Shown here: positions 1 through 64,000 of the stretch, piece by piece | How positions within the stretch are numbered: position 1 is the stretch's first letter | Layout: every line of letters begins with the position of its first letter | Assembly: GCA_021159015.1 (NCBI GenBank) | Contig: JAGGSQ010000069.1 | Coordinates: forward strand, 1,332 to 65,331 | DNA: 64,000 nucleotides | Origin: Candidatus Omnitrophota bacterium | Lineage (GTDB): Bacteria > Omnitrophota > Gorgyraeia > Duberdicusellales > Duberdicusellaceae | Reading direction: 5' to 3' | Translations under genes and position numbers: made by a program | The notes under the pieces: generated by a model | Database searches by the model: none | Seen by the model: only the letters and a program-made list of their open reading frames with translations | Told to the model about the DNA's origin: nothing

Positions 1-821
1 TATCTCCTCCGCAACCTTTTCCCACATCTGACCAGGACCATATTTAGGATAAAGAAACTGTTCTATAAGACTTGTTTCAATCTCTCTTTGTGCGATAGAT
101 TTAGAAGAAGAGAATAATTTCTTGAAGATATGGAGAATTGTTTTTACAATAGAAAGCCCTCTTACCCGTTGCGCTCCCCAATCGGCTTTGATTTCACGGC
201 AGGGAACCCCCATACCTTTTCCGTGTAGTTCTCGAAGAAGATTTTGTAGAGTTTTCTCCCGAAGCGGTTGACAAAAAAATCTTCCAAAGATTTTTCCGGT
301 TTGACAGGGAAAAGATAAACCCACCAATAGCTAATGCCGATTTTCAATATTCTTGTTATTCCGAGATTTTTTAATATTTCAAAACTTAACGTGATAGGAT
401 AATTGAACAACTTTCCGAGAAACAATATCCGTGAAAAACGTTTTCTTACAAGCATCACCGCATCAGTCATCTCTGGATCCGGAGCAGGAAATGCATATTC
501 CTTTCTTCCTCTGAGAGGCCTGTGTCGTCCCTCCTTAGCGAGAGGAATATTTCTGTTCAGTAAGATATCATCGCGTGATGGTTTCCCTTGAAGAGGCAAG
601 ATGTTTTGCCACCATTGCATAACCCGCTCAGATTTAGAAAAGAATCGATGCCCTCCGATATCAATTCGGTTTCCCTTATAGTTGATAGTTCTAGAAATTC
701 CTCCAATATCAGCAGTAGCTTCATAGATAACAATCTCAAAATCTGTCCGATCCAGTAACTCATAGGCAGCTGTTAATCCTGCTGGACCCGCCCCAATAAT
801 TACAGCTACTTTTCTACCCAT
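1..821 (-). CDS. FAD/NAD(P)-binding oxidoreductase (COG1232/amine-oxidase-like); frameshifted, and the C-terminal part runs off the window start
   Basis: N-terminal [13 protein letters not shown] dinucleotide-binding motif. The annotated frame ends ...[19 protein letters not shown] at 162. From ~nt 200 down to nt 1 the adjacent minus-strand frame reads [19 protein letters not shown]...[25 protein letters not shown], which is the expected continuation of this family. This points to a 1-nt indel near 196-200. Confidence 0.6.
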
Positions 822-997
822 AGTTGATTTCGTACATTTAAAATATCCCTACTATGTATTTCTGTAAACTTAAGAATACAACAATAATTCTAATCGTGCA
901 ATCTATCTTTTTCTATCCTTCATATGAGAGAAATATGCGAGTAAAACATTTCCTTTTTCTATAATTTATGCAATAAAAATAAAGGTGCAGTTGAATT

Positions 998-1026
998 TTG
1001 ACAAAATTATCCGGCTATGGTAGACT
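998..1026 (+). promoter_or_regulatory. putative sigma70-like promoter upstream of the ftsH-like gene (TTGACA-17-TAGACT)
   Basis: TTGACA at 998-1003, a 17-nt spacer, then TAGACT at 1021-1026. The -10 is weak and sits only ~10 nt from the ATG at 1036, so the mRNA would be leaderless or nearly so. Confidence 0.25.
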
Positions 1027-1035
1027 GATTTGGTT

Positions 1036-2712
1036 ATGACTAAAAAACAGATTAAAATATTTATCAAGCTCTACTGGATAAGAATACTGATAATTCTTGC
1101 TGCTTTTTTGTTTCTTGCCGCTGTAGGCATACTTTTAGTAGTGGGCTTAAGAAACTTTTTTACTCTTGAGTCATTCTACAAAAAAATGACCCTGGCCAGT
1201 ATCCCCTTACAGCTTTTTATCAGCATATTCTATACTCTCATGTTTGTTACTTTCATCCACCTTTTCAATGTTTGGTTCTATGCCGGAGGAGGAATGGCCA
1301 AAATGGGCCAGAAAAAAATAAAAAGCACCAAAGTCAACGTTAAATGGGAAGACGTCATTGGCATGGAATCAGTAAAACGAGAGGTTCTGGAAGTAATAAA
1401 GCTAATTAAGGATCGCTCTCAACTGAAGGAAGTAGGGGGAAAAATCATCAAAGGGGTATTAATGATCGGACCTCCCGGATGCGGCAAGACTTACCTGGCT
1501 AAAGCTATTGCTACCGAAACCGGCCTGCCTTTTTTAGCCAGTGTAGGAAGTGAATTTCAAGGTATCTTTGTAGGATTAGGTTCTTCCCGTATTCGTTCTC
1601 TATTTAAGCAGGCAAGAAACTTAGCTGAGATTTACGGAGGCTGTATAATTTTTATGGATGAAATCGACACTATCGCCCGTCCCCGCGTGGGTGTATCCGG
1701 ATTTGGTGCCGGTATGGATTATAATGCTACGGTAAATCAATTACTTACTGAACTGGACGGCCTAAAGCAGAGTGAGAGCAACATTGTAGTAATTGCCGCT
1801 ACTAATGTTTCTGAAAACGAGCTGGACGAAGCACTAATGAGGCCGGGAAGATTTGACCGTAAAATTTATGTAGGCAAACCTCCTCTGGAAGATAGAAAAA
1901 AACTTTTTGAATACTATCTGAAAAAAACCCGCTATGATAAAAGTATTAATCTGGAAGTACTTGCTAAACGCACAGTAGGTTTCTCGGCTGCTGATATTGC
2001 TAATATGGTAAGAGAAGCATCAATGGTTACTATAAGAAATAACCGTCAAGTTATAACCATGAAAGACCTCTCAGAAAGCTATGACCGCGTAGTATTTGGA
2101 CTTAAATCAGAAATAGTATTAAGCGAAAAAGAAAAACGCTGGACTGCTTATCATGAAGCAGGCCACGCTATAATCGCTTATATCACCCATCCCACGGATG
2201 ATGTAATTAAAGCTTCCATCATCCCCCGCAAAGGTGCCTTAGGATATGTAGGACACAGGCCTTCGGAAGAAATACATACCTACACTCGGGAATGGTTTCT
2301 GGCTAATATTAAAACAGCTCTGGGAAGTTATGTAGCAGAGAAACTCAAGTTTGGTACAACTTCTTCCGGCGTAGATGAAGATTTCACCCAGGCTCTGTCC
2401 TTAGCTTATGATATGGTCTGGCGCTTCGGCATGGGTGACTCAGGCATAGTAGGCAATTTCGGCCGCCTCACCCATAAACAAAACCCCTGGGCTATAAATA
2501 TATCAGACAAAACCAAAGAAAAATTAGACGAAGATGTACAGAAAATACTAAACCAATGTCTAAAAGAAGTAGAAGAAATTTTAACCCGCGAAAGAGAGCT
2601 ATTAGAATATTTTGCCCAAAAACTTTTAGAGAAGGGTGAGCTGGAATACGATGAAATAATAGAGATCTTCAACCAATATGGCAAAGAAAAGCCTCATCGC
2701 AATACTCCTTAG
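1036..2712 (+). CDS. ftsH: FtsH-family AAA+ zinc metalloprotease (short variant with a minimal periplasmic loop)
   Basis: Walker A GPPGCGKTYLAKAIA, Walker B IIFMDEIDT, second region of homology, HEAGHAI zinc motif, and IIPRKGALGY. Two N-terminal TM helices. The ORF track starts at a TTG at 1030; the ATG at 1036 is the likelier start. Confidence 0.85.
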   Translation: MTKKQIKIFIKLYWIRILIILAAFLFLAAVGILLVVGLRNFFTLESFYKKMTLASIPLQLFISIFYTLMFVTFIHLFNVWFYAGGGMAKMGQKKIKSTKVNVKWEDVIGMESVKREVLEVIKLIKDRSQLKEVGGKIIKGVLMIGPPGCGKTYLAKAIATETGLPFLASVGSEFQGIFVGLGSSRIRSLFKQARNLAEIYGGCIIFMDEIDTIARPRVGVSGFGAGMDYNATVNQLLTELDGLKQSESNIVVIAATNVSENELDEALMRPGRFDRKIYVGKPPLEDRKKLFEYYLKKTRYDKSINLEVLAKRTVGFSAADIANMVREASMVTIRNNRQVITMKDLSESYDRVVFGLKSEIVLSEKEKRWTAYHEAGHAIIAYITHPTDDVIKASIIPRKGALGYVGHRPSEEIHTYTREWFLANIKTALGSYVAEKLKFGTTSSGVDEDFTQALSLAYDMVWRFGMGDSGIVGNFGRLTHKQNPWAINISDKTKEKLDEDVQKILNQCLKEVEEILTRERELLEYFAQKLLEKGELEYDEIIEIFNQYGKEKPHRNTP

Positions 2713-3502
2713 CTGCCTTCTCTTTTCTGCCTGCCGACCCGTAAGTTCCAGTTACAAAAGAGAGAATGTAGAAGCAATTCTCAAGAATATCTGCCAAAAA
2801 GAATTTTCTATCAACGAAATAATCGTGAAAGAAATCAAAGATACTTTCTGGATATACCTGCCTCTTAAAAAATTTGTAGTAGCAAAAGGAAAGCTTGACC
2901 CTGAGGCTAAAAATAAAATTTCTCATATCTTTCTCGCCCTACGCCGCACAATTTTAAGTATGCAAAATCCCCCTAAATTTTACGCATTTGCCATCTCAGA
3001 TATAACTTATGGCTACGATTATATAGAGATAGGCTATGTAGACGATTTGAGAAAACTGGAAATGTTTTACATATCGCGCAATCAACTTTTAGAAAGGACC
3101 GTACGCATAATCCGCTGGGATGAAAATGCCAAAGGAGACCTCCAAGCCGCCCATTTAAAAATGTTTGACATAGATTTTCCTGACTTTCTCTCCTTACTAA
3201 TTGCTCAAAAGATACGCGAGAATCTTAGCCAGGGCCGGCTTGCTTCCTATTACATTCTTGTCTCATCTCAGGGAAAGTTCAACCCTGACACTAAGACAAT
3301 AGAAATACAATACTCCGCCTTTAAGAAAAATGAGGCAGAGAAAGCTCCTTCCTCTTTTCAAGAAGCATTAAAGATTGCTTATTATTTTATTGTTAAAGCG
3401 TATGATTTCGGTGGTTTCAACTATATAGAAATAAAGAATAACTACTCGGGAAAGTCTCGTTATTTAAGTCGTAAGGCTTTCTGGGAATTGAGACTAGATT
3501 GA
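2678..3502 (+). CDS. putative lipoprotein, function unknown
   Basis: N-terminal signal peptide MAKKSLIAILLSCLLFSAC with a lipobox-like FSAC. Overlaps the ftsH 3' end by 35 nt. I recognised no catalytic motif. Confidence 0.6.
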   Translation: MAKKSLIAILLSCLLFSACRPVSSSYKRENVEAILKNICQKEFSINEIIVKEIKDTFWIYLPLKKFVVAKGKLDPEAKNKISHIFLALRRTILSMQNPPKFYAFAISDITYGYDYIEIGYVDDLRKLEMFYISRNQLLERTVRIIRWDENAKGDLQAAHLKMFDIDFPDFLSLLIAQKIRENLSQGRLASYYILVSSQGKFNPDTKTIEIQYSAFKKNEAEKAPSSFQEALKIAYYFIVKAYDFGGFNYIEIKNNYSGKSRYLSRKAFWELRLD

Positions 3503-3943
3503 CACAGCGCCTTCCTCTATATCACTATCCTTCTGAGGTAAAGGGAGGGAATGCTTGATCTTTCCTTTAACTTTTATCTCTACGGAAGGGGTTGTGAACG
3601 TTTTGCCTCTATATTTAACTGAGACAGGAGGAAGAGTAAACTCCCCTTCCTTGATAGCTACCAGTTCTAGTTTCATAATTAAACTTATTTCTGTTTTTCC
3701 CCCTCTAATTACATAGTCTTGCTGGCTGCTTTGAGCCATAAGGCGGAAGTTGTGAAACTGAGGAAGTGTAAGTTGAGGCAGCTTCTGGGAGGAAACTTTA
3801 AGAATTATACGGTAGGTAAAACTTTGCCCGACTTTAACTTCCTTTCGGCTTACATTGGCGTCCAGCTTAAAATCCGAACCTTTACTTATAGCTACAGTAG
3901 ATATTCCCAACAAGATAAATAGATATAAAAATCTTCTAAACAA
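3494..3943 (-). CDS. secreted hypothetical protein (beta-rich; weak resemblance to the BatD N-terminal domain)
   Basis: Signal peptide MFRRFLYLFILLGISTVAIS. Same strand as purN, immediately downstream of it. Confidence 0.5.
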   Translation of the reverse strand: MFRRFLYLFILLGISTVAISKGSDFKLDANVSRKEVKVGQSFTYRIILKVSSQKLPQLTLPQFHNFRLMAQSSQQDYVIRGGKTEISLIMKLELVAIKEGEFTLPPVSVKYRGKTFTTPSVEIKVKGKIKHSLPLPQKDSDIEEGAVSI

Positions 3944-4556
3944 TTTTTACCTTCCTTCCCTTAACTTTTACTCCTCCCGATACAAAATAATTTATCACCT
4001 GAGGAAAAAGACGATGCTCTACTTTGTGGATTTCTTTCTCGAGGCGCTTAAGACTCCAGCCGGGATCAATAGATAAAGCTTCCTGCACAATTATAGGGCC
4101 CCGGTCTACTCTTTCATCTACAATATGCACCGTCACCCCCGTTACTTTTACGCCGTATTTATAGGCTCTCGCTATCGCCTCTTTCCCGCTAAAGGCGGGC
4201 AGAAGAGAAGGATGAATATTAATAATGCGGTTTTTGAACTTGGATATAAGATAAGGAGAAACTACCCTCATAAAACCTGCCAAAACTATCAAGTTTATCT
4301 TTTCTCTTTTTAGAATAGTATAGAGGGCTCTTTCATATTTTTCTTTAGAAGGATAACTGGCGGGAGAGATAAATACCTCTTTCACCCCTAATCTTCTGGC
4401 TCGCTGGCGCACATAGGCATCTTTAATATCAGTAATAAGCAAAGCTATCCTGCTATTCTTTATCTTACCCTCTCTTACTGCCCGAACAATAGCCTCAAAA
4501 TTACTGCCAAAACCCGAAGCAAACACGGCAATATTTACTATCTTTTTCTTAGACAT
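3936..4556 (-). CDS. purN: phosphoribosylglycinamide formyltransferase (GAR transformylase)
   Basis: NIAVFASGFGSNFEAI, NIHPSLLPAF, and an HIVDE..D.GPII catalytic region. The ORF-track N-terminal extension (MSFYCF...) overlaps the upstream gene, so I placed the start at MSKKKIV (ATG at 4556). Confidence 0.85.
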   Translation of the reverse strand: MSKKKIVNIAVFASGFGSNFEAIVRAVREGKIKNSRIALLITDIKDAYVRQRARRLGVKEVFISPASYPSKEKYERALYTILKREKINLIVLAGFMRVVSPYLISKFKNRIINIHPSLLPAFSGKEAIARAYKYGVKVTGVTVHIVDERVDRGPIIVQEALSIDPGWSLKRLEKEIHKVEHRLFPQVINYFVSGGVKVKGRKVKIV

Positions 4557-4833
4557 AACTCTTTTTTTTCCATAATAGCCGTAAAATAAAATAATATAAA
4601 GAGAGAAACAATAAAACGACAAAGAAAGAAACTAAAGGTTGCTGAGTATGCAGAATTAACAATCCCAAAATAAATATGACGGCCGGCAAAAAGAAAAGGA
4701 AAAATATATATCTAAGAAAACTTTGCGGCAGCTCTTTGATGTCAAAAGATATATCGGAAGAATTATAACTACGGCATTTAGAAAAAGCTATACATCTTTT
4801 ACACTCATGCTCTTTAGAAAGAGAGTCATTCAT
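4549..4833 (-). CDS. small Cys-containing membrane protein, unknown function, translationally coupled to rnfB
   Basis: The ATG lies 3 nt after the rnfB stop (TAA ATT ATG). The N-terminus contains CKRC...C, followed by two hydrophobic helices. It exactly fills the rnfB-purN gap. The C-terminal half is low-complexity, so this could be spurious. Confidence 0.4.
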   Translation of the reverse strand: MNDSLSKEHECKRCIAFSKCRSYNSSDISFDIKELPQSFLRYIFFLFFLPAVIFILGLLILHTQQPLVSFFVVLLFLSLYYFILRLLWKKKSYV

Positions 4834-4836
4834 AAT

Positions 4837-5655
4837 TTATACGACTTTTTCCTTTTTTATACAATGAGCAGGACATTTTTCTATAGCTATATTCATCGAG
4901 ACGGGATCTTGTATCTTTTCATAGTCCAAAGAAGAAAGGTTATTCTCTATAACAAAAGGGCTGTCTTTGATTATTTTCGTACATATCCCACCGCCAATGC
5001 ACCCCTCTGCACATTCTTTACGTACCTTTTGCGCTTCTTCCCGGTTATTGCACCCTACCCAGTAAAGATAACCCTCTCTTGTGTAATCTACAAGCTTTAA
5101 CACTCCCTGCGGACATACCGCTACACATTTTCCACAGCCAATACATTTGTGATAATCTACCTTCACTAGTCCCTTTTCTACTTTCAAGGCCCCTACGGGG
5201 CAGACCTTAACGCAATCACCCAGCCCCAAACAGCCATATTTGCAGTCATAAATCCCTCCCGCCAGCCTAGCCGACAAGCAGCTATTTACACCGCGCCAAT
5301 CAAAACTTCTCTTTTTGCTGCCTTCCTCGGCTGAGCACAACACAACTACTTTTTTGGCAGGAGCTTTTGCTGTTGCTTCAATACCTAAAAGTTCTCCTAT
5401 TTTTTTATTAACTGCATCACCTCCTGGAATACAGCCGCCGAAAAGCTTCTTTTCTCTCACCGCCGCTTCGGCAAAAGCTCGACACCCCGCAAAGCCACAG
5501 GCGCCGCAGTTTATGCCGGGAAGAACATCTAAAATTTTTTTTACCCGCTCATCTTGTTTTACCGCTAGAGTCCTATCGGCCAAAGAAAGAACCAGGCCAA
5601 AAAAAAGCCCCATAACCCCCAAACTGATAACTGATACCAACACCCTATCCATCAT
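4837..5655 (-). CDS. rnfB: Rnf electron transport complex subunit B (Fe-S cluster protein)
   Basis: N-terminal TM followed by the CGACGFAGCRAFAEA motif. Also carries 4Fe-4S ferredoxin motifs CIGCGKCVAVCP and CLGLGDCVKVCP. Confidence 0.9.
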   Translation of the reverse strand: MMDRVLVSVISLGVMGLFFGLVLSLADRTLAVKQDERVKKILDVLPGINCGACGFAGCRAFAEAAVREKKLFGGCIPGGDAVNKKIGELLGIEATAKAPAKKVVVLCSAEEGSKKRSFDWRGVNSCLSARLAGGIYDCKYGCLGLGDCVKVCPVGALKVEKGLVKVDYHKCIGCGKCVAVCPQGVLKLVDYTREGYLYWVGCNNREEAQKVRKECAEGCIGGGICTKIIKDSPFVIENNLSSLDYEKIQDPVSMNIAIEKCPAHCIKKEKVV

Positions 5656-6233
5656 CCGCTGATTAAACCGGAGAATCCCATAAAGGCCAAAGCCAATATC
5701 CCCGCCGTAATTAAAACAATAGGTGCGCCCTTGAAAGCAGCAGGAATATCAGAAAAATCCATCTCTTCTCTTATACCAGCCATAGCCACCAAAACCAGCA
5801 TAAACCCCAAGCCAGTGGCAAATCCGAATATTACTGACTGGACAAAATTATATTGGCGCAAAACCATAAATAACGCCAAGCCCAATATAGCACAGTTAGT
5901 AGTAATCAAAGGCAGGTATATTCCCAGAGCCTGGTAGAGAGGAGGGGAATATTTTTTTATAAACATCTCTACTATCTGCACTAAGGAAGCGATAACTAAG
6001 ATAAATACTACATACTCTAGAAACTCAATATGGAACCTGACCAGAATTAAATAATAAAACAGCCAAGTTATGGCAGCGGCTAGACTCATAACAAAAGTAA
6101 CCGCCATACCCATACCTAAAGAAGACTCCAGACGATTAGAAACTCCTAAAAAAGGACAAATGCCCAAAAAATAAGAAAGTACGAAATTGTTTACTAAGAC
6201 GGCACCAATAAAGATTAAAAAGATTTCTTTCAT
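5652..6233 (-). CDS. rnfA: Rnf complex subunit A
   Basis: MKEIFLIFIGAVLVNNFVLSYFLGICPFLGVS is the RnfA/NqrE family signature. Polytopic membrane protein, 193 aa. Confidence 0.9.
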   Translation of the reverse strand: MKEIFLIFIGAVLVNNFVLSYFLGICPFLGVSNRLESSLGMGMAVTFVMSLAAAITWLFYYLILVRFHIEFLEYVVFILVIASLVQIVEMFIKKYSPPLYQALGIYLPLITTNCAILGLALFMVLRQYNFVQSVIFGFATGLGFMLVLVAMAGIREEMDFSDIPAAFKGAPIVLITAGILALAFMGFSGLISG

Positions 6234-6832
6234 GTCTTAAAGCGTCTCTGTCTATCTAAAAAATTCATAAAAGCCACCACAAAACCTAAAGCAAAGAAGG
6301 CCCCCGCCGGAAGCAGCATAATAATCCAGGGCCGAAAATGTATGATGCCGAGTCTAAAACCAAAGATTGTCCCCCTTCCCAGAATCTCTCTCACAGCTCC
6401 TATTGCCATAAGCCCCCACATAAAGCCCAGGCTCATACCTAAAGCATCTAAGACTGAGTTGCCAACCGAATTGCGGGAAGCAAAGGCTTCCGCCCTTCCT
6501 AAAATAATGCAGTTTACCACGATTAGCGGCACATAAGGGCCAAGTGCGCGGCTGATTTGCGGAAAAAAGGCCTTCAAAGTAATATCAGCAATAGTAACAA
6601 AGGTAGCAATAATTATCGTGTAGACGGCAATTCTTACCTGATGAGGAATCAGACGTTTAATTAAAGCAACCATAAATGAAGAAAAAACCAGTACGAACAA
6701 AACCGCTGTCCCCATAGCAAAACCATTCCGCACTGATGTAGTTATAGCCAAGGTAGGACACATACCCAGAAGCTGGCGTAAATTAGGATGCTCTCTCCAC
6801 AACCCTGCTAAAAATATTGTCTTTTTGCTCAT
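6230..6832 (-). CDS. rnfE: Rnf complex subunit E
   Basis: LWREHPNLRQLLGMCPTLAITTS is the RnfE/NqrD signature. 200 aa, membrane protein. Confidence 0.9.
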   Translation of the reverse strand: MSKKTIFLAGLWREHPNLRQLLGMCPTLAITTSVRNGFAMGTAVLFVLVFSSFMVALIKRLIPHQVRIAVYTIIIATFVTIADITLKAFFPQISRALGPYVPLIVVNCIILGRAEAFASRNSVGNSVLDALGMSLGFMWGLMAIGAVREILGRGTIFGFRLGIIHFRPWIIMLLPAGAFFALGFVVAFMNFLDRQRRFKT

Positions 6833-7377
6833 GGTTGTAATATTTTTCTCACTTTAGTAATTTCCTTATTTAAGATTTCCACCACCGAGCGCGAAGAGAT
6901 AGTGGCTCCGCTAACAGCCTGAATCTCGTTATCCTGCCGGGACTTTCTCTTACTGTATACAATGCGGGGTAGCACCTTTATTCCCCGAAACTGTTTCTTA
7001 AACCAGTTGTCGTTAATATGTGCCCCCAGCCCCGGCGTTTCCGAAGAGGCAATTATCTCTATACCCAATATCTTCTCCAAATTTTTATCTAAACCGCAGA
7101 TTATCTTAATCTCGCCCTGATAGCCATAGCCTTTAGCTAAAAAAGCATAGCCAATTAAGTTTCCCTGTCCATCATAAAGCTTATAAATAGTCTTGCCTGC
7201 TGTTAATTTTTCTTCTACTTTTTTAGCTGCAGGGGCAACGACATATATAGCGCGTTCTATGGCTGCTTTCTCATTGTTCTCTATTCTGGCCTTAGCCAAA
7301 GAAGATACCAGACTCAAGCAAAATGCTGATATTAAAGATGTTACCAGTAAGACCAGAACTATCCTAAAATATTTCAT
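6829..7377 (-). CDS. rnfG: Rnf complex subunit G (FMN-binding)
   Basis: N-terminal TM and the C-terminal FMN-binding motif AVSGATISS. Confidence 0.85.
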   Translation of the reverse strand: MKYFRIVLVLLVTSLISAFCLSLVSSLAKARIENNEKAAIERAIYVVAPAAKKVEEKLTAGKTIYKLYDGQGNLIGYAFLAKGYGYQGEIKIICGLDKNLEKILGIEIIASSETPGLGAHINDNWFKKQFRGIKVLPRIVYSKRKSRQDNEIQAVSGATISSRSVVEILNKEITKVRKILQP

Positions 7378-8300
7378 CTCCCAAACGCTTTCTCTTTAGT
7401 CAAACGGTTAATCAAAGGCACAAAAGCATTCATAAAGAGAATAGAATACATCACTCCTTCTGGCAACCCACCCCATTTTCTGATTACCATCACCATTACG
7501 CCAATAAGAAAACCAAAGATAAATCTTCCCTTGCGGGTAGTGGGACTGGTTACCGGGTCAGTAACCATAAAGAAAGCTCCCAGCATTATCCCGCCCGCGA
7601 AAAGATGAAACAAAATTGAGCCATTCTGAGGGTTAAGGATTGACAAAATTCCGGCCAGAACACTTACTCCTATAAGCATACCCAAAGGCGCCCGCCAATC
7701 TGCAATTTTACGCCCGATGAGATAAAGACCGCCTATAATTAGGGCCAAAGCCGAAGTCTCTCCTAAACTTCCCGGGATATCTCCCAGGAAAAGATGCGAC
7801 AATTTTGTAAAAACATGATTGAACTTCCATAAAGCCAGAGGCGAAGCAGAAGTAACTGCATCCAGAGTATAAGGCTCAGTCCAACTGGTAAGAAGGGTAG
7901 GAAAAGAAGCTATTAAAAAAGCTCGTCCTACCAGAGCCGGATTAAATATGTTTTGACCCAGACCCCCAAATAATTGCTTACCTACCAAAATAGCCACCAC
8001 CGAACCCAGAAAGGCTACACTTAAAGGCAAAGCAGGAGGTAAAATTAAAGCCAGGAGGAGACCGGTAACTGTAGCACTTCCGTCCCAAAAGCGCTGGGGG
8101 CGGCGACGGAAAAACAGTACTGCTGCTTCGGTAAGATTAGTTCCTAAGACACAGACAGCAATTAATTTTACGGCAAGGAGTTTAAAGAAAATTATGGCGG
8201 CAAAACTTGGCGGCAGAAGAGCTATAACTACCTGCCACATTATATATTTCGTATCGTATCTCGCCTTCTGATGAGGGCTAATTTCTACTAAAAGTCTCAT
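7374..8300 (-). CDS. rnfD: Rnf complex subunit D
   Basis: NqrB/RnfD family with the TDPVTSP FMN-attachment motif. Polytopic, 308 aa. Confidence 0.9.
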   Translation of the reverse strand: MRLLVEISPHQKARYDTKYIMWQVVIALLPPSFAAIIFFKLLAVKLIAVCVLGTNLTEAAVLFFRRRPQRFWDGSATVTGLLLALILPPALPLSVAFLGSVVAILVGKQLFGGLGQNIFNPALVGRAFLIASFPTLLTSWTEPYTLDAVTSASPLALWKFNHVFTKLSHLFLGDIPGSLGETSALALIIGGLYLIGRKIADWRAPLGMLIGVSVLAGILSILNPQNGSILFHLFAGGIMLGAFFMVTDPVTSPTTRKGRFIFGFLIGVMVMVIRKWGGLPEGVMYSILFMNAFVPLINRLTKEKAFGR

Positions 8301-9622
8301 GCCAAACTTTTCAGTTTCGCCTTAGCTATTTTTATATAATTAACTAAGGGAATCTTCGCAGGACACACATAAGCACAATTGCCGCATTCAATACAGTCAG
8401 AAACATAGAATCTATCCAAGTCTTTCCACCTCTCTTTCTTTACCAGACGCACAAATTCCAAAGGCATAAGATTCATAGGGCAATTATCAACGCAACGGCC
8501 GCAACGAATACAAACATCTTCCGGCCTCTGATCGATATCAACCTCATCCATAAATAATACTCCTGAAGTCGTCTTAAGAATAGGATAATCCAGACAGTCA
8601 AGGCTCACGCCCATCATCGGCCCACCCATAATAACTTTGCGAGGCTGCTTTCTAAACTGAAGAATTCCTTTCTCAAAAAGCTCAGAAATTAAAGTTCCTA
8701 CGCGCAGACGGAGATTTTTCGGTTCTTTCAAACAAGAACCAGCAAAGGTAACTATTCTTTCAAAAAGCGGCTTGCCCAGATAGGTAGCTTCATAGATAGC
8801 AAAAGTTGTTGCTACATTCTGTACTAATACCCCCACGGAAAAAGGAAGGCCACCCGCCGGAACAATTCTTTTGGTAATATTATAAATAAGCTGCTTCTCC
8901 GCTCCCTGGGGGTAAGAAGATTTTAAAATCTTCACTTTGGCTCTAAAACCAAAGTCTTTGGTATTTATTTTATTATTAATCTTTCTAATAGCTTCCTTTT
9001 TATTATCTTCTATGGCGATAAAAACCTTACGGCAACTAAGAATCTTTACCAGTACTCCCACGCCGCGCAAAAGTTCTTCTGTATACTCAAGCATCAGGCG
9101 GTAATCACAACTCAAGTAAGGCTCGCATTCCGCCCCGTTAATTATTAAAACATCAATATTTTTGGGAGGCAGAAGCTTAATATGAGTAGGGAATCCTGCC
9201 CCACCCATACCCACAATGCCACTTTCCTTTACTATATTTACTAGGCTATCCCTTTCTAAATTCTCCTTTAAATCTCTTACTTCCCAGGCTTTTTCCTCTT
9301 TTAACTCTATGCCTCTAATTACTACCGCCGGAGCTTTAGCGAGAGTAGGATGATTAAAGATTTTGATGTCCTCTACTTTCCCCTCCCGGGAACTATGTAC
9401 CGCAGCGCTTACCTTAGCAGAAACTTGTCCTATAAGCTGACCTAATTTTAGTGCGTCACCTTTTTTAACTACTGCTTTAGCAGGAGCACCTATGTGTTGG
9501 GAAAGAGGAATGAATACTTTATCAGCTACATACGCCTCTATCTTCTGTTCTGCCTGAGGATATTTATAAGGGGCTACTTCTAACATTGTGCTTAATAAAT
9601 GAACTGGCAGAAAAAACGGCAA
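8297..9622 (-). CDS. rnfC: Rnf complex subunit C
   Basis: GMGGAGFPT NADH-binding motif and two 4Fe-4S motifs (CIRCGRCVDNCP, CIECGNCAYVCP). The start may be the internal MLEV at ~9586. The gene order rnfC-D-G-E-A-B is canonical. Confidence 0.9.
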   Translation of the reverse strand: MPFFLPVHLLSTMLEVAPYKYPQAEQKIEAYVADKVFIPLSQHIGAPAKAVVKKGDALKLGQLIGQVSAKVSAAVHSSREGKVEDIKIFNHPTLAKAPAVVIRGIELKEEKAWEVRDLKENLERDSLVNIVKESGIVGMGGAGFPTHIKLLPPKNIDVLIINGAECEPYLSCDYRLMLEYTEELLRGVGVLVKILSCRKVFIAIEDNKKEAIRKINNKINTKDFGFRAKVKILKSSYPQGAEKQLIYNITKRIVPAGGLPFSVGVLVQNVATTFAIYEATYLGKPLFERIVTFAGSCLKEPKNLRLRVGTLISELFEKGILQFRKQPRKVIMGGPMMGVSLDCLDYPILKTTSGVLFMDEVDIDQRPEDVCIRCGRCVDNCPMNLMPLEFVRLVKKERWKDLDRFYVSDCIECGNCAYVCPAKIPLVNYIKIAKAKLKSLA

Positions 9623-10850
9623 TTATTATAGCAGTAGAGACAATAATTGTAAAGTAACCGAACTTGTCTGCCAGGAAAGAAGCTAGAAACATAAAAAGCA
9701 AAAAAGCAAAATGCATCACTACCTCTAAAGAACTGAAGATTCTCCCCCAGAAATTCCCGTCACTCTTTTTATGAATAAGTGCATTGGCTCCCACTAGAAT
9801 AGGAGAAGCAAAACTACCTAAAAAGAAAGAAAATACCGAAGCTGTTATACGAGAAGGATTATATTTAAGCGAAAGAGCAAACATAATCAAAATTAGACTA
9901 TCAACGAACAACATCAGATAGATACTACGCGAAGCAGAAAAACGATCTCCAATCCGCCCGTAAACTAAGGAACCCACAAACAGCCCCATCCCCAGCCAGA
10001 TAGCTAAAAATCCCAAATCTTTAGTAGCACTATGAAGCTGAGATTGAATAAAAGCAATAAATACCGCATACAAAGAACCTAAAAAAGAAAATAAAATAAA
10101 AAACACCTTGAGACTAAATACGGTATCTTTGTGAGAAACAATATATTTTATTCCTTCTTTAAACTCATTTAAAAGAGACTTTTCTCTCTCTACAATCTCA
10201 CGACTTAGTTTAAGCACGTCTTTGGATATCTGAGCCAGATTGTGGGCTTTAAGAGGCAGGGGGATTAAAAATACACACAAGCTAGATAAGAAAAATGTGC
10301 CTGCATCTATCAAAAATCCTCCTTTGGGCCCCCACCTCTCTACAATCAGTCCTCCTAACCCCAGGCCGAACACGGCAGCTACATTAGCTGTAACAGAGAT
10401 CAAAGAATTTGCTAAATAAATATCGCCTTTTGTAGTTAAATTAGGCACTAAAGACATCTTGGCGGGAATAAAGAACCTACCGGCGGCGGAAGCCAACAAT
10501 ATCGTTAGATAAATCGGAATCATGCTTTTTATGCGGAGCATAAAAAGAGCCAAAACTAAAACAATAACACCTCTTAAAAAGTCAGAAACAAACATAGTAA
10601 TACGTTTATCCCATCTATCTACGTAAACGCCGGCTAAAGGATTTATCAACAATACCGGCAAGATAACAAAAAACATAATTTTGGTAAGAGCTAAGGCATT
10701 GACTCCTCCACTACGTTTGTAGACTAAACCAATAATAGCCATCTGAGTGAGGCGGTCGCCAAACTGAGAAATTATTTGGCTTAACCACAAAAGAAAAAAA
10801 CCTCTCTTGCTTAAAACATGGAGATAAGGTTTAAATGTCTTATCAAACAT
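9564..10850 (-). CDS. MFS transporter
   Basis: 428 aa with about 12 predicted TM segments and MFS-like loops. Lies upstream of the rnf operon on the same strand. Confidence 0.75.
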   Translation of the reverse strand: MFDKTFKPYLHVLSKRGFFLLWLSQIISQFGDRLTQMAIIGLVYKRSGGVNALALTKIMFFVILPVLLINPLAGVYVDRWDKRITMFVSDFLRGVIVLVLALFMLRIKSMIPIYLTILLASAAGRFFIPAKMSLVPNLTTKGDIYLANSLISVTANVAAVFGLGLGGLIVERWGPKGGFLIDAGTFFLSSLCVFLIPLPLKAHNLAQISKDVLKLSREIVEREKSLLNEFKEGIKYIVSHKDTVFSLKVFFILFSFLGSLYAVFIAFIQSQLHSATKDLGFLAIWLGMGLFVGSLVYGRIGDRFSASRSIYLMLFVDSLILIMFALSLKYNPSRITASVFSFFLGSFASPILVGANALIHKKSDGNFWGRIFSSLEVVMHFAFLLFMFLASFLADKFGYFTIIVSTAIIIAVFSASSFIKHNVRSSPL

Positions 10851-10882
10851 AAATTATGGCAGATGCTGGTTGTTAAAGAAAA

Positions 10883-10954
10883 GCCCGCGAGAGGATTTGA
10901 ACCTCCGACCTGAGCATTACGAATGCCCTGCTCTCCCAACTGAGCTACGCGGGC
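10883..10954 (-). tRNA. tRNA-Thr (anticodon CGU)
   Basis: Reverse complement is GCCCGCGTAGCTCAGTTGGGAGAGCAGGGCATTCGTAATGCTCAGGTCGGAGGTTCAAATCCTCTCGCGGGC. It has a 7-bp acceptor stem, a D-arm TAGCTCAGTTGGGAGAGC, anticodon loop TTCGTAA and a T-loop TTCAAAT. Confidence 0.8.
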
Positions 10955-10989
10955 AGAAATCTTTCATATCCCGTGATTAATAGAAAGGG

Positions 10990-11178
10990 TTAACGATTAT
11001 AGGGATTTTCTTCTTTGTCTGAATAACCTTCTGCTGCCCCTTCGGTTATGCCGCCCAAAGCTTTTGTCCCTTTCCCTACATATTCGCCAGCTTTCTGGGT
11101 CGTTTGGTGAACGGTTTCACACCCTAGAAAAGCAAACAACCAGAGAAAACAAAGAAGAAAACCTAAAAATATTTTCAT
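10990..11178 (-). CDS. small lipoprotein (62 aa)
   Basis: Signal peptide with an AFLGC lipobox. A strong RBS (AGGAGGAAAT) precedes the ATG. Lies immediately downstream of the CsgG-like gene. Confidence 0.65.
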   Translation of the reverse strand: MKIFLGFLLCFLWLFAFLGCETVHQTTQKAGEYVGKGTKALGGITEGAAEGYSDKEENPYNR

Positions 11179-11193
11179 ATTTCCTCCTAAACT

Positions 11194-12096
11194 TTAAGTG
11201 TTAGGTTGAGTCACTAAATCATCCTTTTGAATCCCCTCACTGGCGCTGATAATTTTTGCCTTAGAAAATTTATCCTGGACCTCTGTAACCTGTATTTCAC
11301 CTATCTTCTTAGATTCTCTTCCTAGTTCCATTCCTGTATCAGGATCAACTAACACTTCTCCTTCCCGAAGAACAAAGAAAATGTTGCCTGATTGCACGCC
11401 GGTATTGCGGCCCGCATTTATATATACCTGGTTATTCTTAACCAGAACCACCCTTCCCTTCCAGGGAATATGCGACATCTTATCGGCAATATATACTACA
11501 GCTCTATCTATGGCCATCTGTACCGCTTTGCCCAAGGGTGTCTTTTTAAAATTGGAGGTATCCAGGCTAAACGAGCCACTATAACCTAAAGAAAACCCTG
11601 AAGCATTGGCATTGCCTTCCACGCGTTTAGAATCAATGATTTCACCTGTAGTAGAATCTACCAGTTGAATGATGACGGCTACATGTGCGGAAGATTTTCG
11701 CGCACTCAAGCTAAAGCCATGAATACTTAAGCCCTGGCCTCCTCCGGAAGTATTCTCCTCAAATTCGGTAATTTTACCTTTAATTAGAATTTGGGCGGGG
11801 ATAATCTTCCCCAGGCGCGCCGCGTGAGCTTTAGCAAAACGATTGGAGTTAGCCAGATCCTGCTCCGCCATAACCGTATTAAGACTTTTACGGCTCAGAA
11901 CAATAAACTTCCCCGACTGGATTAAAGCATCAGAAAGTTGCATAGAAAAGTCTCGACCTAAATTAGGCAGGCTGTTGTAGCCGGAGTCATTACTGAAATC
12001 AATCACCGCTACTGTCTTCTTCATAGCTGAGAGCCCATAGACATTAAAAACCAGACAGAATATTAAGAAAAAAACTCCTAAAGCTTTTTCTTTCAT
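11194..12096 (-). CDS. CsgG-family (curli production assembly/transport component-like) lipoprotein
   Basis: KKTVAVIDFSNDSG...AEQDLANS... is characteristic of the CsgG/DUF-CsgG family. N-terminal signal/TM. I placed the start at MKEKALGV (ATG 12096), which is preceded by GAGGAGGTGGGT. Confidence 0.65.
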   Translation of the reverse strand: MKEKALGVFFLIFCLVFNVYGLSAMKKTVAVIDFSNDSGYNSLPNLGRDFSMQLSDALIQSGKFIVLSRKSLNTVMAEQDLANSNRFAKAHAARLGKIIPAQILIKGKITEFEENTSGGGQGLSIHGFSLSARKSSAHVAVIIQLVDSTTGEIIDSKRVEGNANASGFSLGYSGSFSLDTSNFKKTPLGKAVQMAIDRAVVYIADKMSHIPWKGRVVLVKNNQVYINAGRNTGVQSGNIFFVLREGEVLVDPDTGMELGRESKKIGEIQVTEVQDKFSKAKIISASEGIQKDDLVTQPNT

Positions 12097-12106
12097 ACCC
12101 ACCTCC

Positions 12107-12727
12107 TCAATTCTGACAATAGTGTTCTTTGAAAAACTCCAGTTCCTGATAACTGTCAAAAGATTTAATCTCGCCACTTTGGGGTGAATAAAGATAGTAA
12201 ACTTTCTGTTTCTGCTGCGGTAGATAATCTTTTATCAGAATATACTTTTGCGGTTGAGATAAATTCTGGCAGGAGATAATATCAGCAGAACCAGCCGTAG
12301 TAACTAACGTCCGGGTCTTTGAGGTCAGATTTACTTCGTAAACTTGAAAATTATCGCCACAGGGTAAGGTATAAAAAACAACGTCTTCCTGTGGTCCAAA
12401 CGCGAACCCTTCGGCTTCTTGATTCTCGCCGTTTATAGGATAACGTACGACAATATTCTGAGAACTGTCGCTGGTATTAGTTATTAAAATCGTTTCATAA
12501 CCAGAAGGAGCACCCTGAACCTGCGTTTTCTTAATTGCCCATTTTTTAGAAGGAGACACAGCTATAAACTGATTATGGGTATAATCAATAAGTTTCTTCT
12601 CGCCCTTTTCATTTTCAACTATTATCTTGCCGCCCTCTATATAGGCTTTATTCTGAGCAAAAATATAACTTCTGCCCGGAATAAAAAGCAAAATTCCTAG
12701 AATTATCCCTACTATTTTAGAACTCAT
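12107..12727 (-). CDS. secreted hypothetical protein
   Basis: Signal peptide [18 protein letters not shown]. The longer ORF-track N-terminus is Arg-rich and unlikely to be coding. Same strand as, and upstream of, the CsgG-like gene. Confidence 0.55.
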
Positions 12728-13245
12728 TATACCTCTCCTAATTATTTTAATTAAAACCCTCTTAGGTCTTTCGCCGTCAAATTCACCGTAGAATATCTGC
12801 TCGCCGGGGCCTAAATTCAGCAAACCTCTCACTACTACCTCACGCCTCATAACAGTCCGCCGCAAGTGAGCACAAGCATTGTCTTCGTTACTAAGGCTAT
12901 AGCGATAATTTCCTGCTTGAGGAACAATCCTTCTCTTATCCCGCTTTTCTTTACTATCTCCTCACCTTATGCGTAATACTTATAAATTCAGCCCGCCTCT
13001 TAGTATTAAAGTATTAAATAGAAATTTAGTTCTTCTATAGCTGAAGATAGATTCTGAGAAAAATTATTTACTTCTTCTGCTGCCTCCACAGACTCTCTCA
13101 CTACTAAGGCAAGATTCTGAATCATCCTGGTAGTACTTCTTGCTATTTCTTCTATTTCTCTAAGGTAGCAGATAAAATCTCAGGTGTAATTTTCACTCAT
13201 TTACATTATACTTTCTACGGGCCAAAAATCAAATCACTCTTTTTT

Positions 13246-13809
13246 CTATTCTCTATGAGAAAATATAAGTCTTAACGCTTCTTGTCTTGTCTTAGAATTC
13301 CGGCGGAAAACCCCTCTTACCACAGAAGTCACAGTAAGACTGCCGGGTTTTTTTACCCCTCGCATAACCATACATAAATGTTCTGCTTCCACTACTACCA
13401 TAACCCCTTTAGGACTAAGTTTCTTCATTATAACATCCGCTATCTGAGTAGTAAGCCTTTCTTGCACCTGGAGGCGGCGTGCCAAAGTATCGGCCACCCG
13501 TGCCAGCTTGCTTAAACCAGTTATGCGGCTGTCCGGTATATAAGCTATATGCGCACGGCCAAAAAAAGGCAGAAGATGATGCTCACAAAGGGAATATATA
13601 GGTATATCTCTAACCAAAATTATTTCATCATGGCGTTGCTCTAAAATTACATTGATTTCGTCTTCTACTTTTTTCTCTTCTCCTTTCAATATCTCCGCAT
13701 ACATCTCTGCCACGCGCTGAGGCGTCTTGGCTAAATCTTTATTCTTCAAATCTTTGCCCAGCGCTAACAAAAGCATTTGGGTAGCTTTAACAATTGCCTT
13801 CTTATCCAT
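13246..13809 (-). CDS. folE: GTP cyclohydrolase I
   Basis: IPIYSLCEHHLLPFFGRAHIAYIP contains the CEHH zinc motif. 187 aa. Confidence 0.9.
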   Translation of the reverse strand: MDKKAIVKATQMLLLALGKDLKNKDLAKTPQRVAEMYAEILKGEEKKVEDEINVILEQRHDEIILVRDIPIYSLCEHHLLPFFGRAHIAYIPDSRITGLSKLARVADTLARRLQVQERLTTQIADVIMKKLSPKGVMVVVEAEHLCMVMRGVKKPGSLTVTSVVRGVFRRNSKTRQEALRLIFSHRE

Positions 13810-15179
13810 TATTTACCTATACAAAAATCTCTAAAGACCTGCTCCAGCACATCGGCATTCTTATATACACCTTGTATATTATACAGCTTCTCCACAGCAG
13901 CCTGAAGCAAAAAATATGTTTTATCTAAATTAAACTTCAAGTTTTCTTTAGCCTGCTTTAGATAAGATAAAGCCTCTTCCATAAGCTGCTGCTGGCGCAG
14001 ACTCCCTAGATATACTTCATTCTTATTCAAATTAGAAGCTGACAATCTCTTGACTATCATCTTTTCTAAACGAGAAATTCCTTCTTTGGTCTTGGCGGAA
14101 ACTCTCACCTGAGGAACTCTTATTTGTCTCATATAGGGGGAAGAAAGACGGGTCTTCAAATCACACTTGTTAATAACTAAAACAGAATTAGACTGGTGGC
14201 TACTAATAAATTCTTTTTCCTCTTTAGTTAAGGAAGAGGAATTATCAATTACCACTAGCAGAATATCAGCTTCTTTTATTATCTGCTGAGATTTATTTTG
14301 GGCTTTCTCTTCTAAAAAATCATTCTTCCGCCCCAGGCCGGCTGTATCTACTAACCGCAAAGTGTAACCGCCTAAATTAAATTCTTCCTCAATAGTATCG
14401 CGGGTAGTACCGGCTAAAGTACTCACTATAACTCTCTCCTTATCTAAAATAGCATTAAATAAAGAAGACTTTCCCACATTAACTCGGCCGCACAAAACAC
14501 ACCTAAACCCTTCATACCAGCGCCGCATAGTACGGCTGCCCTTAGCTAACTTCTCTATCTGGCCTATAATGCCTGAGAGTATTTTTTCTATATCTCCCCT
14601 CTCTAGCTCTATATCTTCCAGAGGAAAACCTATACTTGCCTGGAGAGTAGCTAACATTTTTTCCAGCTTCTTAATGAAAGAACTTAATTTCTGGGAGAGA
14701 CCTCCTTCTAACTGTCTCAAGCTTTGCCTCAGGGTCCAATCATTCTTAGCGCGTGAGATATTATTAATTGCTTCCGCTTGTATCAGGTCTATTCTTCCCA
14801 GAAGATAAGCCCGTTGGGTAAATTCGCCTGGTTCTGCCAGACGCGCTCCTGCTCTAAGTGCTAAATTTAAAACTTTATTAAGAACGGCTGGCCCCGAATG
14901 AGTGTATATTTCTACCACATCCTGACGCGTATAGCTATGAGGGGCTTTCATTATGCTTATTAATACTTCATCTACTATCTCGCCGCCAGATTTTATCCAT
15001 CCGTAATGAAGAGTGTAGGTTTTTGCTTTTCTAATATTTTTAGGGCGCGCGGGGGAAAAAACTCTGGCAGCAATATCCAAAGCCTTCCTGCCAGAAATCT
15101 TTATTATCCCAATTGCCGCTCTCTGAGGGAAAGTGGCTAAAGAAGCAATGGTATCGTCTAAATTGTATTTCTTTTGCAT
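13809..15179 (-). CDS. mnmE: tRNA uridine-5-carboxymethylaminomethyl modification GTPase
   Basis: G-domain motifs GRVNVGKSSLFNA, DTAGL and NKCD. C-terminal CIGK. N-terminal THF-binding-domain-like region. Confidence 0.9.
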   Translation of the reverse strand: MQKKYNLDDTIASLATFPQRAAIGIIKISGRKALDIAARVFSPARPKNIRKAKTYTLHYGWIKSGGEIVDEVLISIMKAPHSYTRQDVVEIYTHSGPAVLNKVLNLALRAGARLAEPGEFTQRAYLLGRIDLIQAEAINNISRAKNDWTLRQSLRQLEGGLSQKLSSFIKKLEKMLATLQASIGFPLEDIELERGDIEKILSGIIGQIEKLAKGSRTMRRWYEGFRCVLCGRVNVGKSSLFNAILDKERVIVSTLAGTTRDTIEEEFNLGGYTLRLVDTAGLGRKNDFLEEKAQNKSQQIIKEADILLVVIDNSSSLTKEEKEFISSHQSNSVLVINKCDLKTRLSSPYMRQIRVPQVRVSAKTKEGISRLEKMIVKRLSASNLNKNEVYLGSLRQQQLMEEALSYLKQAKENLKFNLDKTYFLLQAAVEKLYNIQGVYKNADVLEQVFRDFCIGK

Positions 15180-16513
15180 AATAGGACTCTTGCCTCAGCC
15201 ACCAAATAGGTTGAACCGGTTATCAATAATAGCCCGTCTCTACCCGCCAAACCAAAAGCCTGCTTTATTGCTTCTGAGAGATTAGAGGTAATAATTGCCT
15301 TTTTGATTTCCAGGCGCCTCTTAAGTTCAGAAGGAGTTAGAAGACGCATATGGGCAAGGTGAGGAAAAATTACTGCCTTTGCTTCCTTTAGCAATTGTTT
15401 GATTTTCCCAACTTTTTTATCGCGGGCCAGCGCAAAAATAACAATAAATTGCCTATGGTAATAACATTCTAAGTTGTGAAAAAGACGTTCTAAAGAGAAG
15501 CTATTATGAGCTATATCTAAAATAACCAGAGGTTTCCTCTTTACTATTTCCCAGCGGCCGGGAAGGGCAAGTTTTTCTAAAGCTATTTTTGCCGCGCCAG
15601 AGGAGAATTTTCTTTTATGTCTATGAAGAAAGACTTTTGCTGCGCCCAGAGCTAAAGCAGCATTTTCTACTTGATAGTCTCCCCTCTGCTTAAGAGAAAA
15701 AGGGCCGCATTTTTCCTTATTAAAAGAGAACCAGAAACGGCTCTGTTGCGGACTAATTTGCACGCGGGAGGGATAAAAATCCTGTCCTTGTATATATAAA
15801 GGTGCTTTGCGGGCAATGCTTATCTGGCGAATAACTTCTAAAGCCGCGGTATGATGTTGATTAGTTAATACCGCTCCTCCTTCTTTTATGATACCAGCTT
15901 TAGCCTGAGCAATAGAGATTAGGGTGTGGCCTAATATCTCTTCATGGTCGTAATCAATTGGAGTAATTACGGCTAATTCATTTTGCGGGGATACATTAGT
16001 AGCGTCTAACTTTCCTCCTAAACCTGTCTCCAGTACTGCCAGGTTTACCTTCTTCTTCTGGAAATAATAAAAACCTAAAGCCGTAATCAATTCAAAAAAA
16101 CTAAGTCCCCTGCCTTTAGAAGAATAGTAAAAGCTCATAACGGCTTGAGAATAACGATGCCAGAACTCAGAAATATCTCTTGGGGAGATACATAAGTTTT
16201 TTATCTCTCCCTTTCTATAATAAACTATCCTTATTCTTTCCCGCCAGATAGAAAGATGTGGCGAAGTAAAAAGCCCTACCTTTAAGTGGTGAGCGCTCAA
16301 AATAGAGGCAAGAAAAATAGCTACTGATCCTTTACCTTTTGTACCGGCTATCTGGACTAAGCACAAAGAAGAGGGACTGAGCTTAAGCGTTTTCAATAAC
16401 TGCCGCAGACGCTGAAGCTTTAAGGAAGCAAGTTTGAATCTATCTCGCTGCTTTTCGTAATTTACTAACGCTTCCAAAAAGGACATTGCCTGTTTATAAT
16501 ACGATTTTCCCAC
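15158..16513 (-). CDS. folC: bifunctional folylpolyglutamate synthase / dihydrofolate synthase
   Basis: The Mur ligase family P-loop GTKGKGS. 451 aa. Confidence 0.85.
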   Translation of the reverse strand: MGKSYYKQAMSFLEALVNYEKQRDRFKLASLKLQRLRQLLKTLKLSPSSLCLVQIAGTKGKGSVAIFLASILSAHHLKVGLFTSPHLSIWRERIRIVYYRKGEIKNLCISPRDISEFWHRYSQAVMSFYYSSKGRGLSFFELITALGFYYFQKKKVNLAVLETGLGGKLDATNVSPQNELAVITPIDYDHEEILGHTLISIAQAKAGIIKEGGAVLTNQHHTAALEVIRQISIARKAPLYIQGQDFYPSRVQISPQQSRFWFSFNKEKCGPFSLKQRGDYQVENAALALGAAKVFLHRHKRKFSSGAAKIALEKLALPGRWEIVKRKPLVILDIAHNSFSLERLFHNLECYYHRQFIVIFALARDKKVGKIKQLLKEAKAVIFPHLAHMRLLTPSELKRRLEIKKAIITSNLSEAIKQAFGLAGRDGLLLITGSTYLVAEARVLLCKRNTI

Positions 16514-16904
16514 TTTGGATAAACCTTCTTATTTTTACGTCCAGCGGCGCAAAATTAACTGCTGAGAGTTCTTTTGGGGTAATAAATCTGAAACTCGCAC
16601 ATTCTCTTGCTTCTATTTTTCCTCCCTTTAAAAAACAACGGTAAAGATGCACCTTTATTTTTATCTCCTCGTTCTCATCAAAAAATACTCCCAAAGGCTC
16701 GCCTACTTCTATTTCTATATTAAGCTCCTCTTTAATCTCGCGCTTCAAAGCCTGCCAATGGCTTTCTCCTCTCTCTACCCTTCCTCCCGGAAACTCCCAT
16801 AAAAGTCCATAGCTATCTTTTGCCTCGCGCTGAGCAATAAGAATCTTCCCCGCATGAACCAATAAACATGCTACTATTTCTAAAATCTCTTTGGCTTTCT
16901 TCAT
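16494..16904 (-). CDS. NUDIX hydrolase (MutT-like)
   Basis: Nudix box GGRVERGESHWQALKREIKEELNIE (GX5EX7REUXEEXGU). Confidence 0.85.
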   Translation of the reverse strand: MKKAKEILEIVACLLVHAGKILIAQREAKDSYGLLWEFPGGRVERGESHWQALKREIKEELNIEIEVGEPLGVFFDENEEIKIKVHLYRCFLKGGKIEARECASFRFITPKELSAVNFAPLDVKIRRFIQSGKIVL

Positions 16905-16913
16905 AGAGAAATA

Positions 16914-18437
16914 TTAATGACGGAAATGACGTAGCGAGGTAAAAATCATAGAAAGATTCAGCTTGTCGGCTAACTTAATCAAATCTTTGTCCTTAAGCGA
17001 ACCTCCTGGCTGGATTAAAGCTTTAATTCCCGCAGATTTTGCTAATTCCAGATTGTCTTCCTTAGGGAAAAAACCGTCAGAAGCTAATACCGCTCCCTGC
17101 GTAGACTGACAAGATTTTCTGATGGCGATTTCCATAGCGCCAATGCGCGAAGGCTGGCCGCAGCCAATCCCTAAAGTCCTAAGGTTTTTAGCTACGACAA
17201 TAGCGTTGGACTTTGTATATTTGGCTACAAACCAAGCGAAAAGCAAATCTTCTATTTCTCTCGCCGTAGGCTTTTTTTTGGTTACAATCTGAAGCTTATG
17301 ATTATCTATAACCAATAAATCTTCTTCCTGAATTAAATAACCAAATGCGGTTTTTCTTATTTGTTGATTCGAGTTATGCTTCTTAAAATCAGCCTTAATC
17401 AAACGCAGATTCTTCTTTTCTCTCAATATATCTAAAGCTTCCCGGCTAAATCCCGGCGCTATTACCGCTTCTCGAAATCCACTTCTTATAACAGCTCTTG
17501 CCGTTTTCTCATCTACTTCCTTATTAAGGCCGATGATTCCTCCAAAACTGGAAAGGGCATCGCTCATAAAAGCCTTCCGGTAAGCTAAAACCAGATTGCC
17601 GGCCAGAGCTACGCCGCAGGGATTACCATGTTTTATTACGCAAGCGGCAGGCAATCTTTTAAAATAACGCACTAAAGACAGAGCTGCATCCAAATCCAGG
17701 AAATTGTTGTAAGAGAGCTCTTTGCCGCCTAATTGTTCAAAACTTACCTCGCCGCCGATTTTGTAGAGAGCAGCTTTCTGTTGAGGATTCTCGCCGTAGC
17801 GCAAAGAGTGATGTCTCCTAAAAACAACCTTTTTTGTCTCCTTATTAGACGCGGCCAGAAACTCAGCAATGGCAGAATCATACTGACTGACAAATGCGAA
17901 TGCTTCGCCGGCCAGCTTCTTTCGCAAAGCTAAAGACAGCTTCCCCCTTTCTCCCACTAATTCCCCCGCCACCATTTTATATTGGGAAGGACTACTAATT
18001 ACGGCTACGGACTGAAAATTTTTTGCCGCAGCGCGCAACATAGTAGGCCCGCCGATATCAATATACTCCTGCATCTGCTCCAGAGTAAGATTCTCGCGCC
18101 GTTTTTCTAGAAAAGGATAAAGATTTACTACCACCAAATCAAAAGGAGATATGCCTATTTTCTTAAGCTCGGCCATATGACGCGCATCATCTTTACGCGC
18201 TAAAATTGCGGCATGAATCAGAGGATGGAGCGTCTTTACTCTACCTCCTAACAATTGAGAAAACCCTGTTATCTTCTCTATATTTTGGGCTTTTATGCCT
18301 CTTGCTTCCAGAAAACGCCATGTGCCTCCGCTAGAATAAATCTCTATGTTAAATTTCGCCAAAGTCTGGCAAAAATCCCCTAAACCCCTTTTATCCCAAA
18401 CGCTCACTAAGGCTTTTTTAATCTCCAGATTCATCAT
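16914..18437 (-). CDS. purH: bifunctional AICAR transformylase / IMP cyclohydrolase
   Basis: N-terminal MGS-like domain (ALVSVWDKRGL...SSGGT) followed by the AICARFT domain. 507 aa. Confidence 0.9.
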   Translation of the reverse strand: MMNLEIKKALVSVWDKRGLGDFCQTLAKFNIEIYSSGGTWRFLEARGIKAQNIEKITGFSQLLGGRVKTLHPLIHAAILARKDDARHMAELKKIGISPFDLVVVNLYPFLEKRRENLTLEQMQEYIDIGGPTMLRAAAKNFQSVAVISSPSQYKMVAGELVGERGKLSLALRKKLAGEAFAFVSQYDSAIAEFLAASNKETKKVVFRRHHSLRYGENPQQKAALYKIGGEVSFEQLGGKELSYNNFLDLDAALSLVRYFKRLPAACVIKHGNPCGVALAGNLVLAYRKAFMSDALSSFGGIIGLNKEVDEKTARAVIRSGFREAVIAPGFSREALDILREKKNLRLIKADFKKHNSNQQIRKTAFGYLIQEEDLLVIDNHKLQIVTKKKPTAREIEDLLFAWFVAKYTKSNAIVVAKNLRTLGIGCGQPSRIGAMEIAIRKSCQSTQGAVLASDGFFPKEDNLELAKSAGIKALIQPGGSLKDKDLIKLADKLNLSMIFTSLRHFRH

Positions 18438-19114
18438 ACGCTAAATTTTATTTCGATAACATCCCCATCTTCTACTACATAATCTCTATCTACGCTTTTT
18501 ACTAAACCTTTGACTCTGGCTTCAGCCATATTGAACACTTTCAAGAGCTCTGCGCAGTTAATGACTTCCCCCTTTATAAAGCCACGTGCCAGATCACTAT
18601 GAATTTTAGCCGCGGCCTTCAATATGTTTTCGCCCCGGCGCAGCGACCAGGCATGAACTTCTTTGGGACCGGCGGTATAAAAAAGGAGAAATCCCGACTG
18701 CTCAAAAATCTGACCTATTACCTCTTTTTCATCCTCCCCTTTCTCAATCTCCACACAAGGACGTAGACTGAGCAAATTTAAATCACGCACCCTCTCTTTC
18801 TCCTCAGGGCTAAGCACTTCTGCAAGCAATTTGTTCTGTTCTAAGGCTGTCTGGAGCTTAACTAACAGCTTTTTTTCTTCTTCCCCGGCTTTGGAAAGGC
18901 GTTTCTCTATTAGGTCTAAATCGTTAATAATTAAATCTATCTTCCTCTCTTTACTATAGGCGATAACATCAGCACCAGAAAGATGAGAAATAATCTCAAT
19001 AAAGTAAGGGGAGGTTTTTTTGGGTTTGTATTTCTCTGCTAACTTTTGAAAACACTCTGTGGTATATTTATATTTTCCCGCCGCAATATCCAGGCCTAAA
19101 GAGGCAACTTTCAT
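18434..19114 (-). CDS. YchF-like protein with a degenerate, shortened G domain (coiled-coil and TGS domains intact)
   Basis: C-terminal TAGPKEVHAWSLRRGENILKAAAKIHSDLARGFIKGEVI...DYVVEDGDVIEIKFSV aligns to the YchF TGS domain. The middle region, LSPEEKERVRDLNLLSLRPCV, also matches YchF. The N-terminus has GLDIAAGKY in place of GxxxxGK[ST] and EIIS in place of the DxxG motif. About 30 aa spanning switch I are missing. The start overlaps the EF-G paralog stop as ATGA. Confidence 0.7.
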   Translation of the reverse strand: MKVASLGLDIAAGKYKYTTECFQKLAEKYKPKKTSPYFIEIISHLSGADVIAYSKERKIDLIINDLDLIEKRLSKAGEEEKKLLVKLQTALEQNKLLAEVLSPEEKERVRDLNLLSLRPCVEIEKGEDEKEVIGQIFEQSGFLLFYTAGPKEVHAWSLRRGENILKAAAKIHSDLARGFIKGEVINCAELLKVFNMAEARVKGLVKSVDRDYVVEDGDVIEIKFSV

Positions 19115-21147
19115 GCTTCTTTCTTCTTAGCTGCTTCTACAATGCTCTGGGTAATACGCTGCGGCACTATTTCGTAATGAGAAAAACTCATTAAATAACT
19201 ACCGCGTCCGCCAGTCACCGAACGCAAGTCTGAAGCATAACTAAACATTTCAGAAAGAGGAACCTGTGCTTTTACTACCTGCTTTGTACCCTTGGCTTCC
19301 ATTCCTAAAACACGACCGCGGCGAGAGTTTATGTCTCCGGTTATCTGGCCCATAAATTCTTCCGGCACGGTAATTTCTACATTCATTATTGGCTCCAACA
19401 TAACCACGCCTGCTTGCTCCATAGCTTTTTTAAATGCCATACTCCCTGCAATCTGAAAAGCCATATCTGAGGAGTCCACGGGATGATAAGAACCATCAAA
19501 AAGGGTCACTTTTATATCTACCAAAGGGTAACCGGCCAAAAATCCTTCCTCCATAGCTTTACGAATCCCCTTTTCCACTGAAGGTATAAAATTACGCGGT
19601 ATTCTGCCACCTACAATCTTATCTACAAATTCAAAATCTTTGCCTCTCTCCAAAGGCTCCACTTCAATCCACACATCGCCATATTGACCATGTCCTCCTG
19701 TCTGCTTTTTATATTTGCCCTGTACTTTTGCCGCTTTAGTAATTGTCTCTTTATAAGGGACCTTGGGGCGGCCCAAAGTTACCTCAGCCGAAAACCTTTC
19801 CTTCAGACGCCCAATTATGATATTAATATGTAGTTCTCCTGTGCCGGAAATTATCAGTTCTTTAGTCTGTGTATCGCGTGACACCCGCAAGGTAGGGTCT
19901 TCCAGAGTGAGTTTAGTTAAAGCCTGCGAAATCTTATCTTCATCCTGCCGTGTCTTAGGCTTAATGGAAGCCGAATAAGTAGGAACAGGAAATACCAGTC
20001 GTTCAAACAACACCTTAAAGGACTCCTCCGCCAGAGTATCTGAAGTTACCGCATTTTTTAATTTAGCTACTGCGGCTATATCCCCACAACTAACCACTTC
20101 CCTTGCCTGCTGTTCTTTACCTTGCAAGACAAAAATCTGGCTAAAACGCTCTTTAGTTTTTTGGCTCTGATTATAGAAAGTACTGTTGGGGGAGATCTTA
20201 CCGGAAAACACTCTAAATATACTTAGCTGCCCTACATAGGGATCAAATATGCTCTTTATTACCTGAGCCGCAAAGGGGCCGTCTGCTTTGGATTCTACTA
20301 ATATTTCCTTTCCTTCAGAATCTTTAACCTTTAGAGGCAAACGGTCACTAACCGCAGGCATAACTTCTGTCAACACCTGCAACAAAAGCTCTATGCCCAC
20401 ACCCGAAAGAGCATTTCCGGCTAAAACCGGAAAAAGCTGGCGTTGACGCACGGCTCTATTTAAGGCAGACAAAACCTCTTTAGGCTCCAGGCTACCTTTA
20501 TCCAAGTATTTCTCCAGAAGCGCATCGTCACTTTCTGCTACTATATCTACAATCTGAGAATAGAACTCTTCAAAACCTTTTTTCTCCTCTGCTCCCAAAG
20601 AATCCTTTTTGCTGCTATCAATTATACTCACTACATCTTTAAATGCGGTACCTTTTCCTAAAGGCAAGACTAAGCTTGCGGCTTTCTTAGTCAAATTATT
20701 TTTAATATCCTTTAGACATTGGCTAAAGTCTGCTTCTTCTTTATCCAACTTATTAATAAAAAATAAACAGGGAAGATTTTCTTTCTCAATTATTTCCCAG
20801 GCTTTTTCTGTTCCCACTTCTACTCCCGATGCCGCATCTACTACTATCACGGCAAAATCGCTCCCTCTCACCGCAGCAATTATTTCTCCTACAAAGTCCA
20901 GGTAGCCTGGCGTATCGATAAATTGTAAAGAATAATTTTTGTATTTACAGTTGAGAAAAGAAGCGTTTATGGAACTCTTCCTTTCTATTTCGTCTTTCTC
21001 ATAATCACTCACCGTATTGCCCTCATCTACTTTACCCCAGCGAGTGGTTGCGCCGCTCTGGTACAAAATAGCCTCAGCTAAAGACGTCTTACCGCATTGA
21101 GCATGACCGGCTAACATAAACACTCTTTTCTTATCCAATTCTGCCAT
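19111..21147 (-). CDS. elongation factor G family GTPase (EF-G paralog)
   Basis: G1 AGHAQCGKTS, G3 DTPGYLDF, G4 NKLD. Five-domain EF-G length (678 aa). The G1 motif deviates from the canonical AHIDAGKT. Confidence 0.85.
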   Translation of the reverse strand: MAELDKKRVFMLAGHAQCGKTSLAEAILYQSGATTRWGKVDEGNTVSDYEKDEIERKSSINASFLNCKYKNYSLQFIDTPGYLDFVGEIIAAVRGSDFAVIVVDAASGVEVGTEKAWEIIEKENLPCLFFINKLDKEEADFSQCLKDIKNNLTKKAASLVLPLGKGTAFKDVVSIIDSSKKDSLGAEEKKGFEEFYSQIVDIVAESDDALLEKYLDKGSLEPKEVLSALNRAVRQRQLFPVLAGNALSGVGIELLLQVLTEVMPAVSDRLPLKVKDSEGKEILVESKADGPFAAQVIKSIFDPYVGQLSIFRVFSGKISPNSTFYNQSQKTKERFSQIFVLQGKEQQAREVVSCGDIAAVAKLKNAVTSDTLAEESFKVLFERLVFPVPTYSASIKPKTRQDEDKISQALTKLTLEDPTLRVSRDTQTKELIISGTGELHINIIIGRLKERFSAEVTLGRPKVPYKETITKAAKVQGKYKKQTGGHGQYGDVWIEVEPLERGKDFEFVDKIVGGRIPRNFIPSVEKGIRKAMEEGFLAGYPLVDIKVTLFDGSYHPVDSSDMAFQIAGSMAFKKAMEQAGVVMLEPIMNVEITVPEEFMGQITGDINSRRGRVLGMEAKGTKQVVKAQVPLSEMFSYASDLRSVTGGRGSYLMSFSHYEIVPQRITQSIVEAAKKKEA

Positions 21148-21225
21148 AAAACCCTCCTAATGTTTTAAGCTGAGTTTTAATTATAGTAAAAATAAGTAGA
21201 GGCGTCAAACAAAAAGCTTTAGCTT

Positions 21226-21960
21226 TTAAAGAGGCTCGTGAGATACTGAGCTTATTTTCATATTTCCCCAAAGGCCAATTTGACTGTCCTTAACAATATA
21301 AATTCCTTCTATCCCTTCAAAACGGCGTCCGTAGGCTAAAGCCTTTTTTATATCACAAGGCGCTTTTACCATATTAGCCAGGCGCGTGCTGAGCCCATCG
21401 GACAAAATCGCCGAGCGGCTTACTACGGTAACCAAATCCGCCTGCCCCAGACTAAGGCTATGCCCGAAGGTAGAAGAAGAAGAACAAATGCCTAAAGGAT
21501 AGTCCCTTTCCTCCAGAACTAACACTACACGACTTAAGGAATTATGCGTTACTACCAAAGGTTGTATGAATATAGGTCCTTTTTTCGCCAGGAATATATC
21601 GCCGCCGTTCTCAACGATAAATTGAGGAGTCTGTTTTAAAAGCTCACGCCCCGAAAATTCGGCGATTGCCCCGGCTACCGTAGCTAAAGGGCCAATATCC
21701 AAAAGTTGAGATACAGCCAGCATTTCTTTCACTAAAGGATATTTTGTCTCTATTTCCAGGGGCGAAAGAGAAGTAGCAAAAGCAGGGTATTTCTCTACAA
21801 TTTCAGCTACCTGGTTATAATATTTCTGTATTATTTCCTGGGCGCAGTTGTCTAAAGGACGAGAAGAATAAATCACAACATCGGCTTCGTTTACCATCAC
21901 GCGGCAGGAAAAGAAGTTTTCCTTATTCAGGTAATTACGATAGAATCTCTCCTCATACAT
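21226..21960 (-). CDS. hypothetical protein, possibly UPF0280/ApbE-like family
   Basis: DIGPLATVAGAIAEFSGRELL...ENGGDIFL resembles the ApbE/UPF0280 GPMAAVAGA...NGGDI pattern. The family assignment is from memory only. Confidence 0.5.
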   Translation of the reverse strand: MYEERFYRNYLNKENFFSCRVMVNEADVVIYSSRPLDNCAQEIIQKYYNQVAEIVEKYPAFATSLSPLEIETKYPLVKEMLAVSQLLDIGPLATVAGAIAEFSGRELLKQTPQFIVENGGDIFLAKKGPIFIQPLVVTHNSLSRVVLVLEERDYPLGICSSSSTFGHSLSLGQADLVTVVSRSAILSDGLSTRLANMVKAPCDIKKALAYGRRFEGIEGIYIVKDSQIGLWGNMKISSVSHEPL

Positions 21961-21962
21961 AC

Positions 21963-22613
21963 CTAATGAGAAGGTCGAAGCACTACTACTTTAAGGGAAG
22001 AGGGAAGATTCTGAAAATTTATCTCTATCTGGCTCTGAGAAGAATATTCTACGGCACTAAACCGAGAGGCAAAATCTTCCACACCGGCTATATCAAAACC
22101 TAATTTCTCAGTCTTGAAATGCATGGGAATAACCAAACGAGGATTAACTTTTTCGCATACTAATTTAGCCTCTTGAGGCCCTAAGGTATACACTCCTCCT
22201 ACAGGTACCAGCAATGCCGCTGTGTTTTTTAAAGCGTCATAATCTATGAGCGTAGTTCCTAAGTCCCCTAAATGAACCACCTTAAGACCTTCCAGTTCAA
22301 AAATAAAAATAAGATTCGGACCCCTCTCTCTGCCTTGCTTTTCATCATGAAAAGAAGTTAAAGCTTTTATCTTTATCTCTCCCCGGCTGTATTCTCCCGC
22401 CTGGCGAAAAACTTGCGGTTTGGTTTTGAACCCGGCCAGATAGTTGTGGTCAAAATGTTCATGAGATATAGTGACTATGTCTGGCTCAATTTCTATCTTC
22501 CGGTATCGGACAGCCCCGCCATAACTTCCTGGTTCATAAGGGTCAGTAATAATCTTTACCCCTCTTTCTGTCTGCAACAGGAAACTAGCATGGCCTAACC
22601 ATTCAATAATCAT
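21963..22613 (-). CDS. MBL-fold metallo-hydrolase
   Basis: ISHEHFDHN, the HxHxDH metallo-beta-lactamase motif. 216 aa. Confidence 0.8.
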   Translation of the reverse strand: MIIEWLGHASFLLQTERGVKIITDPYEPGSYGGAVRYRKIEIEPDIVTISHEHFDHNYLAGFKTKPQVFRQAGEYSRGEIKIKALTSFHDEKQGRERGPNLIFIFELEGLKVVHLGDLGTTLIDYDALKNTAALLVPVGGVYTLGPQEAKLVCEKVNPRLVIPMHFKTEKLGFDIAGVEDFASRFSAVEYSSQSQIEINFQNLPSSLKVVVLRPSH

Positions 22614-22625
22614 TTCCCCCTCCTA

Positions 22626-23642
22626 TTAATATATCACCTTACTAAAATCTAATTCGTTTTTCTCCAGTTTCTCTGCCAGCGCTTTTACCCGCAAAAGCCG
22701 CTCGGTAGTGGTAGGATGATCGGCCAATAAAGAAGCGTTAAGGCTCTGAGGCAGCTCTATAGCAAAGCGTTCCCAGATCTCAATGCCTCTTTTTACATTG
22801 AACCCTCCCAGATAAGCAAAGATGACTCCGAAATAATCCGCCTCCCGTTCAAAATCCCGCGAGAATTTGGCATTAAATATACCACCCAACTGCCGACCGA
22901 TTTCTCCTCCTTGAGGAATATTCTGAGACAGGCCCCAATGAACCAGCGCGGCCAATAACCCTAATCCCTGACGTTTAAGCAGGTGCCCTTTAGCAATATG
23001 CGCCATCTCATGTCCTATTACTACCGCCAGCTCATCGTCGTTTTTTACAAAATTGAGCAGGCCGTAAGTAACCACCACTACACCTTCTCCCGCGGCAGCA
23101 TTTACCGCCTCAGAAGGAACAGTGCCAAAACGGACAAAATAACCCATCTTAAGCGGCCGGCATAAAAGGTTTACGGTTTCTTCCCCTCTTTTTACCTTCA
23201 AGCGCCATAGCTTTCTTTGCTTTTCTTTTATAAGCCAGCGGTAGTAATCCCCAACTCCGGAAAGAGCATGATTATTAATTTTAAGAATAATATCGCCTGT
23301 TTTTACGCCTGCCTCCGCCGCGGGCGAGCCGGGCACTACTCCGTAAACAACTGCCCCTTTGTCCGAAGGCAGAGACAATACGGCTTGAATATCTTTATTA
23401 TTGTCGGCAACTAAAGCACCTATATAGTTATAGTTAAGCCCCCGCCGCGGGCGCAGGGATTTTAATATCCTGAACCCGATGTTATTGACCCGCAGGTCCT
23501 TCTGCATACGGTAGTAAAGGGCTTTGCGGCGCAGCTGAGTCTCCGTCTGCTGAAGTGCCTGCTGCGAAGGATAAGGTCCTACCGTAACACAACCGGATAG
23601 AGACAAAAAAATAAAGACACTAAAGCTTCTTAAGAAATTCAT
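22626..23642 (-). CDS. M48-family zinc metallopeptidase with a PDZ domain (lipoprotein)
   Basis: HEMAHIAKGH (HEXXH) with a downstream E. PDZ-like GVKTGDIILKINNHAL. Signal peptide with an LSLSGC lipobox. Confidence 0.8.
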   Translation of the reverse strand: MNFLRSFSVFIFLSLSGCVTVGPYPSQQALQQTETQLRRKALYYRMQKDLRVNNIGFRILKSLRPRRGLNYNYIGALVADNNKDIQAVLSLPSDKGAVVYGVVPGSPAAEAGVKTGDIILKINNHALSGVGDYYRWLIKEKQRKLWRLKVKRGEETVNLLCRPLKMGYFVRFGTVPSEAVNAAAGEGVVVVTYGLLNFVKNDDELAVVIGHEMAHIAKGHLLKRQGLGLLAALVHWGLSQNIPQGGEIGRQLGGIFNAKFSRDFEREADYFGVIFAYLGGFNVKRGIEIWERFAIELPQSLNASLLADHPTTTERLLRVKALAEKLEKNELDFSKVIY

Positions 23643-24309
23643 AACCTATACCAATATCTACAACTACTGCCTCTCCCCAATAGGATTTAGTCGTAGGATA
23701 TAAAAGAGTGCGTTTGGGAGTAACAAAAGTTATAGTTAAATCGGCTTTTACCGCTGTATCTACTTCTCTTGAGTCGGCACTAAGGCCTGAGGGTATATCA
23801 AGAGAAACTACTCTGGCTTCTGCTTGATTTATTATCTCAAAAATATTACGGTAAAAAGGATGCAGGGGAAGATGAAAATTTATTCCGAAAATGCCATCAA
23901 TTACCACCTCTGTTTTTTTGAGTGCTTGTTTTAGCTTCCTGAGCGAAGCAGAGCTACCCAAATAAACAGGTGTAACCCTAAAGACTTTCTGCAGCACACT
24001 AAGCTCAAACTTAACCTGCGTGTTAACATCACTTCTTGCAGCTGCTATGAAAACTTTTGCCTTTTTGCCCGCATTCATGAGGTGGCGACAGGAAGCCAAA
24101 GCATCTGCCCCGTTATTGCCTTTTCCAGCAACAACTACGCATGTCTTAAATTTAAAGCGGCTGAGAATTACCCTACTCGCGCCCCGGCTGGCATTCTCAA
24201 TTAACAGCAACTCCGGCAAAAAACGTTTTGCCTTCTTGTCCAAACGGCGGACTTCGGCTTGCGTCAGATAAGGAATCTTGAGAGAATATTTCTGGTTTTG
24301 TCCAGGCAT
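23620..24309 (-). CDS. nnrE: NAD(P)H-hydrate epimerase (stand-alone YjeF-N domain)
   Basis: VVAGKGNNGADALA is the YjeF_N signature. I placed the start at MPGQNQ (ATG 24309). The ORF-track N-terminal extension overlaps the upstream gene and is not family-like. Confidence 0.75.
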   Translation of the reverse strand: MPGQNQKYSLKIPYLTQAEVRRLDKKAKRFLPELLLIENASRGASRVILSRFKFKTCVVVAGKGNNGADALASCRHLMNAGKKAKVFIAAARSDVNTQVKFELSVLQKVFRVTPVYLGSSASLRKLKQALKKTEVVIDGIFGINFHLPLHPFYRNIFEIINQAEARVVSLDIPSGLSADSREVDTAVKADLTITFVTPKRTLLYPTTKSYWGEAVVVDIGIGYEFLKKL

Positions 24310-24424
24310 AATAAAAGAGTATTTAGATCTATAGTATATCTCATTTTTTTTCTTCCTGTCAATTCTTCTTGCACTTTTAAGAAGGAGGTTTAAAATAGTT
24401 GAGAAAGCTAAAAAGGAGGAAAAA

Positions 24425-24742
24425 ATGCCAGAGTTTGCAAGTCCCTTTTCCGGTCTTACCCCCGCAAAGAAACTAAGCAGCGAAGAATTGATCCGGGCCA
24501 TCCGCTTCATGGTAGCAGCAGAATACGAAGCCGTACAGATGTATATGCAGGTGGCAGAATCAACCGATAACAAATTAGCAAAAGCAGTACTAAAAGATAT
24601 CGCCGACGAAGAAAAAGTTCATGCAGGAGAGTTTTTGCGCCTTTTAAAGGCTCTAGAGCCGGAAGAAGAAAAGTTTTATCAAGAAGGCGCAGAAGAGGTA
24701 GAAGAAGAAATTAAAAAGACCGGCCGAAAAGGAAAATTTTAG
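24425..24742 (+). CDS. small ferritin-like/rubrerythrin-like diiron-domain protein
   Basis: AAEYEAV...DIADEEKVHAGEF matches the E...EExxH half-site pattern. An AGGAGG RBS sits 6 nt upstream. 105 aa, one of the few plus-strand genes. Confidence 0.6.
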   Translation: MPEFASPFSGLTPAKKLSSEELIRAIRFMVAAEYEAVQMYMQVAESTDNKLAKAVLKDIADEEKVHAGEFLRLLKALEPEEEKFYQEGAEEVEEEIKKTGRKGKF

Positions 24743-25734
24743 TGGTCAAGACGCTTCTTGCGGAAGAGGTCTAAAAAGCGGTCTTCGTATTCAGCGTAAA
24801 CATTCCAGCTGTCTAAAAGCTTTTTAAGTTCAGAGGCAAAAGAAATATCTTTCTCTGCCTGGCGAAAAAGATCTTCGATCTTTGCTCTTACTGACTGCGG
24901 CAATTTACTATACTTATTTAATTCTTTCTTGATCCGTTGAATATCTTCCTCACTAAGCGGTGTCTGTTCAGGGAAAGATGCCTCTCCTTTTAGATAGCTA
25001 ATCAATTTATCTATCTCCTCTTTTATATAATTACTGCGTTGAATAAGCAAACTAAAATCTATGTCTAGATTAAGGTATCGCCTGAGAGTATCCAATACTT
25101 TTAAAGTAGCGCGGGGATTTTCAATCTGAATAGTATAAAAAGGAATTTCCCCCAGAAGGCAGGCTCCCCTCATTCCCATTTCTTTAGCTACCCCTAGAAG
25201 CAAACCATTAAGACCACTAATTTGCCCCTCGTTTAAAATCTCCCCCCCCAATTTCTGTATATCTTTCAGCACTGCTGTATGGCTGGCCACTACCCAAACA
25301 CGAGGGTCCTGATTGTGGTCAATAGGCTGCGGCATAGCCGCAAAAGTAAATACCTCTTTAATCTTAAGGCTGGCAGAAAACTCTAGAATCTGGCGTGAGA
25401 AAATATATCCTTTATCCAAAGGCGGCTGAGCTTGAGATATAAACAAAACAGCGTCTCTTTCTTTCTGACGGCTAAAATAAAACGTTCCTTCTTCTATTTT
25501 GGGCAGCTCCGCAATTCCCCGCTGGCTAATAATACCAATAGGCTCAAAAAGTCCGCTTTTTTCTACTCTGGCAAACTCTTGAAAATTAAGAGCATTTTTA
25601 AGGAAAAGACCGGCTTTAAGCGACACCTCTCCCATGCCTGGCCAGCAAGCAATTAAATAGGGCTTCTTTAGCCTGGGGGATTTAAGCTTTCTTATCATCA
25701 TCTGGGTTATACCATCAATCGCAAAAGATTGCAA
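24739..25734 (-). CDS. PAC2-family protein (proteasome-assembly-chaperone-2-like fold)
   Basis: KPYLIACWPGMGEVSLKAGLFL and GQISGLNGLLLGVAKEMGMRGACLLGE match PAC2 family signatures. 331 aa with a C-terminal coiled-coil-like extension. Confidence 0.6.
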   Translation of the reverse strand: MQSFAIDGITQMMIRKLKSPRLKKPYLIACWPGMGEVSLKAGLFLKNALNFQEFARVEKSGLFEPIGIISQRGIAELPKIEEGTFYFSRQKERDAVLFISQAQPPLDKGYIFSRQILEFSASLKIKEVFTFAAMPQPIDHNQDPRVWVVASHTAVLKDIQKLGGEILNEGQISGLNGLLLGVAKEMGMRGACLLGEIPFYTIQIENPRATLKVLDTLRRYLNLDIDFSLLIQRSNYIKEEIDKLISYLKGEASFPEQTPLSEEDIQRIKKELNKYSKLPQSVRAKIEDLFRQAEKDISFASELKKLLDSWNVYAEYEDRFLDLFRKKRLDH

Positions 25735-25743
25735 CTAATAAAA

Positions 25744-27207
25744 TCAGAAACCAAACCAGCCCTCAACTGGAGAGGGGCCGTTTCCTATACCAATATGTTT
25801 AATGTGGCAAAATTCGAAAAACCCCGCTGGCCCCAAAACTCTGGCCCAGCCACTTTGTTTCATACCTCCAAAAGGAGTAGCAGGAGACATCTCGGCAAAA
25901 GTATTTATCCAGACTGTGCCTGCCTGAGCTTTACGGGCTAAGTTTTCTGCCTGCGCCAGATCTGCGGTCCAGATTTGAAGAGTAAGGCCAGAGGGATTCT
26001 TCTCCAAAATTTCTTCCGCCTCTTCTGCTTCAAAACTCTTAATCATCAATACAGGAGCAAAGAACTCTTCCCATACCAACTCTCTCAACTCCAGTAAAGT
26101 GGGCAAATAAAAATTAGTCCCTTCCACCCTCCTGCCTCCGCTTATAATTTTAGCCTGAGCCTCCCCTACTAGTCTCTTTACTTTCTTATCCACTTCTTCC
26201 AGATAAGAAGAACTAATCAGCGCCGCCAGATTAGCAGAAGGATCCTGGGGATCACCTAAATGTATTTTTTCTACTTTTTCCTTTAGCATTGTTTTTACCT
26301 GAGAAAAGACTTCTTCTTCTATAAGCAAAAGACTAACCCCAATACATATTTGCCCCTGTTTCATAAACGCTGCCGCCAATATATTATCAACTGCTCTTTC
26401 TAAATGAGCCGATTTGAAAATAAACCCTACATTGCACCCTCCCAGTTCACAGATAATCTTCTTAGGGTGAGAGGCACTTTCCCGATATACCTGCATAAAA
26501 GTTTTGCGGCTGCCGGTAAAAGAAAGAATATCCACCTCACTCTGAGCTAAAGCCTTTCCTATCTTTTCCCCTCTTCCGCTGACTATATTAATAAGACCGG
26601 GCGGCAAATCAAGCTTGTCCAGAAATTGAGCCAGTTTAAGAAGGGAAAGGCTGGCAAATTCCGAAGGTTTTACAATTACAGCATTCCCTGCGGCCAGTGC
26701 GGCGGCTACACTAAATCCAAAAATCATCAGAGGCACATTGTAAGGAAGAATTATGCCTGCTACGCCATAAGGCTCATAAGTAAAAATATCCCACCCCTTT
26801 TGAGAAGCAGGAGAAACCACAGAAAGTGATTCTAAAAAAGAGGCATAGTATTTAAAACAATCAGCGGCCAGAGGGACATCAACAAAGAGAGATTCTTTCA
26901 TAATTTTACCCACATCTTTACTCTCTATTTCGGCAAGAAGGGAAAGATTATCCAGAATAGTCTCTCCTATCTGTCGCAAAGTTTGTGCCCGCGCAGAAAA
27001 AGGCGTATTTCTCCAAATGGCCAGGGCTTGGCGCGATTTCTCTAAAGCAAAAGCCAGGTCGCGCGCTTCTGTCTCAAACATATACCCTAATACTTCCCTC
27101 TTCGCCGCTGCCTCACAAACAAGCCTATTGTTACTCTTCCTAAATTCCCCTCCTACATAGTAGAGATATTCCTCCATAAAACCTCCTGCTGTTTTAGCCT
27201 TCGACAT
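25744..27207 (-). CDS. NAD(P)-dependent aldehyde dehydrogenase
   Basis: ALDH catalytic Cys in QGQICIGVS. Glu in ELGGCN. GSRKTF/SGRGEKIG NAD-binding region. 487 aa. Confidence 0.85.
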   Translation of the reverse strand: MSKAKTAGGFMEEYLYYVGGEFRKSNNRLVCEAAAKREVLGYMFETEARDLAFALEKSRQALAIWRNTPFSARAQTLRQIGETILDNLSLLAEIESKDVGKIMKESLFVDVPLAADCFKYYASFLESLSVVSPASQKGWDIFTYEPYGVAGIILPYNVPLMIFGFSVAAALAAGNAVIVKPSEFASLSLLKLAQFLDKLDLPPGLINIVSGRGEKIGKALAQSEVDILSFTGSRKTFMQVYRESASHPKKIICELGGCNVGFIFKSAHLERAVDNILAAAFMKQGQICIGVSLLLIEEEVFSQVKTMLKEKVEKIHLGDPQDPSANLAALISSSYLEEVDKKVKRLVGEAQAKIISGGRRVEGTNFYLPTLLELRELVWEEFFAPVLMIKSFEAEEAEEILEKNPSGLTLQIWTADLAQAENLARKAQAGTVWINTFAEMSPATPFGGMKQSGWARVLGPAGFFEFCHIKHIGIGNGPSPVEGWFGF

Positions 27208-27304
27208 TTACCATTATACTGATTTACACTTTGTAGTCCAGCCGTACTTCTAAATAACAATTTTTCTTCCCCCCTATCTCTTCGCTCTGATTTATATAAC
27301 TAAT

Positions 27305-28705
27305 TTAAAAAGTATACTTCAACTCGCAGACAATCTGATTGTTATTGCGATACTGGCCGTTAGAACCATAAGCCGGACCCCAAAAGTGATGATAGCCTAA
27401 GGTAAGCCAGAGATTATCCCGCATCTCAAACTTAGTCTTAAAAGAGACCCGTCCGTCGTTGTCGTCGCCATAAATTATCAGCACTTCCGGCTTAATCCTC
27501 TCATATACAAAGTCTGTGGCTACCTTAAGGGTAACGTAGCTTTCTACTTTATCCATAAGCCCGTAAGTATAAGAACTCAGAGCGTGTTTGCCTTTAAAGG
27601 TAGGGTTGTTATGAATAAACTGGGCAAACTGCAGAGAGAAAAGCCAGTTTGTAAAGTAATATTTATCAAATCCTAATACATAGGTATATTTGTCACTTCT
27701 TTCGGTGTAACTTCTGTGCCCCTGGCTGCCATAATAAGTAGGCTCATTACGCAAGTAAGCAAATTCTCCTCTCAACGTCAACCCTTTCAGGAGGCCGGCG
27801 TTGGTAAAAGACTTGTTGAAAGAAAAACCGATGAGCTGCATTAGCTTGTGCCGGCGGGAATAATAATAATTACCCTTAGGCATACCTAAGGCGGGAATCA
27901 GACCGCCGGTAATTACTACACCATCGGAATAGGTATAAGCACTGGTAGAATAACCATAAAGCCAGTTGAGAGTGTAGTCTATGCCGGCAAATATAGAACG
28001 CCAGCGCAGACCAACTCGCGAATTTTTCAGTTTAGAAGAAGGCCGGTAAATCGCCGTACTCATACTGCCGCCGGCGGCTTCCATAATGCTTTTTACCGTA
28101 TCAAAATCATTCACTGCTTTGAAAGCAAAGGTATCGCCGGCCTTAGCCGAACGCGAAGCTTCAAAGTCAGGAATCAAGAGAAACTGTAAAGTGGAATTCA
28201 GCCAGGGCGAATACTCCACCTTAATCATCCACAAAGGGATTCTGATATCGGCAAAGTCGGGCAGCCAGTAGCGGGTCAAATCAAAAGGCATAACCCGGTC
28301 TAAAAAAGGCAGGCCGTCGGCCTGGCCCCAAACAACTTGCTGTTTGCCAATTCTCACATCCAGCTGGTCTGAAATATAATCCAGGTAGCAGTCGCGCAGC
28401 CATTCTGTTCTCTGCGTAGTGCCGGCTTTTTCCTGATTTCTGTCAAACGCCCCCTCTCTTATGCCGTAGGCAAAATCGTAAAAATAGCGCGGATGCACAA
28501 AGAGAGTCCATTCGTCTGAGATGCGGTATTGCGCTTCTAAATCAAGCGTATTGCGGAAAGATGAAAGGAACTGATGAGAGTTGTCATTGTTAGTCTGGAC
28601 CCATACTTCGGTTTTAACATAGCTGGAATATTCAAAATTATTGCCGGTTTGAGCCGCCAGAACAGATAAAGGAAATAAAAAACAGAAAAGTAATAGCTTC
28701 TTCAT
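27305..28705 (-). CDS. outer-membrane beta-barrel protein (DUF1302-like)
   Basis: Signal peptide MKKLLLFCFLFPLSVLAAQT. Aromatic-rich with alternating hydrophobic pattern. C-terminal ...CELKYTF, ending in the terminal Phe typical of OMPs. Confidence 0.6.
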   Translation of the reverse strand: MKKLLLFCFLFPLSVLAAQTGNNFEYSSYVKTEVWVQTNNDNSHQFLSSFRNTLDLEAQYRISDEWTLFVHPRYFYDFAYGIREGAFDRNQEKAGTTQRTEWLRDCYLDYISDQLDVRIGKQQVVWGQADGLPFLDRVMPFDLTRYWLPDFADIRIPLWMIKVEYSPWLNSTLQFLLIPDFEASRSAKAGDTFAFKAVNDFDTVKSIMEAAGGSMSTAIYRPSSKLKNSRVGLRWRSIFAGIDYTLNWLYGYSTSAYTYSDGVVITGGLIPALGMPKGNYYYSRRHKLMQLIGFSFNKSFTNAGLLKGLTLRGEFAYLRNEPTYYGSQGHRSYTERSDKYTYVLGFDKYYFTNWLFSLQFAQFIHNNPTFKGKHALSSYTYGLMDKVESYVTLKVATDFVYERIKPEVLIIYGDDNDGRVSFKTKFEMRDNLWLTLGYHHFWGPAYGSNGQYRNNNQIVCELKYTF

Positions 28706-28720
28706 TTTCTTACCTCCTTT

Positions 28721-29599
28721 TTACCAGCGGGAACGCATTAAGGCTTTTACGGTAAAATTATATTCACTAACCCCCTGGTCGTACTTTGTATCTTTCATCA
28801 AAATATCAGTGCGGTGGCCGGTCCGCAAATCTTTACACTCTAAAGACATCTGAGCAGGATATTTCTTATCGCCGGCTTTAGTCCAGACCCATTCCCGAAA
28901 AAGCGTCTTAAACAGCTTCCCGTTTTTATCGTAATACTCCTCAAAAATGCCGCCGCCGGTATCTTTATCTATCCACACCTTTCTTTTGGCATAATACCAG
29001 TGCGGCCTTTGGGGATAGCATTCTATAATAAAACACGGCTTGCCGGCGAGTTTAGTTTCTCCTGTTGCTTCAAACTTGTAGCCTTTAAAATTTTCTTCCC
29101 CAACTAATTTATAACTTTCATCTTCAAAACGGCGGGTAGACACCTCTTCTACGGTCATATCCGAGCCCAGAAAAGCATCGTCATTCTGAGAAGCAGAAAT
29201 CTTTCTTACCTTCTTAAGGGAAGGCAGCCAGAGCCAGACATCCTGCTCTCTTTTGGCATCTTCATAAGTCCAAGTTAGAACCGCTAATCCTTTAAGCGCT
29301 GTAGGGTAAGTAAAAGCTACGATATCTTTGTAAGAAATTCCCTCCTGACCTCCTTTTATCATCCGCATTCTTTTCCATATTCGTTTGCGCGTAAATCCAC
29401 TGCGGTCTACATATAAAACCTCCCCTATCTGCATATAATCACGGGCGAAAAAGGAATATTTGTTGTAGTAGGCAATGCGCATAATCTCATCGGCACTCAT
29501 TCCCTCCTGCGGTCGGTAAACTTTATAGTATTCCAGATTGGCCGCAAAAACTAAACTGCCAGCAAACAGCATTCCCCACAAAAGTCCTAGTTTTTTCAC
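28721..29599 (-). CDS. LolA-like outer-membrane lipoprotein-sorting / lipid-carrier protein (DUF1329-like)
   Basis: WLWLPSLKKVRKISASQNDDAFLGSDMTVEEV is characteristic of the LolA-like proteins encoded next to MMPL exporters. The likely start is the GTG (VKKLGLLWGMLFAGSLVFAANL signal peptide) at 29599, overlapping the MMPL stop. The ORF track extends the start to 29704. Confidence 0.6.
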   Translation of the reverse strand: MKKLGLLWGMLFAGSLVFAANLEYYKVYRPQEGMSADEIMRIAYYNKYSFFARDYMQIGEVLYVDRSGFTRKRIWKRMRMIKGGQEGISYKDIVAFTYPTALKGLAVLTWTYEDAKREQDVWLWLPSLKKVRKISASQNDDAFLGSDMTVEEVSTRRFEDESYKLVGEENFKGYKFEATGETKLAGKPCFIIECYPQRPHWYYAKRKVWIDKDTGGGIFEEYYDKNGKLFKTLFREWVWTKAGDKKYPAQMSLECKDLRTGHRTDILMKDTKYDQGVSEYNFTVKALMRSRW

Positions 29600-32046
29600 A
29601 CTCCACCTCCTGTTTTGAAAAAACTTACTTTTCTTCCCCGTCTCTCTACCCCCTTTTTTAATCTTCTCTTTACTCTTCCCCACAAAAAGGCCGGCTTTAG
29701 CCACCAGACCAGCAACGGAACCATTACTAAGGAGATAACCATATTAAGCACCAAGGACAGGCACAAAATTATCCCCAGCTTTGCCTGAAAGAGAATAGGA
29801 GAAAAAACCCATACCAGTATCCCCAGAGAAACTACTGCCCCACTGAAAAATACCGCTTTGCCGCTGGTAATCAAAGTATAATGGAGTATATCCTTATAAG
29901 TATGACGTTTCTGGCGCATCTCATCATACAAACGAGCCAGAATATAAATGCCGTAATTAATCCCCAGCCCTTCGCTTAAAGAGACCAGGGGAAGAATCTC
30001 GGTGGTAATAGAAATCCCCAGAAATCCCAAAAGAGAAAAAATAACTAAGTTGCTAAGAACAAGAGGCAGAAGCAGAAACCAGCCGGCAGTAAAAGAGCGG
30101 TAAATAAAGCTGACATAAAAGAAAATTAAAAGAGAGATAAAGAGAGCATTGGGAAGAATAGTTTTTTTAATGATATCGTTTATGGCATAGAAAATGCCAA
30201 TGTCTCCCCCCGCATAGAGAAATTTTATATCCTTGAATTTATGCTTTTGAAAGTACTGATGCGTTTTCTCCACCGCTAAATTTACCGTAGTTGATTTATG
30301 GTCGCGGAAATCAAATTTAATATTGCAGGATTTCTCGTCGCGGCTGATTAGATGGTCATAATCAGAGGGAAATCCCGAAAGCGTATAAAGAAACCAGTAT
30401 TGGGCAATAACATCGTCTTGGGAAGGAATTTTAAAATATTCTCTCTTGCCAGCAAACATAAACATATTTAAAGCTTTGACTGCATCTACCACGGACAAAG
30501 ACGATCCGACTTGTAGCACCTGCTGCTGGAGATACCTCTGAAAACTATCGATAGCCCTTAATTTATCAGCTTTAAGCAAAGAAGAGGAGGATTTTGCTAG
30601 AATATAGTAGGAATTTGTTCCTCCGAAATTGTCGTTAATAAATTTCTCGGCCCGGTTATAAGGGCTGTGGGGATAAAGATAACTTGAGCCTTCTGTATTG
30701 TCGCCAATAACTATTTTTTTTATCCCTCCCAGAGAAAGCAGGCCGGCAATAATGAAACCCGTAATTAAAATTGTGCCGGCTCTCTTATTCAAAGAGAAAA
30801 TACTTATCTTCGCCAGCATCCTATCTACCCACAGATGCCGTTCTTCTCTTTCCACGGCCAATATTTTAGGCCGGTGCAAAAATGACAAAACACAAGGCGT
30901 AAACATAAAGGAAGTGAAGAAGTTGGCGAAAATGCCCAGCCCGCTGGCCAGAGCCATACTTTTTATGGTAGAAAGAGGCACCATTACCAAAGATAAAAAC
31001 CCGAACCCGTCTGTAAATACACAGGCGAGCCCCGGCAGAAACAAATAGGCCATGGTATTTACTATAGCGTGCTTGCTTTTCATTTTAGGGCTGCGCATTT
31101 CCTCATAATAACGCTTAAGTGTGTGCACAGAATGGCTGATACCTAAAGAAAGAACAATAAAGGGCACCAAGATTGTAGCCGGGTCAAGCCGCAGGCCTAG
31201 AAGTTTCATTGTTCCCATACCCCAGATAGTAGCCATAGAAGAATCTAAAAGAGGCAGGAGTATGCCGCGGCGGGAACGAAAGGTAAAAAACAGAATAAGG
31301 GAAATCACCAGCATACTTACTGCCAATACCTTAAACATAGAAGGAAGGTAAAAATTAAGCCAGCCTTCTAAAATAGGACGGCCGGCAATATAAATCTCGG
31401 TGTTTTTGTCTTCATATTTTTTCTTCAACTTCTGCAAAGTAGAGAATATATAGCTGGTTTTTACTCCCGAATTAAAATCTACCTGGATAAAAGTGGACCG
31501 GAAATCACGCGAGACCATTTTGCCGTAAACATTGGGGTTAATCTCAATTTTTCTTTTCAATTCCTCCCTGCCTCTTTCGTCCTGAGGCGGATAACGCAAA
31601 AGGCGTTCTACAAAAAAACCCTCTTCGTCAGCTACAATATGTTTTATATGGCGGCTGGCTAAAGAATAAACGCGGCTGATATTTACACCCTTAACCAAAT
31701 ACAAATCTTCCGTTAAAGATATCAGCTTATCCAAAAACTTAGCATTAAGAATTGTCCCTTCCTTAACCCGCAGGGCCAAAGATACCTGGTTAAGGCCGCC
31801 GAAGATATGCGTAAGCTGGTGCTGCACTTCTACAAAGGGATGTTTCTGAGGCAGGAAATCTTCCAGGTGTGTTTCTACCTTTATCGTACCTAACACACTA
31901 AGAAAAAATACTGTTAACGCTGTGCAAGCTATAATGATATATATCCGCAGATGCACTATCCTGCGTGCCAGTCTATACTGCCAGCTACTGGTTAGACCTC
32001 TGCTTTCGCCTGAAGCATACTTTATTCTACCGGTGCCTGCTCCCAT
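29596..32046 (-). CDS. MMPL/RND-superfamily exporter (HpnN-like putative lipid exporter)
   Basis: 816 aa with two blocks of ~6 TM helices separated by large periplasmic domains, as in MMPL/SSD-type RND pumps. The start overlaps the upstream aldolase gene by 25 nt. Confidence 0.75.
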   Translation of the reverse strand: MGAGTGRIKYASGESRGLTSSWQYRLARRIVHLRIYIIIACTALTVFFLSVLGTIKVETHLEDFLPQKHPFVEVQHQLTHIFGGLNQVSLALRVKEGTILNAKFLDKLISLTEDLYLVKGVNISRVYSLASRHIKHIVADEEGFFVERLLRYPPQDERGREELKRKIEINPNVYGKMVSRDFRSTFIQVDFNSGVKTSYIFSTLQKLKKKYEDKNTEIYIAGRPILEGWLNFYLPSMFKVLAVSMLVISLILFFTFRSRRGILLPLLDSSMATIWGMGTMKLLGLRLDPATILVPFIVLSLGISHSVHTLKRYYEEMRSPKMKSKHAIVNTMAYLFLPGLACVFTDGFGFLSLVMVPLSTIKSMALASGLGIFANFFTSFMFTPCVLSFLHRPKILAVEREERHLWVDRMLAKISIFSLNKRAGTILITGFIIAGLLSLGGIKKIVIGDNTEGSSYLYPHSPYNRAEKFINDNFGGTNSYYILAKSSSSLLKADKLRAIDSFQRYLQQQVLQVGSSLSVVDAVKALNMFMFAGKREYFKIPSQDDVIAQYWFLYTLSGFPSDYDHLISRDEKSCNIKFDFRDHKSTTVNLAVEKTHQYFQKHKFKDIKFLYAGGDIGIFYAINDIIKKTILPNALFISLLIFFYVSFIYRSFTAGWFLLLPLVLSNLVIFSLLGFLGISITTEILPLVSLSEGLGINYGIYILARLYDEMRQKRHTYKDILHYTLITSGKAVFFSGAVVSLGILVWVFSPILFQAKLGIILCLSLVLNMVISLVMVPLLVWWLKPAFLWGRVKRRLKKGVERRGRKVSFFKTGGGV

Positions 32047-33008
32047 AATTTGAAAGTCCTTACTAATACCGGATACCAGCGGCTCATCTTAGTAAAATCA
32101 CCTTTAGTCTTTACCTTGCCTTGCGTAGAGGCGACAAAAGCATCCAGCTTGCGGTTGAAAACTTTTTTTAATATATCCGCGCGGCCAATGATTAAGAAAT
32201 CCACCCCTTCTGCTTCCTCGCTTACCTTAACTATGCGCCCAGCCTGGTAATGAAAGCAAACTGCCCTGCCGCTATCCTGGTCTTTAACCGCCAGCCGGCA
32301 GGTCAAATCATATTTCCTTCCCAGCTCCTGGGCCTGAGGGTCATTGTTAACCAATTCCGCCAGTTTAGCTATATGCGCGGGTGAAAGCAGTTTGTACTTC
32401 TTTAACGATCCCGGCTCCTGAGGCAGCTCTCTATCCGCGGCCAAAGCGGTGCGGGACTGAGATTTCAGAATCAGGTTTATTTTTGCCTGCTCCTCTAAAA
32501 GTTCAATGAGGCTGAACGCTTCTTTGAAATCCTGGCCTATGCTTACCACCCCGTGCTGTCCTAAAACTACTATATTGGAATCAGCCAGCGCCTCTAAAAC
32601 CGGTGCAATATGGGTAACCGTAGGAGTCTCCTGAGGAACAACTTTTATTTCTCCCAAATAAAATTTCGCCTCAAAAGAAAATATGTCCAGCCTGCCAAAA
32701 TAATGAAAAAAGGCTACTGTATAAGGAGAATGCGAATGCAGGACGACTTTGACGTGAGGGAATTTACTATGTATGCCTAAATGCAAACCCTTCTCGCTGG
32801 TAGCTTCTCCTTTTCCCTCCAAAACATTGCCCTTGCTGTCAACCATAAGAATATCTTCATAAGAAAGCTCTCCCAAATAACAGTCGTGAGAAGTTATAAG
32901 AATACCTTCGTCTACTTTTAAAGAAATATTGCCGCTTCTGGCGCTAACTAAACCCCGTTCATTCAGGCGGCGGGCCCAATAGATTATTTGTTCTTTTTGC
33001 TTATCCAT
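32022..33008 (-). CDS. class II aldolase/adducin-fold protein fused to a C-terminal SCP2-like sterol/lipid-carrier domain (Ald2/DrdA-like)
   Basis: N-terminal half has RRLNERGLVSARSGNISLK and the HSHSPY metal-binding histidines of class II aldolases. C-terminal ~110 aa (DFLIIGRADILKKVFNRKLDAFVASTQGKVKTKGDFTKM) resembles SCP2. I placed the start at MDKQKEQ (ATG 33008). Confidence 0.65.
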   Translation of the reverse strand: MDKQKEQIIYWARRLNERGLVSARSGNISLKVDEGILITSHDCYLGELSYEDILMVDSKGNVLEGKGEATSEKGLHLGIHSKFPHVKVVLHSHSPYTVAFFHYFGRLDIFSFEAKFYLGEIKVVPQETPTVTHIAPVLEALADSNIVVLGQHGVVSIGQDFKEAFSLIELLEEQAKINLILKSQSRTALAADRELPQEPGSLKKYKLLSPAHIAKLAELVNNDPQAQELGRKYDLTCRLAVKDQDSGRAVCFHYQAGRIVKVSEEAEGVDFLIIGRADILKKVFNRKLDAFVASTQGKVKTKGDFTKMSRWYPVLVRTFKLWEQAPVE

Positions 33009-33486
33009 CTCCTTCCTCCTTAATGAGATCAAGCCGAGGCTTCTCGACCTCCCCCAGAAGACTTTCTGCATACATAGGACGTCCGGCTAAAGTAGAAGCA
33101 TCACTATCAGAAAATTTATCTAAATCCAGCTCTGTCCCTGCTGCAAATTTCACATCCACATTGTGATATTTAGCTAATTCATATACATACAAAGAACTAC
33201 TTAAACACAAATATCCATCGTCCATCTTCTTCTGATAAAGAATCAGAAGCTCCTTTATTTTTTGCTGGTAAAAAAGATGCCCCAGCATATTATCAGTACA
33301 ATATAAAAATTCTAAACCAGCAGCAGATAAAGCATCTCTATTCCATCCCAGTCCCAATAAATACGGCCGCAACTCAGGATTTACCAATACGAACCCCCTA
33401 TGAAATTTCTCTTTCAAATAAATAACGGCCTCTTCAGACAAAATTCCCCAAAACAAAACAGCTTTTTTTATATTCGTTATTTCCAT
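33001..33486 (-). CDS. truncated eIF2B/MtnA-like paralog (C-terminal Rossmann-like half only; catalytic motifs absent)
   Basis: ALSAAGLEFLYCTDNMLGHLF...IKELLILYQKKMDDGYLCLSSSLYVYELAKYHNVDVKFAAGTELD parallels the GADR...NKIGTY...VPFYVAA region of MtnA, but lacks the GADR Asp and the upstream CN(T)G Cys. 161 aa. Confidence 0.5.
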   Translation of the reverse strand: MEITNIKKAVLFWGILSEEAVIYLKEKFHRGFVLVNPELRPYLLGLGWNRDALSAAGLEFLYCTDNMLGHLFYQQKIKELLILYQKKMDDGYLCLSSSLYVYELAKYHNVDVKFAAGTELDLDKFSDSDASTLAGRPMYAESLLGEVEKPRLDLIKEEGDG

Positions 33487-34430
33487 TTCCTCTTATCGTT
33501 CAGGCGCAGCTCCTCCAGCCCTACCCAGCCGCTAATCAGTTCTTGGGGCACAATGTCAAAACTGGGATATATAGCCTCTATATTCTCTTTATCAGGTATA
33601 TTCTCTAAAAACATAAAAACTTCCTGCGGGGGACGCTCTTCAATTCCAACCTTTTCTATAGAAAAATCATAAGGATATTGTACAAAAGCATAGACAGGAA
33701 TGTTGTAGATGCCAGCCAGACAGCTTAAAGCATAAGTTCCAACTTTATTAATAATATCTCCCTGTAAATTCGCCCTGTCCGCGCCACAAACTACAGCGTT
33801 AACTTTTTTCTCAGCCATAACTTTAGCAACCTGGTTGTCACAGATAAGAATAGTATTTACCCCTGCTCGCTGCAACTCCCACGTAGTAAGACGTGCTCCT
33901 TGCAGATAAGGACGTGTCTCGCTAACATAAAACCTGTATTCTTTACCTAAATTCCTCAAAGCCTCAGCCAGATAAATTAGCTCCCCGTTAATATTACATA
34001 TGGTAAGAATAGAACTTTGCTGTGGCAAGACCTCAGCTAAGGCGGCGCAGCGCCTGCGGCGGGCTTTGTCAAAACCGTCCAAAAATGTGGCGATTATTTC
34101 AGATAATGGCTTATCTTCTCTCAAAGACTTTTTAAGAAGAGAGGAAAGAGAAAAAAAATCAAAGGTAGGACGCGTGGCTTTGAATTTCTTGGCCACCAAG
34201 TCCGCCAGAGTACTTTTATCCTGGTACTCCTCCTCTAGCAGCTGGCAAGTATAGAAATATAAAAGCACCTGGCCGAAGGCCCGTGTCTTCATCTCGCGCA
34301 GGCAAAACAGGGCATCTTCTAAATTAAGCACCTCCAGATACTTCTCTTCCCAGGGCAGAAGTGTCTCATCCAGAACCAGAATTTTTTTGCCCTGCATCCT
34401 GACTGGAAACGAAAGAGGTGAATTAAACAT
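33477..34430 (-). CDS. mtnA: S-methyl-5-thioribose-1-phosphate / 5-deoxyribose-1-phosphate isomerase (eIF2B-family, MtnA/DrdI-like)
   Basis: LVLDETLLPWEE at the N-terminus. TICNINGELIYLAEA with the catalytic Cys. SETRPYLQGARLTTWEL. CGADRANLQGDIINKVGTY with the catalytic Asp. Confidence 0.75.
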   Translation of the reverse strand: MFNSPLSFPVRMQGKKILVLDETLLPWEEKYLEVLNLEDALFCLREMKTRAFGQVLLYFYTCQLLEEEYQDKSTLADLVAKKFKATRPTFDFFSLSSLLKKSLREDKPLSEIIATFLDGFDKARRRRCAALAEVLPQQSSILTICNINGELIYLAEALRNLGKEYRFYVSETRPYLQGARLTTWELQRAGVNTILICDNQVAKVMAEKKVNAVVCGADRANLQGDIINKVGTYALSCLAGIYNIPVYAFVQYPYDFSIEKVGIEERPPQEVFMFLENIPDKENIEAIYPSFDIVPQELISGWVGLEELRLNDKRKWK

Positions 34431-35163
34431 CTGAATCTAAAACAAATTCGAATACTCCCTTAATCATTTTCTCCTGAGCCTCGAACAGCTTAAAATCAGA
34501 AAAACCTAATTCTCCGGTTATTAGATTATCGGAAGCCAGAAGCACCGCACAACTCTTTTTGCCGTAAAGGTTAGCCAGGGTAACAAAGGGACTGGTCACC
34601 ATATCCACAGCAATGGCCCCTTTGGCGATGTAAGAGTTGACTATTTCTTTTGCCTCCCGGAACAAAGCGTCTGTTGTCCATATGCCGCCTCTATGCACTT
34701 TGCCTTTTTTCTCCATAACTTTACACAGCTTATCTGACAAGTCTTTATCTACCGCAGGCGAGAAATCATCCTTGACATAATAACGCGTAGCACCATCTCC
34801 CCGCAGGATTTTATCGGCAATAATAAAATTTCCTATCTCAATATCTTCTCGCAATGCCCCGCAGGAGCCCAGCCGCACCAATATGTCTATGCCGGCATTA
34901 CAGAGAAGCTCGGTAACAAAGGCGGAGTCGGGAGAATAAAAGCCGCCGTTGCCTACGGTAATCTTTCTGCCCTTATAGAACCCTGTCCAGAAAGTATAGC
35001 CTAAGAAGGTAAAATTCTTCGTCGGCCTCTCCAGCATATCCAGGCACAATTTAGCTCTCTGCGGCTGGCCGGAGACAAGAGCAATCTTGCCAAAATCGCC
35101 TTCTTTGAACTGTAAGTGCTCCAGCAAATCTTTCGGTTTTAAGTGGACATCCCGCTGCATCAT
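34423..35163 (-). CDS. DeoD-type purine/5'-deoxynucleoside phosphorylase (PNP/UDP family I)
   Basis: GQPQRAKLCLDML...TGFYKGRKITVGNGGFY...VRLGSCGAL aligns to E. coli DeoD (GDPLRAKYIAE...TGTYKGRKISVMGHGMG...RVGSCGA). 246 aa. Confidence 0.75.
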   Translation of the reverse strand: MMQRDVHLKPKDLLEHLQFKEGDFGKIALVSGQPQRAKLCLDMLERPTKNFTFLGYTFWTGFYKGRKITVGNGGFYSPDSAFVTELLCNAGIDILVRLGSCGALREDIEIGNFIIADKILRGDGATRYYVKDDFSPAVDKDLSDKLCKVMEKKGKVHRGGIWTTDALFREAKEIVNSYIAKGAIAVDMVTSPFVTLANLYGKKSCAVLLASDNLITGELGFSDFKLFEAQEKMIKGVFEFVLDSDV

Positions 35164-35213
35164 AACAAATTTCCTCCTTAATGTTTTTACTACCCCTGCT
35201 GCTCTGCAAAAGT

Positions 35214-36686
35214 TTAGACGTAAAGTTCGTCGGTTTGAGATGCTTTCTCAAAACGTGACATATTCTCCATATAAGAACGGAAGCAAAGCCCTACTAAAGG
35301 ATGATAAATCCTATTGTGCAGTATCCTTTCTACGCGTCCGGGCTTAGAATAGAATTCCCGCAAGGCCCAGGCTCCCAGCCTCCCAATAGCTTCCTGGGAC
35401 AAATGTTCAGTAGGAACCACAGGATGGTGAAAGTCCCAGGTTTTTAAATCGTCGAATTTGACCCAGCCTCTTTCTACATATTTAGGCCATATAGGAGAGC
35501 CAGGCATAGGCGTAAGATACTGTAGGGCGCAGATATCCGGGTCTATTCTGTCTACCGCTTCAAAACGCTTCTTTATTCTATATTCATCATCATTCTCAAA
35601 GCCCATCATCCAGGTAAGGACAGTAGCAATCCCTGCTTCTTTCAATTTAGCTACTGTCTCCTCTACCTGTTCTACGGTAATACCTTTGCCTAACTCCTCT
35701 AACTCTTCGTCCGTGGCTACCTCAATTCCCGCCAAAGCTAAAAAACAGCCTGCCTCTTTCATTTTAGGAAATAAATCTACATCCCGCAGGTAATAAGGAG
35801 CACGGCCTAAAAAGCACCAGGAAACCTTTTTGCTCAGACCCCGCTTAATCATATCCTCAATAAACTCTTCCATGCGCTGACGGGAGACATTGAAGCAGTC
35901 GTCCATCATGGTAACTACTTTTACCCCGAACTTATCGTGAAGAAGCTCCAGCTCGTCCGCTACGAGTTTGCCAGAACGAGCCCGAAAAAATCTTAAATCA
36001 GCGTTTCCCCGCGAGTCAAACTGCGACCACTCATAGCAAAAATTGCAACCGGCCGGACATCCCCGCGAGTTCCAGGTTTCTGTATAATGCTTCCAATAAT
36101 CATGCCCTACATATTTCTCCATAGGAAACAAATCATAAGCGGGCATAGGCAGTTCGTCCAGATTCTTTATTAACCCACGGTAGGAGGTAAGCACTATCTC
36201 TTCTCCCTCACGGAAAGCAAGACCTTTCACCTCTTTTACCTCTCTGCCGGACGCTATTGCTTCCACCAGCTCCACAAAGCTTATGTCCTGCTCTCCTACC
36301 AGACAATAATCAATCCAGGGGTTCCTCCTGAGAATCTGGCGCGGTGCAGAAGCATAAACCAAGCCGCCAGCAATAATAGTAATTTCGGGATACTTCTCTT
36401 TAACCAGCTTGGCTGCCTGATTATAACGGTAAACCACTGCCGCCCCTCCGGTAGTATGCAGAATATCTCCTATATGAATGATGTCCGGACGGGCTTTACC
36501 AATCTCCTCCAGCATCTGCTCGTTGCTCATTTCCCAGGCGCGACAGTCCAGAACCTGCAAAGCATATTCGGGATGCTTCTGGCGCAGAAGCGCGGCTATT
36601 TGCGCCTGCCCTATATTGGGCGCACGGTGTTTCCCCCAGGTTGACCAGGCACCTAAATTGGGCTGAAGAAACATTACTTTCATCAT
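35214..36686 (-). CDS. B12-binding-domain radical SAM protein (class B rSAM)
   Basis: N-terminal cobalamin-binding Rossmann-like domain, then the CPAGCNFCYEW CxxxCxxC rSAM cluster motif. 490 aa. Confidence 0.8.
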   Translation of the reverse strand: MMKVMFLQPNLGAWSTWGKHRAPNIGQAQIAALLRQKHPEYALQVLDCRAWEMSNEQMLEEIGKARPDIIHIGDILHTTGGAAVVYRYNQAAKLVKEKYPEITIIAGGLVYASAPRQILRRNPWIDYCLVGEQDISFVELVEAIASGREVKEVKGLAFREGEEIVLTSYRGLIKNLDELPMPAYDLFPMEKYVGHDYWKHYTETWNSRGCPAGCNFCYEWSQFDSRGNADLRFFRARSGKLVADELELLHDKFGVKVVTMMDDCFNVSRQRMEEFIEDMIKRGLSKKVSWCFLGRAPYYLRDVDLFPKMKEAGCFLALAGIEVATDEELEELGKGITVEQVEETVAKLKEAGIATVLTWMMGFENDDEYRIKKRFEAVDRIDPDICALQYLTPMPGSPIWPKYVERGWVKFDDLKTWDFHHPVVPTEHLSQEAIGRLGAWALREFYSKPGRVERILHNRIYHPLVGLCFRSYMENMSRFEKASQTDELYV

Positions 36687-36697
36687 AAACTCCTTTT

Positions 36698-38254
36698 TCA
36701 GTTTTTTATTCGGTTTTCTGCCATATGCTTCAATCTGCCTTCAGCAATCTTGCCGCTGCGCGTCTTGGGAAGCTCTTTCACAAACTCAAAGTAATGGGGG
36801 ATTTTAAAATGCGCCAGCTTCTTCTTCAAAAATTCTCTTAATTCTTCCTCTTTGACTTCTGTATCTTCTTTACTTACTATAAATACTTTGGGCACTTCTC
36901 CCCGCAAGCGGTCAGAAACACCCACAGCGGCACACTCCTGCACCGCCGGATGCTCGGACAAAGCTTTCTCTATCTCCCACAAAAAAACTATCTCTCCTCC
37001 TACTTTCAGCATCTGCTTCTTCCTTCCGGCAATGTAATAAAATCCTTTCTCATCTCTGTAGGCTAAATCGCCGGTGCGAAAAAAACCCTCTGGCGTAAAA
37101 GAGGCTTCATTTAAAGAGGGATTTTTATAATAGCCTTTGAATACGGCTTTGCCTCTGATTAACAACTCACCTACCTCGCCTTCTTTCACCTCCTCTCCTT
37201 CCTCATTAACAAGTTTTACTTCTACATCGGGCGAAGACACGCCGATACTCTCGATATTAGCAGAATCGGGCGGCGTAACAATGTTAGGAGGAGAAGTTTC
37301 GGTCATCCCCCAACCGTTGAGAAGTTTTGCCTGTGGACAAAGTTTGTGGAATTTCTTAAGCAAGCGCGGCGAAGAGGGAGCGCCAAAAACGACTACATAC
37401 CTCAAGGTTTTTAGATTAAATCCCTCCAAATCTTTAAGGGTAAACAGCGCTACATACATAGAAGGCACTATCCAGAAAAAGGTAATCTTAAATTGCTCAA
37501 TATTCTTAAGGAACTGGCGGGGAGCAAATCTTTCCATTAACACAACCTGCAGACCAAAATATACCATTAACAGAAAATACACCCATCCCCCTGCATGAGA
37601 AAGAGGAATAGCACAAAGAACATTATCGTTCTCATTGATATCGGAAAGGAAATACTTTACTTGCCGCGGCGAATACTCAAGATTGTCGTAAGTAATAACT
37701 ACGGCTTTAGGCTGGCCGGTGGTTCCGGAAGTATAAGAAATTATAGCCTCCTCACCCCGAGCATTGTCTATAAAGGCTCCTGCCTTTTCCTCTGCCCCGT
37801 TCTTTATCAGCTGAGAAAAACTCAAAAAATCACCCTCCCGAGTTTCTTGTGTTTCATCAACTAACACTATCTTCACCCCTGTATCTCTCTCCAGCCTGTC
37901 ATAATTTATATTGATACGCCTCCTGGCAATAAGGATATCTACCTGGGCGTGTTTCAAAATGCTTATTAATTCCTCCTCGCTCAACATAAAATCAAGCGGC
38001 ACAGCACAAAAGTGCAAAGAGAATATAGCCGTGTAGGCTACTATATACTCCCAGCTATTGGGAAGAAATATACCTATGCGTGCCGGTTGGCAAGGAGTTA
38101 ATTCCCAAAGGCCTGCCGCACACTTAAGGCCTAATTGGTGCAGCTGGCCAAAGGTTATTTTTTTCTCTCCTGAAATAAGAGCCACCTTATCAGGGAATAA
38201 TTTACTCTTATTTTTTAGAAGAAGAGTAAAATTAAAGATTTTTCTCTCTTCCAT
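36698..38254 (-). CDS. AMP-dependent acyl-CoA synthetase/ligase (adenylate-forming enzyme)
   Basis: YTSGTTGQPKAVV (AMP-binding P-loop), GWGMTETS, FRTGDLAY and PKTRSGKI motifs. 518 aa. Confidence 0.85.
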   Translation of the reverse strand: MEERKIFNFTLLLKNKSKLFPDKVALISGEKKITFGQLHQLGLKCAAGLWELTPCQPARIGIFLPNSWEYIVAYTAIFSLHFCAVPLDFMLSEEELISILKHAQVDILIARRRININYDRLERDTGVKIVLVDETQETREGDFLSFSQLIKNGAEEKAGAFIDNARGEEAIISYTSGTTGQPKAVVITYDNLEYSPRQVKYFLSDINENDNVLCAIPLSHAGGWVYFLLMVYFGLQVVLMERFAPRQFLKNIEQFKITFFWIVPSMYVALFTLKDLEGFNLKTLRYVVVFGAPSSPRLLKKFHKLCPQAKLLNGWGMTETSPPNIVTPPDSANIESIGVSSPDVEVKLVNEEGEEVKEGEVGELLIRGKAVFKGYYKNPSLNEASFTPEGFFRTGDLAYRDEKGFYYIAGRKKQMLKVGGEIVFLWEIEKALSEHPAVQECAAVGVSDRLRGEVPKVFIVSKEDTEVKEEELREFLKKKLAHFKIPHYFEFVKELPKTRSGKIAEGRLKHMAENRIKN

Positions 38255-38332
38255 AAGTTAATTTTTATTAATAAAATTTTAATAATAATTTAAAAATACA
38301 CTACCCTTTTTCTTCCTCTGACCATAAATAAT

Positions 38333-38551
38333 TTATTTACGCGCTATATCTTGAATATTTAAGGCAATATTAATAAGGATAGAGGTTACACCCAAAATAA
38401 ATACACTTTTAGGAGTGACACTGGTTAAACCTAAATTGTAGTTGATACTCCATAATTTCAAAATAACGCTGGTAACAATAAGGATAAAACCCACGCTTAA
38501 GAAAAAATCTTCGAAAACGCGGTAATAATTTTTAAAACTCCCGCTTTCCAC
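38333..38551 (-). CDS. small 2-TM membrane protein (72 aa), paralog 1
   Basis: GTG start preceded by GGAGGCGAGG. Shares FEDFFLxxGFxLIxxSVxxxL...LGxTxVTxK..F......L.N..LNIQ with the adjacent ORF. Confidence 0.55.
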   Translation of the reverse strand: MESGSFKNYYRVFEDFFLSVGFILIVTSVILKLWSINYNLGLTSVTPKSVFILGVTSILINIALNIQDIARK

Positions 38552-38573
38552 AGCCTCGCCTCCTTTTTCATAT

Positions 38574-38786
38574 TTATACTTTATAAAAGGCCTTCACTAA
38601 ATTCTGGATATTGAGGGACAAATTAAAAAGTAAACAGGTGATAGCTGCCGCAAATATATCTTTAGCCGTAACGGTTGTAAAACCTAAATCATATTCCACA
38701 CCCAATAGCCGCATAGCTACGCTGGCAATTACTAATACAAAACCTGCTCCTAAAAAGAAATCTTCGAATAATTTATATTCTTTCAT
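38574..38786 (-). CDS. small 2-TM membrane protein (71 aa), paralog 2
   Basis: I placed the start at MKEYKLFEDFF (ATG 38786), preceded by GGGGGAGG. The ORF-track extension would overlap the divergent nfeD gene. ~45% identical to paralog 1. Confidence 0.55.
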   Translation of the reverse strand: MKEYKLFEDFFLGAGFVLVIASVAMRLLGVEYDLGFTTVTAKDIFAAAITCLLFNLSLNIQNLVKAFYKV

Positions 38787-38796
38787 CCTCCCCCTT

Positions 38797-38826
38797 TTTA
38801 CTAAAACAGCTTTTTTAGAATATAAT
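38797..38826 (+). promoter_or_regulatory. putative promoter of the nfeD-stomatin operon (TTTACT-18-TATAAT)
   Basis: Consensus -10 TATAAT at 38821-38826. Weak -35 TTTACT 18 nt upstream. About 57 nt upstream of the ATG at 38884. Confidence 0.35.
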
Positions 38827-38883
38827 AAAACCCTTAACCTGTCAACTGAAATTTTAAAGGGAAGCAATTTGACAGCTAAAAAA

Positions 38884-40209
38884 ATGGCAGCTATAATGAG
38901 AACGATGAAAAATTGGTACATAAAGCTTGGGGTAGGAGTTTTCTTTCTTCTTAGCCCCTCCTTTCTATTTGCCTCAACTCTTAATGTCTTAACTATAAAG
39001 GGGCTAATAATAAATCCGGTAATACAGGAATACATAGAAGAAGGTATAAGAAAAACCGAACAAATCCAGGGCTATCTCTTAATTCGCATTGATACGCCGG
39101 GCGGACTGCTGAAGCCTACAGAAAATATTGTAAAAATGCTCCTTAATGCCAGAGTGCCCGTAATATGTTATGTTTGGCCGCAAGGAGCCAGAGCTGCTTC
39201 GGCGGGTAGCTTTATTGCTTACGCCGGTAATATCCTGGCTATGGCCCCTAATACCCACATTGGAGCAGCTCATCCTGTAATAGGAGGAGGGCGCTGGGAA
39301 GAGATAGGAAAGACTTTGCAAGAGAAAATTACTAACGATACCTTAGCTTTGGCCCGTAATATCGCTCACGCGCGCTCGCGCCCTTACTCCTTTATTAAAA
39401 AGACGATAAAAGAAAGCCTTTCTTTTACAGCAGAAGAAGCTAAAGCCCAGAAAGCGGTAGATTTTATTGCCTCTAATCTGAAGGAATTACTAAGAGATAT
39501 CAATAACTTTCATATAGTATTAGAAGGAGACAGAACTATCGTATTGCATACTAAAGATATAGATATAAACTATATAACCTTTAGCCCGCGGCAAAAATTT
39601 TTAAATGCTATAACTGACCCTAACATTGCCTATTTATTATTTAGCTTAGGATTTTTAGCACTACTATTTGAAATAACCCATCCCGGTTTCGGCCTGGCGG
39701 GAGTAAGCGGGATTATCGCCTTACTGCTTGCTTTCTATGCCTTTCAGATTTTACCTACTAATTATACAGGTTTGGCGTTAGTAGGAGTAGGTATAATTTT
39801 TCTCATCGCGGAAGCTTTTACACCCACGTTTGGGCTACTTACAGGAGCAGGATTAATCTGTTTTATCCTGGGATCAGTTATGCTTTTTCCCCATTCTAAG
39901 ATTATACATCTATCACTAAAAACCATTATTCCTTTAGCCGTTTTAGCCTTTATCTGGACTAATTTTATCCTGGTAAAACTAATTCAGACAAGAAAACAAA
40001 GACCTCTCAACGGGAAAGAAGCTCTGGTAGGAAAAATTGGCACCGCCAAGACAAATATTTTGCGCCACGGCAAAGTGAATGTAGAAGGTGAAACCTGGAA
40101 TGCTAAAAGCAGTCGTTTAATTAAAGCTGGTGCGGAAGTAGTGATTAAAAAAGTGGAAGGGCTTAGGTTAATAGTAGAACCACTTATGGTAACAAAAAAG
40201 GAGGAGTGA
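38884..40209 (+). CDS. NfeD-family membrane-bound ClpP-class serine protease (long form, with C-terminal OB-fold)
   Basis: [47 protein letters not shown] is ClpP/NfeD-like. Followed by multiple TMs and a C-terminal beta domain. I placed the start at [11 protein letters not shown] (38884; alternatives 38899/38905). The ORF-track start at 38611 overlaps the divergent gene. Confidence 0.8.
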
Positions 40210-40943
40210 TGGTATACACAGTATTGCTTGTGGGTATATTTTATATAATAAGCTGTATAAAGATAGTTAACGAATACGAACGGGCGGTAATCTTTCGTTT
40301 GGGCAGAGTGCTTAAGAATCCTAAAGGACCGGGCATATTTTTTATTCTCTGGCCCTTAGACAGAATGATTAAACTGTCACTGCGCACAATTACCTTAGAT
40401 GTCCCTCCTCAAGATATCATCACTAAAGATAATGTTTCAGTAAAAGTTAATGCCGTTGTCTACTACCGCGTAATGGATCCTATAAAAGCTGTGGTTTCAG
40501 TAGAAGACTATAACTTTGCTACTTCTCAAATCTCGCAAACTACCTTAAGAAGTGTAATTGGTCAGGTAGAACTAGACGAGCTCCTCTCCAATCGAGAAAA
40601 AATAAACTCCTCCTTGCAAGAAATTATCGACAAGCAGACTGATCCCTGGGGAATTAAAGTATCCCTGGTAGAGATAAAACATGTTGATCTGCCGCAAGAG
40701 ATGCAAAGAGCTATGGCCCGGCAGGCGGAAGCTGAAAGAGAAAGAAGAGCAAAAGTAATCTCGGCGGAAGGAGAAGCTCAGGCGGCAGCTAAATTAAAAG
40801 AGGCGGCAGAAGTAATAAGCGGTCATCCGGTAGCTCTGCAGATGCGCTACCTCCAGACTTTAATAGATATGTCCTCTGAAAAAGCATCAACGGTAATTAT
40901 TCCTCTGCCTCTGGAATTTTTAAAAGCATTCGGAAAAGAATAA
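40206..40943 (+). CDS. SPFH/Band-7 stomatin-like protein
   Basis: N-terminal TM and an SPFH domain ([15 protein letters not shown]...[17 protein letters not shown]...) with an AEAE-rich C-terminal coiled coil. Overlaps nfeD by 4 nt. Confidence 0.85.
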
Positions 40944-40961
40944 ATCTTAAAATAAGAAAAT

Positions 40962-42365
40962 TTATTCAGACTTTACTTTCAATACTTCGCGAATAAATTT
41001 TTCTCCTTCTCCCTGTGGATGGAGGCTTCTCTTGATATATATATCTTCCGAAGAAGATAAGTCTACTATATAGCTATGAGCTAAACGGTTGTAGCCTGCA
41101 TCATAGCATATTTCCACTTGAGGTTGTTTAATAAGGGGAGGGTTCTGAGCTACGACCATACCAATATAATTATTATTTAACTTTACTATTGTGCCTAGCG
41201 GCCAAACACCAATCAAAGTAAAGAATCTATCTAACAACACCGGGTCAAACAAGCGACCTTTTTCATTAACCATAATTTGGTAAATTTGCTCTACTAAAAC
41301 TTCACTTTTATAAGGACGCCGGCTACGCAACGCATCGTAAACATCGGCAATAGTTACTAAACGCGAAAGAAAATTCGGAGGGCGCAAAAATCTGCTCCTG
41401 GGATATCCTCCCCCTATTTTAAAATGCCGGTGGTGCTGAAAAGCAATCAAAGGTACGATCTTACCGAAACCTCCTCTCTGAATAAGTAGTTTCGCTCCTT
41501 CTATAGCATGACTTTTAATCCGTTCAAACTCAGCAGCTGATATTTCTGATTTACGGTTCAATAGGTACTTTGAGATATAAATCTTCCCTATATCATGCAG
41601 CAACCCTCCCAGAGTAACTTGCAACAGATTCTCTCCTTCCAACCCTAAACCGCGCGCTTGCAAATTAGTCAAAAGAGCTACATTCAAGCAGTGCACAAAT
41701 GTATAGTCATCGTGTTTTTTAAGAGAACCTATCGCAGAGAGGAAGTTAAGTTGCATGTTATCCTGGGTAACAATACTTTCCGCCATCGCTCGCCACTCCT
41801 CTCCCTGCGACTGCTTGCTAAAAAAATCACCAAAAGCTCCTTCTAAAGTCGCTAAAGACTTTTGGTACTGATTAAGATAAAAAACAAGCTGTTCCCGGAA
41901 GGCAGGAGAAGAAACGAGTTTCTCTTCCTGCGGTGCGTTTTTACTCCTGATTTTATCTGTCTCTATATGAATAATGCCTTTTTTCTTTAAGTATTGAGAA
42001 AAATCATCTCCTTTAAGAGAAATATTCTTGTCGCTGAGAATAATCAAAAATCTTTCTAACTCCTCTTTTGTCAGCCCTCTCTTTATCCGCAGAACTGATA
42101 AGGTACGGTTTTCGAATTCTTTTAGGAAATCTTTCAAGCGTAAGCTCAAATCAAAAAATATCTGGTTCTGATAAAAAACTTCATCTTTTATAAACCCAAT
42201 CTCTATTTCACTTTGTGTACCTAAGGCTACTCTCATCTTATCGTATAAACTGCTTATCTCTTCTTGCGCCCGCGGATGACTGCAAGAGTACATTTTCACC
42301 AGCTGCAAACAGGATGCCAGTTGTTTAACTATATATTGTATATTCTCGTGTTTACTTTCCGGCAT
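40962..42365 (-). CDS. HD-GYP domain protein (probable c-di-GMP phosphodiesterase) with an uncharacterised N-terminal domain
   Basis: LHDIGKIY (HD), AFQHHRHFKIGGGYP (HH...GYP) and ADVYDALRSRRPYK. 467 aa. Confidence 0.8.
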   Translation of the reverse strand: MPESKHENIQYIVKQLASCLQLVKMYSCSHPRAQEEISSLYDKMRVALGTQSEIEIGFIKDEVFYQNQIFFDLSLRLKDFLKEFENRTLSVLRIKRGLTKEELERFLIILSDKNISLKGDDFSQYLKKKGIIHIETDKIRSKNAPQEEKLVSSPAFREQLVFYLNQYQKSLATLEGAFGDFFSKQSQGEEWRAMAESIVTQDNMQLNFLSAIGSLKKHDDYTFVHCLNVALLTNLQARGLGLEGENLLQVTLGGLLHDIGKIYISKYLLNRKSEISAAEFERIKSHAIEGAKLLIQRGGFGKIVPLIAFQHHRHFKIGGGYPRSRFLRPPNFLSRLVTIADVYDALRSRRPYKSEVLVEQIYQIMVNEKGRLFDPVLLDRFFTLIGVWPLGTIVKLNNNYIGMVVAQNPPLIKQPQVEICYDAGYNRLAHSYIVDLSSSEDIYIKRSLHPQGEGEKFIREVLKVKSE

Positions 42366-44343
42366 GAGAAAGCGCCTTCTCCTCTATATTTTTTAAAGCG
42401 TTTGTAGCCTGTTTTATCAACTCTGCCTTAAAAACAGAAAATACTCTGCCTCGCTGTACAAACTCTCTTAAAATATCCGTGGCTTCTTCGATATGGTTTT
42501 TTTTGACTATTGAAATATTCTCTCTAATGAAGCTGTTGCACAAACCAAAAATATTAAACGGTAAAATAAGTTTTCGGAGATATTTTTTTGCTGCAACCTT
42601 ATCTGTCTTAAGCAACCCCCGTAAGGCTGCTTCCCGTACGGGGAGGTATTTATTCAGAACAAAGCGTGCGAAGAAAGAAGCATCAGCCAGGCCTTTTTCT
42701 GCCAGTATTTCTATTGCTTGAGCAAGCACAAACTCACGCCGGCGATAGAAATCCGCTATCCAGAGCAAGGCATTCTTGTTTTTTTCCAAAGGCAATTGTG
42801 CCAGAAAATTCAGATATTCTTTTACCCAAAAAATGTTATCTTTATTAGCCAACAGTTGCTGAGTGCGCCGGACAATAACTGGAGGGGAGGAAAGAGATAG
42901 AAATACTTTGTAGATATGCTCGTAAATAAGCTGGGGGTGACGCATAAGTCTATCCCAGAGACGTTCAATACCTCCTTCCATATTCTGCAAAATCCCACTT
43001 ATCACTATCTTTGCTTTCTGGCTCTTACCAGCCAGACTCAACAAATTATCTAACTTTTCCTTTAGAGCAGTACATACATAATTTACCATATTCTCTCCTT
43101 CTGTTCCTTTATGAGAACGCAGAGAAGAGAAAGTCTCCCATAAATTAGCTAAGCCCTCTATATCTTCCCGCTCTACCATTACCACTAATTCTCTTTTTAG
43201 TTCCTCTGCCAACCAAGGGCTTATATTAGGTTCTAAAAAAAGCATATCTAAAATCATATACAAATATTCCTCCTCTATTTCCTGAAGTTTTACTTCATAA
43301 TGATATTTAGGAACTATCTTGTCTAAAAAGGTCGTAAGTGAATCAAGAAAGCGACAATAGGAAGCAGAAATAAATTTCTCTGTGACAGTTTCTTGCATAA
43401 GCTGTTGGGCAGCTTCTTGTAAAGCATGCAGGCGCCTAGTGTCCATCTGCCTTAATTTCTTCTCTCCCTGAGGAGACAATTTCCCAAAGGGATTTTGTTC
43501 AGTAAGAAAGGCGATTTTTCTTAAAATATCTATATTAAAAGATTTGTCAGTAGAAATAAAATCAAAAAATGATGCTTCCAAATCAGTGCTGCTAATATCC
43601 TGCAGTAGCTTCGCTATCTTGTCCCATTCTAAATTTTCTTTCTTATCAAAATTTCTTCCCAGAAAAACTTTAAGGGCTATCTGCAAGAACTTACCCGTTT
43701 TATCAGGATATTTTTGCTGTAAATAACTTTTAACCTTATCCAACAAAGAAGATAAAGAGCGCGTTTCAATACCTGAGAGTTTCTTCTCTAAAAAATCCTC
43801 TTTCTCAAGCAGATATTCTATTTCCTCTCTGCTCACATTGATACTATCTCTGCTCTCTTTCCTAACCTCTTGGCTAAAAAAATCCCAAAATGCCTCAATT
43901 GCTTCTCCTTCACTATCTAAATAACGCTGATAATCAATCTCTTCTATCTTAGCGTTTCTTACTCTTTGGTTCTCAAGCATTCTTTTTGCTCCCCCCTCTT
44001 TCCATATTTCTCGTGGCGCAGAAGCAAGAATACTAGCTAATATTCTAATTTCTTCTTTACTAATCCCCCGCAGATTTATATGTAAACTTTCTATGCGCCG
44101 CTGATGCAGATAAAGACCCAAGAAGAAGCCTCTTTCATGTTTTATCTCTTCTCCGTTTACTATTATAGATTGGGGAGTAGCATAGATATCCAGAGAAGAA
44201 GCTAGAGAGCCAATCTGTTTCAAGTACTGGTAGAATTCCTCTATGGTCTTCTGGAAACTAGGATGCTGGGGAGGATACATAGCAATGCGGTTAAATAAAA
44301 CTCCAAAGTGGCGCGAGACTTCTCCTGCCCTTATCTTAGCCAT
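42352..44343 (-). CDS. large hypothetical cytoplasmic protein (663 aa), translationally coupled to the HD-GYP gene
   Basis: No recognisable catalytic motif. Helical and acidic. Its 3' end overlaps the HD-GYP start by 14 nt. Confidence 0.6.
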   Translation of the reverse strand: MAKIRAGEVSRHFGVLFNRIAMYPPQHPSFQKTIEEFYQYLKQIGSLASSLDIYATPQSIIVNGEEIKHERGFFLGLYLHQRRIESLHINLRGISKEEIRILASILASAPREIWKEGGAKRMLENQRVRNAKIEEIDYQRYLDSEGEAIEAFWDFFSQEVRKESRDSINVSREEIEYLLEKEDFLEKKLSGIETRSLSSLLDKVKSYLQQKYPDKTGKFLQIALKVFLGRNFDKKENLEWDKIAKLLQDISSTDLEASFFDFISTDKSFNIDILRKIAFLTEQNPFGKLSPQGEKKLRQMDTRRLHALQEAAQQLMQETVTEKFISASYCRFLDSLTTFLDKIVPKYHYEVKLQEIEEEYLYMILDMLFLEPNISPWLAEELKRELVVMVEREDIEGLANLWETFSSLRSHKGTEGENMVNYVCTALKEKLDNLLSLAGKSQKAKIVISGILQNMEGGIERLWDRLMRHPQLIYEHIYKVFLSLSSPPVIVRRTQQLLANKDNIFWVKEYLNFLAQLPLEKNKNALLWIADFYRRREFVLAQAIEILAEKGLADASFFARFVLNKYLPVREAALRGLLKTDKVAAKKYLRKLILPFNIFGLCNSFIRENISIVKKNHIEEATDILREFVQRGRVFSVFKAELIKQATNALKNIEEKALSHAGK

Positions 44344-44396
44344 ATATTTATTTTCTCAAAAGAAGACACTTTTGCAACCTTCTTCCTGAGGACAAT

Positions 44397-45266
44397 TTAG
44401 GTTAAATATGAGGCAGCCTGATAAGAGCTTCTTACCCAGGGAGAGCTTTTTACGGCTTTAAATCCCATTGTTTCCGCTATCTCTCTCCATTTATCAAATT
44501 CTTGGGGGTGGACATATTGCTGCACGGGAACATGACGGAAGGAAGGTGCCAAATATTGTCCCAGGCTCAGGAAATCACATCCTACCCCTCGTAAATCCTC
44601 CAAAACTTTGATAACTTCCTCTTTTGTTTCTCCTAACCCTAACATAAGCCCTGACTTAGTGCAGAGATGAGGATTTATTTTTTTTAAATAGGCAAGTACT
44701 TCTAAAGAACGCCGGTAGACAGCTTCGGGACGCAACCTTTTATAAAGCGAAGGGACCGTTTCTATATTGTGCCCGATAACTTCTGCCCCGCTTAAAGCAA
44801 CTTTTTCTAGCGCCTGGCGGTTAAACAAAAAATCAGGTATTAAGAGCTCTACTTTTATGGTTTTGTCTATCTGTTTTATCAAACTTACACAACGAGAGAA
44901 TATTTCTGCACCTCCATCCGCTAAGTCATCACGGCTGACGCTGGTAAGCACTACATAATGCAGTCCGAGTTCGGCCACACACTTCTTTATTCTCTCCGGC
45001 TCTTCCGGATCCAGCCGGCCGGGTTTACCTTTCCCCACATTACAAAAACGGCAGTGGCGGGTACAGACATCACCCAAAAGCAGAAAAGTAACTTCTCCTG
45101 CTCTGAAACACTCGCCTATGTTAGGACACCTTGCTTCCTCACATACGCTATGCAAATTCCAACGGCGCAACGTCTGCTTCATATAGCGCAACAGGTCTAG
45201 ATTTACCGGTTTCCGCAGCCAATCTGGTTTAAGGTAATTTAGTCTCGCGACAGTAATTCCATTCAT
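44397..45266 (-). CDS. lipA: lipoyl synthase
   Basis: CEEARCPNIGEC (auxiliary cluster) and CTRHCRFC (rSAM cluster). C-terminal VRSSYQA. Confidence 0.9.
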   Translation of the reverse strand: MNGITVARLNYLKPDWLRKPVNLDLLRYMKQTLRRWNLHSVCEEARCPNIGECFRAGEVTFLLLGDVCTRHCRFCNVGKGKPGRLDPEEPERIKKCVAELGLHYVVLTSVSRDDLADGGAEIFSRCVSLIKQIDKTIKVELLIPDFLFNRQALEKVALSGAEVIGHNIETVPSLYKRLRPEAVYRRSLEVLAYLKKINPHLCTKSGLMLGLGETKEEVIKVLEDLRGVGCDFLSLGQYLAPSFRHVPVQQYVHPQEFDKWREIAETMGFKAVKSSPWVRSSYQAASYLT

Positions 45267-46044
45267 AAGTACTATACTTATTTTTTGCCAAAAATCTTGC
45301 TCTTTCTTCCTCTTCTGCTGTTAGAGGCCTTTCGTCTAAATCTACCCCCAAATTTTGCCTCAAGCATTCTTGCAGTAGCTGACGTAGGTTCTCCGCGTCT
45401 ATTTCTACAAATTCAGCCAAAGAAGCTATCTCTTGCTTTTCTTTATCTTTATATTCTTCCTGAACGAAATGATTTAAAGCATAATCTCTCTTGCCTAAAG
45501 GAATGAAGCCTTGCTGAAAAATAAAATGCTTTTTCCTCCGCTGGGCGTGTCCTCCTATCTTCTTGCCTGCTACTATAATATCACCTTCTTCTTTGCCATA
45601 AGCACATATGTGGCTAAAGGCAGAAGAAAGAAAAGCCCCTCTTTCATAGGCAAAATGCGCCTCCAAACCCAGGTGGCGTAGAGCATCTCTAACAAAAGCC
45701 GTAAGCTGAAAGTAGCTTTCTCTAACTCTCCTCGGCTTAAGAATCTGGTCAAAACACATAATGCTGTAGGTAACCTCATCATTATGCAAGACCAGTCCTC
45801 CTCCGCTCAAGCGGCGGACTAAAGAAACCCCTGCTTGTTGCATCTTGTTTTCGTCTACAATTTTATGCGGGTCTTGAAAATACCCGCAGGAAAGCCAGGC
45901 ACAGCTCCAACCATAAAAGCGGATGAATCCTGCATATTTTCTAAAACCGCTCTCCTGGAATGACTGGGCTAAAGCCTCATCGATAGCCATATTAAGAAAG
46001 CCGTCGGAAGCTCCCGTTATAATCAGGCGGAAGGCGGTACCCAT
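45229..46044 (-). CDS. lipoate-protein ligase / octanoyltransferase family protein (LplA/LipM-like)
   Basis: BPL/LPL catalytic domain with RRLSGGGLVLHND and KKIGGHAQRR (active-site Lys). Confidence 0.75.
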   Translation of the reverse strand: MGTAFRLIITGASDGFLNMAIDEALAQSFQESGFRKYAGFIRFYGWSCAWLSCGYFQDPHKIVDENKMQQAGVSLVRRLSGGGLVLHNDEVTYSIMCFDQILKPRRVRESYFQLTAFVRDALRHLGLEAHFAYERGAFLSSAFSHICAYGKEEGDIIVAGKKIGGHAQRRKKHFIFQQGFIPLGKRDYALNHFVQEEYKDKEKQEIASLAEFVEIDAENLRQLLQECLRQNLGVDLDERPLTAEEEERARFLAKNKYSTYEWNYCRETKLP

Positions 46045-47480
46045 CTTAGCTGTGGCTGGCGGGCCGCTTTAGCTTCATCTAAACGCCCCACAGGCGTGGT
46101 ATGAGGAGCTTCTTTCACCAGTTGTGGGTTATCAACCGCTTCTTTAGCAATAGCCTCCATAACGCCAGCGAATTCATCTAAAATTTGTTTGCTTTCTGTT
46201 TCCGTCGGCTCAATCATCAGAGCCTCCTTCACAATAAGAGGGAAATAAACGGTAGGAGGGTGAACGCCGTAATCAATCAGCCTTTTAGCTATATCAAAAG
46301 TCCTCACATTTGTAGTTTTGTTCTTCAGCCCGGCAAAAACTACCTCGTGCCAGCACGGTTTATCTGTAGCGGGTTCATAATAATTTTTTAACTTCTCCTT
46401 CAGATAATTGGCATTTAGCACCGCATGCTCTGCTACTCTCAAGAGCCCTTCTTTTCCTAAACGCAATAAATAGGCAAAAGCCTTAACCATTACGGGGATA
46501 TTGCCGTAAAAGGAACGTACGCGCCCAATAGAATTAGGCAGTTTATATTCTAGATAAAACCTATCCTCGCTTTTACCTATTAGGGGTAAGGGTAAGAATT
46601 CCTTCAATTTTCCTCTCGCTCCTACGGGGCCTCCACCCGGCCCCCCTCCGCCATGAGGTGTAGCAAAAGTTTTATGCAAATTGATGTGCATAATATCAAA
46701 TCCCATATCTGAAATTCTCACCTTGCCCAAAAGAGGATTAAGATTAGCCCCATCGTAATAGAGCAGGCCGCCTTGCTTATGAACTATTTCTGCCATATCC
46801 CATATTTTCTCTTCAAACAGCCCTAAAGTATTAGGATTGGTAAGCATCAGGGCCGCAGTACGAGAACCGCAGATTCTGCTTAATGCATCTATATCCACAA
46901 GTCCTTCTTGGCTGCTTTTTATAGTTACGACTTTAAACCCAGCTAAAGTGGCGGAAGCCGGATTTGTGCCATGACTGGAATCAGGTACGATAACTTCTTG
47001 GCGTAAGAAATCTTTCCTCTGCAAAAAAAACTTTTTTATCATTAGCATACCGCTTAACTCTCCTGCTGCCCCTGCTGCCGGCTGAAAGCTAAAATGCTCC
47101 ATTCCCGTAATCTCCACCAAAACTTTCTCTAATAAATACAACAGCTCCAACATCCCCTGCACATCTTCTTCCTCCTGATAGGGATGCAGTTGAGAAAAAC
47201 CCCTCTCTTCTGCGGCTAATTCATTCATCTTAGGATTATACTTCATGGTGCAAGAACCGAGGGGATAGAAGTTTTTATCCACAGAAAAATTCATCTCCGC
47301 TAAACGGCTGTAATGTCTTACCACATCTAGTTCCGAGAGCTGAGGGAAGTATAATTTCTCCTTTCGCTTTAACTCCGCAGGAAGAAAATCTTCCCATAAG
47401 TACCTGGGTACATCATCTTTACTAAAACTAAAACCTCTGCGGCCTGCTACGTTCTTTTCAAAAATCAATTTTTTCTTCAT
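46023..47480 (-). CDS. gcvPB: glycine dehydrogenase (decarboxylating) subunit 2
   Basis: PLP-lysine region NLHKTFATPHGGGGPGGGPVG. 485 aa. Confidence 0.9.
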   Translation of the reverse strand: MKKKLIFEKNVAGRRGFSFSKDDVPRYLWEDFLPAELKRKEKLYFPQLSELDVVRHYSRLAEMNFSVDKNFYPLGSCTMKYNPKMNELAAEERGFSQLHPYQEEEDVQGMLELLYLLEKVLVEITGMEHFSFQPAAGAAGELSGMLMIKKFFLQRKDFLRQEVIVPDSSHGTNPASATLAGFKVVTIKSSQEGLVDIDALSRICGSRTAALMLTNPNTLGLFEEKIWDMAEIVHKQGGLLYYDGANLNPLLGKVRISDMGFDIMHINLHKTFATPHGGGGPGGGPVGARGKLKEFLPLPLIGKSEDRFYLEYKLPNSIGRVRSFYGNIPVMVKAFAYLLRLGKEGLLRVAEHAVLNANYLKEKLKNYYEPATDKPCWHEVVFAGLKNKTTNVRTFDIAKRLIDYGVHPPTVYFPLIVKEALMIEPTETESKQILDEFAGVMEAIAKEAVDNPQLVKEAPHTTPVGRLDEAKAARQPQLRWVPPSA

Positions 47481-48817
47481 ATAAGTTTTTCTAATGTCTG
47501 GACAAAACTGTCTAAGTCTTTCTTGCTCTTATCGCCATCTACAAAAACCAGGAGGCAATTTTCTAATTGAGGATATAACTTGCCCAATTTGACGCCAGCC
47601 AATATGCGATGCTTCTTCATTTCTTTCCCTACTTGCTCTAAATGAGGAATTTTCACTACAAACTCCCCCCAAAAATGTGACCCAAATACTTCCTGGACCA
47701 GTTTTTTGCTTACCAATTGTTCATAGAGATAGTGGGCGCGGGAGAAAATTCGTTCGGCGAGCGCCTTAATGCCCTGTTCTCCCAAAAGGGAAAGGTATAC
47801 ACTGCAGGCTAAAGCATTAAGAGATTGATTGGAACAGATATTAGAAGTAGCTTTCTCCCTTCTTATATGCTGCTCACGCGCCTGCAGAGTTAAAACAAAA
47901 CCTTCCTCCCCTTTTTTGTCCGTGGTGCGGCCGACAATACGTCCGGGAATTTTACGCAGGAATTCTTGCCGCGTGGCTATAAAACCAAAAGTCTCCCCTC
48001 CCCAATATGCTCTCTGCCCCAGAATTTGCCCTTCACCACACACAATATCTACTTCATAATAAGAAAGAGGTTGCACTAAAGAAAGAAAAAGAGGATTAGC
48101 TACCACTATAACCAAGGCATTATGTTTGTGGGCTAAAGTAGTTATCGTTTTTATATCTTCTACTAACCCAAAGAAATTAGGCAAAGCTACCACTACAGCG
48201 CTTACGTCGTCATTAAGGTTCATTTCTAACTCTGGCAGCAAAATTTTACCTTCCTTATCCCATTTTAATTCTTCTATATCTATTTCTATCCCGGCCGTAT
48301 AAGTTTTCACCACCTGGCGGTACTCAGGATGGAGACTGCGTCCTAATAATACTTTTTTTCTCTTATTGATGCGCCGGGCCATAAGAATACTTTCCGCCAC
48401 AGCAGAAGCCCCATCATATAAGGAAGCAGACGTAACATCCATTCCTGTAAGCAGACAAATATAACTTTGATATTCATATATCGCCTGTAGCGTGCCCTGC
48501 GAAGCTTCGGCTTGATAAGGAGTATAACTGGTATAAAACCCTCCCTGCTGCAAAATGGCCTTGAGAGCGGCAGGGACAAAATGAGGATAAACACCGCCGC
48601 CTAAAAAAGAGTTATATGCGTCGAGGTTTTTGTTTTTAGCCGCAAGTTGTTTTATAAAATCTAAGGCTTCCTTTTCTGAAAGTCCTCTATCTAAATTTAG
48701 TTCCTTCCTCAAGCGCAAATCTACAGGTAAAGTTTCAAAAAGTTGGCACAGACTTTTTTTGCCTATGGTCTCAAGCATTTCTTGCCTTTCCTTAGGAGTA
48801 TGAGGGATATAAGGCAT
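47477..48817 (-). CDS. gcvPA: glycine dehydrogenase (decarboxylating) subunit 1
   Basis: GcvP N-terminal subunit signatures (YTPYQAE...SQGTLQ). 446 aa. Overlaps gcvPB by 4 nt. Confidence 0.9.
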   Translation of the reverse strand: MPYIPHTPKERQEMLETIGKKSLCQLFETLPVDLRLRKELNLDRGLSEKEALDFIKQLAAKNKNLDAYNSFLGGGVYPHFVPAALKAILQQGGFYTSYTPYQAEASQGTLQAIYEYQSYICLLTGMDVTSASLYDGASAVAESILMARRINKRKKVLLGRSLHPEYRQVVKTYTAGIEIDIEELKWDKEGKILLPELEMNLNDDVSAVVVALPNFFGLVEDIKTITTLAHKHNALVIVVANPLFLSLVQPLSYYEVDIVCGEGQILGQRAYWGGETFGFIATRQEFLRKIPGRIVGRTTDKKGEEGFVLTLQAREQHIRREKATSNICSNQSLNALACSVYLSLLGEQGIKALAERIFSRAHYLYEQLVSKKLVQEVFGSHFWGEFVVKIPHLEQVGKEMKKHRILAGVKLGKLYPQLENCLLVFVDGDKSKKDLDSFVQTLEKLI

Positions 48818-49194
48818 TAGTGTTCCTGGGCAATAAAACTACGGTAATCCTGAGGAGAAAGTAGTTCTTCCAGTTGAGTTTTATCCTCTATCTCTATTTC
48901 CACCAGCCATCCTTCTCCTTCGGGATCTTGATTGACCAGCGCCGGATTATCGATAACCGCCTGATTAACCGCAACTATCTTCCCTGCCAGAGGCAGAAAA
49001 AGTTCACTCACCGATTTAGTAGATTCAATCGTCCCGAACTGTTCGGCTTTATGAAACTCCTTCCCAACATCAGGAAGCTCCAAAAAAACAATATCTCCCA
49101 ATTCCTTCTGAGCATAATCACTAACCCCTACACGCGCCCGACTGCCTTCTTGCACTTCCACCCATTCATGACTCTTAGAATAAAGCTTAGCCAT
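48817..49194 (-). CDS. gcvH: glycine cleavage system H protein (lipoyl carrier)
   Basis: The lipoyl-lysine motif ESTKSVSELF. 125 aa. Confidence 0.9.
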   Translation of the reverse strand: MAKLYSKSHEWVEVQEGSRARVGVSDYAQKELGDIVFLELPDVGKEFHKAEQFGTIESTKSVSELFLPLAGKIVAVNQAVIDNPALVNQDPEGEGWLVEIEIEDKTQLEELLSPQDYRSFIAQEH

Positions 49195-50298
49195 TTAGCC
49201 CTCCTTTTTCACTCCTAATTTCAGAAAGGGAAATTTCTTAGTGAGAGCTAGATAAGGTTTATTTCTTATCTTAATAAATACCTCTTTTCCCTCCACAGCA
49301 TACTCACTATCTAAAAAACCATTCCCAATAAACTGAGCTAAATTAGGCGAATAAACCCCGCTCTTCACTACCCCCAGTTCCTGTCCCGCCGCATCCAAAA
49401 TAGGATAACCACTCCGAGCAAAACCCCTCTCTTTCATTACAAACCCAAAGCGACGGCGTCTTATCTTACATTTTAACTTTTCTAAAGAAGAGCGACCGAT
49501 AAAATCTTTATACTCCAATTTCACTGCCCAGCCCAACCCTGCCTCATAGGGGTTTGTTTCCTCATCCATATCTGTTCCATAAAGAGGATATCCTGCTTCC
49601 AAGCGGAGGATATCTCGCGCCCCCAGCCCGCAAAGAGCTAGATGGTAGTTACGGCCTACCTCTTGCAGGCGTTGCCAAAGCCGGCGGGCAAACTCATTTT
49701 CCACCCATATCTCAAAGCCGTCTTCACCGCTGTAACCGCTACGGGAGATAAGGAGAGAACCAAAATCGGAATAATAAAATACCCCACAGCTCATATAAGA
49801 AAGCGTCAAGACCGAGCTATCCAAGGTCTGCTCTAAAATAGGGGCGGCGGCCTTACCTTGCAAAGCCAAAAGAGCATAGAAACTAGCTTTATCCTCTATT
49901 GCTACCTCAAACTTTTCCCCCTGCACCCTAAGCCAGCTAAAGTCTTTAGAGGCACAAGCGGCATTAACTACTAATAGAAAATAACTGCCTAAGTTATACA
50001 CCATAACATCGTCGATTATGCCGCCCCTCTCGTTTAATAAAAGATTGTACTGCATTCTCCCTCTCTGGAGGCTAGCAATGTCGTTGCTACAAAGATACTG
50101 CAAAAACTTCTCCGCTTGAGCTCCCTTTATTTCTATCTTGCCCATATGGGAGACATCAAATAAACCTGCCGTCTTGCGTACTTGAGTTGCCTCTTTAAGC
50201 ATACTCGTATATTCTAGGGGCATAGACCAACCCGCAAAATCAACGAGTTTTGCTCCCTGGTTTATATGCTCAGGATATAAAGGGGTTTGAAACAACAT
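49195..50298 (-). CDS. gcvT: glycine cleavage system aminomethyltransferase T
   Basis: N-terminal FDVSHMGK and a folate-binding domain. 367 aa. Confidence 0.9.
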   Translation of the reverse strand: MLFQTPLYPEHINQGAKLVDFAGWSMPLEYTSMLKEATQVRKTAGLFDVSHMGKIEIKGAQAEKFLQYLCSNDIASLQRGRMQYNLLLNERGGIIDDVMVYNLGSYFLLVVNAACASKDFSWLRVQGEKFEVAIEDKASFYALLALQGKAAAPILEQTLDSSVLTLSYMSCGVFYYSDFGSLLISRSGYSGEDGFEIWVENEFARRLWQRLQEVGRNYHLALCGLGARDILRLEAGYPLYGTDMDEETNPYEAGLGWAVKLEYKDFIGRSSLEKLKCKIRRRRFGFVMKERGFARSGYPILDAAGQELGVVKSGVYSPNLAQFIGNGFLDSEYAVEGKEVFIKIRNKPYLALTKKFPFLKLGVKKEG

Positions 50299-50383
50299 AT
50301 ATTGTAAAAGGTTTGCCGCTTAAGAAAAGATATTTTATCACCAAAAACACTTTTTTCCAGATGTTTCCTCTTTTTTATAAAAA

Positions 50384-50410
50384 ATCCCCACGCTAGAATA
50401 ACGTGGGGAT
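50384..50410 (-). terminator. rho-independent terminator hairpin between the RRM-protein gene and gcvT
   Basis: Perfect 9-bp stem ATCCCCACG/CGTGGGGAT with loop CTAGAATAA. On the minus strand it is followed by TTTTTATAAAAAA, and on the plus strand by TTTAAA. Confidence 0.6.
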
Positions 50411-50436
50411 TTTAAACTGCCGTCTATACTTGCCGT

Positions 50437-50736
50437 CTACCGAAATCTGTCGCCAGAATTATAGCGAGGGCGAGAGTTTGTATCGCGCTTGCGCGCCTTG
50501 CTCACTTTAAGTTTGCGCCCATTTAAATCCTGTCCATCCAAAGCATCTATAGCTTGCTGCACTTGCTCGTCGGTCTCAAATTCCGCAAAACCAAAGCCTT
50601 TAGAGCGGCCGCTAAATTTATCTTTAATAATTTTAAGGTCCTTTATCTGGATACCTTTCCCCTCAATCACCTTCTGCAAATCATCTTCTGTTACACCATA
50701 TTCCAAGTTACCTATATAGACTTTCTTTTCTTCCAT
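50437..50736 (-). CDS. RRM-domain RNA-binding protein
   Basis: RNP-2 KVYIGNL and RNP-1 KGFGFAEF, with an R/G-rich C-terminus. AAGGAG RBS. Confidence 0.85.
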   Translation of the reverse strand: MEEKKVYIGNLEYGVTEDDLQKVIEGKGIQIKDLKIIKDKFSGRSKGFGFAEFETDEQVQQAIDALDGQDLNGRKLKVSKARKRDTNSRPRYNSGDRFR

Positions 50737-50938
50737 TTCTTTCTCCTTTTATCAGAATCACCAAACACTACAAAAACCTTTTCTTCCTTTTACTCTCTAC
50801 ATTAATCCTCCTTCTTAGAAACTCTCTAAATCTAGCCCTAAGATTTTTGTCTTTCGGGCCCTCTATTCCGCAGCTACGCCCTCTCTCTGGCTCAGAGAAG
50901 AGAGGTGCTGTAAAGACTCTTTTTCAAAGAACCAAGCG

Positions 50939-50967
50939 ATTATACACCGCCTCCTGCATTTTGCCAA
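50939..50967 (-). promoter_or_regulatory. near-consensus sigma70 promoter (TTGGCA-17-TATAAT) for the RRM-protein gene, implying a ~195-nt 5' UTR
   Basis: Minus-strand read: TTGGCA AAATGCAGGAGGCGGTG TATAAT. The -35 is at 50962-50967 and the -10 at 50939-50944. It sits just downstream of the era stop. Confidence 0.5.
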
Positions 50968-50980
50968 GAAAAACTTAAAA

Positions 50981-51898
50981 TTAAATGTTAAGGCCCAATT
51001 GGCGTAGAATACGTAGGTTACTACTCCAACGGGCGAGAATTTTTACCTTCAAGTCCAGAAAAACTTTCTTAGCCAAAATTTTTTCTATCTGAGGACGACT
51101 CCTTATACCCACTTCTTTTATCAAGTTGCCCTTTTTGCCCAGAACAATTGCTTTCTGAGAAGCACGGTTTACATACACAACAGCTCTTATATAAACCCTG
51201 TCATTCTGAGAAGAAATTTCATCTACGTAAACCGCTAAATCATGTGGTACTTCCTTGGCCAAGCGTCGAAAAAATGCTTCGCGGATAATATCAGCTATCC
51301 TAAGTTCTAAAGGAAAATCTACTCTGTCTGGGGTAGGATAATAAGCTTGTTGAGGGGGCAAAATTTCTACTAAGGCTTCCTGGAGTGCTGCTAAATTGTC
51401 GCCGCGCCGCGCCGAAATAGGAATGAAATATTTTACCAGAGGATATTTGTCCTGGGCTAATTCTCGCCAAAGTTCTAAGTAGTCACTCAGGTATCTTTTG
51501 CTCAGGTCTATTTTATTTAAAGCCATAATAAGAGGAGCGTCTTGCTGCAGAAGAATCTTTACTATGGCTCTTTCTTCTCGCTGTGGCATGCGACTTACAT
51601 CAACCACGTAAACCACCGCATCTATCCCCTCCAGAGCCTGCCGTGCTGCTTGGTTAAGATAATGGCAAAGCTTATGCCGGAACAGATGAAAACCAGGTAC
51701 ATCTACAAATACTACTTGAGCCTGAGGCAGATTGAGTATGGCTCTGACTAAATACCGCGTAGTCTGAGGAACGGAAGAAACAATACTAACTTTTTCTCCT
51801 ACTAAGGCGTTTACTAGCGTTGACTTACCTACATTAGGCCGGCCAAATAAAGTTACAAAACCACAACGAAATTTGCTCTTATCTTCCATCCGTGGCAA
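50981..51898 (-). CDS. era: GTPase Era
   Basis: G1 GRPNVGKSTLVNAL, G3 DVPG, G4 NKID, and a C-terminal KH domain. 305 aa. Confidence 0.9.
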   Translation of the reverse strand: MPRMEDKSKFRCGFVTLFGRPNVGKSTLVNALVGEKVSIVSSVPQTTRYLVRAILNLPQAQVVFVDVPGFHLFRHKLCHYLNQAARQALEGIDAVVYVVDVSRMPQREERAIVKILLQQDAPLIMALNKIDLSKRYLSDYLELWRELAQDKYPLVKYFIPISARRGDNLAALQEALVEILPPQQAYYPTPDRVDFPLELRIADIIREAFFRRLAKEVPHDLAVYVDEISSQNDRVYIRAVVYVNRASQKAIVLGKKGNLIKEVGIRSRPQIEKILAKKVFLDLKVKILARWSSNLRILRQLGLNI

Positions 51899-53015
51899 TA
51901 TCGAGAAGTTCTAAAAAATCCTTAAGTACGTTTACACCCTTAATAAGATTTGCTACTCTGACATACTCATCTTTAGTATGCTCTTGACCACAAGTAGCAA
52001 AACCAAATATTGCCGTAGGAATCCGGCGACGTAGGAGAAAACTCATAACCGTGGCACCACGGATAGTTTTCAGTCTAGGCCGTAGATAGTTCTTTACTAA
52101 ACTACTCTTAAGTATCCTTATTAAGACCGTATCTTTACTAGTTAAAGCCGGCTCCTGGTAAGCTAGTATCTTAAAGTGTACGGCGGCACGGCTGAGACGA
52201 ATAGCTTTTTTTACCAGTTGCAAAGCCCTGGCTTTAGTCCAGCCAAAAGGAAGACGTAAATCTACCTGCACCAAGCAGCTTTCTGCTACCATGTTCACTT
52301 TCTCTCCTCCCTGAATCCATCCACAGTTAAAAGTAAGGGATGAAGGCTGAGCGGGAGGAAGAAGCTTTATTAACTCTTGCATCTTGCGAATAAAAAGTGC
52401 CGCTTTATGAATGGCGTTGGCCCCTTTTTCAGGATAAGCCGCATGGGCTTTTTTACCTTGGAATTCCAATTCTATATGAAGCACTCCTTTCTGGCCAAAG
52501 ATTATCTCAAAATCACACCCGTCCAGAATCAAAGCATAATCCAGAGCAGGAAGCTCTTTCACTAAAGGCAAAAAGCCTGCCTTACTGCCACTTTCTTCGT
52601 CAGCCGTGGCAACCCAAAGCACATCTATATTTTTCATCCCCCCTTTCGCTTTTAATTCTTTGAGTACCTGCAGAGAAACGGCCAAATTTGACTTGCAGTC
52701 ACTGGCTCCCCGTCCGTAAAGGCGCCCTTTGACAATTTTGCCTCCAAAAGGGTCGTGTTGCCAGTGGTTACCGGCCGGAACCGTATCCAGATGAGGAGAG
52801 ATAAGTATGGTCTTTTTGCGACTTTGGGAATTCAGGCGGCAAAGTATATTGGGACGCCCTTTCACATACTCCTTCTTCTGAGGCCTAAGACCTGCTTCTT
52901 TTAAGAAGTCCGCGATAAAAGCAACTATTTCCTTCTCGCGTCCGGGAGGGTTCTCGGAATTAATCTGCACTAGCTTTTGCGCTAGCTCTACTACTTCTTC
53001 ATTCTTGCTGTCCAT
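51879..53015 (-). CDS. M20-family metallopeptidase (ArgE/DapE-like deacylase)
   Basis: SPHLDTVPAG, GRGASDCKSNLA and ATADEESG metal-binding motifs. 378 aa. Confidence 0.8.
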   Translation of the reverse strand: MDSKNEEVVELAQKLVQINSENPPGREKEIVAFIADFLKEAGLRPQKKEYVKGRPNILCRLNSQSRKKTILISPHLDTVPAGNHWQHDPFGGKIVKGRLYGRGASDCKSNLAVSLQVLKELKAKGGMKNIDVLWVATADEESGSKAGFLPLVKELPALDYALILDGCDFEIIFGQKGVLHIELEFQGKKAHAAYPEKGANAIHKAALFIRKMQELIKLLPPAQPSSLTFNCGWIQGGEKVNMVAESCLVQVDLRLPFGWTKARALQLVKKAIRLSRAAVHFKILAYQEPALTSKDTVLIRILKSSLVKNYLRPRLKTIRGATVMSFLLRRRIPTAIFGFATCGQEHTKDEYVRVANLIKGVNVLKDFLELLDIATDGR

Positions 53016-55086
53016 AGAATTTCTTCAGGCTACAAGCTCTAACGCTGAAATTAAGCGGGTTGTATCCATAATAACTCAGGATATAATAGGCATTACCGGC
53101 AATACATCCGGTACGGTCTCCCTGAGGAGTACGCCAGCCATGCCCCGTATCTACATTAGCTTGCGAAGCATAAACCAATACTCCCCGCCCCAGGCCCACA
53201 GGAGAAGGGGAGCTAACAACCATCTTCTTTAACTCGTTAAAATAGAAACGCGCCAGTTTAAAGTAATAATTATAGCGTTCCAGGTCTCCTTTCTCTTTAT
53301 AAAAAGCGGCCATAATTTCAAAGGCAAGAATCATTTGAGATGTCCATTCAGAAGAAACTACGCCGCCGCGGGCTAAATTTTGACTTTTGGCAAAATCAAA
53401 TCCTTCTAACTCTACCTCTCCTTCGGGACGATGAAAAGAGGTTTTAACATGGCAGTTCTCCAAAGCAAAACTCATTATCTCATCTATATCCATACCCAAC
53501 AACAGCAATTTCTCTGGCCCAATGGCAGTAATAGACCAAGCATAAGTATCCGTAGCAATAGTAGCATCTCCTTTACCTCTGTTAACAGGGATACTCTGGC
53601 GGGAGTAAGCATATTTCTTCAGCCAAGCCAAAATACGTTCTGCCTGGTGAAGATAACGTACCTGATGCGTAATGAGATACAAGTCAGAAAAAAAAGCATA
53701 AGCATCAAGATTATGCTCGGTAGAATACCATTCTACGTTTGGCCCTCCCCTAATACCTCCTTCCTTGTCTTGCAGAGAAGTGATAAATTGTGCTACACCT
53801 AAGGCAATAGGAAGATATTTTTTATTGCCAGTAGCCTTTATAAAATTAAGGCTAGCTAACCCTATCCAGATATTAGGACCCGCATGCGCAATATACTCAC
53901 ATATGCCACCCTCCGAGGCATAATAAGCGTTTAGATAACCTCGACGATAAAGAGAGGCTTTTTTAAGATAGAACTCTAAAATTCTCTCAGCCGCAGGATA
54001 ATTCTTCATAATAGTAAACACAATCGCCGCCAGAGCCTGGTCATAAGTAAAAGCCCGGTCAGCCAAATTCTTGTCTCCTTCAAAGCTAGCAATTAGACCT
54101 GTACGCAGATTCTGATGCACCCTTATCCACTCGTACATATCTTCTATACTCACTTGTTCTGTCTGGGCCAGCCTCAAGTCGGCTTTAATCGCAGCGGCGG
54201 CTGTCTTTTTCTGCGCGGCAGAGGCTTTGGATAAGGCAAGGGTTAACTTTTTATTCTCTTTACTCAGGCGTTGTAATTCTTTCTGGAGCTCGGCTATTTT
54301 CTTCTCCGCCTTAATCTTTTTCTCTTGAATAGCTGACATCTCTTTCTGAGTCTGATTAAGCATTTTCTCAGACTGCAAGGCGCGGCGGTACTCGTTCTGC
54401 CAAAATCCTAACTTATGCCGAATCAGCTTAAATCTCTCCTCCTGCCGCTGTAAATGTTCACGCAGCAAATTCACCGCTGTCTTCTTTCTATTTAATTCTT
54501 CCTGTTGCAAGGCCGCAGCCTGGTTTGCTTCTAAAAGCTCCTGTACGTATCGCTGATGCAAATGTATCAATTTATGATTTTCTTGCCAGACTAAAAAACT
54601 AAAGATAAGACTGGTAGTAATTACTAGCGGGACAAATAAATTTAATATTCTCTTCAGGCGACCCTGCTTGACTAATTTTCGCCCTAAAGCTCCATAATTT
54701 GAATCGAACTTTATCCCTAAATAAAACTTAGCTTCTCGCTCCAGCCGTCCACCAGTTTCTTTCCACACTACTACTCCCCGGCCGTACATCTTCTGGGCAG
54801 AAAAGGGGCGATTAATATACAACTCCATACGGCTCTTCCCTGCGGCTATCCTCTGCCAAACTCCTAAAGGAATTAGCTCGGAAAGTACACAAATCCCTTC
54901 CTTAGCTACATCGTGAGAAAATCCCCCTATCCAATCCGAAAGTAGCTCTCCTTCCTCATCTAGAAAGCGAAAGCGTAGAGGGAAAATAGTATTTACACGT
55001 AAATATTTTCTTCGATTTCTAATTCTGGCTTGCAACATAGCGGTAGATTTTTCTAATCCTCTCGGCCAGAGGAGGATGAGTAGCAA
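52999..55086 (-). CDS. multidomain protein: PilZ-like N-terminus, TM, long coiled coil, and a C-terminal (alpha/alpha)6-barrel glycoside-hydrolase-like domain
   Basis: RNRRKYLRV (RRxxxR) and HDVAKEG (a degenerate DxSxxG). Q/E/K-rich heptad region from ~180 to 300. C-terminal ~380 aa has W/Y-rich helix-hairpin repeats (WYSTEHNLDAYAFF, DTYAWSI, NAYYI). Confidence 0.6.
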   Translation of the reverse strand: MLLILLWPRGLEKSTAMLQARIRNRRKYLRVNTIFPLRFRFLDEEGELLSDWIGGFSHDVAKEGICVLSELIPLGVWQRIAAGKSRMELYINRPFSAQKMYGRGVVVWKETGGRLEREAKFYLGIKFDSNYGALGRKLVKQGRLKRILNLFVPLVITTSLIFSFLVWQENHKLIHLHQRYVQELLEANQAAALQQEELNRKKTAVNLLREHLQRQEERFKLIRHKLGFWQNEYRRALQSEKMLNQTQKEMSAIQEKKIKAEKKIAELQKELQRLSKENKKLTLALSKASAAQKKTAAAAIKADLRLAQTEQVSIEDMYEWIRVHQNLRTGLIASFEGDKNLADRAFTYDQALAAIVFTIMKNYPAAERILEFYLKKASLYRRGYLNAYYASEGGICEYIAHAGPNIWIGLASLNFIKATGNKKYLPIALGVAQFITSLQDKEGGIRGGPNVEWYSTEHNLDAYAFFSDLYLITHQVRYLHQAERILAWLKKYAYSRQSIPVNRGKGDATIATDTYAWSITAIGPEKLLLLGMDIDEIMSFALENCHVKTSFHRPEGEVELEGFDFAKSQNLARGGVVSSEWTSQMILAFEIMAAFYKEKGDLERYNYYFKLARFYFNELKKMVVSSPSPVGLGRGVLVYASQANVDTGHGWRTPQGDRTGCIAGNAYYILSYYGYNPLNFSVRACSLKKFYGQQE

Positions 55087-56125
55087 ATAACACCTTTTTC
55101 CACTGTGGCATACTGAAGGTAACTAGGTTTCTCTTGCCCAGTTTTTCCAAAGCACTGATAAACTTTTGTGCTTCAGGGTAAAGTTTCATACTATAATTAT
55201 CTGCTTCACTCTCCCAATGGCGCAAGAGTACGTTTCTCAGGGGCAAAGAAATTATAAAAAAGAAGGTGCCGTTTAAAACTAAAAGAGGCAGCGTAGTTAT
55301 ATGAGAGGGGGTAAGGGCCAAATGTAAACAGCTGTAACGGAAGGCGTAGGCAGTAAGAAAGAAAATGCAAAAAGAAACAGCTGCAGAAGCTAAAAAAATC
55401 TTCCACGCATGGCCATATTTTATATGCCCTAGTTCATGAGCAAAAACGGACTTGATTTCTTCTGGAGTTAACTCCTGGCATAAACTATCGGCAAGAGCCA
55501 GGTAGCGCCCCTTACCCCAACCTGCCACAAAGGCATTAAGCTTGGTAGTTTTTTGCGAGAAAATAACTTTGTATATGTCTTTTAACCTAACGCCGGCCTG
55601 AGAAGCTAACGCTAACAATTCACGCTTGAGCTCTCCTTCCTCCCAAGGCCTAAGGGGATAAAAAAGAGGGATAAGCACATAAGGGGCCAACTTAGTAAGT
55701 ATGAACATTAAAACTACCCAGAAACTCCAAGCCTCTAGCCACCACAACTCTGAGCGTGCCAAAAAGAAATAAATAACCTCAACCAAAACTACAAAGAGCA
55801 AAACGCTCAAGATGTAGCTTTTCACATAATCGACCATCCAGGCAGCAAGGTTCTGCCTCAAGAGACCAAATTTCTTCTCATAATAAAAACTCTCCGCCCC
55901 CTCGAGAGGCAAACTCACTATATAATAAGCACTCAGAAAAACAAAGGCATAAAGAAAGCGGATAAAAAATATATTTAGGCTCCCCTCGTGCAAAAAATCC
56001 CCCAGATCCTGAGCCAGATGGCTGAGGATAAAAAAAACGAGATAAGCAATAGATAAAATAAAGCGGGCGAGCAAAAATACATCTTTTCCTTTCTGATAAG
56101 AAAACGCCTTAGCGTTCCTTGCCAT
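55019..56125 (-). CDS. M48-family (HtpX/Ste24-like) integral-membrane zinc metalloprotease
   Basis: Multi-TM N-terminus, AHELGHIKYGH (HEXXH) and a downstream ESEADNYS glutamate. 368 aa. Confidence 0.8.
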   Translation of the reverse strand: MARNAKAFSYQKGKDVFLLARFILSIAYLVFFILSHLAQDLGDFLHEGSLNIFFIRFLYAFVFLSAYYIVSLPLEGAESFYYEKKFGLLRQNLAAWMVDYVKSYILSVLLFVVLVEVIYFFLARSELWWLEAWSFWVVLMFILTKLAPYVLIPLFYPLRPWEEGELKRELLALASQAGVRLKDIYKVIFSQKTTKLNAFVAGWGKGRYLALADSLCQELTPEEIKSVFAHELGHIKYGHAWKIFLASAAVSFCIFFLTAYAFRYSCLHLALTPSHITTLPLLVLNGTFFFIISLPLRNVLLRHWESEADNYSMKLYPEAQKFISALEKLGKRNLVTFSMPQWKKVLFATHPPLAERIRKIYRYVASQN

Positions 56126-56507
56126 TTCTCTTAACTATACTCCTAACAAATCTTTGGAAACGCCGGTCGCGGCGTAAGTTTTCCAAGTCTGCATCGGCAT
56201 AGGCATAGTTAAAATCCCGATACCCCAGCTTAACTGCTTTTTTAAAAGCCGCCAAGGCCGCCTCAATTCTGCCCAGTAGAGAATAACTGCAAGCTAAATT
56301 ATAAAATACTACCGGATCATAGGGGCGGAGATGGCAAAGCTTTTTATCTACTACTAAACCTTCCTCCCAGAACCCCGCCCTGGTATAGGCGTCGCCCAAA
56401 CATACCAAGGCTTGATAGAAATTAGGAGACTCTTTTACAATATTCTCATAAAATTTAATCTCGCGGCTTTTGCGCCGCCGATAATTTAAAAGCGGCCTTC
56501 TTTTCAC
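56109..56507 (-). CDS. TPR-repeat protein
   Basis: Three TPR-like units (ALVCLGDAYTRAGFWEEG...). 132 aa. Confidence 0.7.
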   Translation of the reverse strand: MKRRPLLNYRRRKSREIKFYENIVKESPNFYQALVCLGDAYTRAGFWEEGLVVDKKLCHLRPYDPVVFYNLACSYSLLGRIEAALAAFKKAVKLGYRDFNYAYADADLENLRRDRRFQRFVRSIVKRNGKER

Positions 56508-58846
56508 TTAAATTTCTCCAGGATAATCTGTTGTTTTAAAATCTGAAGAGCCTTGGCTACCGCGGCTTTAAACTGAGGATAACCCGCCGCGCTAACTTCC
56601 CATCTCTTAATATGCAATAATTGCTTAAAAATTATATCTTTTGCTCCCCCGCGACGATAGTTAAGACATAAGTCAAACCATTCTGTATCCAGCTTCAAAT
56701 CATCAGGTAAATACTCAGGCCGGAAATGGTTTCCTAAATGTATTTCTGCCTCTAAATTTACCTGGGAGAGCCCGCCTAAATCCAGAGGAAAATTGCGCTT
56801 GTCTTTTGCAATCAGGGAAGCCTGAAGAGGAGTCTGGGTGAGTACAGGTAAAATACGTAACTGCTTTGCCTTACTTAAGAAGGAGTAAGCTATAAATTCA
56901 TAGCTAAGGATAGGAGGATTGCGCAAAGAGTCCTTGTTGAGAATCTTCCACTTAACCAGCTTTGATAAAGCAGAAAAGTTCCTCATTTTTTCTTTGACAT
57001 CTTGCTCGATAAGTGAAGGAGGAGTAAATCGGAAGTAATATCGTTGACCGGCAGCGTAAAATCCCTCTGCAGCAATTTCTCTTCTTATGTAAACATTGTC
57101 ATCTGCCTTAATATCTATGTGCATTTTTATGTCCAAACGATTCTGCTTTTGGTAAGGGATGCGTAGAAGCTGCGGACTTTGAGAAGTAAATACCAGAACT
57201 TCTCTTCCCTGATCTGCCAAGGGTACATCACCAAAAGACACTACAAAAGAAGTGGGGTCCATAAAAATAATCCGCTGGTCTATTTTTACCGCAGCAATAG
57301 CATGATTGAAATAAAGGGCCGGAAATTCTTTATCCAAATTAAAGACATCCTTAGTAGGTACCAGTACCGGCCATGCTTCAAGTTTTGCCAAACGCAACAG
57401 AGCTACTAAAAGAATGGCTTGATCTTTGCAATCACCGTAGCGGTTAAAAAATACTTCTGCCGCCTTATGAGGTTCATAACCGCCTTCTCCGTATTCCACC
57501 CCTACATATCTTATCTTGGTAGCGCAAAATTCATATATACGGCGGGCTTTCTCATAGCTACTTTTTGCGCCCTGCAGGAGATGAGATAAAAAATTCTTCA
57601 TAGATATAGAAGGCGAAAGTTTATCCTGGTAGAGACTGTCCCACCACTTATAAATATCATCCCACGCATCAAAGGTAGAAATAACAATAGCGGGATTAAC
57701 AAATGAAGTTGGCACCATGTTGCTCTCAGGAATAATCTGGGGGATATTCTCAAAGCTCCACCTATACACATCAACCCCCTCCTGTTTATAGCGGTGCGGC
57801 TTAAGAGAAATACCCTGAGGTAAATATTTTCGATTAAGGATGTGGAAGTTTACTCTTCTATTCTGAGGCACTTCAAGAGTAAACGTAGCCTTCAAAATAG
57901 GAAAATCTTCCTCTAGGGGATAAGTAAAAGAGAAATCTTCTCCGCGGATAAGTTTAGAGCGGTAAATTTTGGCCCGATACTCAATAATAGAACCCTGAGA
58001 TATTTGAGGAAAGGAAATAATTCTTACCCGCACATTACTATAAAGGGGGAACCCCAAATATTTTGACACATCCCTAATATTTTCCTTACCTACATATACC
58101 ACGCGTCCATCTGGCCTAATAACTCTGGCTTGCTCTATCTCTATACGTTCATAGGTAGAATCATAACTTAAATGTAGCTCCGCCCAGCGTTCTTTACCTT
58201 TATCATTAAGTATTTTTACTATCATATGACTGTGGTCAATTTCGGCGTTCTTTCCTTTTATCTGCACACTCTCTTCGGAAAGCAAAACCACAGAGTCAGC
58301 ATCAGGAAAATCCTGCGGCTGAGGAGCACTCTTTACTAAGCGTAAAAGGCTTTTCGGTAACTTCTCCTTTTTCAGAACTGAAACCAACGCCTTCAAGCGG
58401 CGTTGGGCGTCTTGATAGTAAGGAGGCTGTTTTATCTGTTGGTAGAGTTTTGCTGCTTCGGAAAAGAGATTCTTTTCTTCCAGCGTAAGCCCATAGAGAT
58501 AAAGATACTCATTATCCGCAAAATACTCCACCCTATTAAACAACTCCAATGCCTGGGTATAATCTTTCCGTCTGGCTAAAGCCATAGCCCGCAGGCTCAA
58601 AGCTCTCTTAGAGCTTAATCCTGCCAGCACATTTATGGTATCCTGCCAGCGGCGCTGAGAATAGTAAAAACGAGCCAGCTCAATTTTAAGGCCTGCCTTG
58701 TCCGGGTGGCGGCGGATTAATTCTAAATAAGCCTGCTCTGATTTTTTAAGAAAATACTCACCCGTCTGACGATAAGAGCGGGCATCCTTTAGCAGAACAA
58801 AACCCATTAGTGGCAAAAGGAAAAATATCCAGCTATTTTTTCTCAT
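56504..58846 (-). CDS. TPR + DUF3857-like + transglutaminase-like cysteine protease domain protein
   Basis: N-terminal signal and TPR repeats. YGDCKDQAILLVALLRLAKLEAWPV is the transglutaminase-core Cys motif. 780 aa. Confidence 0.75.
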   Translation of the reverse strand: MRKNSWIFFLLPLMGFVLLKDARSYRQTGEYFLKKSEQAYLELIRRHPDKAGLKIELARFYYSQRRWQDTINVLAGLSSKRALSLRAMALARRKDYTQALELFNRVEYFADNEYLYLYGLTLEEKNLFSEAAKLYQQIKQPPYYQDAQRRLKALVSVLKKEKLPKSLLRLVKSAPQPQDFPDADSVVLLSEESVQIKGKNAEIDHSHMIVKILNDKGKERWAELHLSYDSTYERIEIEQARVIRPDGRVVYVGKENIRDVSKYLGFPLYSNVRVRIISFPQISQGSIIEYRAKIYRSKLIRGEDFSFTYPLEEDFPILKATFTLEVPQNRRVNFHILNRKYLPQGISLKPHRYKQEGVDVYRWSFENIPQIIPESNMVPTSFVNPAIVISTFDAWDDIYKWWDSLYQDKLSPSISMKNFLSHLLQGAKSSYEKARRIYEFCATKIRYVGVEYGEGGYEPHKAAEVFFNRYGDCKDQAILLVALLRLAKLEAWPVLVPTKDVFNLDKEFPALYFNHAIAAVKIDQRIIFMDPTSFVVSFGDVPLADQGREVLVFTSQSPQLLRIPYQKQNRLDIKMHIDIKADDNVYIRREIAAEGFYAAGQRYYFRFTPPSLIEQDVKEKMRNFSALSKLVKWKILNKDSLRNPPILSYEFIAYSFLSKAKQLRILPVLTQTPLQASLIAKDKRNFPLDLGGLSQVNLEAEIHLGNHFRPEYLPDDLKLDTEWFDLCLNYRRGGAKDIIFKQLLHIKRWEVSAAGYPQFKAAVAKALQILKQQIILEKFK

Positions 58847-59050
58847 ATAATACTAAATCAACTTCTCTGGTGTTTCTCTCCCCCCGCATGCCTCTTCTTA
58901 CTCCGCATCTGGCAGCCTGAGGGGTTAAACCTGAGACCTCTTTCTCTCGCATCTCCTCTAGAGAATCTATTCCCTTAACCCTCACCATAGTGTCTCTTAA
59001 CTGAGTGGCTGCAGACAAACTAAAATATCCGCACCCCGCGTAACCAAAAT

Positions 59051-59071
59051 TGTCCACCCGCCGGGTGGACA
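59051..59071 (-). terminator. candidate terminator hairpin downstream of the aminotransferase gene
   Basis: TGTCCACC-CGCCG-GGTGGACA gives an 8-bp GC-rich stem. On the minus strand it is followed by AATTTTGG. The T-tract is short. Confidence 0.35.
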
Positions 59072-59101
59072 AAAGGGCTTTTAGTTTTATCAATTTTTCT
59101 C

Positions 59102-60274
59102 TCATCTGCTTTTATTGGCTGCGGCGAGAAAATCTTTTATGCGGCTTATGGCTGTTTTTAATTCTTCCAAAGGAGAAGCAAAGGAAATACGCACAAAATT
59201 CTTATATTCTGCCCCAAAAGCCTCTCCCGGTACGACGGCCACCTTCTTCTGGTAAAGAAGCCGGCTGGCAAACTCCAGCGATTCCATACGGGCTGCCTTT
59301 ATAGAACTAAAACAATAAAATGCTCCTTGAGGCATAGGGGTAGTAAGACCTAGCTCATTAAGAGATTTGACAATAAAGTCGCGGCGGCGGCGATATTCTC
59401 TCACCATAAGATGCGCTTCTGTCTCGGAAACAAGCGCTTCGCTAGCCGCAATCTGAGAAACAATCGGTGCGCAGAGCATAGTAAAAGAGTGAATTTTAGT
59501 CATAGCGGAAATTATTTCTTCTGGCCCGCAGGCGAATCCCAGCCGGAAACCGGTCATGGCAAAATTTTTAGAAAATCCTCCTAAATAAATTGTATGTTTT
59601 TTAGCTCCCCTCAAGGAAGCAAAAGGAGTATGAGGAAAATCGTAACTAATTAAGTCGTATATCTCATCGCTCACTATGTAGATATCGCTACGGCGCAGCA
59701 GGCTCCACAACTCGCGCAGCTGCGGCCTCGTGAAAGAGATGCCGGTAGGATTATTGGGATAATTAAGAATAATTAATTTGGGTCTCTGGACCAGGAGTTT
59801 TTCCAGCTGTTCCATGTCAATCTGAAAATTGTCTTTATCAGAACAAAAAAGCGGCAATATCTCTCCCCCCGCTAAACTAACTACCGCCGGATAGGCTACA
59901 TAAGCGGGATAAGACACAATGGCTCTCTCGCGCTCTTCTAAAAGTACCCGGCAGGCCAAATCTAAACCTTCGCTTACTCCTGCCGTAATTAGAATCTCCT
60001 TTTCGGGGTTGTAAACTAAATTGTATTTGCGCTTGAGGAAACGGCTCAAGGCGCGACGTAGAGAAAGCAAACCTTTATTAGAAGTATAAGAAGTATAACC
60101 TTCCTCCAGGGCGAATATGGCCTTCTCTCTTATTTTCCAAGGCGTAACAAAATCCGGCTCGCCTACCCCCAGAGAAATTACCTCCTTCATGCCTAAGACT
60201 AAATCAAAAAACTTACGGATGCCAGAAGGAGCCAAATTGTTAACTCTTCGGTTCAATTTCATTTTAATAAGCAA
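59102..60274 (-). CDS. pyridoxal-phosphate-dependent aminotransferase, class I (aspartate/aromatic type)
   Basis: GFSKNFAMTGFRLGF PLP-lysine region and an N-terminal LAPSGIRKF substrate motif. 390 aa. Confidence 0.85.
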   Translation of the reverse strand: MLIKMKLNRRVNNLAPSGIRKFFDLVLGMKEVISLGVGEPDFVTPWKIREKAIFALEEGYTSYTSNKGLLSLRRALSRFLKRKYNLVYNPEKEILITAGVSEGLDLACRVLLEERERAIVSYPAYVAYPAVVSLAGGEILPLFCSDKDNFQIDMEQLEKLLVQRPKLIILNYPNNPTGISFTRPQLRELWSLLRRSDIYIVSDEIYDLISYDFPHTPFASLRGAKKHTIYLGGFSKNFAMTGFRLGFACGPEEIISAMTKIHSFTMLCAPIVSQIAASEALVSETEAHLMVREYRRRRDFIVKSLNELGLTTPMPQGAFYCFSSIKAARMESLEFASRLLYQKKVAVVPGEAFGAEYKNFVRISFASPLEELKTAISRIKDFLAAANKSR

Positions 60275-60749
60275 TGCTTAGCCTTCTTTTGCCTTTGGTC
60301 TTTTCAAAAATAACTCCGTCTTCTTTGTATTTCTTGAGAAGAAAATGAGTAGTAGTACCCCGGACTGAATTTAAAGGCGCCAGTTTCTCAGCCACAAAGT
60401 TAGCTACCGTTTGAATATCCTTCCCCTCTACCACTAAAAGCAAATCAAAAGTTCCTGAAACCAAATAGCAAGTCTTCACCTCTTCAAATTTATAAATCCG
60501 CTCCGCGATATAATCAAACCCTAAGTCTTTTTGGGGTGTAATTTTTACCTCGATTAAGGCAAGAACTTTGTCTTTTTCTTCTCTGAGTTTGTTTTTATTA
60601 ATGAGAGTTTTATATTTGAGGATAATTCCTTTCTTTTCATACTTTTTGATGCGACTGGCTACTTCTTTTTGACTGCGACCTGTAACTTTGGCTAGGTCTT
60701 CTAAAGATATACGCGCATTGTTTTCTAATAACTCTAACAGCTCATCCAT
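60264..60749 (-). CDS. Lrp/AsnC-family transcriptional regulator
   Basis: N-terminal HTH (LENNARISLEDLAKVTGRSQKEVASRIKK) and a C-terminal RAM/AsnC_trans_reg domain. Overlaps the aminotransferase start by 11 nt. Confidence 0.85.
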   Translation of the reverse strand: MDELLELLENNARISLEDLAKVTGRSQKEVASRIKKYEKKGIILKYKTLINKNKLREEKDKVLALIEVKITPQKDLGFDYIAERIYKFEEVKTCYLVSGTFDLLLVVEGKDIQTVANFVAEKLAPLNSVRGTTTHFLLKKYKEDGVIFEKTKGKRRLSIAY

Positions 60750-60838
60750 CTTTCCCCCTTTTGATTAATTAAAAGTTCTTTCCCAAATTATATATAAATT
60801 ATATAGGTATAGCAATATCTATTTACGAGCAGAAAAAG

Positions 60839-60913
60839 TAGCCCCAACGGGATTTGAACCCGTGTCTGATGGCTGAGAACCACCTGTCCTAGGCCGGGCT
60901 AGACGATGGGGCC
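60839..60913 (-). tRNA. tRNA-Glu (anticodon CUC)
   Basis: Reverse complement is GGCCCCATCGTCTAGCCCGGCCTAGGACAGGTGGTTCTCAGCCATCAGACACGGGTTCAAATCCCGTTGGGGCT. TCGTCTAG...AGGAC is the Glu-type D-arm. Anticodon loop TTCTCAG. Followed by CTTTTTCT. Confidence 0.75.
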
Positions 60914-60927
60914 ACAAGAAAAGACTT

Positions 60928-61009
60928 TGCCGGGAGAGGGATTTGAACCCTCACGCCTTGCGGCATACGCCCCTCAAACGTATGTGTCTGCCAATTCCAC
61001 CATCCCGGC
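60928..61009 (-). tRNA. tRNA-Leu (anticodon GAG), class II with a long variable arm
   Basis: Reverse complement is GCCGGGATGGTGGAATTGGCAGACACATACGTTTGAGGGGCGTATGCCGCAAGGCGTGAGGGTTCAAATCCCTCTCCCGGCA. 7-bp acceptor stem, anticodon loop TTGAGGG, a 14-nt variable arm and T-loop TTCAAAT. Confidence 0.75.
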
Positions 61010-61400
61010 AAAAGCGTCTCACTTGACACAGAACCCAATCTAAAACAACAACCTTTGTCTTTCTGCCGCAGAGTGTGGGCAGTTTAATAATATAAACCGC
61101 TTTGCGGTAAAACTGTCCAACATCCCGGCGACAACGTCTATCTTAAAACAAAACTAATCTAAAAGAACTGCGTTTATCTTACCGCTAAACAACGTGGGCA
61201 ATGTAATATAAAAGATTACTTTGTAATAACATTGTCCAACATCCCGGCGACAACGTCTATCTTAAAATAAGGTCCAAATTTAAAAGAGCAGCGTTTATCT
61301 TTTTTCCGCCAGACTTGCGGGCAGAAGAAATATACACCTGCTTCGCAGATACTTCTGTCCAACATCCCGGCAGCAACCTAATTCCCACGAAAAACACTTA
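61010..61400 (-). repeat. tandem array of ~120-bp repeat units, each reiterating the first ~16 nt of tRNA-Leu (GCCGGGATGTTGGACA) plus a short hairpin and a TATATT box
   Basis: CATCCCGGC recurs at 61001 (the true tRNA), 61121, 61240 and 61363. Units B and C share the 35-nt CTGTCCAACATCCCGGCGACAACGTCTATCTTAAAA. Each unit has its own hairpin (ACCGC-AAAG-GCGGT, ATTAC-AAAG-GTAAT or CTGC-GAA-GCAG) next to TATATT or TAATAT. None has a T-arm or anticodon arm. Confidence 0.6.
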
Positions 61401-61828
61401 TCCCAAAGAACACCTTAGCAGTGAGATAAATTATAGCATAAAACCTTTCTGCCGCAATTATTTTAAAGTCCAAAATTTTTTCTTAATCAGATAAAACAAT
61501 CTTTCTCATGACGCTTTTCTTCTCCCGCAATCTCTTTCACCTCTGCATCTAAATATGCTATGCGGGCTCTCCGTAAAGCTCAAACCAAATACCCGCCCCA
61601 AAATAAAAAGAAATAAACTTTAAGCCAGTTTGGTGTTACTTCTTTTCTCACATCAGCAAGTTTGTGTCAGAAACGATAATGGGCATATTCTTCCTCGGCA
61701 ATCTTAGCTAGAATAGCTTTGGTTTTTTGTCTTTTACCATCTCGCCCAACTTTCTATAAATAAAATGTTCGTCATCTCGTTGCGTTGAAAACGGCGCAAT
61801 TTCTCTAATAATTCTGGCCCGTTTTTGT

Positions 61829-62065
61829 TCATACGGCTTCCACCCGCTTAATCTGCGGCACTCTCTCCCGCAAGGCTTGCTCTACTACCATCTTCAAAGT
61901 AAACTCCCCCATAAAACAACTGCTGCAGGCTCCTCTAAGTCTCACTTTTACTTCTCCTTCTCCAGTTACCTCTACTAGCTCTAAATCTCCTCCATCCGCT
62001 ACTAAGTAAGGCTTTATTTCCTCAAGAGCCGCAGTAACCTTTTCTGGCAAACTTTTCTTTTCCAT
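61829..62065 (-). CDS. NifU-like (Nfu-type) Fe-S cluster carrier domain protein
   Basis: EEIKPYLVADGGDLELVEV...GACSSC matches the Nfu C-terminal domain with its CxxC. I placed the start at MEKKSLPEK (ATG 62065). Confidence 0.7.
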   Translation of the reverse strand: MEKKSLPEKVTAALEEIKPYLVADGGDLELVEVTGEGEVKVRLRGACSSCFMGEFTLKMVVEQALRERVPQIKRVEAV

Positions 62066-62081
62066 AAATAGGTTGCTTAAA

Positions 62082-63578
62082 CTATTCTTTATTTGCCCAG
62101 CGGCGCGCCGCAATAACTACGGCGAAAAAAAGAGTAAAAAGCAGCCAATCACGTCCTACCAGGATTAAAGTCAAGGGAGGATATTGACCATAAGGAGCGG
62201 AAAACTCCTTGATTAAGGCGTTGATAAAAAGTATCCCTAAAGTAAAAGGGATTATGGCTTTGATTGTCCAGTCCCAAAAAGAAGGAAGACTGGCCTGGGC
62301 TGCAGAATTTATATGCGAGCGTAACTTTTCAGCCCCCCAGAACCAACCCACTACCAATGCCTCTAATAGACCCGCTAAGACCAAGCCGTATTGGGTAAGG
62401 AAGTGGTCTACAATATCCAAAAGTAAAAGACCTGCTTGCGTAGCAAAAATAATACTGCCCAAAAAACCGCTTACCGCCAGCACTGAGACTACACTGCGGC
62501 GTCGGTAGTTAAACTTATCAATTACAGCTGAGGTAAATGCTTCCATAATGGAGATGGAAGAAGAAAGGCCGGCAATTACTAAGATACCAAAAAAAACCAC
62601 TCCAAATAAAGAAGCAAAGGCCGGCAACAAGCTTATGGCCTGAGGATAACTGACAAAAGCTAGCCCCACTGCCTGGGTCACCACCTTATCTATAGGTTGG
62701 TGTGACTGATAGGACATATACCCTAATATTGCAAACACTCCTAACCCCGCAAATATAGAAAAGAAGCAATTTACCAAACTAATAGAAGTAGCATCTTTAA
62801 GTATCTGGCTGCGGCGTGGTAGGTAAGAAGCATAAGCAATCATAATGCCAAAGCCTAAGCTCAATGTAAAAAATATCTGCGAAAAAGCATCTAACCATAC
62901 TCCTACCTGTTTCAACTTATCAAAGTCCGGCCGGAGATAAACCTCTAAACCTTCTCGGGCACCGGGAAGACGCAGGCTCCAAAATACCAAGAAGCCTGTA
63001 AGAATAAACAGTAGAGGCATAAAGATTTTATTAGCGCGTTCCAAGCCTTTCTCCACCCCCAAAAACACAATAAGCCAGTTGAGAAACCAAATAATACCTA
63101 AAGAAAAAAGAATCTGGGGACGAATATTACCCCAGTCAAAAGGACCTTTGCTTACCGCTAAAAACTGATGAAAAAAGAAGTGGTTGGGATTGTGGCCCCA
63201 ACTGAGATTAAAGGAAAAGTAAAAATAGTTCAGACACCAGGCAATCACTACCGAATAATAAAGCACAATACCGAACATAACAAAAATAACCTGCCACCAG
63301 CCTAACCATTCCCAATGTGGACTAATATCAGCAAAAGCAGCCGGAGCAGAGCCTCGCATTTTATGACCTAGGGATATCTCTAAAATCATAAGAGGTAGTC
63401 CCACCACTAACAGCGCGGTGAAATAGGGTATTAAAAACGCTCCTCCTCCATTCTTATAGCAAAGATAAGGAAAGCGCCAGATATTACCTAAGCCTACCGC
63501 GGAACCAATAGCCGCCAGAATAAACCCTATATGGGTACGCCATTGAGGTCGGTGGTGAGTTAGAAGCGTCTTAGGCAT
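62082..63578 (-). CDS. sodium-dependent transporter, NSS (neurotransmitter:sodium symporter) family
   Basis: GFILAAIGSAVGLGNIWRFPYLCYKNGGGAFLIPY is the NSS signature. About 12 TM, 498 aa. Confidence 0.85.
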   Translation of the reverse strand: MPKTLLTHHRPQWRTHIGFILAAIGSAVGLGNIWRFPYLCYKNGGGAFLIPYFTALLVVGLPLMILEISLGHKMRGSAPAAFADISPHWEWLGWWQVIFVMFGIVLYYSVVIAWCLNYFYFSFNLSWGHNPNHFFFHQFLAVSKGPFDWGNIRPQILFSLGIIWFLNWLIVFLGVEKGLERANKIFMPLLFILTGFLVFWSLRLPGAREGLEVYLRPDFDKLKQVGVWLDAFSQIFFTLSLGFGIMIAYASYLPRRSQILKDATSISLVNCFFSIFAGLGVFAILGYMSYQSHQPIDKVVTQAVGLAFVSYPQAISLLPAFASLFGVVFFGILVIAGLSSSISIMEAFTSAVIDKFNYRRRSVVSVLAVSGFLGSIIFATQAGLLLLDIVDHFLTQYGLVLAGLLEALVVGWFWGAEKLRSHINSAAQASLPSFWDWTIKAIIPFTLGILFINALIKEFSAPYGQYPPLTLILVGRDWLLFTLFFAVVIAARRWANKE

Positions 63579-63590
63579 AACGAAATAATT

Positions 63591-63992
63591 CTAACATTCT
63601 TTCAGTTGCAGGTAAATACTTTTGTGAACAAGTGTCTTGAAAGTAGCCTGACTTATTTTTTTCAGCAACTCTTCATTCCTTCTAGAGACACCTATAAACT
63701 CAGCCGGCACCTCTGCCTTCTGAGCACACAGAGCAAATACATACAATGTATTTCTGTCGCTGAAAGCTGCTTGATAGGAATGATGATTCCAGTCACTTCC
63801 CTCAAAAATTAATATTTCCTTATCTCCAAACTCCTGACCCAAAATCTCTTTTAATTTTTGCTTCAGAGACTCTGAGGGGGGAAAATATAACACTATTTCA
63901 ATAAAGCGCTGAGAGGCTTGAATTTTTTTAGCAACGGCCTCTTTCAATCCCTCTAAATCTACCGCGGGAGGCAAATCTAAAGAACCCCTCAT
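63591..63992 (-). CDS. hypothetical protein (the reading frame stays open to the window end, so it may extend beyond nt 64000)
   Basis: 133-aa ORF with no recognisable motifs. No in-frame stop between 63993 and 64000. Confidence 0.45.
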   Translation of the reverse strand: MRGSLDLPPAVDLEGLKEAVAKKIQASQRFIEIVLYFPPSESLKQKLKEILGQEFGDKEILIFEGSDWNHHSYQAAFSDRNTLYVFALCAQKAEVPAEFIGVSRRNEELLKKISQATFKTLVHKSIYLQLKEC

Positions 63993-64000
63993 ATCGTTCA

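Follow-up and report, generated by a model that had tools for sequence, protein, structure and literature searches.

What does a B12-binding radical SAM enzyme do when it is encoded directly behind an adenylate-forming acyl-CoA ligase? The question is raised by two genes on a contig of a Candidatus Omnitrophota bacterium, of which a stretch of 64,000 nucleotides (the window) was analysed. The initial annotation had proposed that this pair, together with export genes further downstream, modifies an acyl chain in the synthesis of an unusual membrane lipid. Both open reading frames are present where they had been placed, on the minus strand (Table 1), and the pair forms the head of ten co-oriented genes that run on that strand from 38254 to 25744. 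The spacing had been given as 12 nt; it is close indeed, but 11 nt (aaaaGGAGttt, including a ribosome-binding site) were counted between the TGA of the ligase and the ATG of the radical SAM gene. Eight further co-oriented genes follow downstream of the latter in the same operon, outside the span 35214-38254, and domain and family assignments were obtained for all ten genes. The downstream export genes that had been mentioned do lie in the operon, but the four genes that precede them and the aldehyde dehydrogenase gene behind them had been overlooked. The functional unit is the ten-gene operon, not the ligase/radical SAM pair alone, and it links a B12 radical enzyme with a predicted breakdown route for the adenosine fragment that is released by such enzymes, in hundreds of uncultured Omnitrophota and in other anaerobes.

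Table 1. Genes of the operon in order of transcription, with positions in the window.
Predicted product	Position	Strand	Remarks
Adenylate-forming (ANL) acyl/aryl-CoA ligase	36698..38254	-	First gene; Pfam AMP-binding and AMP-binding_C
Class B (B12-binding) radical SAM enzyme, BchE-like	35214..36686	-	Pfam B12-binding and Radical_SAM
Hexameric DeoD-type purine/5'-deoxynucleoside phosphorylase	34423..35163	-	Pfam PNP_UDP_1
MtnA/DrdI-like aldose-1-phosphate to ketose-1-phosphate isomerase	33477..34430	-	Pfam IF-2B
Truncated IF-2B paralogue, 161 aa	33001..33486	-	Motif shared with the isomerase
DrdA-like class II aldolase with C-terminal SCP2 lipid-binding domain	32022..33008	-	
HAE3-type RND inner-membrane transporter (AmeD-like)	29596..32046	-	Pfam MMPL and sterol-sensing domain
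LolA-like/DUF1329 periplasmic protein (AmeB-like)	28721..29704	-	Pfam LolA_like and DUF1329
DUF1302 outer-membrane protein (AmeA-like)	27305..28705	-	Pfam DUF1302
NAD(P)-dependent hydrolytic aldehyde dehydrogenase (ALDH)	25744..27207	-	Pfam Aldedh; last gene

The radical SAM enzyme, the ligase and the export genes

The radical SAM enzyme (rSAM) has 490 residues, with a predicted cobalamin-binding domain at residues 21-140 (PF02310, 37.4 bits, above the cut-off of 32.1) and a Radical_SAM domain at residues 207-368 (PF04055, E 3e-17). The latter holds the CxxxCxxC motif CPAGCNFC (C210/C214/C217), all three cysteines being invariant in 23 homologues, which together with the N-terminal position of PF02310 gives both marks of a class B enzyme. 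The closest curated family is BchE (TIGR02026; 218 bits vs a cut-off of 481, E 2e-64, residues 4-437), the second is HpnJ (TIGR03471; 142 bits, cut-off 578), and HpnR (TIGR04367; 91 bits, cut-off 650) and the lipid B12-rSAM model TIGR04072 (85 vs 360) are matched as well, while HpnP and the Tes, GrsA/B and Mss models are not among the 17 NCBIfam matches. The solved structures resemble rSAM weakly (TokK, 51 bits).

A special affinity to hopanoid enzymes, as had been suggested, is not supported, since HpnJ and HpnR stay under their cut-offs, HpnP gives no match, and neither squalene-hopene cyclase nor hpn genes were found in scans of the window. BchE itself was also rejected on its score and context, with no bch or chl genes among the scanned window ORFs (the majority of ORFs with 120 aa or more) or in related loci. 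Tight clustering with a cofactor clade such as BchE had been named as a point that would count against the lipid proposal; BchE is the top curated family, yet far below its cut-off, and we regard rSAM, judged by its sequence, as BchE-like but not BchE. It shares with BchE the B12-binding and radical SAM architecture, and rSAM relatives are accompanied by a small PCP_red-like partner, adjacent to or fused with them (fused in P0070 and P0082), but there are no photosynthesis or chlorophyll genes nearby and the host belongs to a non-phototrophic lineage of Omnitrophota. The BchE-type reaction uses several SAM molecules per turnover.

The ligase (518 residues; AMP-binding, E 1e-78, plus AMP-binding_C) is a member of the ANL superfamily with the motifs TSGTTG, GWGMTET and SGK. 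PRK06187 is its top NCBIfam match (390 bits, cut-off 476), followed by families of the MenE type; it lies far under the cut-offs of all equivalog models, and that of the FadD/long-chain model is not reached either. The top PDB match is FadD-1 of A. fulgidus (3G7S, 230 bits), with acetyl-CoA synthetase lower. Where acetyl-CoA synthetase has the Trp that gates acetate, which we take to be Trp414 of Acs, the ligase has a Gly, and an acid larger than acetate is therefore a plausible substrate. A homologue is found beside or near rSAM, on the same strand, in 25 of 80 genome loci, and it directly adjoins rSAM in every operon of the window type that is long enough (loci L008, L014, L005, L090-L095, L097 and L098), so that the adjacency is not due to chance; the claim of a real, tightly spaced and conserved pair is borne out. 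The window ligase is an outlier, with 44-49% identity to every other cluster ligase. These homologues occupy the same clusters across phyla, which removes the concern that it is a generic FadD without linkage. In split clusters, the ligase is translationally coupled to the phosphorylase.

The HAE3-type RND transporter (TIGR00921, 190 bits), the DUF1329/LolA-like protein (whose true start is probably a GTG near 29599, ahead of the signal peptide) and the DUF1302 protein are encoded together, as would be expected of an Ame-type efflux set. AmeABCD, which exports apolar monoterpenes in Castellaniella defragrans (PMC6394551), has the same kinds of component, namely AmeA (DUF1302, outer membrane), AmeB (DUF1329/LolA-like, periplasmic) and AmeD (HAE3 RND pump), but no gene for its fourth component, AmeC (COG4447/BNR-like), was seen in the operon. 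The presence of such a set inside the operon, together with the SCP2 domain on the aldolase, makes it plausible that the substrate or the product is apolar.

A predicted shunt for 5'-deoxynucleosides

The phosphorylase has B. anthracis DeoD and the hexameric MTAP of S. solfataricus (1JDS) as its top PDB matches, and among NCBIfam models it scores 102 bits with DeoD, 43 with HpnG (cut-off 187) and 17 with futalosine hydrolase (cut-off 125). Equivalents of Arg24, Arg87, Ser90, Ser203 and Asp204 are invariant in 39 orthologues, and the phosphate and purine sites are intact, as in a phosphorylase of the DHAP shunt. The ribose motif reads D-M-V instead of E-M-E in all 39 cluster orthologues, and in 26 of them a Met stands where the E. 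coli PNP residue contacts the 5'-OH, which fits a 5'-deoxy substrate.

The isomerase is a divergent member of the MtnA family (173 and 165 bits with the NCBIfam MtnA families, under cut-off, 173 vs 271); its top PDB matches are the MtnA structures 1T9K and 2YVK, and TICN and GADR, presumably the motifs with the catalytic Cys and Asp of MtnA, are aligned and conserved. The truncated paralogue matches no family at default Pfam and NCBIfam thresholds, although its ELRPYLLG corresponds to ETRPYLQG of the isomerase and its orthologue in locus L086 matches PF01008 (2e-13); it is kept at the same position in 19 of 80 loci and is a probable partner of the isomerase. The aldolase, whose ORF reaches 33071 with a likely start at Met22 (33008), has the features of the class II metal-dependent DrdA/Ald2 type, and its closest solved relative is DrdA, the 5-deoxyribulose-1-phosphate aldolase. 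The SCP2 domain is universal in this aldolase family, including distant members. In the ALDH (E 3.5e-112), the Asn (PYNVP), KPSE, ELGG (general-base Glu) and GQIC (Cys) motifs are present, and in relatives its gene comes directly after that of the aldolase.

Phosphorylase, isomerase and aldolase would form a phosphorylase-type DHAP shunt, a known route for 5'-deoxyadenosine. In the published DHAP shunt or 5-deoxyribose salvage, MtnP (or MtnN plus MtnK), MtnA/DrdI and Ald2/DrdA act in succession (Beaudoin 2018, PMC6079011; Huening 2024, PMC10986504), and our trio corresponds to the phosphorylase variant, with phosphorolysis, conversion of an aldose-1-phosphate to a ketose-1-phosphate and class II aldol cleavage to DHAP and an aldehyde in the same order. 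The operon differs in its hexameric DeoD-type phosphorylase with D-M-V, the truncated isomerase paralogue, the SCP2 domain on the aldolase, the addition of an ALDH and often a CoA ligase, and the genetic tie to a B12-rSAM; none of these features was found in the literature consulted.

Linkage across phyla and the polyketide context

Among the scored candidates, 951 rSAM homologues were found at E<=1e-10, and an rSAM relative is encoded in at least 517 GTDB species genomes. All co-located homologue hits (645/645) lie on the strand of rSAM. The shunt is present in 19 of the 32 related loci that have at least 9 kb on both flanks, and shunt and rSAM occur together in Omnitrophota, Deferribacterota and Desulfofervidaceae, in addition to ten further operons of the window type. 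This linkage persists across phyla and through extensive shuffling of gene order. No other operon genes accompany rSAM in as many lineages and kinds of cluster as those for the phosphorylase, isomerase pair, aldolase and ALDH do, while the ligase (in 25 of 80 loci) and the export genes (in 6-9 of 80) are often missing, and the minimal operon, in Deferribacterota, consists only of rSAM, shunt and ALDH.

In most Omnitrophota, rSAM and shunt both lie within a type II polyketide synthase (PKS) cluster, and features of a type II PKS are seen in about 44 of 80 related loci. These clusters contain KS/CLF (KS1 with the active Cys, KS2 with Arg in its place), ACP, two cyclases, KR and a decarboxylase-like amidohydrolase, while no matches to KS, ACP or cyclase were obtained in the 64-kb window or in the ten loci of its type. 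Such embedding suggests that most relatives make an aromatic polyketide and not a tailored membrane lipid. The cluster of about 18 genes, present in most species, looks more like core metabolism than like a sporadic antibiotic. Where a cluster has a single rSAM gene, it is found in the PKS tailoring block, flanked either by KR and the amidohydrolase or by CLF and ACP, and not beside the phosphorylase; clusters of the Velamenicoccus type apparently have two rSAM paralogues and one shunt.

Proposed readings: by-product salvage or transfer of the adenosyl group

The observations are which genes the operon has and that they share one orientation, the domains and catalytic residues of their products, and the linkage that recurs across phyla. 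Our leading explanation, offered tentatively and with slightly less than even confidence, is a SAM-hungry, BchE-like tailoring enzyme with a dedicated salvage of its by-product. The ligase would activate a carboxylic acid larger than acetate to a thioester or adenylate, and rSAM would act on an apolar substrate by radical chemistry in a single step or several, using SAM and releasing 5'-deoxyadenosine at each of them. If BchE is taken as a guide, this chemistry could be an oxidation or cyclisation that needs no oxygen, or else a methylation. Radical SAM enzymes are inhibited by this by-product of their own. The phosphorylase would split it into adenine and 5-deoxyribose-1-phosphate, the MtnA-like isomerase with its truncated paralogue would form 5-deoxyribulose-1-phosphate, the DrdA-like aldolase would yield DHAP and acetaldehyde, and the ALDH would turn acetaldehyde into acetate; the Ame-type RND/LolA-like/DUF1302 set would export the apolar product. 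The substrates, plain 5'-deoxyadenosine as the nucleoside and the direction of flux are what we infer, the last of these supported by the hydrolytic type of the ALDH. The position of rSAM in the tailoring block fits a tailoring enzyme, and the two apparent paralogues per shunt fit a by-product service that is shared.

Several observations are less easily placed in a salvage scheme. With acetaldehyde as the aldehyde, the SCP2 domain would be left without a role. The ligase, not of the acetate type, nevertheless shows translational coupling to the phosphorylase in split clusters. In Deferribacterota, the minimal operon contains no other gene dedicated to a substrate or product of rSAM, and the invariant Glu-to-Val change in the ribose motif of the phosphorylase lacks an explanation. 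In addition, our literature search found no published DHAP-shunt cluster with an rSAM, an ALDH or a CoA ligase.

Several of these points are taken up by a second reading, which we consider unlikely but deserving of real weight. Here the B12-rSAM would do more than abstract hydrogen: an apolar acceptor R (e.g., an alkene, an enoyl thioester or an aromatic polyketide) would receive its 5'-deoxyadenosyl radical, with chemistry as in HpnH and MqnE, and the operon would trim the adduct to a carboxymethyl unit. The phosphorylase would remove adenine, the isomerase would give a ketose-1-phosphate, the SCP2-aldolase would release DHAP and R-CH2-CHO, the ALDH would form R-CH2-COOH, and the ligase would make R-CH2-CO-CoA, a building block such as a PKS starter where a PKS is present (an adjacent type II PKS in most Omnitrophota). 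The net result would be SAM as a two-carbon carboxymethyl donor. Every core gene then has a necessary role, the order rSAM-PNP-isomerase-aldolase-ALDH in the window type and in locus L002 is the order of reactions, and the SCP2 domain, the conserved ALDH, the non-acetate ligase with its coupling to the phosphorylase and the invariant non-canonical ribose-site residues are accounted for.

Precedents can be named for this transfer. HpnH/HpnG (adenosylhopane) and MqnE/MqnB (aminofutalosine) likewise pair an rSAM gene with an enzyme of the PNP_UDP_1 family that takes the purine off a SAM-derived nucleoside, and both are adenosylations; HpnH and MqnE, however, have no B12 domain and are not class B enzymes, and the operon has no hopanoid or menaquinone genes. 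Assignment of the operon to either pair by homology was rejected on the HpnG and futalosine hydrolase scores and the class of rSAM, the pairing of genes alone being shared. In Streptomyces cattleya, fluorinase, the phosphorylase FlB, isomerase, aldolase and aldehyde dehydrogenase make fluoroacetate, the last of these acting on fluoroacetaldehyde. The series of enzymes is the one proposed here: it starts from a 5'-deoxyadenosine that is derived from SAM and substituted at 5', and X-CH2-COOH is its end product, but in the operon the first, SAM-using enzyme is a B12-rSAM instead of a fluorinase, and X may be H. The published route from 5'-fluorodeoxyadenosine is cited here as far as fluoroacetaldehyde.

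Against adenosyl transfer, the phosphorylase is much nearer to DeoD than to HpnG or futalosine hydrolase, the closest solved aldolase relative uses a plain 5-deoxy sugar, in most PKS-linked clusters the neighbours of rSAM are tailoring genes and the phosphorylase gene lies elsewhere, and the window rSAM is nearer to the Velamenicoccus paralogue far from the shunt (56-60% identity) than to the shunt-adjacent one (44-48%). No acceptor can be named and, to our knowledge, none of the known adenosylating rSAM enzymes has a B12 domain.

The original proposal now seems improbable. It would have a fatty acyl chain activated by the ligase, then methylated or cross-linked by rSAM and, as a tailored lipid, brought into the envelope by means of the export genes; the genes for phosphorylase, isomerase, aldolase and ALDH would then be neighbours with a separate housekeeping role (methionine/purine salvage). 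The FadD-like ligase, the apolar export genes within the operon and the SCP2 domain agree with it, and an apolar substrate or product stays plausible, but the supposed neighbours outrank the other operon genes, including the often absent ligase and export genes, in the lineages and cluster types shared with rSAM. Apart from the weak HpnJ score, rSAM has no affinity to lipid-modifying clades, domain scans of the operon found no acyltransferase, glycerol-lipid or isoprenoid gene, and aromatic-type PKS clusters hold most relatives. Least probable of all is degradation of an apolar or nucleoside substrate from the environment or prey (exogenous 5'-deoxynucleosides as a carbon source, cf. ExPEC E. 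coli, or anaerobic adenosyl addition to an alkene or terpene with CoA activation and beta-oxidation): E. coli does grow on 5'-deoxynucleosides through the DHAP shunt, anaerobic monoterpene metabolism is the best-known setting of the DUF1302/DUF1329/HAE3 set, and an ALDH with a FadD-like ligase is a typical catabolic ending, but the scanned ORFs of the window include no uptake transporter or beta-oxidation gene, the PKS embedding of most relatives indicates biosynthesis, and one SAM per substrate molecule would be costly.

We found no description in the literature consulted of a dedicated, co-encoded disposal of 5'-deoxyadenosine for a single radical SAM enzyme, nor of any pairing of a B12-rSAM with breakdown of the adenosine fragment. 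If salvage is the true reading, the operon would clearly illustrate, at the level of the genome, that a biosynthetic radical enzyme can bring its own clean-up line. The BchE-like enzyme would then be a heavy consumer of SAM, possibly an oxidase or cyclase that works without oxygen on aromatic polyketides in strict anaerobes. If adenosyl transfer is true, carbon skeletons would be built from SAM in a new way, and such a radical carboxymethylation would join the hopanoid and futalosine routes as a third kind of pathway that incorporates the adenosyl group, with a class B enzyme for the first time. Under either reading, hundreds of species keep the unit, in a phylum from which hardly any members have been cultured.

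The ligase–rSAM pair and the extent of the operon

The pairing of an adenylate-forming acyl-CoA ligase with a B12-binding radical SAM enzyme (rSAM), proposed in the initial annotation, is real, as both minus-strand open reading frames carry the expected domains, and the genes are tightly spaced as stated, but the 12 nt given there was one too many: 11 nt separate the TGA of the ligase from the ATG of the rSAM, and this spacer holds a GGAG. The two genes stand at the head of a run of ten closely spaced genes in the same orientation. Since promoter and terminator scans were no better than on shuffled sequence, the limits of the operon were taken from gene spacing and synteny. At Rfam gathering thresholds, no riboswitch or RNA leader was found in the window or in the related loci L002, L003, L008 and L014, where only tRNAs were matched.

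Upstream of the operon lie two small membrane ORFs and a divergent NfeD/SPFH pair. The small ORFs, directly upstream of the ligase, are tandem paralogues (the 72-aa ORF resembles the C-terminal ~70 aa of the 153-aa ORF) and overlap, on the opposite strand, the N-terminus of the NfeD ORF, which starts at a TTG and is too long to be plausible. They were left out of the operon because their conservation is limited to contig L097, which is from the same species.

Downstream and elsewhere in the window, the scanned ORFs are housekeeping genes (PAC2, YjeF_N, EF-G, PurH, Rnf, glycine cleavage, LipA/LipB). The PAC2-family gene (proteasome assembly chaperone-like) directly follows the aldehyde dehydrogenase (ALDH) gene and is itself followed by genes for a YjeF_N protein and a PDZ-M48 peptidase; none of the three was found adjoining the operon in relatives. 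The Rnf operon looks complete, and the glycine cleavage genes form a separate block with lipoate-protein ligase and LipA, another 5'-deoxyadenosine-producing radical SAM enzyme. Two large ORFs showed no significant Pfam family, and tblastn of the window with KS, CLF and ACP (the type II PKS core), cyclases, SDR and amidohydrolase returned no PKS genes.

Positions of the operon genes and of other features in the window and in related loci
Feature	Locus	Position	Strand	Remarks
Acyl-CoA ligase	Window	36698..38254	minus	518 aa; AMP-binding + AMP-binding_C
rSAM	Window	35214..36686	minus	490 aa; B12-binding + Radical_SAM
PNP_UDP_1 phosphorylase	Window	34423..35163	minus	
IF-2B/MtnA-like isomerase	Window	33477..34430	minus	
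161-aa protein	Window	33001..33486	minus	no family at default thresholds
Class II aldolase	Window	32022..33008/33071	minus	C-terminal SCP2 domain
HAE3-type RND transporter	Window	29596..32046	minus	
LolA-like/DUF1329 protein	Window	28721..29704	minus	
DUF1302 protein	Window	27305..28705	minus	
ALDH	Window	25744..27207	minus	
Small membrane ORFs	Window	38333..38551, 38574..39035	minus	
PAC2-family gene	Window	24739..25734	minus	
Rnf complex operon	Window	4837..9622		RnfC, D, G, E, A, B-like
Glycine cleavage/lipoate block	Window	44397..50298		
Large ORF	Window	42352..44343		663 aa
Large ORF	Window	52999..55086		695 aa
PCP_red-like small protein	L003	11580..11855		
Lone rSAM paralogue	L085	8001..9473		
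Flavoenzymes	L042	1722..3769		
Flavoenzymes	L087	1187..3147		

Identity of the encoded proteins

The CxxxCxxC motif of the rSAM (C210/C214/C217) is invariant in 23 homologues. Its top curated family is BchE (E 2e-64), yet with 218 bits against a cut-off of 481, and therefore the enzyme is BchE-like and not BchE. HpnJ comes second (142 bits, cut-off 578), scores of about 120 bits or less were obtained for P-methylases, BzaD and HpnR, and the solved B12-rSAMs match weakly; judged from these scores, the rSAM has no particular affinity for the hopanoid methylases named in the annotation. Downstream of many cluster rSAMs lies a small PCP_red-like (PF08369, 30 bits, just under the cut-off) and DUF2621-like protein, which is absent from the window and in two homologues (P0070 and P0082) is fused to the rSAM C-terminus (~85 aa).

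The phosphorylase, isomerase and aldolase make up the 5-deoxyribose/DHAP shunt in its phosphorylase variant, as described in the literature (PMC6079011, PMC10986504). The phosphorylase is nearest to DeoD enzymes of the hexameric type and to the hexameric MTA phosphorylase of Sulfolobus, and keeps the phosphate and purine residues; in all 39 cluster phosphorylases the family's E-M-E is replaced by D-M-V, and in most of them Met takes the place of the His with which E. coli PNP contacts the 5'-OH. The best solved sequence relative of the aldolase is 6BTD, the 5-deoxyribulose-1-phosphate aldolase DrdA of Bacillus thuringiensis, and the metal-binding His residues and the acid/base Glu are invariant. 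The isomerase aligns to MtnA structures with the TICN and GADR motifs in place, which we take to bear the catalytic Cys and Asp of MtnA. It scores 173 bits on MtnA versus 80 on the R15P isomerase model, so the AMP/ribose-1,5-bisphosphate pathway was rejected. The 161-aa protein is, by sequence, a truncated IF-2B paralogue: its ELRPYLLG matches ETRPYLQG of the isomerase, and an orthologue matches PF01008 at 2e-13. Database searches for the phosphorylase and aldolase in distant contexts gave only close cluster members, none paired with a different SAM-using enzyme.

Unlike in the textbook shunt, ALDH is nearly always, and the ligase often, found beside these genes in related loci. Because the ALDH carries the Asn, Glu (ELGG) and Cys (GQIC) of hydrolytic aldehyde dehydrogenases, flux would run from aldehyde to acid; acylating features are absent apart from a weak LuxC match. 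The same residues led us to reject the reverse, biosynthetic direction (acyl-CoA to aldehyde, ketose-phosphate and nucleoside).

The ligase is FadD/MenE-like; acetate activation was rejected, as acetyl-CoA synthetase scores lower and Gly occupies the gating Trp position. It is 44–49% identical to every other cluster ligase, whereas in the same relatives the rSAM is 73–83% and the phosphorylase 62–79% identical to those of the window, and the relatives' ligases are mostly 49–81% identical among themselves; this divergence suggests replacement or changed specificity. In the two complete genomes with a split cluster (L087 and L088, see below), a ligase–phosphorylase pair, overlapping or spaced by 10 nt, stands apart from the remaining cluster.

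AmeABD of Castellaniella defragrans, a system for efflux of apolar monoterpenes (PMC6394551), has the same DUF1302, DUF1329/LolA-like and HAE3 RND components as the operon, and in Pseudomonas, fitness data have linked these families to envelope export or the metabolism of fatty esters. By analogy, the export genes support an apolar cargo.

Distribution and cluster types

Of the candidates scored in the rSAM protein search, 951 were homologues at E<=1e-10, mostly from Omnitrophota, and at least 517 loci of the GTDB species genomes encode a relative; the closest (80–83% identity) belong to Omnitrophota MAGs such as 'Omnitrophica bacterium 4484_171', which places the window in Omnitrophota. When the window proteins, together with proteins from a neighbouring PKS cluster, were mapped onto 80 loci, a supercluster of shuffled gene order and constant content emerged. 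Its first block comprises ligase, phosphorylase, isomerase, small paralogue, aldolase-SCP2 and ALDH, its second the rSAM, and its third the PCP_red-like protein, an ApbA-type reductase, KS, CLF (with Arg replacing the active-site Cys), ACP, PF04199 and SRPBCC cyclases, MFS, SDR, sometimes CBM_11, and Amidohydro_2. All co-located homologue matches (645/645) lie on the strand of the rSAM.

In the 32 loci whose sequence extends at least 9 kb to either side of the rSAM, shunt and PKS genes occur together in 15, PKS genes only in five, shunt with export genes in two, shunt only in two, and a lone rSAM paralogue in eight. All five loci with PKS genes only are Velamenicoccus-type and appear to have a second rSAM paralogue and the shunt further upstream, as locus L038 suggests. 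A Deferribacterota MAG holds a minimal form (rSAM, phosphorylase, isomerase, small paralogue, aldolase-SCP2, ALDH), and Desulfofervidaceae have ligase–rSAM–phosphorylase–isomerase variants.

A metagenome search found ten further operons of the window type, L097 among them, with the order ligase-rSAM-PNP-isomerase-small-aldolase-ALDH-RND-LolA-DUF1302 and no PKS genes in their flanks. The annotation was right about the conserved linkage of the ligase to the rSAM. As a functional unit, however, the pair is incomplete: the defining partners, shunt and ALDH, were missed, and among the operon genes it is these that accompany the rSAM in the greatest variety of lineages and of cluster types. Only in the window and L097 (96–99% protein identity) does ALDH lie behind DUF1302; it directly follows the aldolase in all other window-type operons (L008, L014, L090–L095), which looks like a local rearrangement in the window species, with the efflux trio inserted between aldolase and ALDH.

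Some genomes have two or three rSAM paralogues (L001/L011 of Ca. Velamenicoccus archaeovorus, CP019384; L038; L009/L030/L053), placed after ALDH, after Amidohydro_2 at the far end of the PKS cluster, or alone. The lone paralogue of L085 has ResB, CcsA (cytochrome c biogenesis), glutamyl-tRNA reductase and multihaem cytochromes on one flank and a second rSAM with NrdD/NrdG on the other; taken with the resemblance to BchE and PCP_red, this context hints that some members of the family are connected to tetrapyrroles. The cluster is split in two complete Omnitrophota genomes, L087 (CP070684) and L088 (CP070807), where a ligase–phosphorylase–PCP_red-like–150 aa–ApbA fragment block lies apart from the rSAM and PKS genes and ApbA seems to be fragmented into short ORFs. 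Outside the main pattern, an FMN_red protein and an Amino_oxidase (phytoene-desaturase or protoporphyrinogen-oxidase-like) protein recur beside shunt genes in L042 and L087, the latter also with a CobA/BtuR cob(I)alamin adenosyltransferase.

Two possible readings: dedicated salvage or adenosyl transfer

The reading we tentatively prefer, at somewhat less than even probability, is dedicated salvage. The ligase would activate the acid substrate of the rSAM, in parallel to the esterification by BchM before BchE, the BchE-like rSAM would act as a tailoring enzyme with heavy SAM consumption, and the shunt would remove the resulting 5'-deoxyadenosine. This is supported by the DrdA affinity of the aldolase and the MtnA affinity of the isomerase, by the placement of the rSAM among PKS tailoring genes in most clusters, and by clusters that apparently have two rSAM paralogues and one shunt; also, the window rSAM is nearer to the paralogue away from the shunt (56–60% identity) than to the one beside it (44–48%).

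The second surviving reading, which we consider less likely, is that an apolar acceptor receives the adenosyl radical from the rSAM, and that the operon would then cut the adduct back to R-CH2-COOH and the corresponding CoA ester. This would combine the logic of HpnH/HpnG or MqnE/MqnB, which are adenosylating rSAM and nucleosidase pairs, with that of the fluoroacetate pathway, whose route is cited as far as fluoroacetaldehyde. The universal SCP2 fusion of the aldolase, the conserved ALDH, the coupling of a non-acetate ligase to the phosphorylase, the colinear gene order of minimal operons and the altered ribose site of the phosphorylase all argue for adenosyl transfer. However, the phosphorylase is only distantly similar to HpnG and MqnB, and we know of no class B rSAM that adenosylates. 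The remaining probability is shared by the lipid model of the annotation, in which the neighbours would be unrelated, by a catabolic role and by explanations that nobody has yet thought of. An apolar substrate is plausible; the family at large suggests a BchE-like enzyme and aromatic polyketide chemistry rather than lipid tailoring of the hopanoid or tetraether type.

A full-text literature search found no paper linking the DHAP shunt to a B12-rSAM, ALDH, CoA ligase or type II PKS, nor a DHAP shunt described as tied to an rSAM, SCP2-fused, or within a type II PKS cluster. Every part of the operon belongs to a known family, and there is a modest chance, well below even, that the operon embodies a new pathway logic.

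Follow-up and report, generated by a model that had tools for sequence, protein, structure and literature searches.

In Escherichia coli, the tyrT-tyrV locus carries three repeat copies at a spacing of 178 nt, the last of which runs 19 nt into tyrV, and rttR is annotated there. These tyrT 178-bp repeats (RttR/rtT RNA, tpr) are the closest verified analogue of the array reported here, which precedes a leucine tRNA gene in a Candidatus Omnitrophota genome. Functional spacer RNAs of tRNA operons are also described, namely the 3'ETS-leuZ sponge (glyW-cysT-leuZ) and the ITS of metZWV (PMC8166272, citing Lalaouna et al. 2015).

A preliminary description of this DNA stated that such a pattern had not been seen described. 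Rfam holds no family that matches the units, even at E ≤ 10, the RtT covariance model included, and no paper on reiterated tRNA 5' ends was found in the literature searched, but the tyrT repeats, to which the units bear no sequence relationship, constitute a mirror-image precedent.

The repeat array and its source tRNA

The window, a stretch of 64,000 nt analysed as a whole, contains a tRNA pair preceded by three tandem units and the remnant of a degenerate fourth one:

60838–60913, (-) strand: tRNA-Glu(CUC), second gene of the tRNA pair, without encoded CCA (ARAGORN; Rfam tRNA, 52 bits)
60928–61009, (-) strand: tRNA-Leu(GAG) (Rfam tRNA, 50.7 bits; ARAGORN, 60927–61010)
61010–61129, (-) strand: unit U1 (type C), 120 nt, consisting of the 16-mer, the hairpin and then the true tRNA-Leu(GAG) leader
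61114–61129, (-) strand: 16-mer GCCGGGATGTTGGACA of U1, exact match
61130–61248, (-) strand: unit U2 (type B), 119 nt
61233–61248, (-) strand: 16-mer GCCGGGATGTTGGACA of U2, the 3' part of an exact 35-mer at 61233–61267
61249–61371, (-) strand: unit U3 (type A), 123 nt
61356–61371, (-) strand: 16-mer GCCGGGATGTTGGACA of U3, exact match
about 61372–61475, (-) strand: U0, degenerate unit remnant that precedes U1–U3 and starts the leader, with TTGGAC..TTGCGGCAGAAAG common to the units

The three exact copies of the 16-mer upstream of tRNA-Leu(GAG)/tRNA-Glu, with start-to-start spacings of 120, 119 and 123 nt, bear out the three further copies at a 119–123-bp period of the preliminary description, and the 35-mer TTTTAAGATAGACGTTGTCGCCGGGATGTTGGACA is likewise identical in two units (61233–61267 and 61114–61148). 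When up to three mismatches are allowed, the sole other match to the 16-mer in the 64 kb is the tRNA 5' end, and none of 100 shuffles gave four hits. U1–U3 share a pairwise identity of 70–72%, with the 16-mer nonetheless exact in all three. The units are homologous end to end, genuine tRNA leader included, and the ~65-nt tRNA leader is duplicated as the third part of each ~120-nt module. An identity of no more than 70–72% between units explains why TRF missed the array. No further unit copies were detected by BLAST or the covariance model R1 in the 64-kb window or at 17 other loci, and within this range the units do not form a dispersed, REP/MITE-like repeat. An assembly artefact, which had been named as a possible refutation, is excluded and the array is real, since it occurs in identical form on seven distinct, independently assembled contigs from four samples, and in variant forms on others.

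The copies had been taken to reiterate the 5' end of the adjacent tRNA-Leu. They do derive from a leucine tRNA, but the adjacent tRNA-Leu(GAG), whose 5' end is GCCGGGATGGTGGAAT with a G at position 10, matches the 16-mer at only 13 of 16 positions; the exact source is tRNA-Leu(UAA), a gene outside the window that begins GCCGGGATGTTGGA, identical to the units. The first 14 nt of the 16-mer are the exact 5' end of this gene, and the 14-nt copy in each unit runs through the invariant A14. The tRNA-Leu(UAA) gene lies ~25 kb from the window array, across dnaA, with its own inverted, paralogous array of these units (array 1). In the same genome, array 1 has the order rpoZ, tRNA-Cys, degenerate unit, B-type unit, tRNA-Leu(UAA), tRNA-Val, thrS. 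On JBMXKP010000001.1, the two arrays are located at about 22.2–22.5 kb and 47.3–47.6 kb in opposite orientation, with dnaA between them. The units of array 1 lie between two tRNAs of an operon directly after gmk-rpoZ, and this gene order makes their co-transcription with the tRNA operon plausible. As to arrays flanking many tRNAs, a possibility raised earlier, a second one thus exists at tRNA-Leu(UAA), but no array of these units precedes tRNA-Thr, tRNA-Cys, tRNA-Glu or tRNA-Val at the loci examined.

At the locus, neither ARAGORN nor Rfam calls any tRNA besides the two real ones, which agrees with the earlier statement that the units are not tRNAs. The proposal that they remained after tRNA gene amplification and decay is not supported: beyond nt 14, similarity to either tRNA-Leu is not significant (p 0.04–0.78) and alignment is no better than with shuffles, the words shared with whole tRNA-Leu genes being CAAAGCGG, CTG(T)CCC and CTCTxCGGCA. 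A CRISPR array was rightly dismissed from the start, as the inter-repeat segments are 70–72% identical to each other and no cas families occur within 10 kb. ToxI-like repeats of type III toxin-antitoxin systems are tandem repeats of ~34–45 nt immediately upstream of an endoribonuclease toxin gene, whereas the period here is ~120 nt and tRNA genes follow. Integron attC sites form an imperfect palindrome in the order RYYYAAC ... GTTRRRY and are accompanied by intI and ORF cassettes. The 16-mer includes GTTGGAC, but the box order is reversed, and a proper inverse core, ORFs and intI are missing. By eye, none of a dif/Xer site, a sigma-54 promoter, a MerR-type spacer operator, DnaA boxes or Lrp sites fits the units. 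A leader peptide was likewise rejected by eye: an ATG in the 16-mer does open frames, but these are 8, 27 and about 49 codons long and show no conservation between units.

A nested hairpin in every unit

Each unit contains one nested two-tier hairpin, GGACAGnnn...nnnCTGCCC, the outer stem of which starts inside the tRNA copy (G12, G13, A14):

61077–61118, (-) strand: U1 nested hairpin (R1, 61.1 bits); outer stem GGACAGTTT/AAACTGCCC with an A.C mismatch; inner stem ACCGC-AAA-GCGGT; 3' internal loop TTATATTATT; z -2.9 on the tRNA-sense strand and -4.6 on the opposite strand
61196–61237, (-) strand: U2 nested hairpin (R1, 56 bits); outer stem GGACAATGT/ACATTGCCC; inner stem ATTAC-AAA-GTAAT; loop CTTTTATATT; z -3.1 and -4.8, respectively
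61319–61360, (-) strand: U3 nested hairpin (R1, 54.8 bits); outer stem GGACAGAAG/CTTCTGCCC; inner stem (TA)TCTGC-GAA-GCAGG; loop TGTATATTT; z -2.3 and -3.6, respectively

The small hairpin, the TATATT box and the GTGGGCA/GCGGGCA element (+ strand) listed in the preliminary description are all present, with AAA or GAA loops, but as parts of this one nested structure rather than as separate elements. The hairpins are more stable than shuffles, with z from -2.3 to -4.8 overall, and the whole 448-nt leader has no significant structure (z -1.5). In alignment A4, which was fitted to the structure by hand so that its pair counts are inflated, both sides change in 10 of 16 pairs across six hairpin types, all five inner pairs included, and 88% of the cells are paired, compared with 69% in shuffles and 32–41% in slid controls. 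None of 500 shuffles reached the observed co-variation on four of five measures, and 19 of 500 reached it for further standard pair types.

Two extensions of the structure were rejected. An acceptor-like closing helix, joining nt 1–11 with the 20 nt after TGCCC, is inconsistent among types, being favourable in types A, C and D (shuffles as good: 0.02–0.10) and not in A' and B. An ancestral hairpin in the "headless" first unit is no better than shuffles, either in the relative L054 (z 0.19) or in the degenerate unit of the window species (z -1.1). An origin of the units through TTGGA microhomology is a guess.

All four hairpins fold 0.2–4.6 kcal/mol better on the strand opposite the tRNA because the invariant A.C mismatch turns into a G.U pair there, and z values range from -3.6 to -4.8 on the + strand vs -2.3 to -4.4 on the other. 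These two features would suit small RNAs transcribed from the + strand, each composed of a hairpin and, after it, an unpaired segment with complementarity to the tRNA-Leu 5' end, which would act as anti-tRNA or anti-leader RNAs. Such products are nevertheless highly improbable. The neighbouring genes and both tRNAs are all on the (-) strand, a consistent promoter or terminator was not found on the + strand, and certain stem extensions (U3) rely on G.U pairs that exist only in the tRNA-sense strand. Moreover, the A of the mismatch is tRNA position 14, and the asymmetry may be inherited from the tRNA copy.

The hairpin boxes could alternatively be read at the DNA level, each unit being a regulatory module and the array a series of tandem promoter, or promoter plus terminator, cassettes. 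TGGACA, which departs from the tRNA TGGAAT by two changes in the direction of TTGACA, would act as the -35 and TATATT as the -10 element, and the hairpin with its U-rich tail would stop or pause transcripts from upstream units. Promoters ~120 bp apart would then drive tRNA-Leu, as rrn P1/P2 do for their operon, or yield short RNAs. Every unit type has a -35-like TGGACA and a TAT-rich box, and in strain L013 the consensus promoter that precedes tRNA-Glu, TTGACA-17-TATATT, has TATATT as its -10. The sigma-70 spacing of 16–18 nt is present in the L054 units, where the scan flags TGGACA-16-AATATT and TGGACA-18-TATTTT within a unit. In the window species, however, TGGACA and TATATT are 19 nt apart in C, 21 nt in A and 22 nt in B, the promoter scan accepts none of the units, and the B type with the worst spacing adjoins the tRNA in two arrays. 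About one promoter-like match per region is expected by chance in such AT-rich DNA. The C and A hairpins are flagged as terminator-like, but B and A' have inner stems made up nearly entirely of A-U pairs, which would be poor terminators, and co-varying stems are needless in a promoter spacer. We therefore consider promoter cassettes unlikely. Among the options offered in the preliminary description, promoter/leader units come nearest to the evidence in that the whole unit is homologous between copies and with the true leader, but the promoter consensus is inconsistent among units.

Variation among relatives and strains

A comparison with relatives, as proposed earlier, located the array in a lineage with 66% Gmk identity and found it absent at about 50%. 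In the former, L054, the same module precedes tRNA-Leu(UAA). Its outer stem is identical (GGACAGAAG/CTTCTGCCC) and the A.C mismatch is kept, while the inner stem is new but compensated (TTTGC-GTAA-GCAAA) and the leader part has diverged. Relatives at about 50% identity keep the synteny rpoZ-(tRNA-Cys)-tRNA-Leu(UAA)-tRNA-Val-thrS without units at the tRNA-Leu(UAA) locus. A metagenome scan with the motif GCCGGGATGKTGGACA-N20-45-TGCCCRC returned 16 matches, of which L045 was the only true relative, the other 15 being chance matches in coding DNA of unrelated high-G+C genomes. Loci of Lrp homologues at 70–73% identity have no upstream tRNA and are hence uninformative on the array. Strains that differ by 1–2.6% in the flanking genes have two to four units in differing orders, with A-B-C, A'-C, (C')-A'-C-B or ...A' adjoining the tRNA. 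The array is a real, fast-rearranging but lineage-restricted spacer element.

Compensatory changes can arise without selection through quasi-palindrome template switching. A neutral tandem duplication, kept only by concerted evolution, would maintain its pairing by this process and its 14-mer by conversion from the tRNA. The repeat is confined to one small clade, units are rapidly gained, lost and reshuffled among near-identical strains, the exact 35-mers indicate recent conversion, and tRNA genes in the loci fetched often have partial copies of tRNA ends nearby, all of which speaks for a non-functional repeat. We still hold this account to be improbable, given that units 28–30% diverged retain their register, outer-stem sequence and pairing, that the outer stem is 100% identical across lineages at 66% Gmk identity despite the diverged leader part, and that the array persists at two loci.

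The same polymorphism has a cassette-like appearance, with the hairpin alleles A, A', B and C varying in order and number, and A and A' differing at ~11 of 24 hairpin positions between strains only 1–2.6% apart. The units might accordingly be mini-cassettes bounded by site-specific recombination sites, with the 14–16-mer as an att-like core, or remnants of elements integrated into the 5' part of tRNA-Leu, or else sites of programmed origin-region inversion. Strain L013 has a different tRNA (Ala) at this position, the first 16 nt of which are also copied 205 nt upstream, and contig L005 joins the flank of array 1 to that of array 2, although units identical over at least 119 nt could have produced this join as an assembly chimera. 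Recombination sites or scars of this kind are very unlikely. No integrase or recombinase families were called within 10 kb of either array, the cores are only ~105 nt apart, and homologous recombination is sufficient because the units share homology along their whole length. Known tRNA-targeting integrases duplicate 3' and not 5' segments. The integration and excision scars suggested in the preliminary description, equivalent to an att duplication, are thus poorly supported for a copied 5' fragment. Whatever their function, two inverted arrays around dnaA are a plausible substrate for origin-region inversion, and in metagenome assemblies of this organism the arrays demonstrably lead to broken contigs and perhaps to chimeric joins.

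In Patescibacteria, one or two tandem units of 112–114 nt precede tRNA-Leu(UAA), and in each of them the first 21 nt of that tRNA lead into a hairpin whose stem co-varies. They have no sequence similarity to the Omnitrophota units beyond the tRNA part, and differ in their 11-bp hairpin, whose UGGGA loop is conserved, and in a tRNA homology that extends into the anticodon arm. They look independent in origin. None of four loci had an Rfam match at the gathering score over the units, one locus searched at E ≤ 10 gave none either, and no description of them was found in the literature searched. With 5'-end tRNA-Leu units seen in Omnitrophota, Patescibacteria, Chloroflexota and Cyclobacteriaceae, units that couple the leucine-tRNA 5' end to a selected hairpin might constitute a recurrent, independently evolved class of cis-acting leader RNA, although we regard this as improbable. 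If the class were genuine, the tRNA-5'-mimic could tune precursor folding, RNase P processing or tRNA-Leu output, and unit number would be a fast-evolving dial. The recurrence before tRNA-Leu(UAA) in other phyla suggests that a systematic survey is worthwhile, and hints at a cause more specific than random duplication.

Proposed origin and comparison with known systems

The explanation we favour, to which we would give about an even chance, is that the array consists of tandemly duplicated spacer/5'-leader modules of a tRNA operon that are transcribed with the tRNA, shuffled by recombination and under selection for hairpin pairing. A tandem duplication within the tRNA-Cys/tRNA-Leu(UAA) spacer, with one breakpoint after nt 14 of tRNA-Leu(UAA), would have occurred in the ancestor that the window species shares with one sister lineage. 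The modules would then have reached the second leucine tRNA gene, tRNA-Leu(GAG), which is inverted and separated from the first by ~25 kb that include dnaA. The number, order and allele of the units presumably continue to change through unequal recombination and gene conversion, both inside each array and from one array to the other, and these processes may also invert the origin-proximal segment. The 14-nt tRNA copy would be largely a duplication junction, kept identical by conversion against an unchangeable tRNA. The perfect conservation of the 14-mer could also reflect a function of its own.

The units are probably transcribed with the tRNA, and we infer transcription, strand and function. 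U0 contains the single good candidate for a promoter that reads into the array and the tRNAs:

61430–61457, (-) strand: promoter-like site TTGCGG-N16-TGcTATAAT (extended -10), read from the sequence, with a putative function

This site was not listed by the promoter scan because its first hexamer matches at only three of six positions. Transcription from it in the tRNA sense would give a ~410-nt leader, which RNase P would remove. Selection on the hairpins would act at the single-strand level, most likely on elements of the precursor RNA that contribute to folding insulation, processing, stability or partial attenuation. Should the modules act as RNA, they would add a structured element of a new type to bacterial tRNA operons and would mirror the tyrT/rtT repeats, which have long lacked an explanation, and their copy-number and order polymorphism would serve as a natural experiment on the tuning of tRNA-Leu supply in an uncultured phylum.

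The period of the array and its position upstream of a stable-RNA operon with -35-like and -10-like boxes resemble rrn P1/P2, which are about 120 bp apart. In contrast to those promoters, the box spacing of 19–22 nt in the window species is outside the sigma-70 range, and the units contain part of a structural gene as well as a selected hairpin. With integrase att repeats, the array shares an exact short duplicate of a tRNA segment beside the intact tRNA and strain-to-strain variability. However, att repeats are copies of the 3' part and enclose a kilobase-scale cargo with the integrase gene, whereas the units copy the 5' part, are about 120 nt long and mutually homologous, and have no integrase within 10 kb. 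Like 3'ETS-leuZ and the metZWV ITS, the units would be non-tRNA segments of a polycistronic tRNA transcript with a possible role of their own, and the tRNA-Cys then tRNA-Leu(UAA) context of array 1 is that of cysT-leuZ. Those known RNAs are single, unrepeated and pair with Hfq-dependent sRNAs, while the units here are repeated. The E. coli tyrT repeats are likewise tandem and non-coding, adjoin a co-oriented tRNA, reiterate a tRNA terminus and number about three copies. They lie downstream, copy the 3' end with a period of 178 nt and are 95% identical, whereas the Omnitrophota units lie upstream, copy the 5' end with a period of ~120 nt and are 70–72% identical, with co-varying hairpins.

The repeat array upstream of tRNA-Leu(GAG)

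The 16-mer GCCGGGATGTTGGACA occurs exactly three times upstream of tRNA-Leu(GAG), at 61114–61129, 61233–61248, and 61356–61371 (minus strand). At up to three mismatches, its sole further match in the 64 kb is the 5' end of tRNA-Leu(GAG), and four such matches were obtained in none of 100 shuffles. Successive starts are 120, 119, and 123 nt apart, which bears out the three upstream copies at a period of about 120 nt reported in the preliminary description; the 35-mer said to be identical in two units is likewise exact and present twice. The locus comprises the following features:

60838–60913, minus strand: tRNA-Glu(CUC), called by ARAGORN and Rfam
60928–61009, minus strand: tRNA-Leu(GAG), called by ARAGORN and Rfam
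61010–61129, minus strand: unit U1, by whole-length alignment with the other units
61130–61248, minus strand: unit U2, by whole-length alignment with the other units
61249–61371, minus strand: unit U3, by whole-length alignment with the other units
about 61372–61475, minus strand: U0, a degenerate fourth unit, sharing TTGGAC and TGCGGCAGAAAG with the units
61430–61457, minus strand: promoter-like site in U0, TTGCGG-N16-TGcTATAAT (extended -10), read from the sequence

U1, U2, and U3 can be aligned over their full length, and the genuine leader of tRNA-Leu(GAG), which makes up the 3' part of U1, has homologous counterparts in the 3' parts of U2 and U3. The array was not reported by TRF because the units are only 70–72% identical in pairwise comparison. 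Judged from its sequence, the promoter-like site in U0 is the only good candidate promoter of the region.

Homologues of the adjoining Lrp/AsnC gene identify the source organism as a Candidatus Omnitrophota bacterium. An assembly artefact was considered as an alternative. The exact Lrp protein of the window is encoded on 23 contigs examined, and seven separate contigs, which come from four samples (ENA and JGI), carry an array identical to that of the window, so the array is real; contig L007, checked in full, matches the window across the entire 1091-nt intergenic region. Several other contigs terminate inside the array, and assemblers therefore break there. The array is reproducible and structured, and it rearranges rapidly.

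Between the NifU-like gene and the array, about 370 nt (61460–61830, minus strand) contain no ORF of at least 50 aa on the gene strand, resemble broken gene pieces in shifted frames (e.g., AKIAEEEYAHYRF and DAEVKEIAGEEKRHEKD), and may be a pseudogene; this sequence is also found in other strains. Two frames cross the repeats, a 59-aa ORF on the plus strand (61315–61494) and a frame of about 49 codons on the minus strand from an ATG at 61365 inside the U3 16-mer. Both are probably non-coding because they are not conserved between units, and they recall the doubtful tpr ORF of the Escherichia coli tyrT repeats. Each unit also carries two copies of the box A(A/G)ATA(A/G)A(C/T)G(C/T)T (e.g., 61130–61190 and, in a related lineage, L054:1870–1905), separated by whole helical turns (42 nt in the window species, about 21 nt in L054), and the pair may be a protein-binding feature. 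The 3' CCA is not encoded by any tRNA gene examined in the window species (60927–61010, 60838–60913, and L050:7133–7301 on another contig), and each of these genes then runs into a U-rich stretch. TRF detected a 24-nt unit present twice (79% match) at 60642–60688, within the Lrp/AsnC coding sequence.

The second array and the source of the repeated tRNA end

The repeat had been described as the 5' end of the adjoining tRNA-Leu. The derivation from a tRNA-Leu holds, but the adjoining GAG gene matches the units at only 13 of 16 positions, whereas the 5' end of tRNA-Leu(UAA), GCCGGGATGTTGGA, is exactly their first 14 nt. A second array precedes this gene in strain L006 (GCA_053940905.1), downstream of gmk-rpoZ, in the order tRNA-Cys, degenerate unit, B-type unit, tRNA-Leu(UAA), tRNA-Val, thrS. 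On the 85.9-kb contig, the two arrays (about 22.2–22.5 kb and 47.3–47.6 kb) are oppositely oriented and lie on either side of dnaA. Both are transcribed in the direction leading away from the origin region, which fits the GC skew of the window, negative throughout. In the GAG-side array of L006, position 10 of both units is G, as in tRNA-Leu(GAG), which suggests their conversion from the neighbouring gene.

Strains whose flanking coding DNA (1650 nt) diverges from that of the window by 1.0–2.6% differ in their units.

Unit types in the window and in other strains
Window: A-B-C
L006: A'-C
L005: degenerate C'-A'-C-B
L001: ...A' adjoining the tRNA

With differences at about 11 of 24 hairpin positions, A and A' are distinct alleles or paralogues and not recent point mutants. 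L005 (9100–9830) joins the rpoZ-tRNA-Cys flank of the tRNA-Leu(UAA)-side array to tRNA-Leu(GAG)-tRNA-Glu-Lrp of the GAG side (compare L050:6750–7300 and L006:9030–9830). The join is either a real inversion of the dnaA-containing segment of about 25 kb or a chimera created by the assembler through identical units; it has the form expected if the two arrays had recombined and inverted the segment, and contig L045 independently supports the tRNA-Cys-C'-A' junction only.

The more distant L054 (Gmk 66% identical) carries rpoZ, tRNA-Cys, a headless unit, one full unit, tRNA-Leu(UAA), and tRNA-Val. Omnitrophota at about 50% Gmk identity retain the synteny and have no units; in unit-free loci, the spacer is 62 nt (L057) or the tRNA immediately follows rpoZ (L055). 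Lrp relatives of 70–73% identity have no tRNA at the corresponding position. From this comparison, the module would be a clade-specific invention of the tRNA-Cys/tRNA-Leu(UAA) spacer, later shared with the GAG locus.

Another contig of the same species with an identical Lrp protein, L013 (ENA ERZ2433807 NODE_2298, 290–580), lacks tRNA-Leu(GAG) and the array and has tRNA-Ala(GGC) ahead of tRNA-Glu instead. A copy of the first 16 nt of this tRNA (GGGGCCGTAGCTCAGC) lies 205 nt upstream; after it come two inverted repeats, CCCCGA...TCGGGG, spaced by about 107 nt, which fold no better than shuffles.

The nested hairpin and the proposed mechanism

The small hairpin, TATATT box, and GTGGGCA element previously listed for each unit are all present, not as separate elements but as parts of one nested hairpin:

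Outer stem: GGACAG-nnn / nnn-CTGCCC, 9–11 bp, starting at the tRNA-derived G12, G13, and A14
A14·C mismatch: invariant
Internal loop, 3' side only: 7–10 nt, U/A-rich, equal to the TATATT box
Inner stem: 4–5 bp, with loop AAA, GAA, GTAA, or TAAAA

Six hairpin types were compared, A, B, and C from the window, A' and degenerate C' from other strains, and D from another lineage. In their structure-guided alignment, which was fitted by hand and thus favours structure, both sides have changed in 10 of 16 pairs, including all five inner pairs, and the share of paired cells is 88%, compared with 69% in shuffles and 32–41% in a control with slid partner columns. The observed co-variation was reached by none of 500 shuffles on four of five measures and by 19 of 500 on the fifth ('further standard pair types'). 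The hairpin of L054 has an identical outer stem with the A·C mismatch retained and a new but compensated inner stem. Every hairpin is more stable than its own shuffles (z of -2.3 to -4.4 on the tRNA-sense strand and -3.6 to -4.8 on the opposite strand); the opposite strand folds consistently better because the A·C mismatch turns into G·U there, and some stem extensions use G·U pairs that form on the sense strand only. Across lineages, the co-variation speaks for selection on the hairpin as a single-stranded fold.

BLAST and a covariance model of the hairpin found no further copies in the window or 17 other loci, so the repeat is not dispersed among them. Neither ARAGORN nor Rfam calls any unit a tRNA, in accord with the earlier statement that none can fold into one; the units do not represent decayed tRNAs, and no Rfam family covers them even at E ≤ 10. 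CRISPR, attC, ToxI-like repeat, and dif site were considered and none fits; no recombinase or cas family was called within 10 kb of either array, in accord with the earlier view that the array is not CRISPR-like.

The best-supported explanation is tandem duplication with incomplete homogenisation and inter-array exchange. A segment comprising the spacer hairpin, the leader, and tRNA nt 1–14 would have been duplicated in tandem, followed by concerted but incomplete homogenisation with exchange between the two arrays. The tRNA-Leu(UAA)-side units sit between two tRNAs of the operon after gmk-rpoZ, where relatives leave no room for a promoter, and those of the window lie downstream of the extended -10 site; from these positions, the units are most likely transcribed within the pre-tRNA and then cut away by RNase P. 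The main rival is that the units are promoter or terminator cassettes. Their TGGACA is nearer the -35 consensus than the TGGAAT of the tRNA, the window species uses TATATT as a -10 at another site, and the L054 unit passes a promoter scan with a spacing of 16–18 nt; however, the spacing in the window species is 19–22 nt, no unit there passes the scan, and B-type units, which have the worst spacing, adjoin the tRNA in two arrays. Within a pre-tRNA, the hairpin may insulate folding, act as a processing or stability element, or, together with its U-rich tail, cause partial attenuation, and the exact 14-mer may be just the junction, held identical by conversion against an unchangeable sequence.

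Reiterated tRNA ends in other phyla and known systems

Each species was represented by one genome in a scan for two GCCGGGATGKTGGA sites lying 95–125 nt from each other, a range imposed by the query that makes the common period no evidence in itself. The scan returned nine loci, none from the window species. Seven are tRNA-Leu(UAA) genes preceded by one or two units starting with their own first 14–35 nt, from Chloroflexota (one), Cyclobacteriaceae (two), and Patescibacteria-type genomes (four, one labelled only 'bacterium'). The Patescibacteria-type units (L025:768–1078, L026:4589–4787, L028:2490–2688, and L029:4843–5155), one or two in tandem and 112–114 nt long, consist of tRNA nt 1–21, an 11-bp hairpin, and an anticodon-arm-like hairpin. 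The 11-bp hairpin has a conserved UGGGA loop, 8 of 11 pairs compensated, and 96% of cells paired; the units form a family. Rfam at the gathering score matched only tRNAs in the four loci, and a permissive search (E ≤ 10) of L029 alone gave nothing over the units; the unit is a candidate new conserved element.

In the two Cyclobacteriaceae loci (L023:2156–2300 and L024:1625–1748), the upstream copy covers the 5' half of tRNA-Leu(UAA), to about nt 35, with a palindromic CCTGCC...GGCAGG insert after nt 15. In L024, the GGTGGAA-CCTGCC junction is also present on the downstream side of the tRNA, pointing to a REP/MITE-like element whose end resembles a tRNA. Partial copies of tRNA 3' ends, tandem or single, are frequent after tRNA genes in these loci (L030:3995–4310, L027:6301–6449, L026, L028, and L029); a tRNA-Ala of a Planctomycetia MAG has two, one at +103 and the other at +219, and such copies also follow several tRNAs of Patescibacteria. 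These represent the classical 3'-end type of reiteration.

That type is found at the E. coli tyrT-tyrV locus. Checked directly, it contains three tandem repeats of 178 nt, the last of which extends over 19 nt of the tyrV 3' end, and carries annotations for rttR and tpr; the array described here is its mirror image. A spacer RNA of a tRNA operon can have a function, as is the case for 3'ETS-leuZ of the glyW-cysT-leuZ operon (PMC8166272), which shares the adjacency of tRNA-Cys and tRNA-Leu(UAA) with the second array. Reiterated tRNA ends and spacer elements of tRNA operons are an established theme, and the array is a variation on it.
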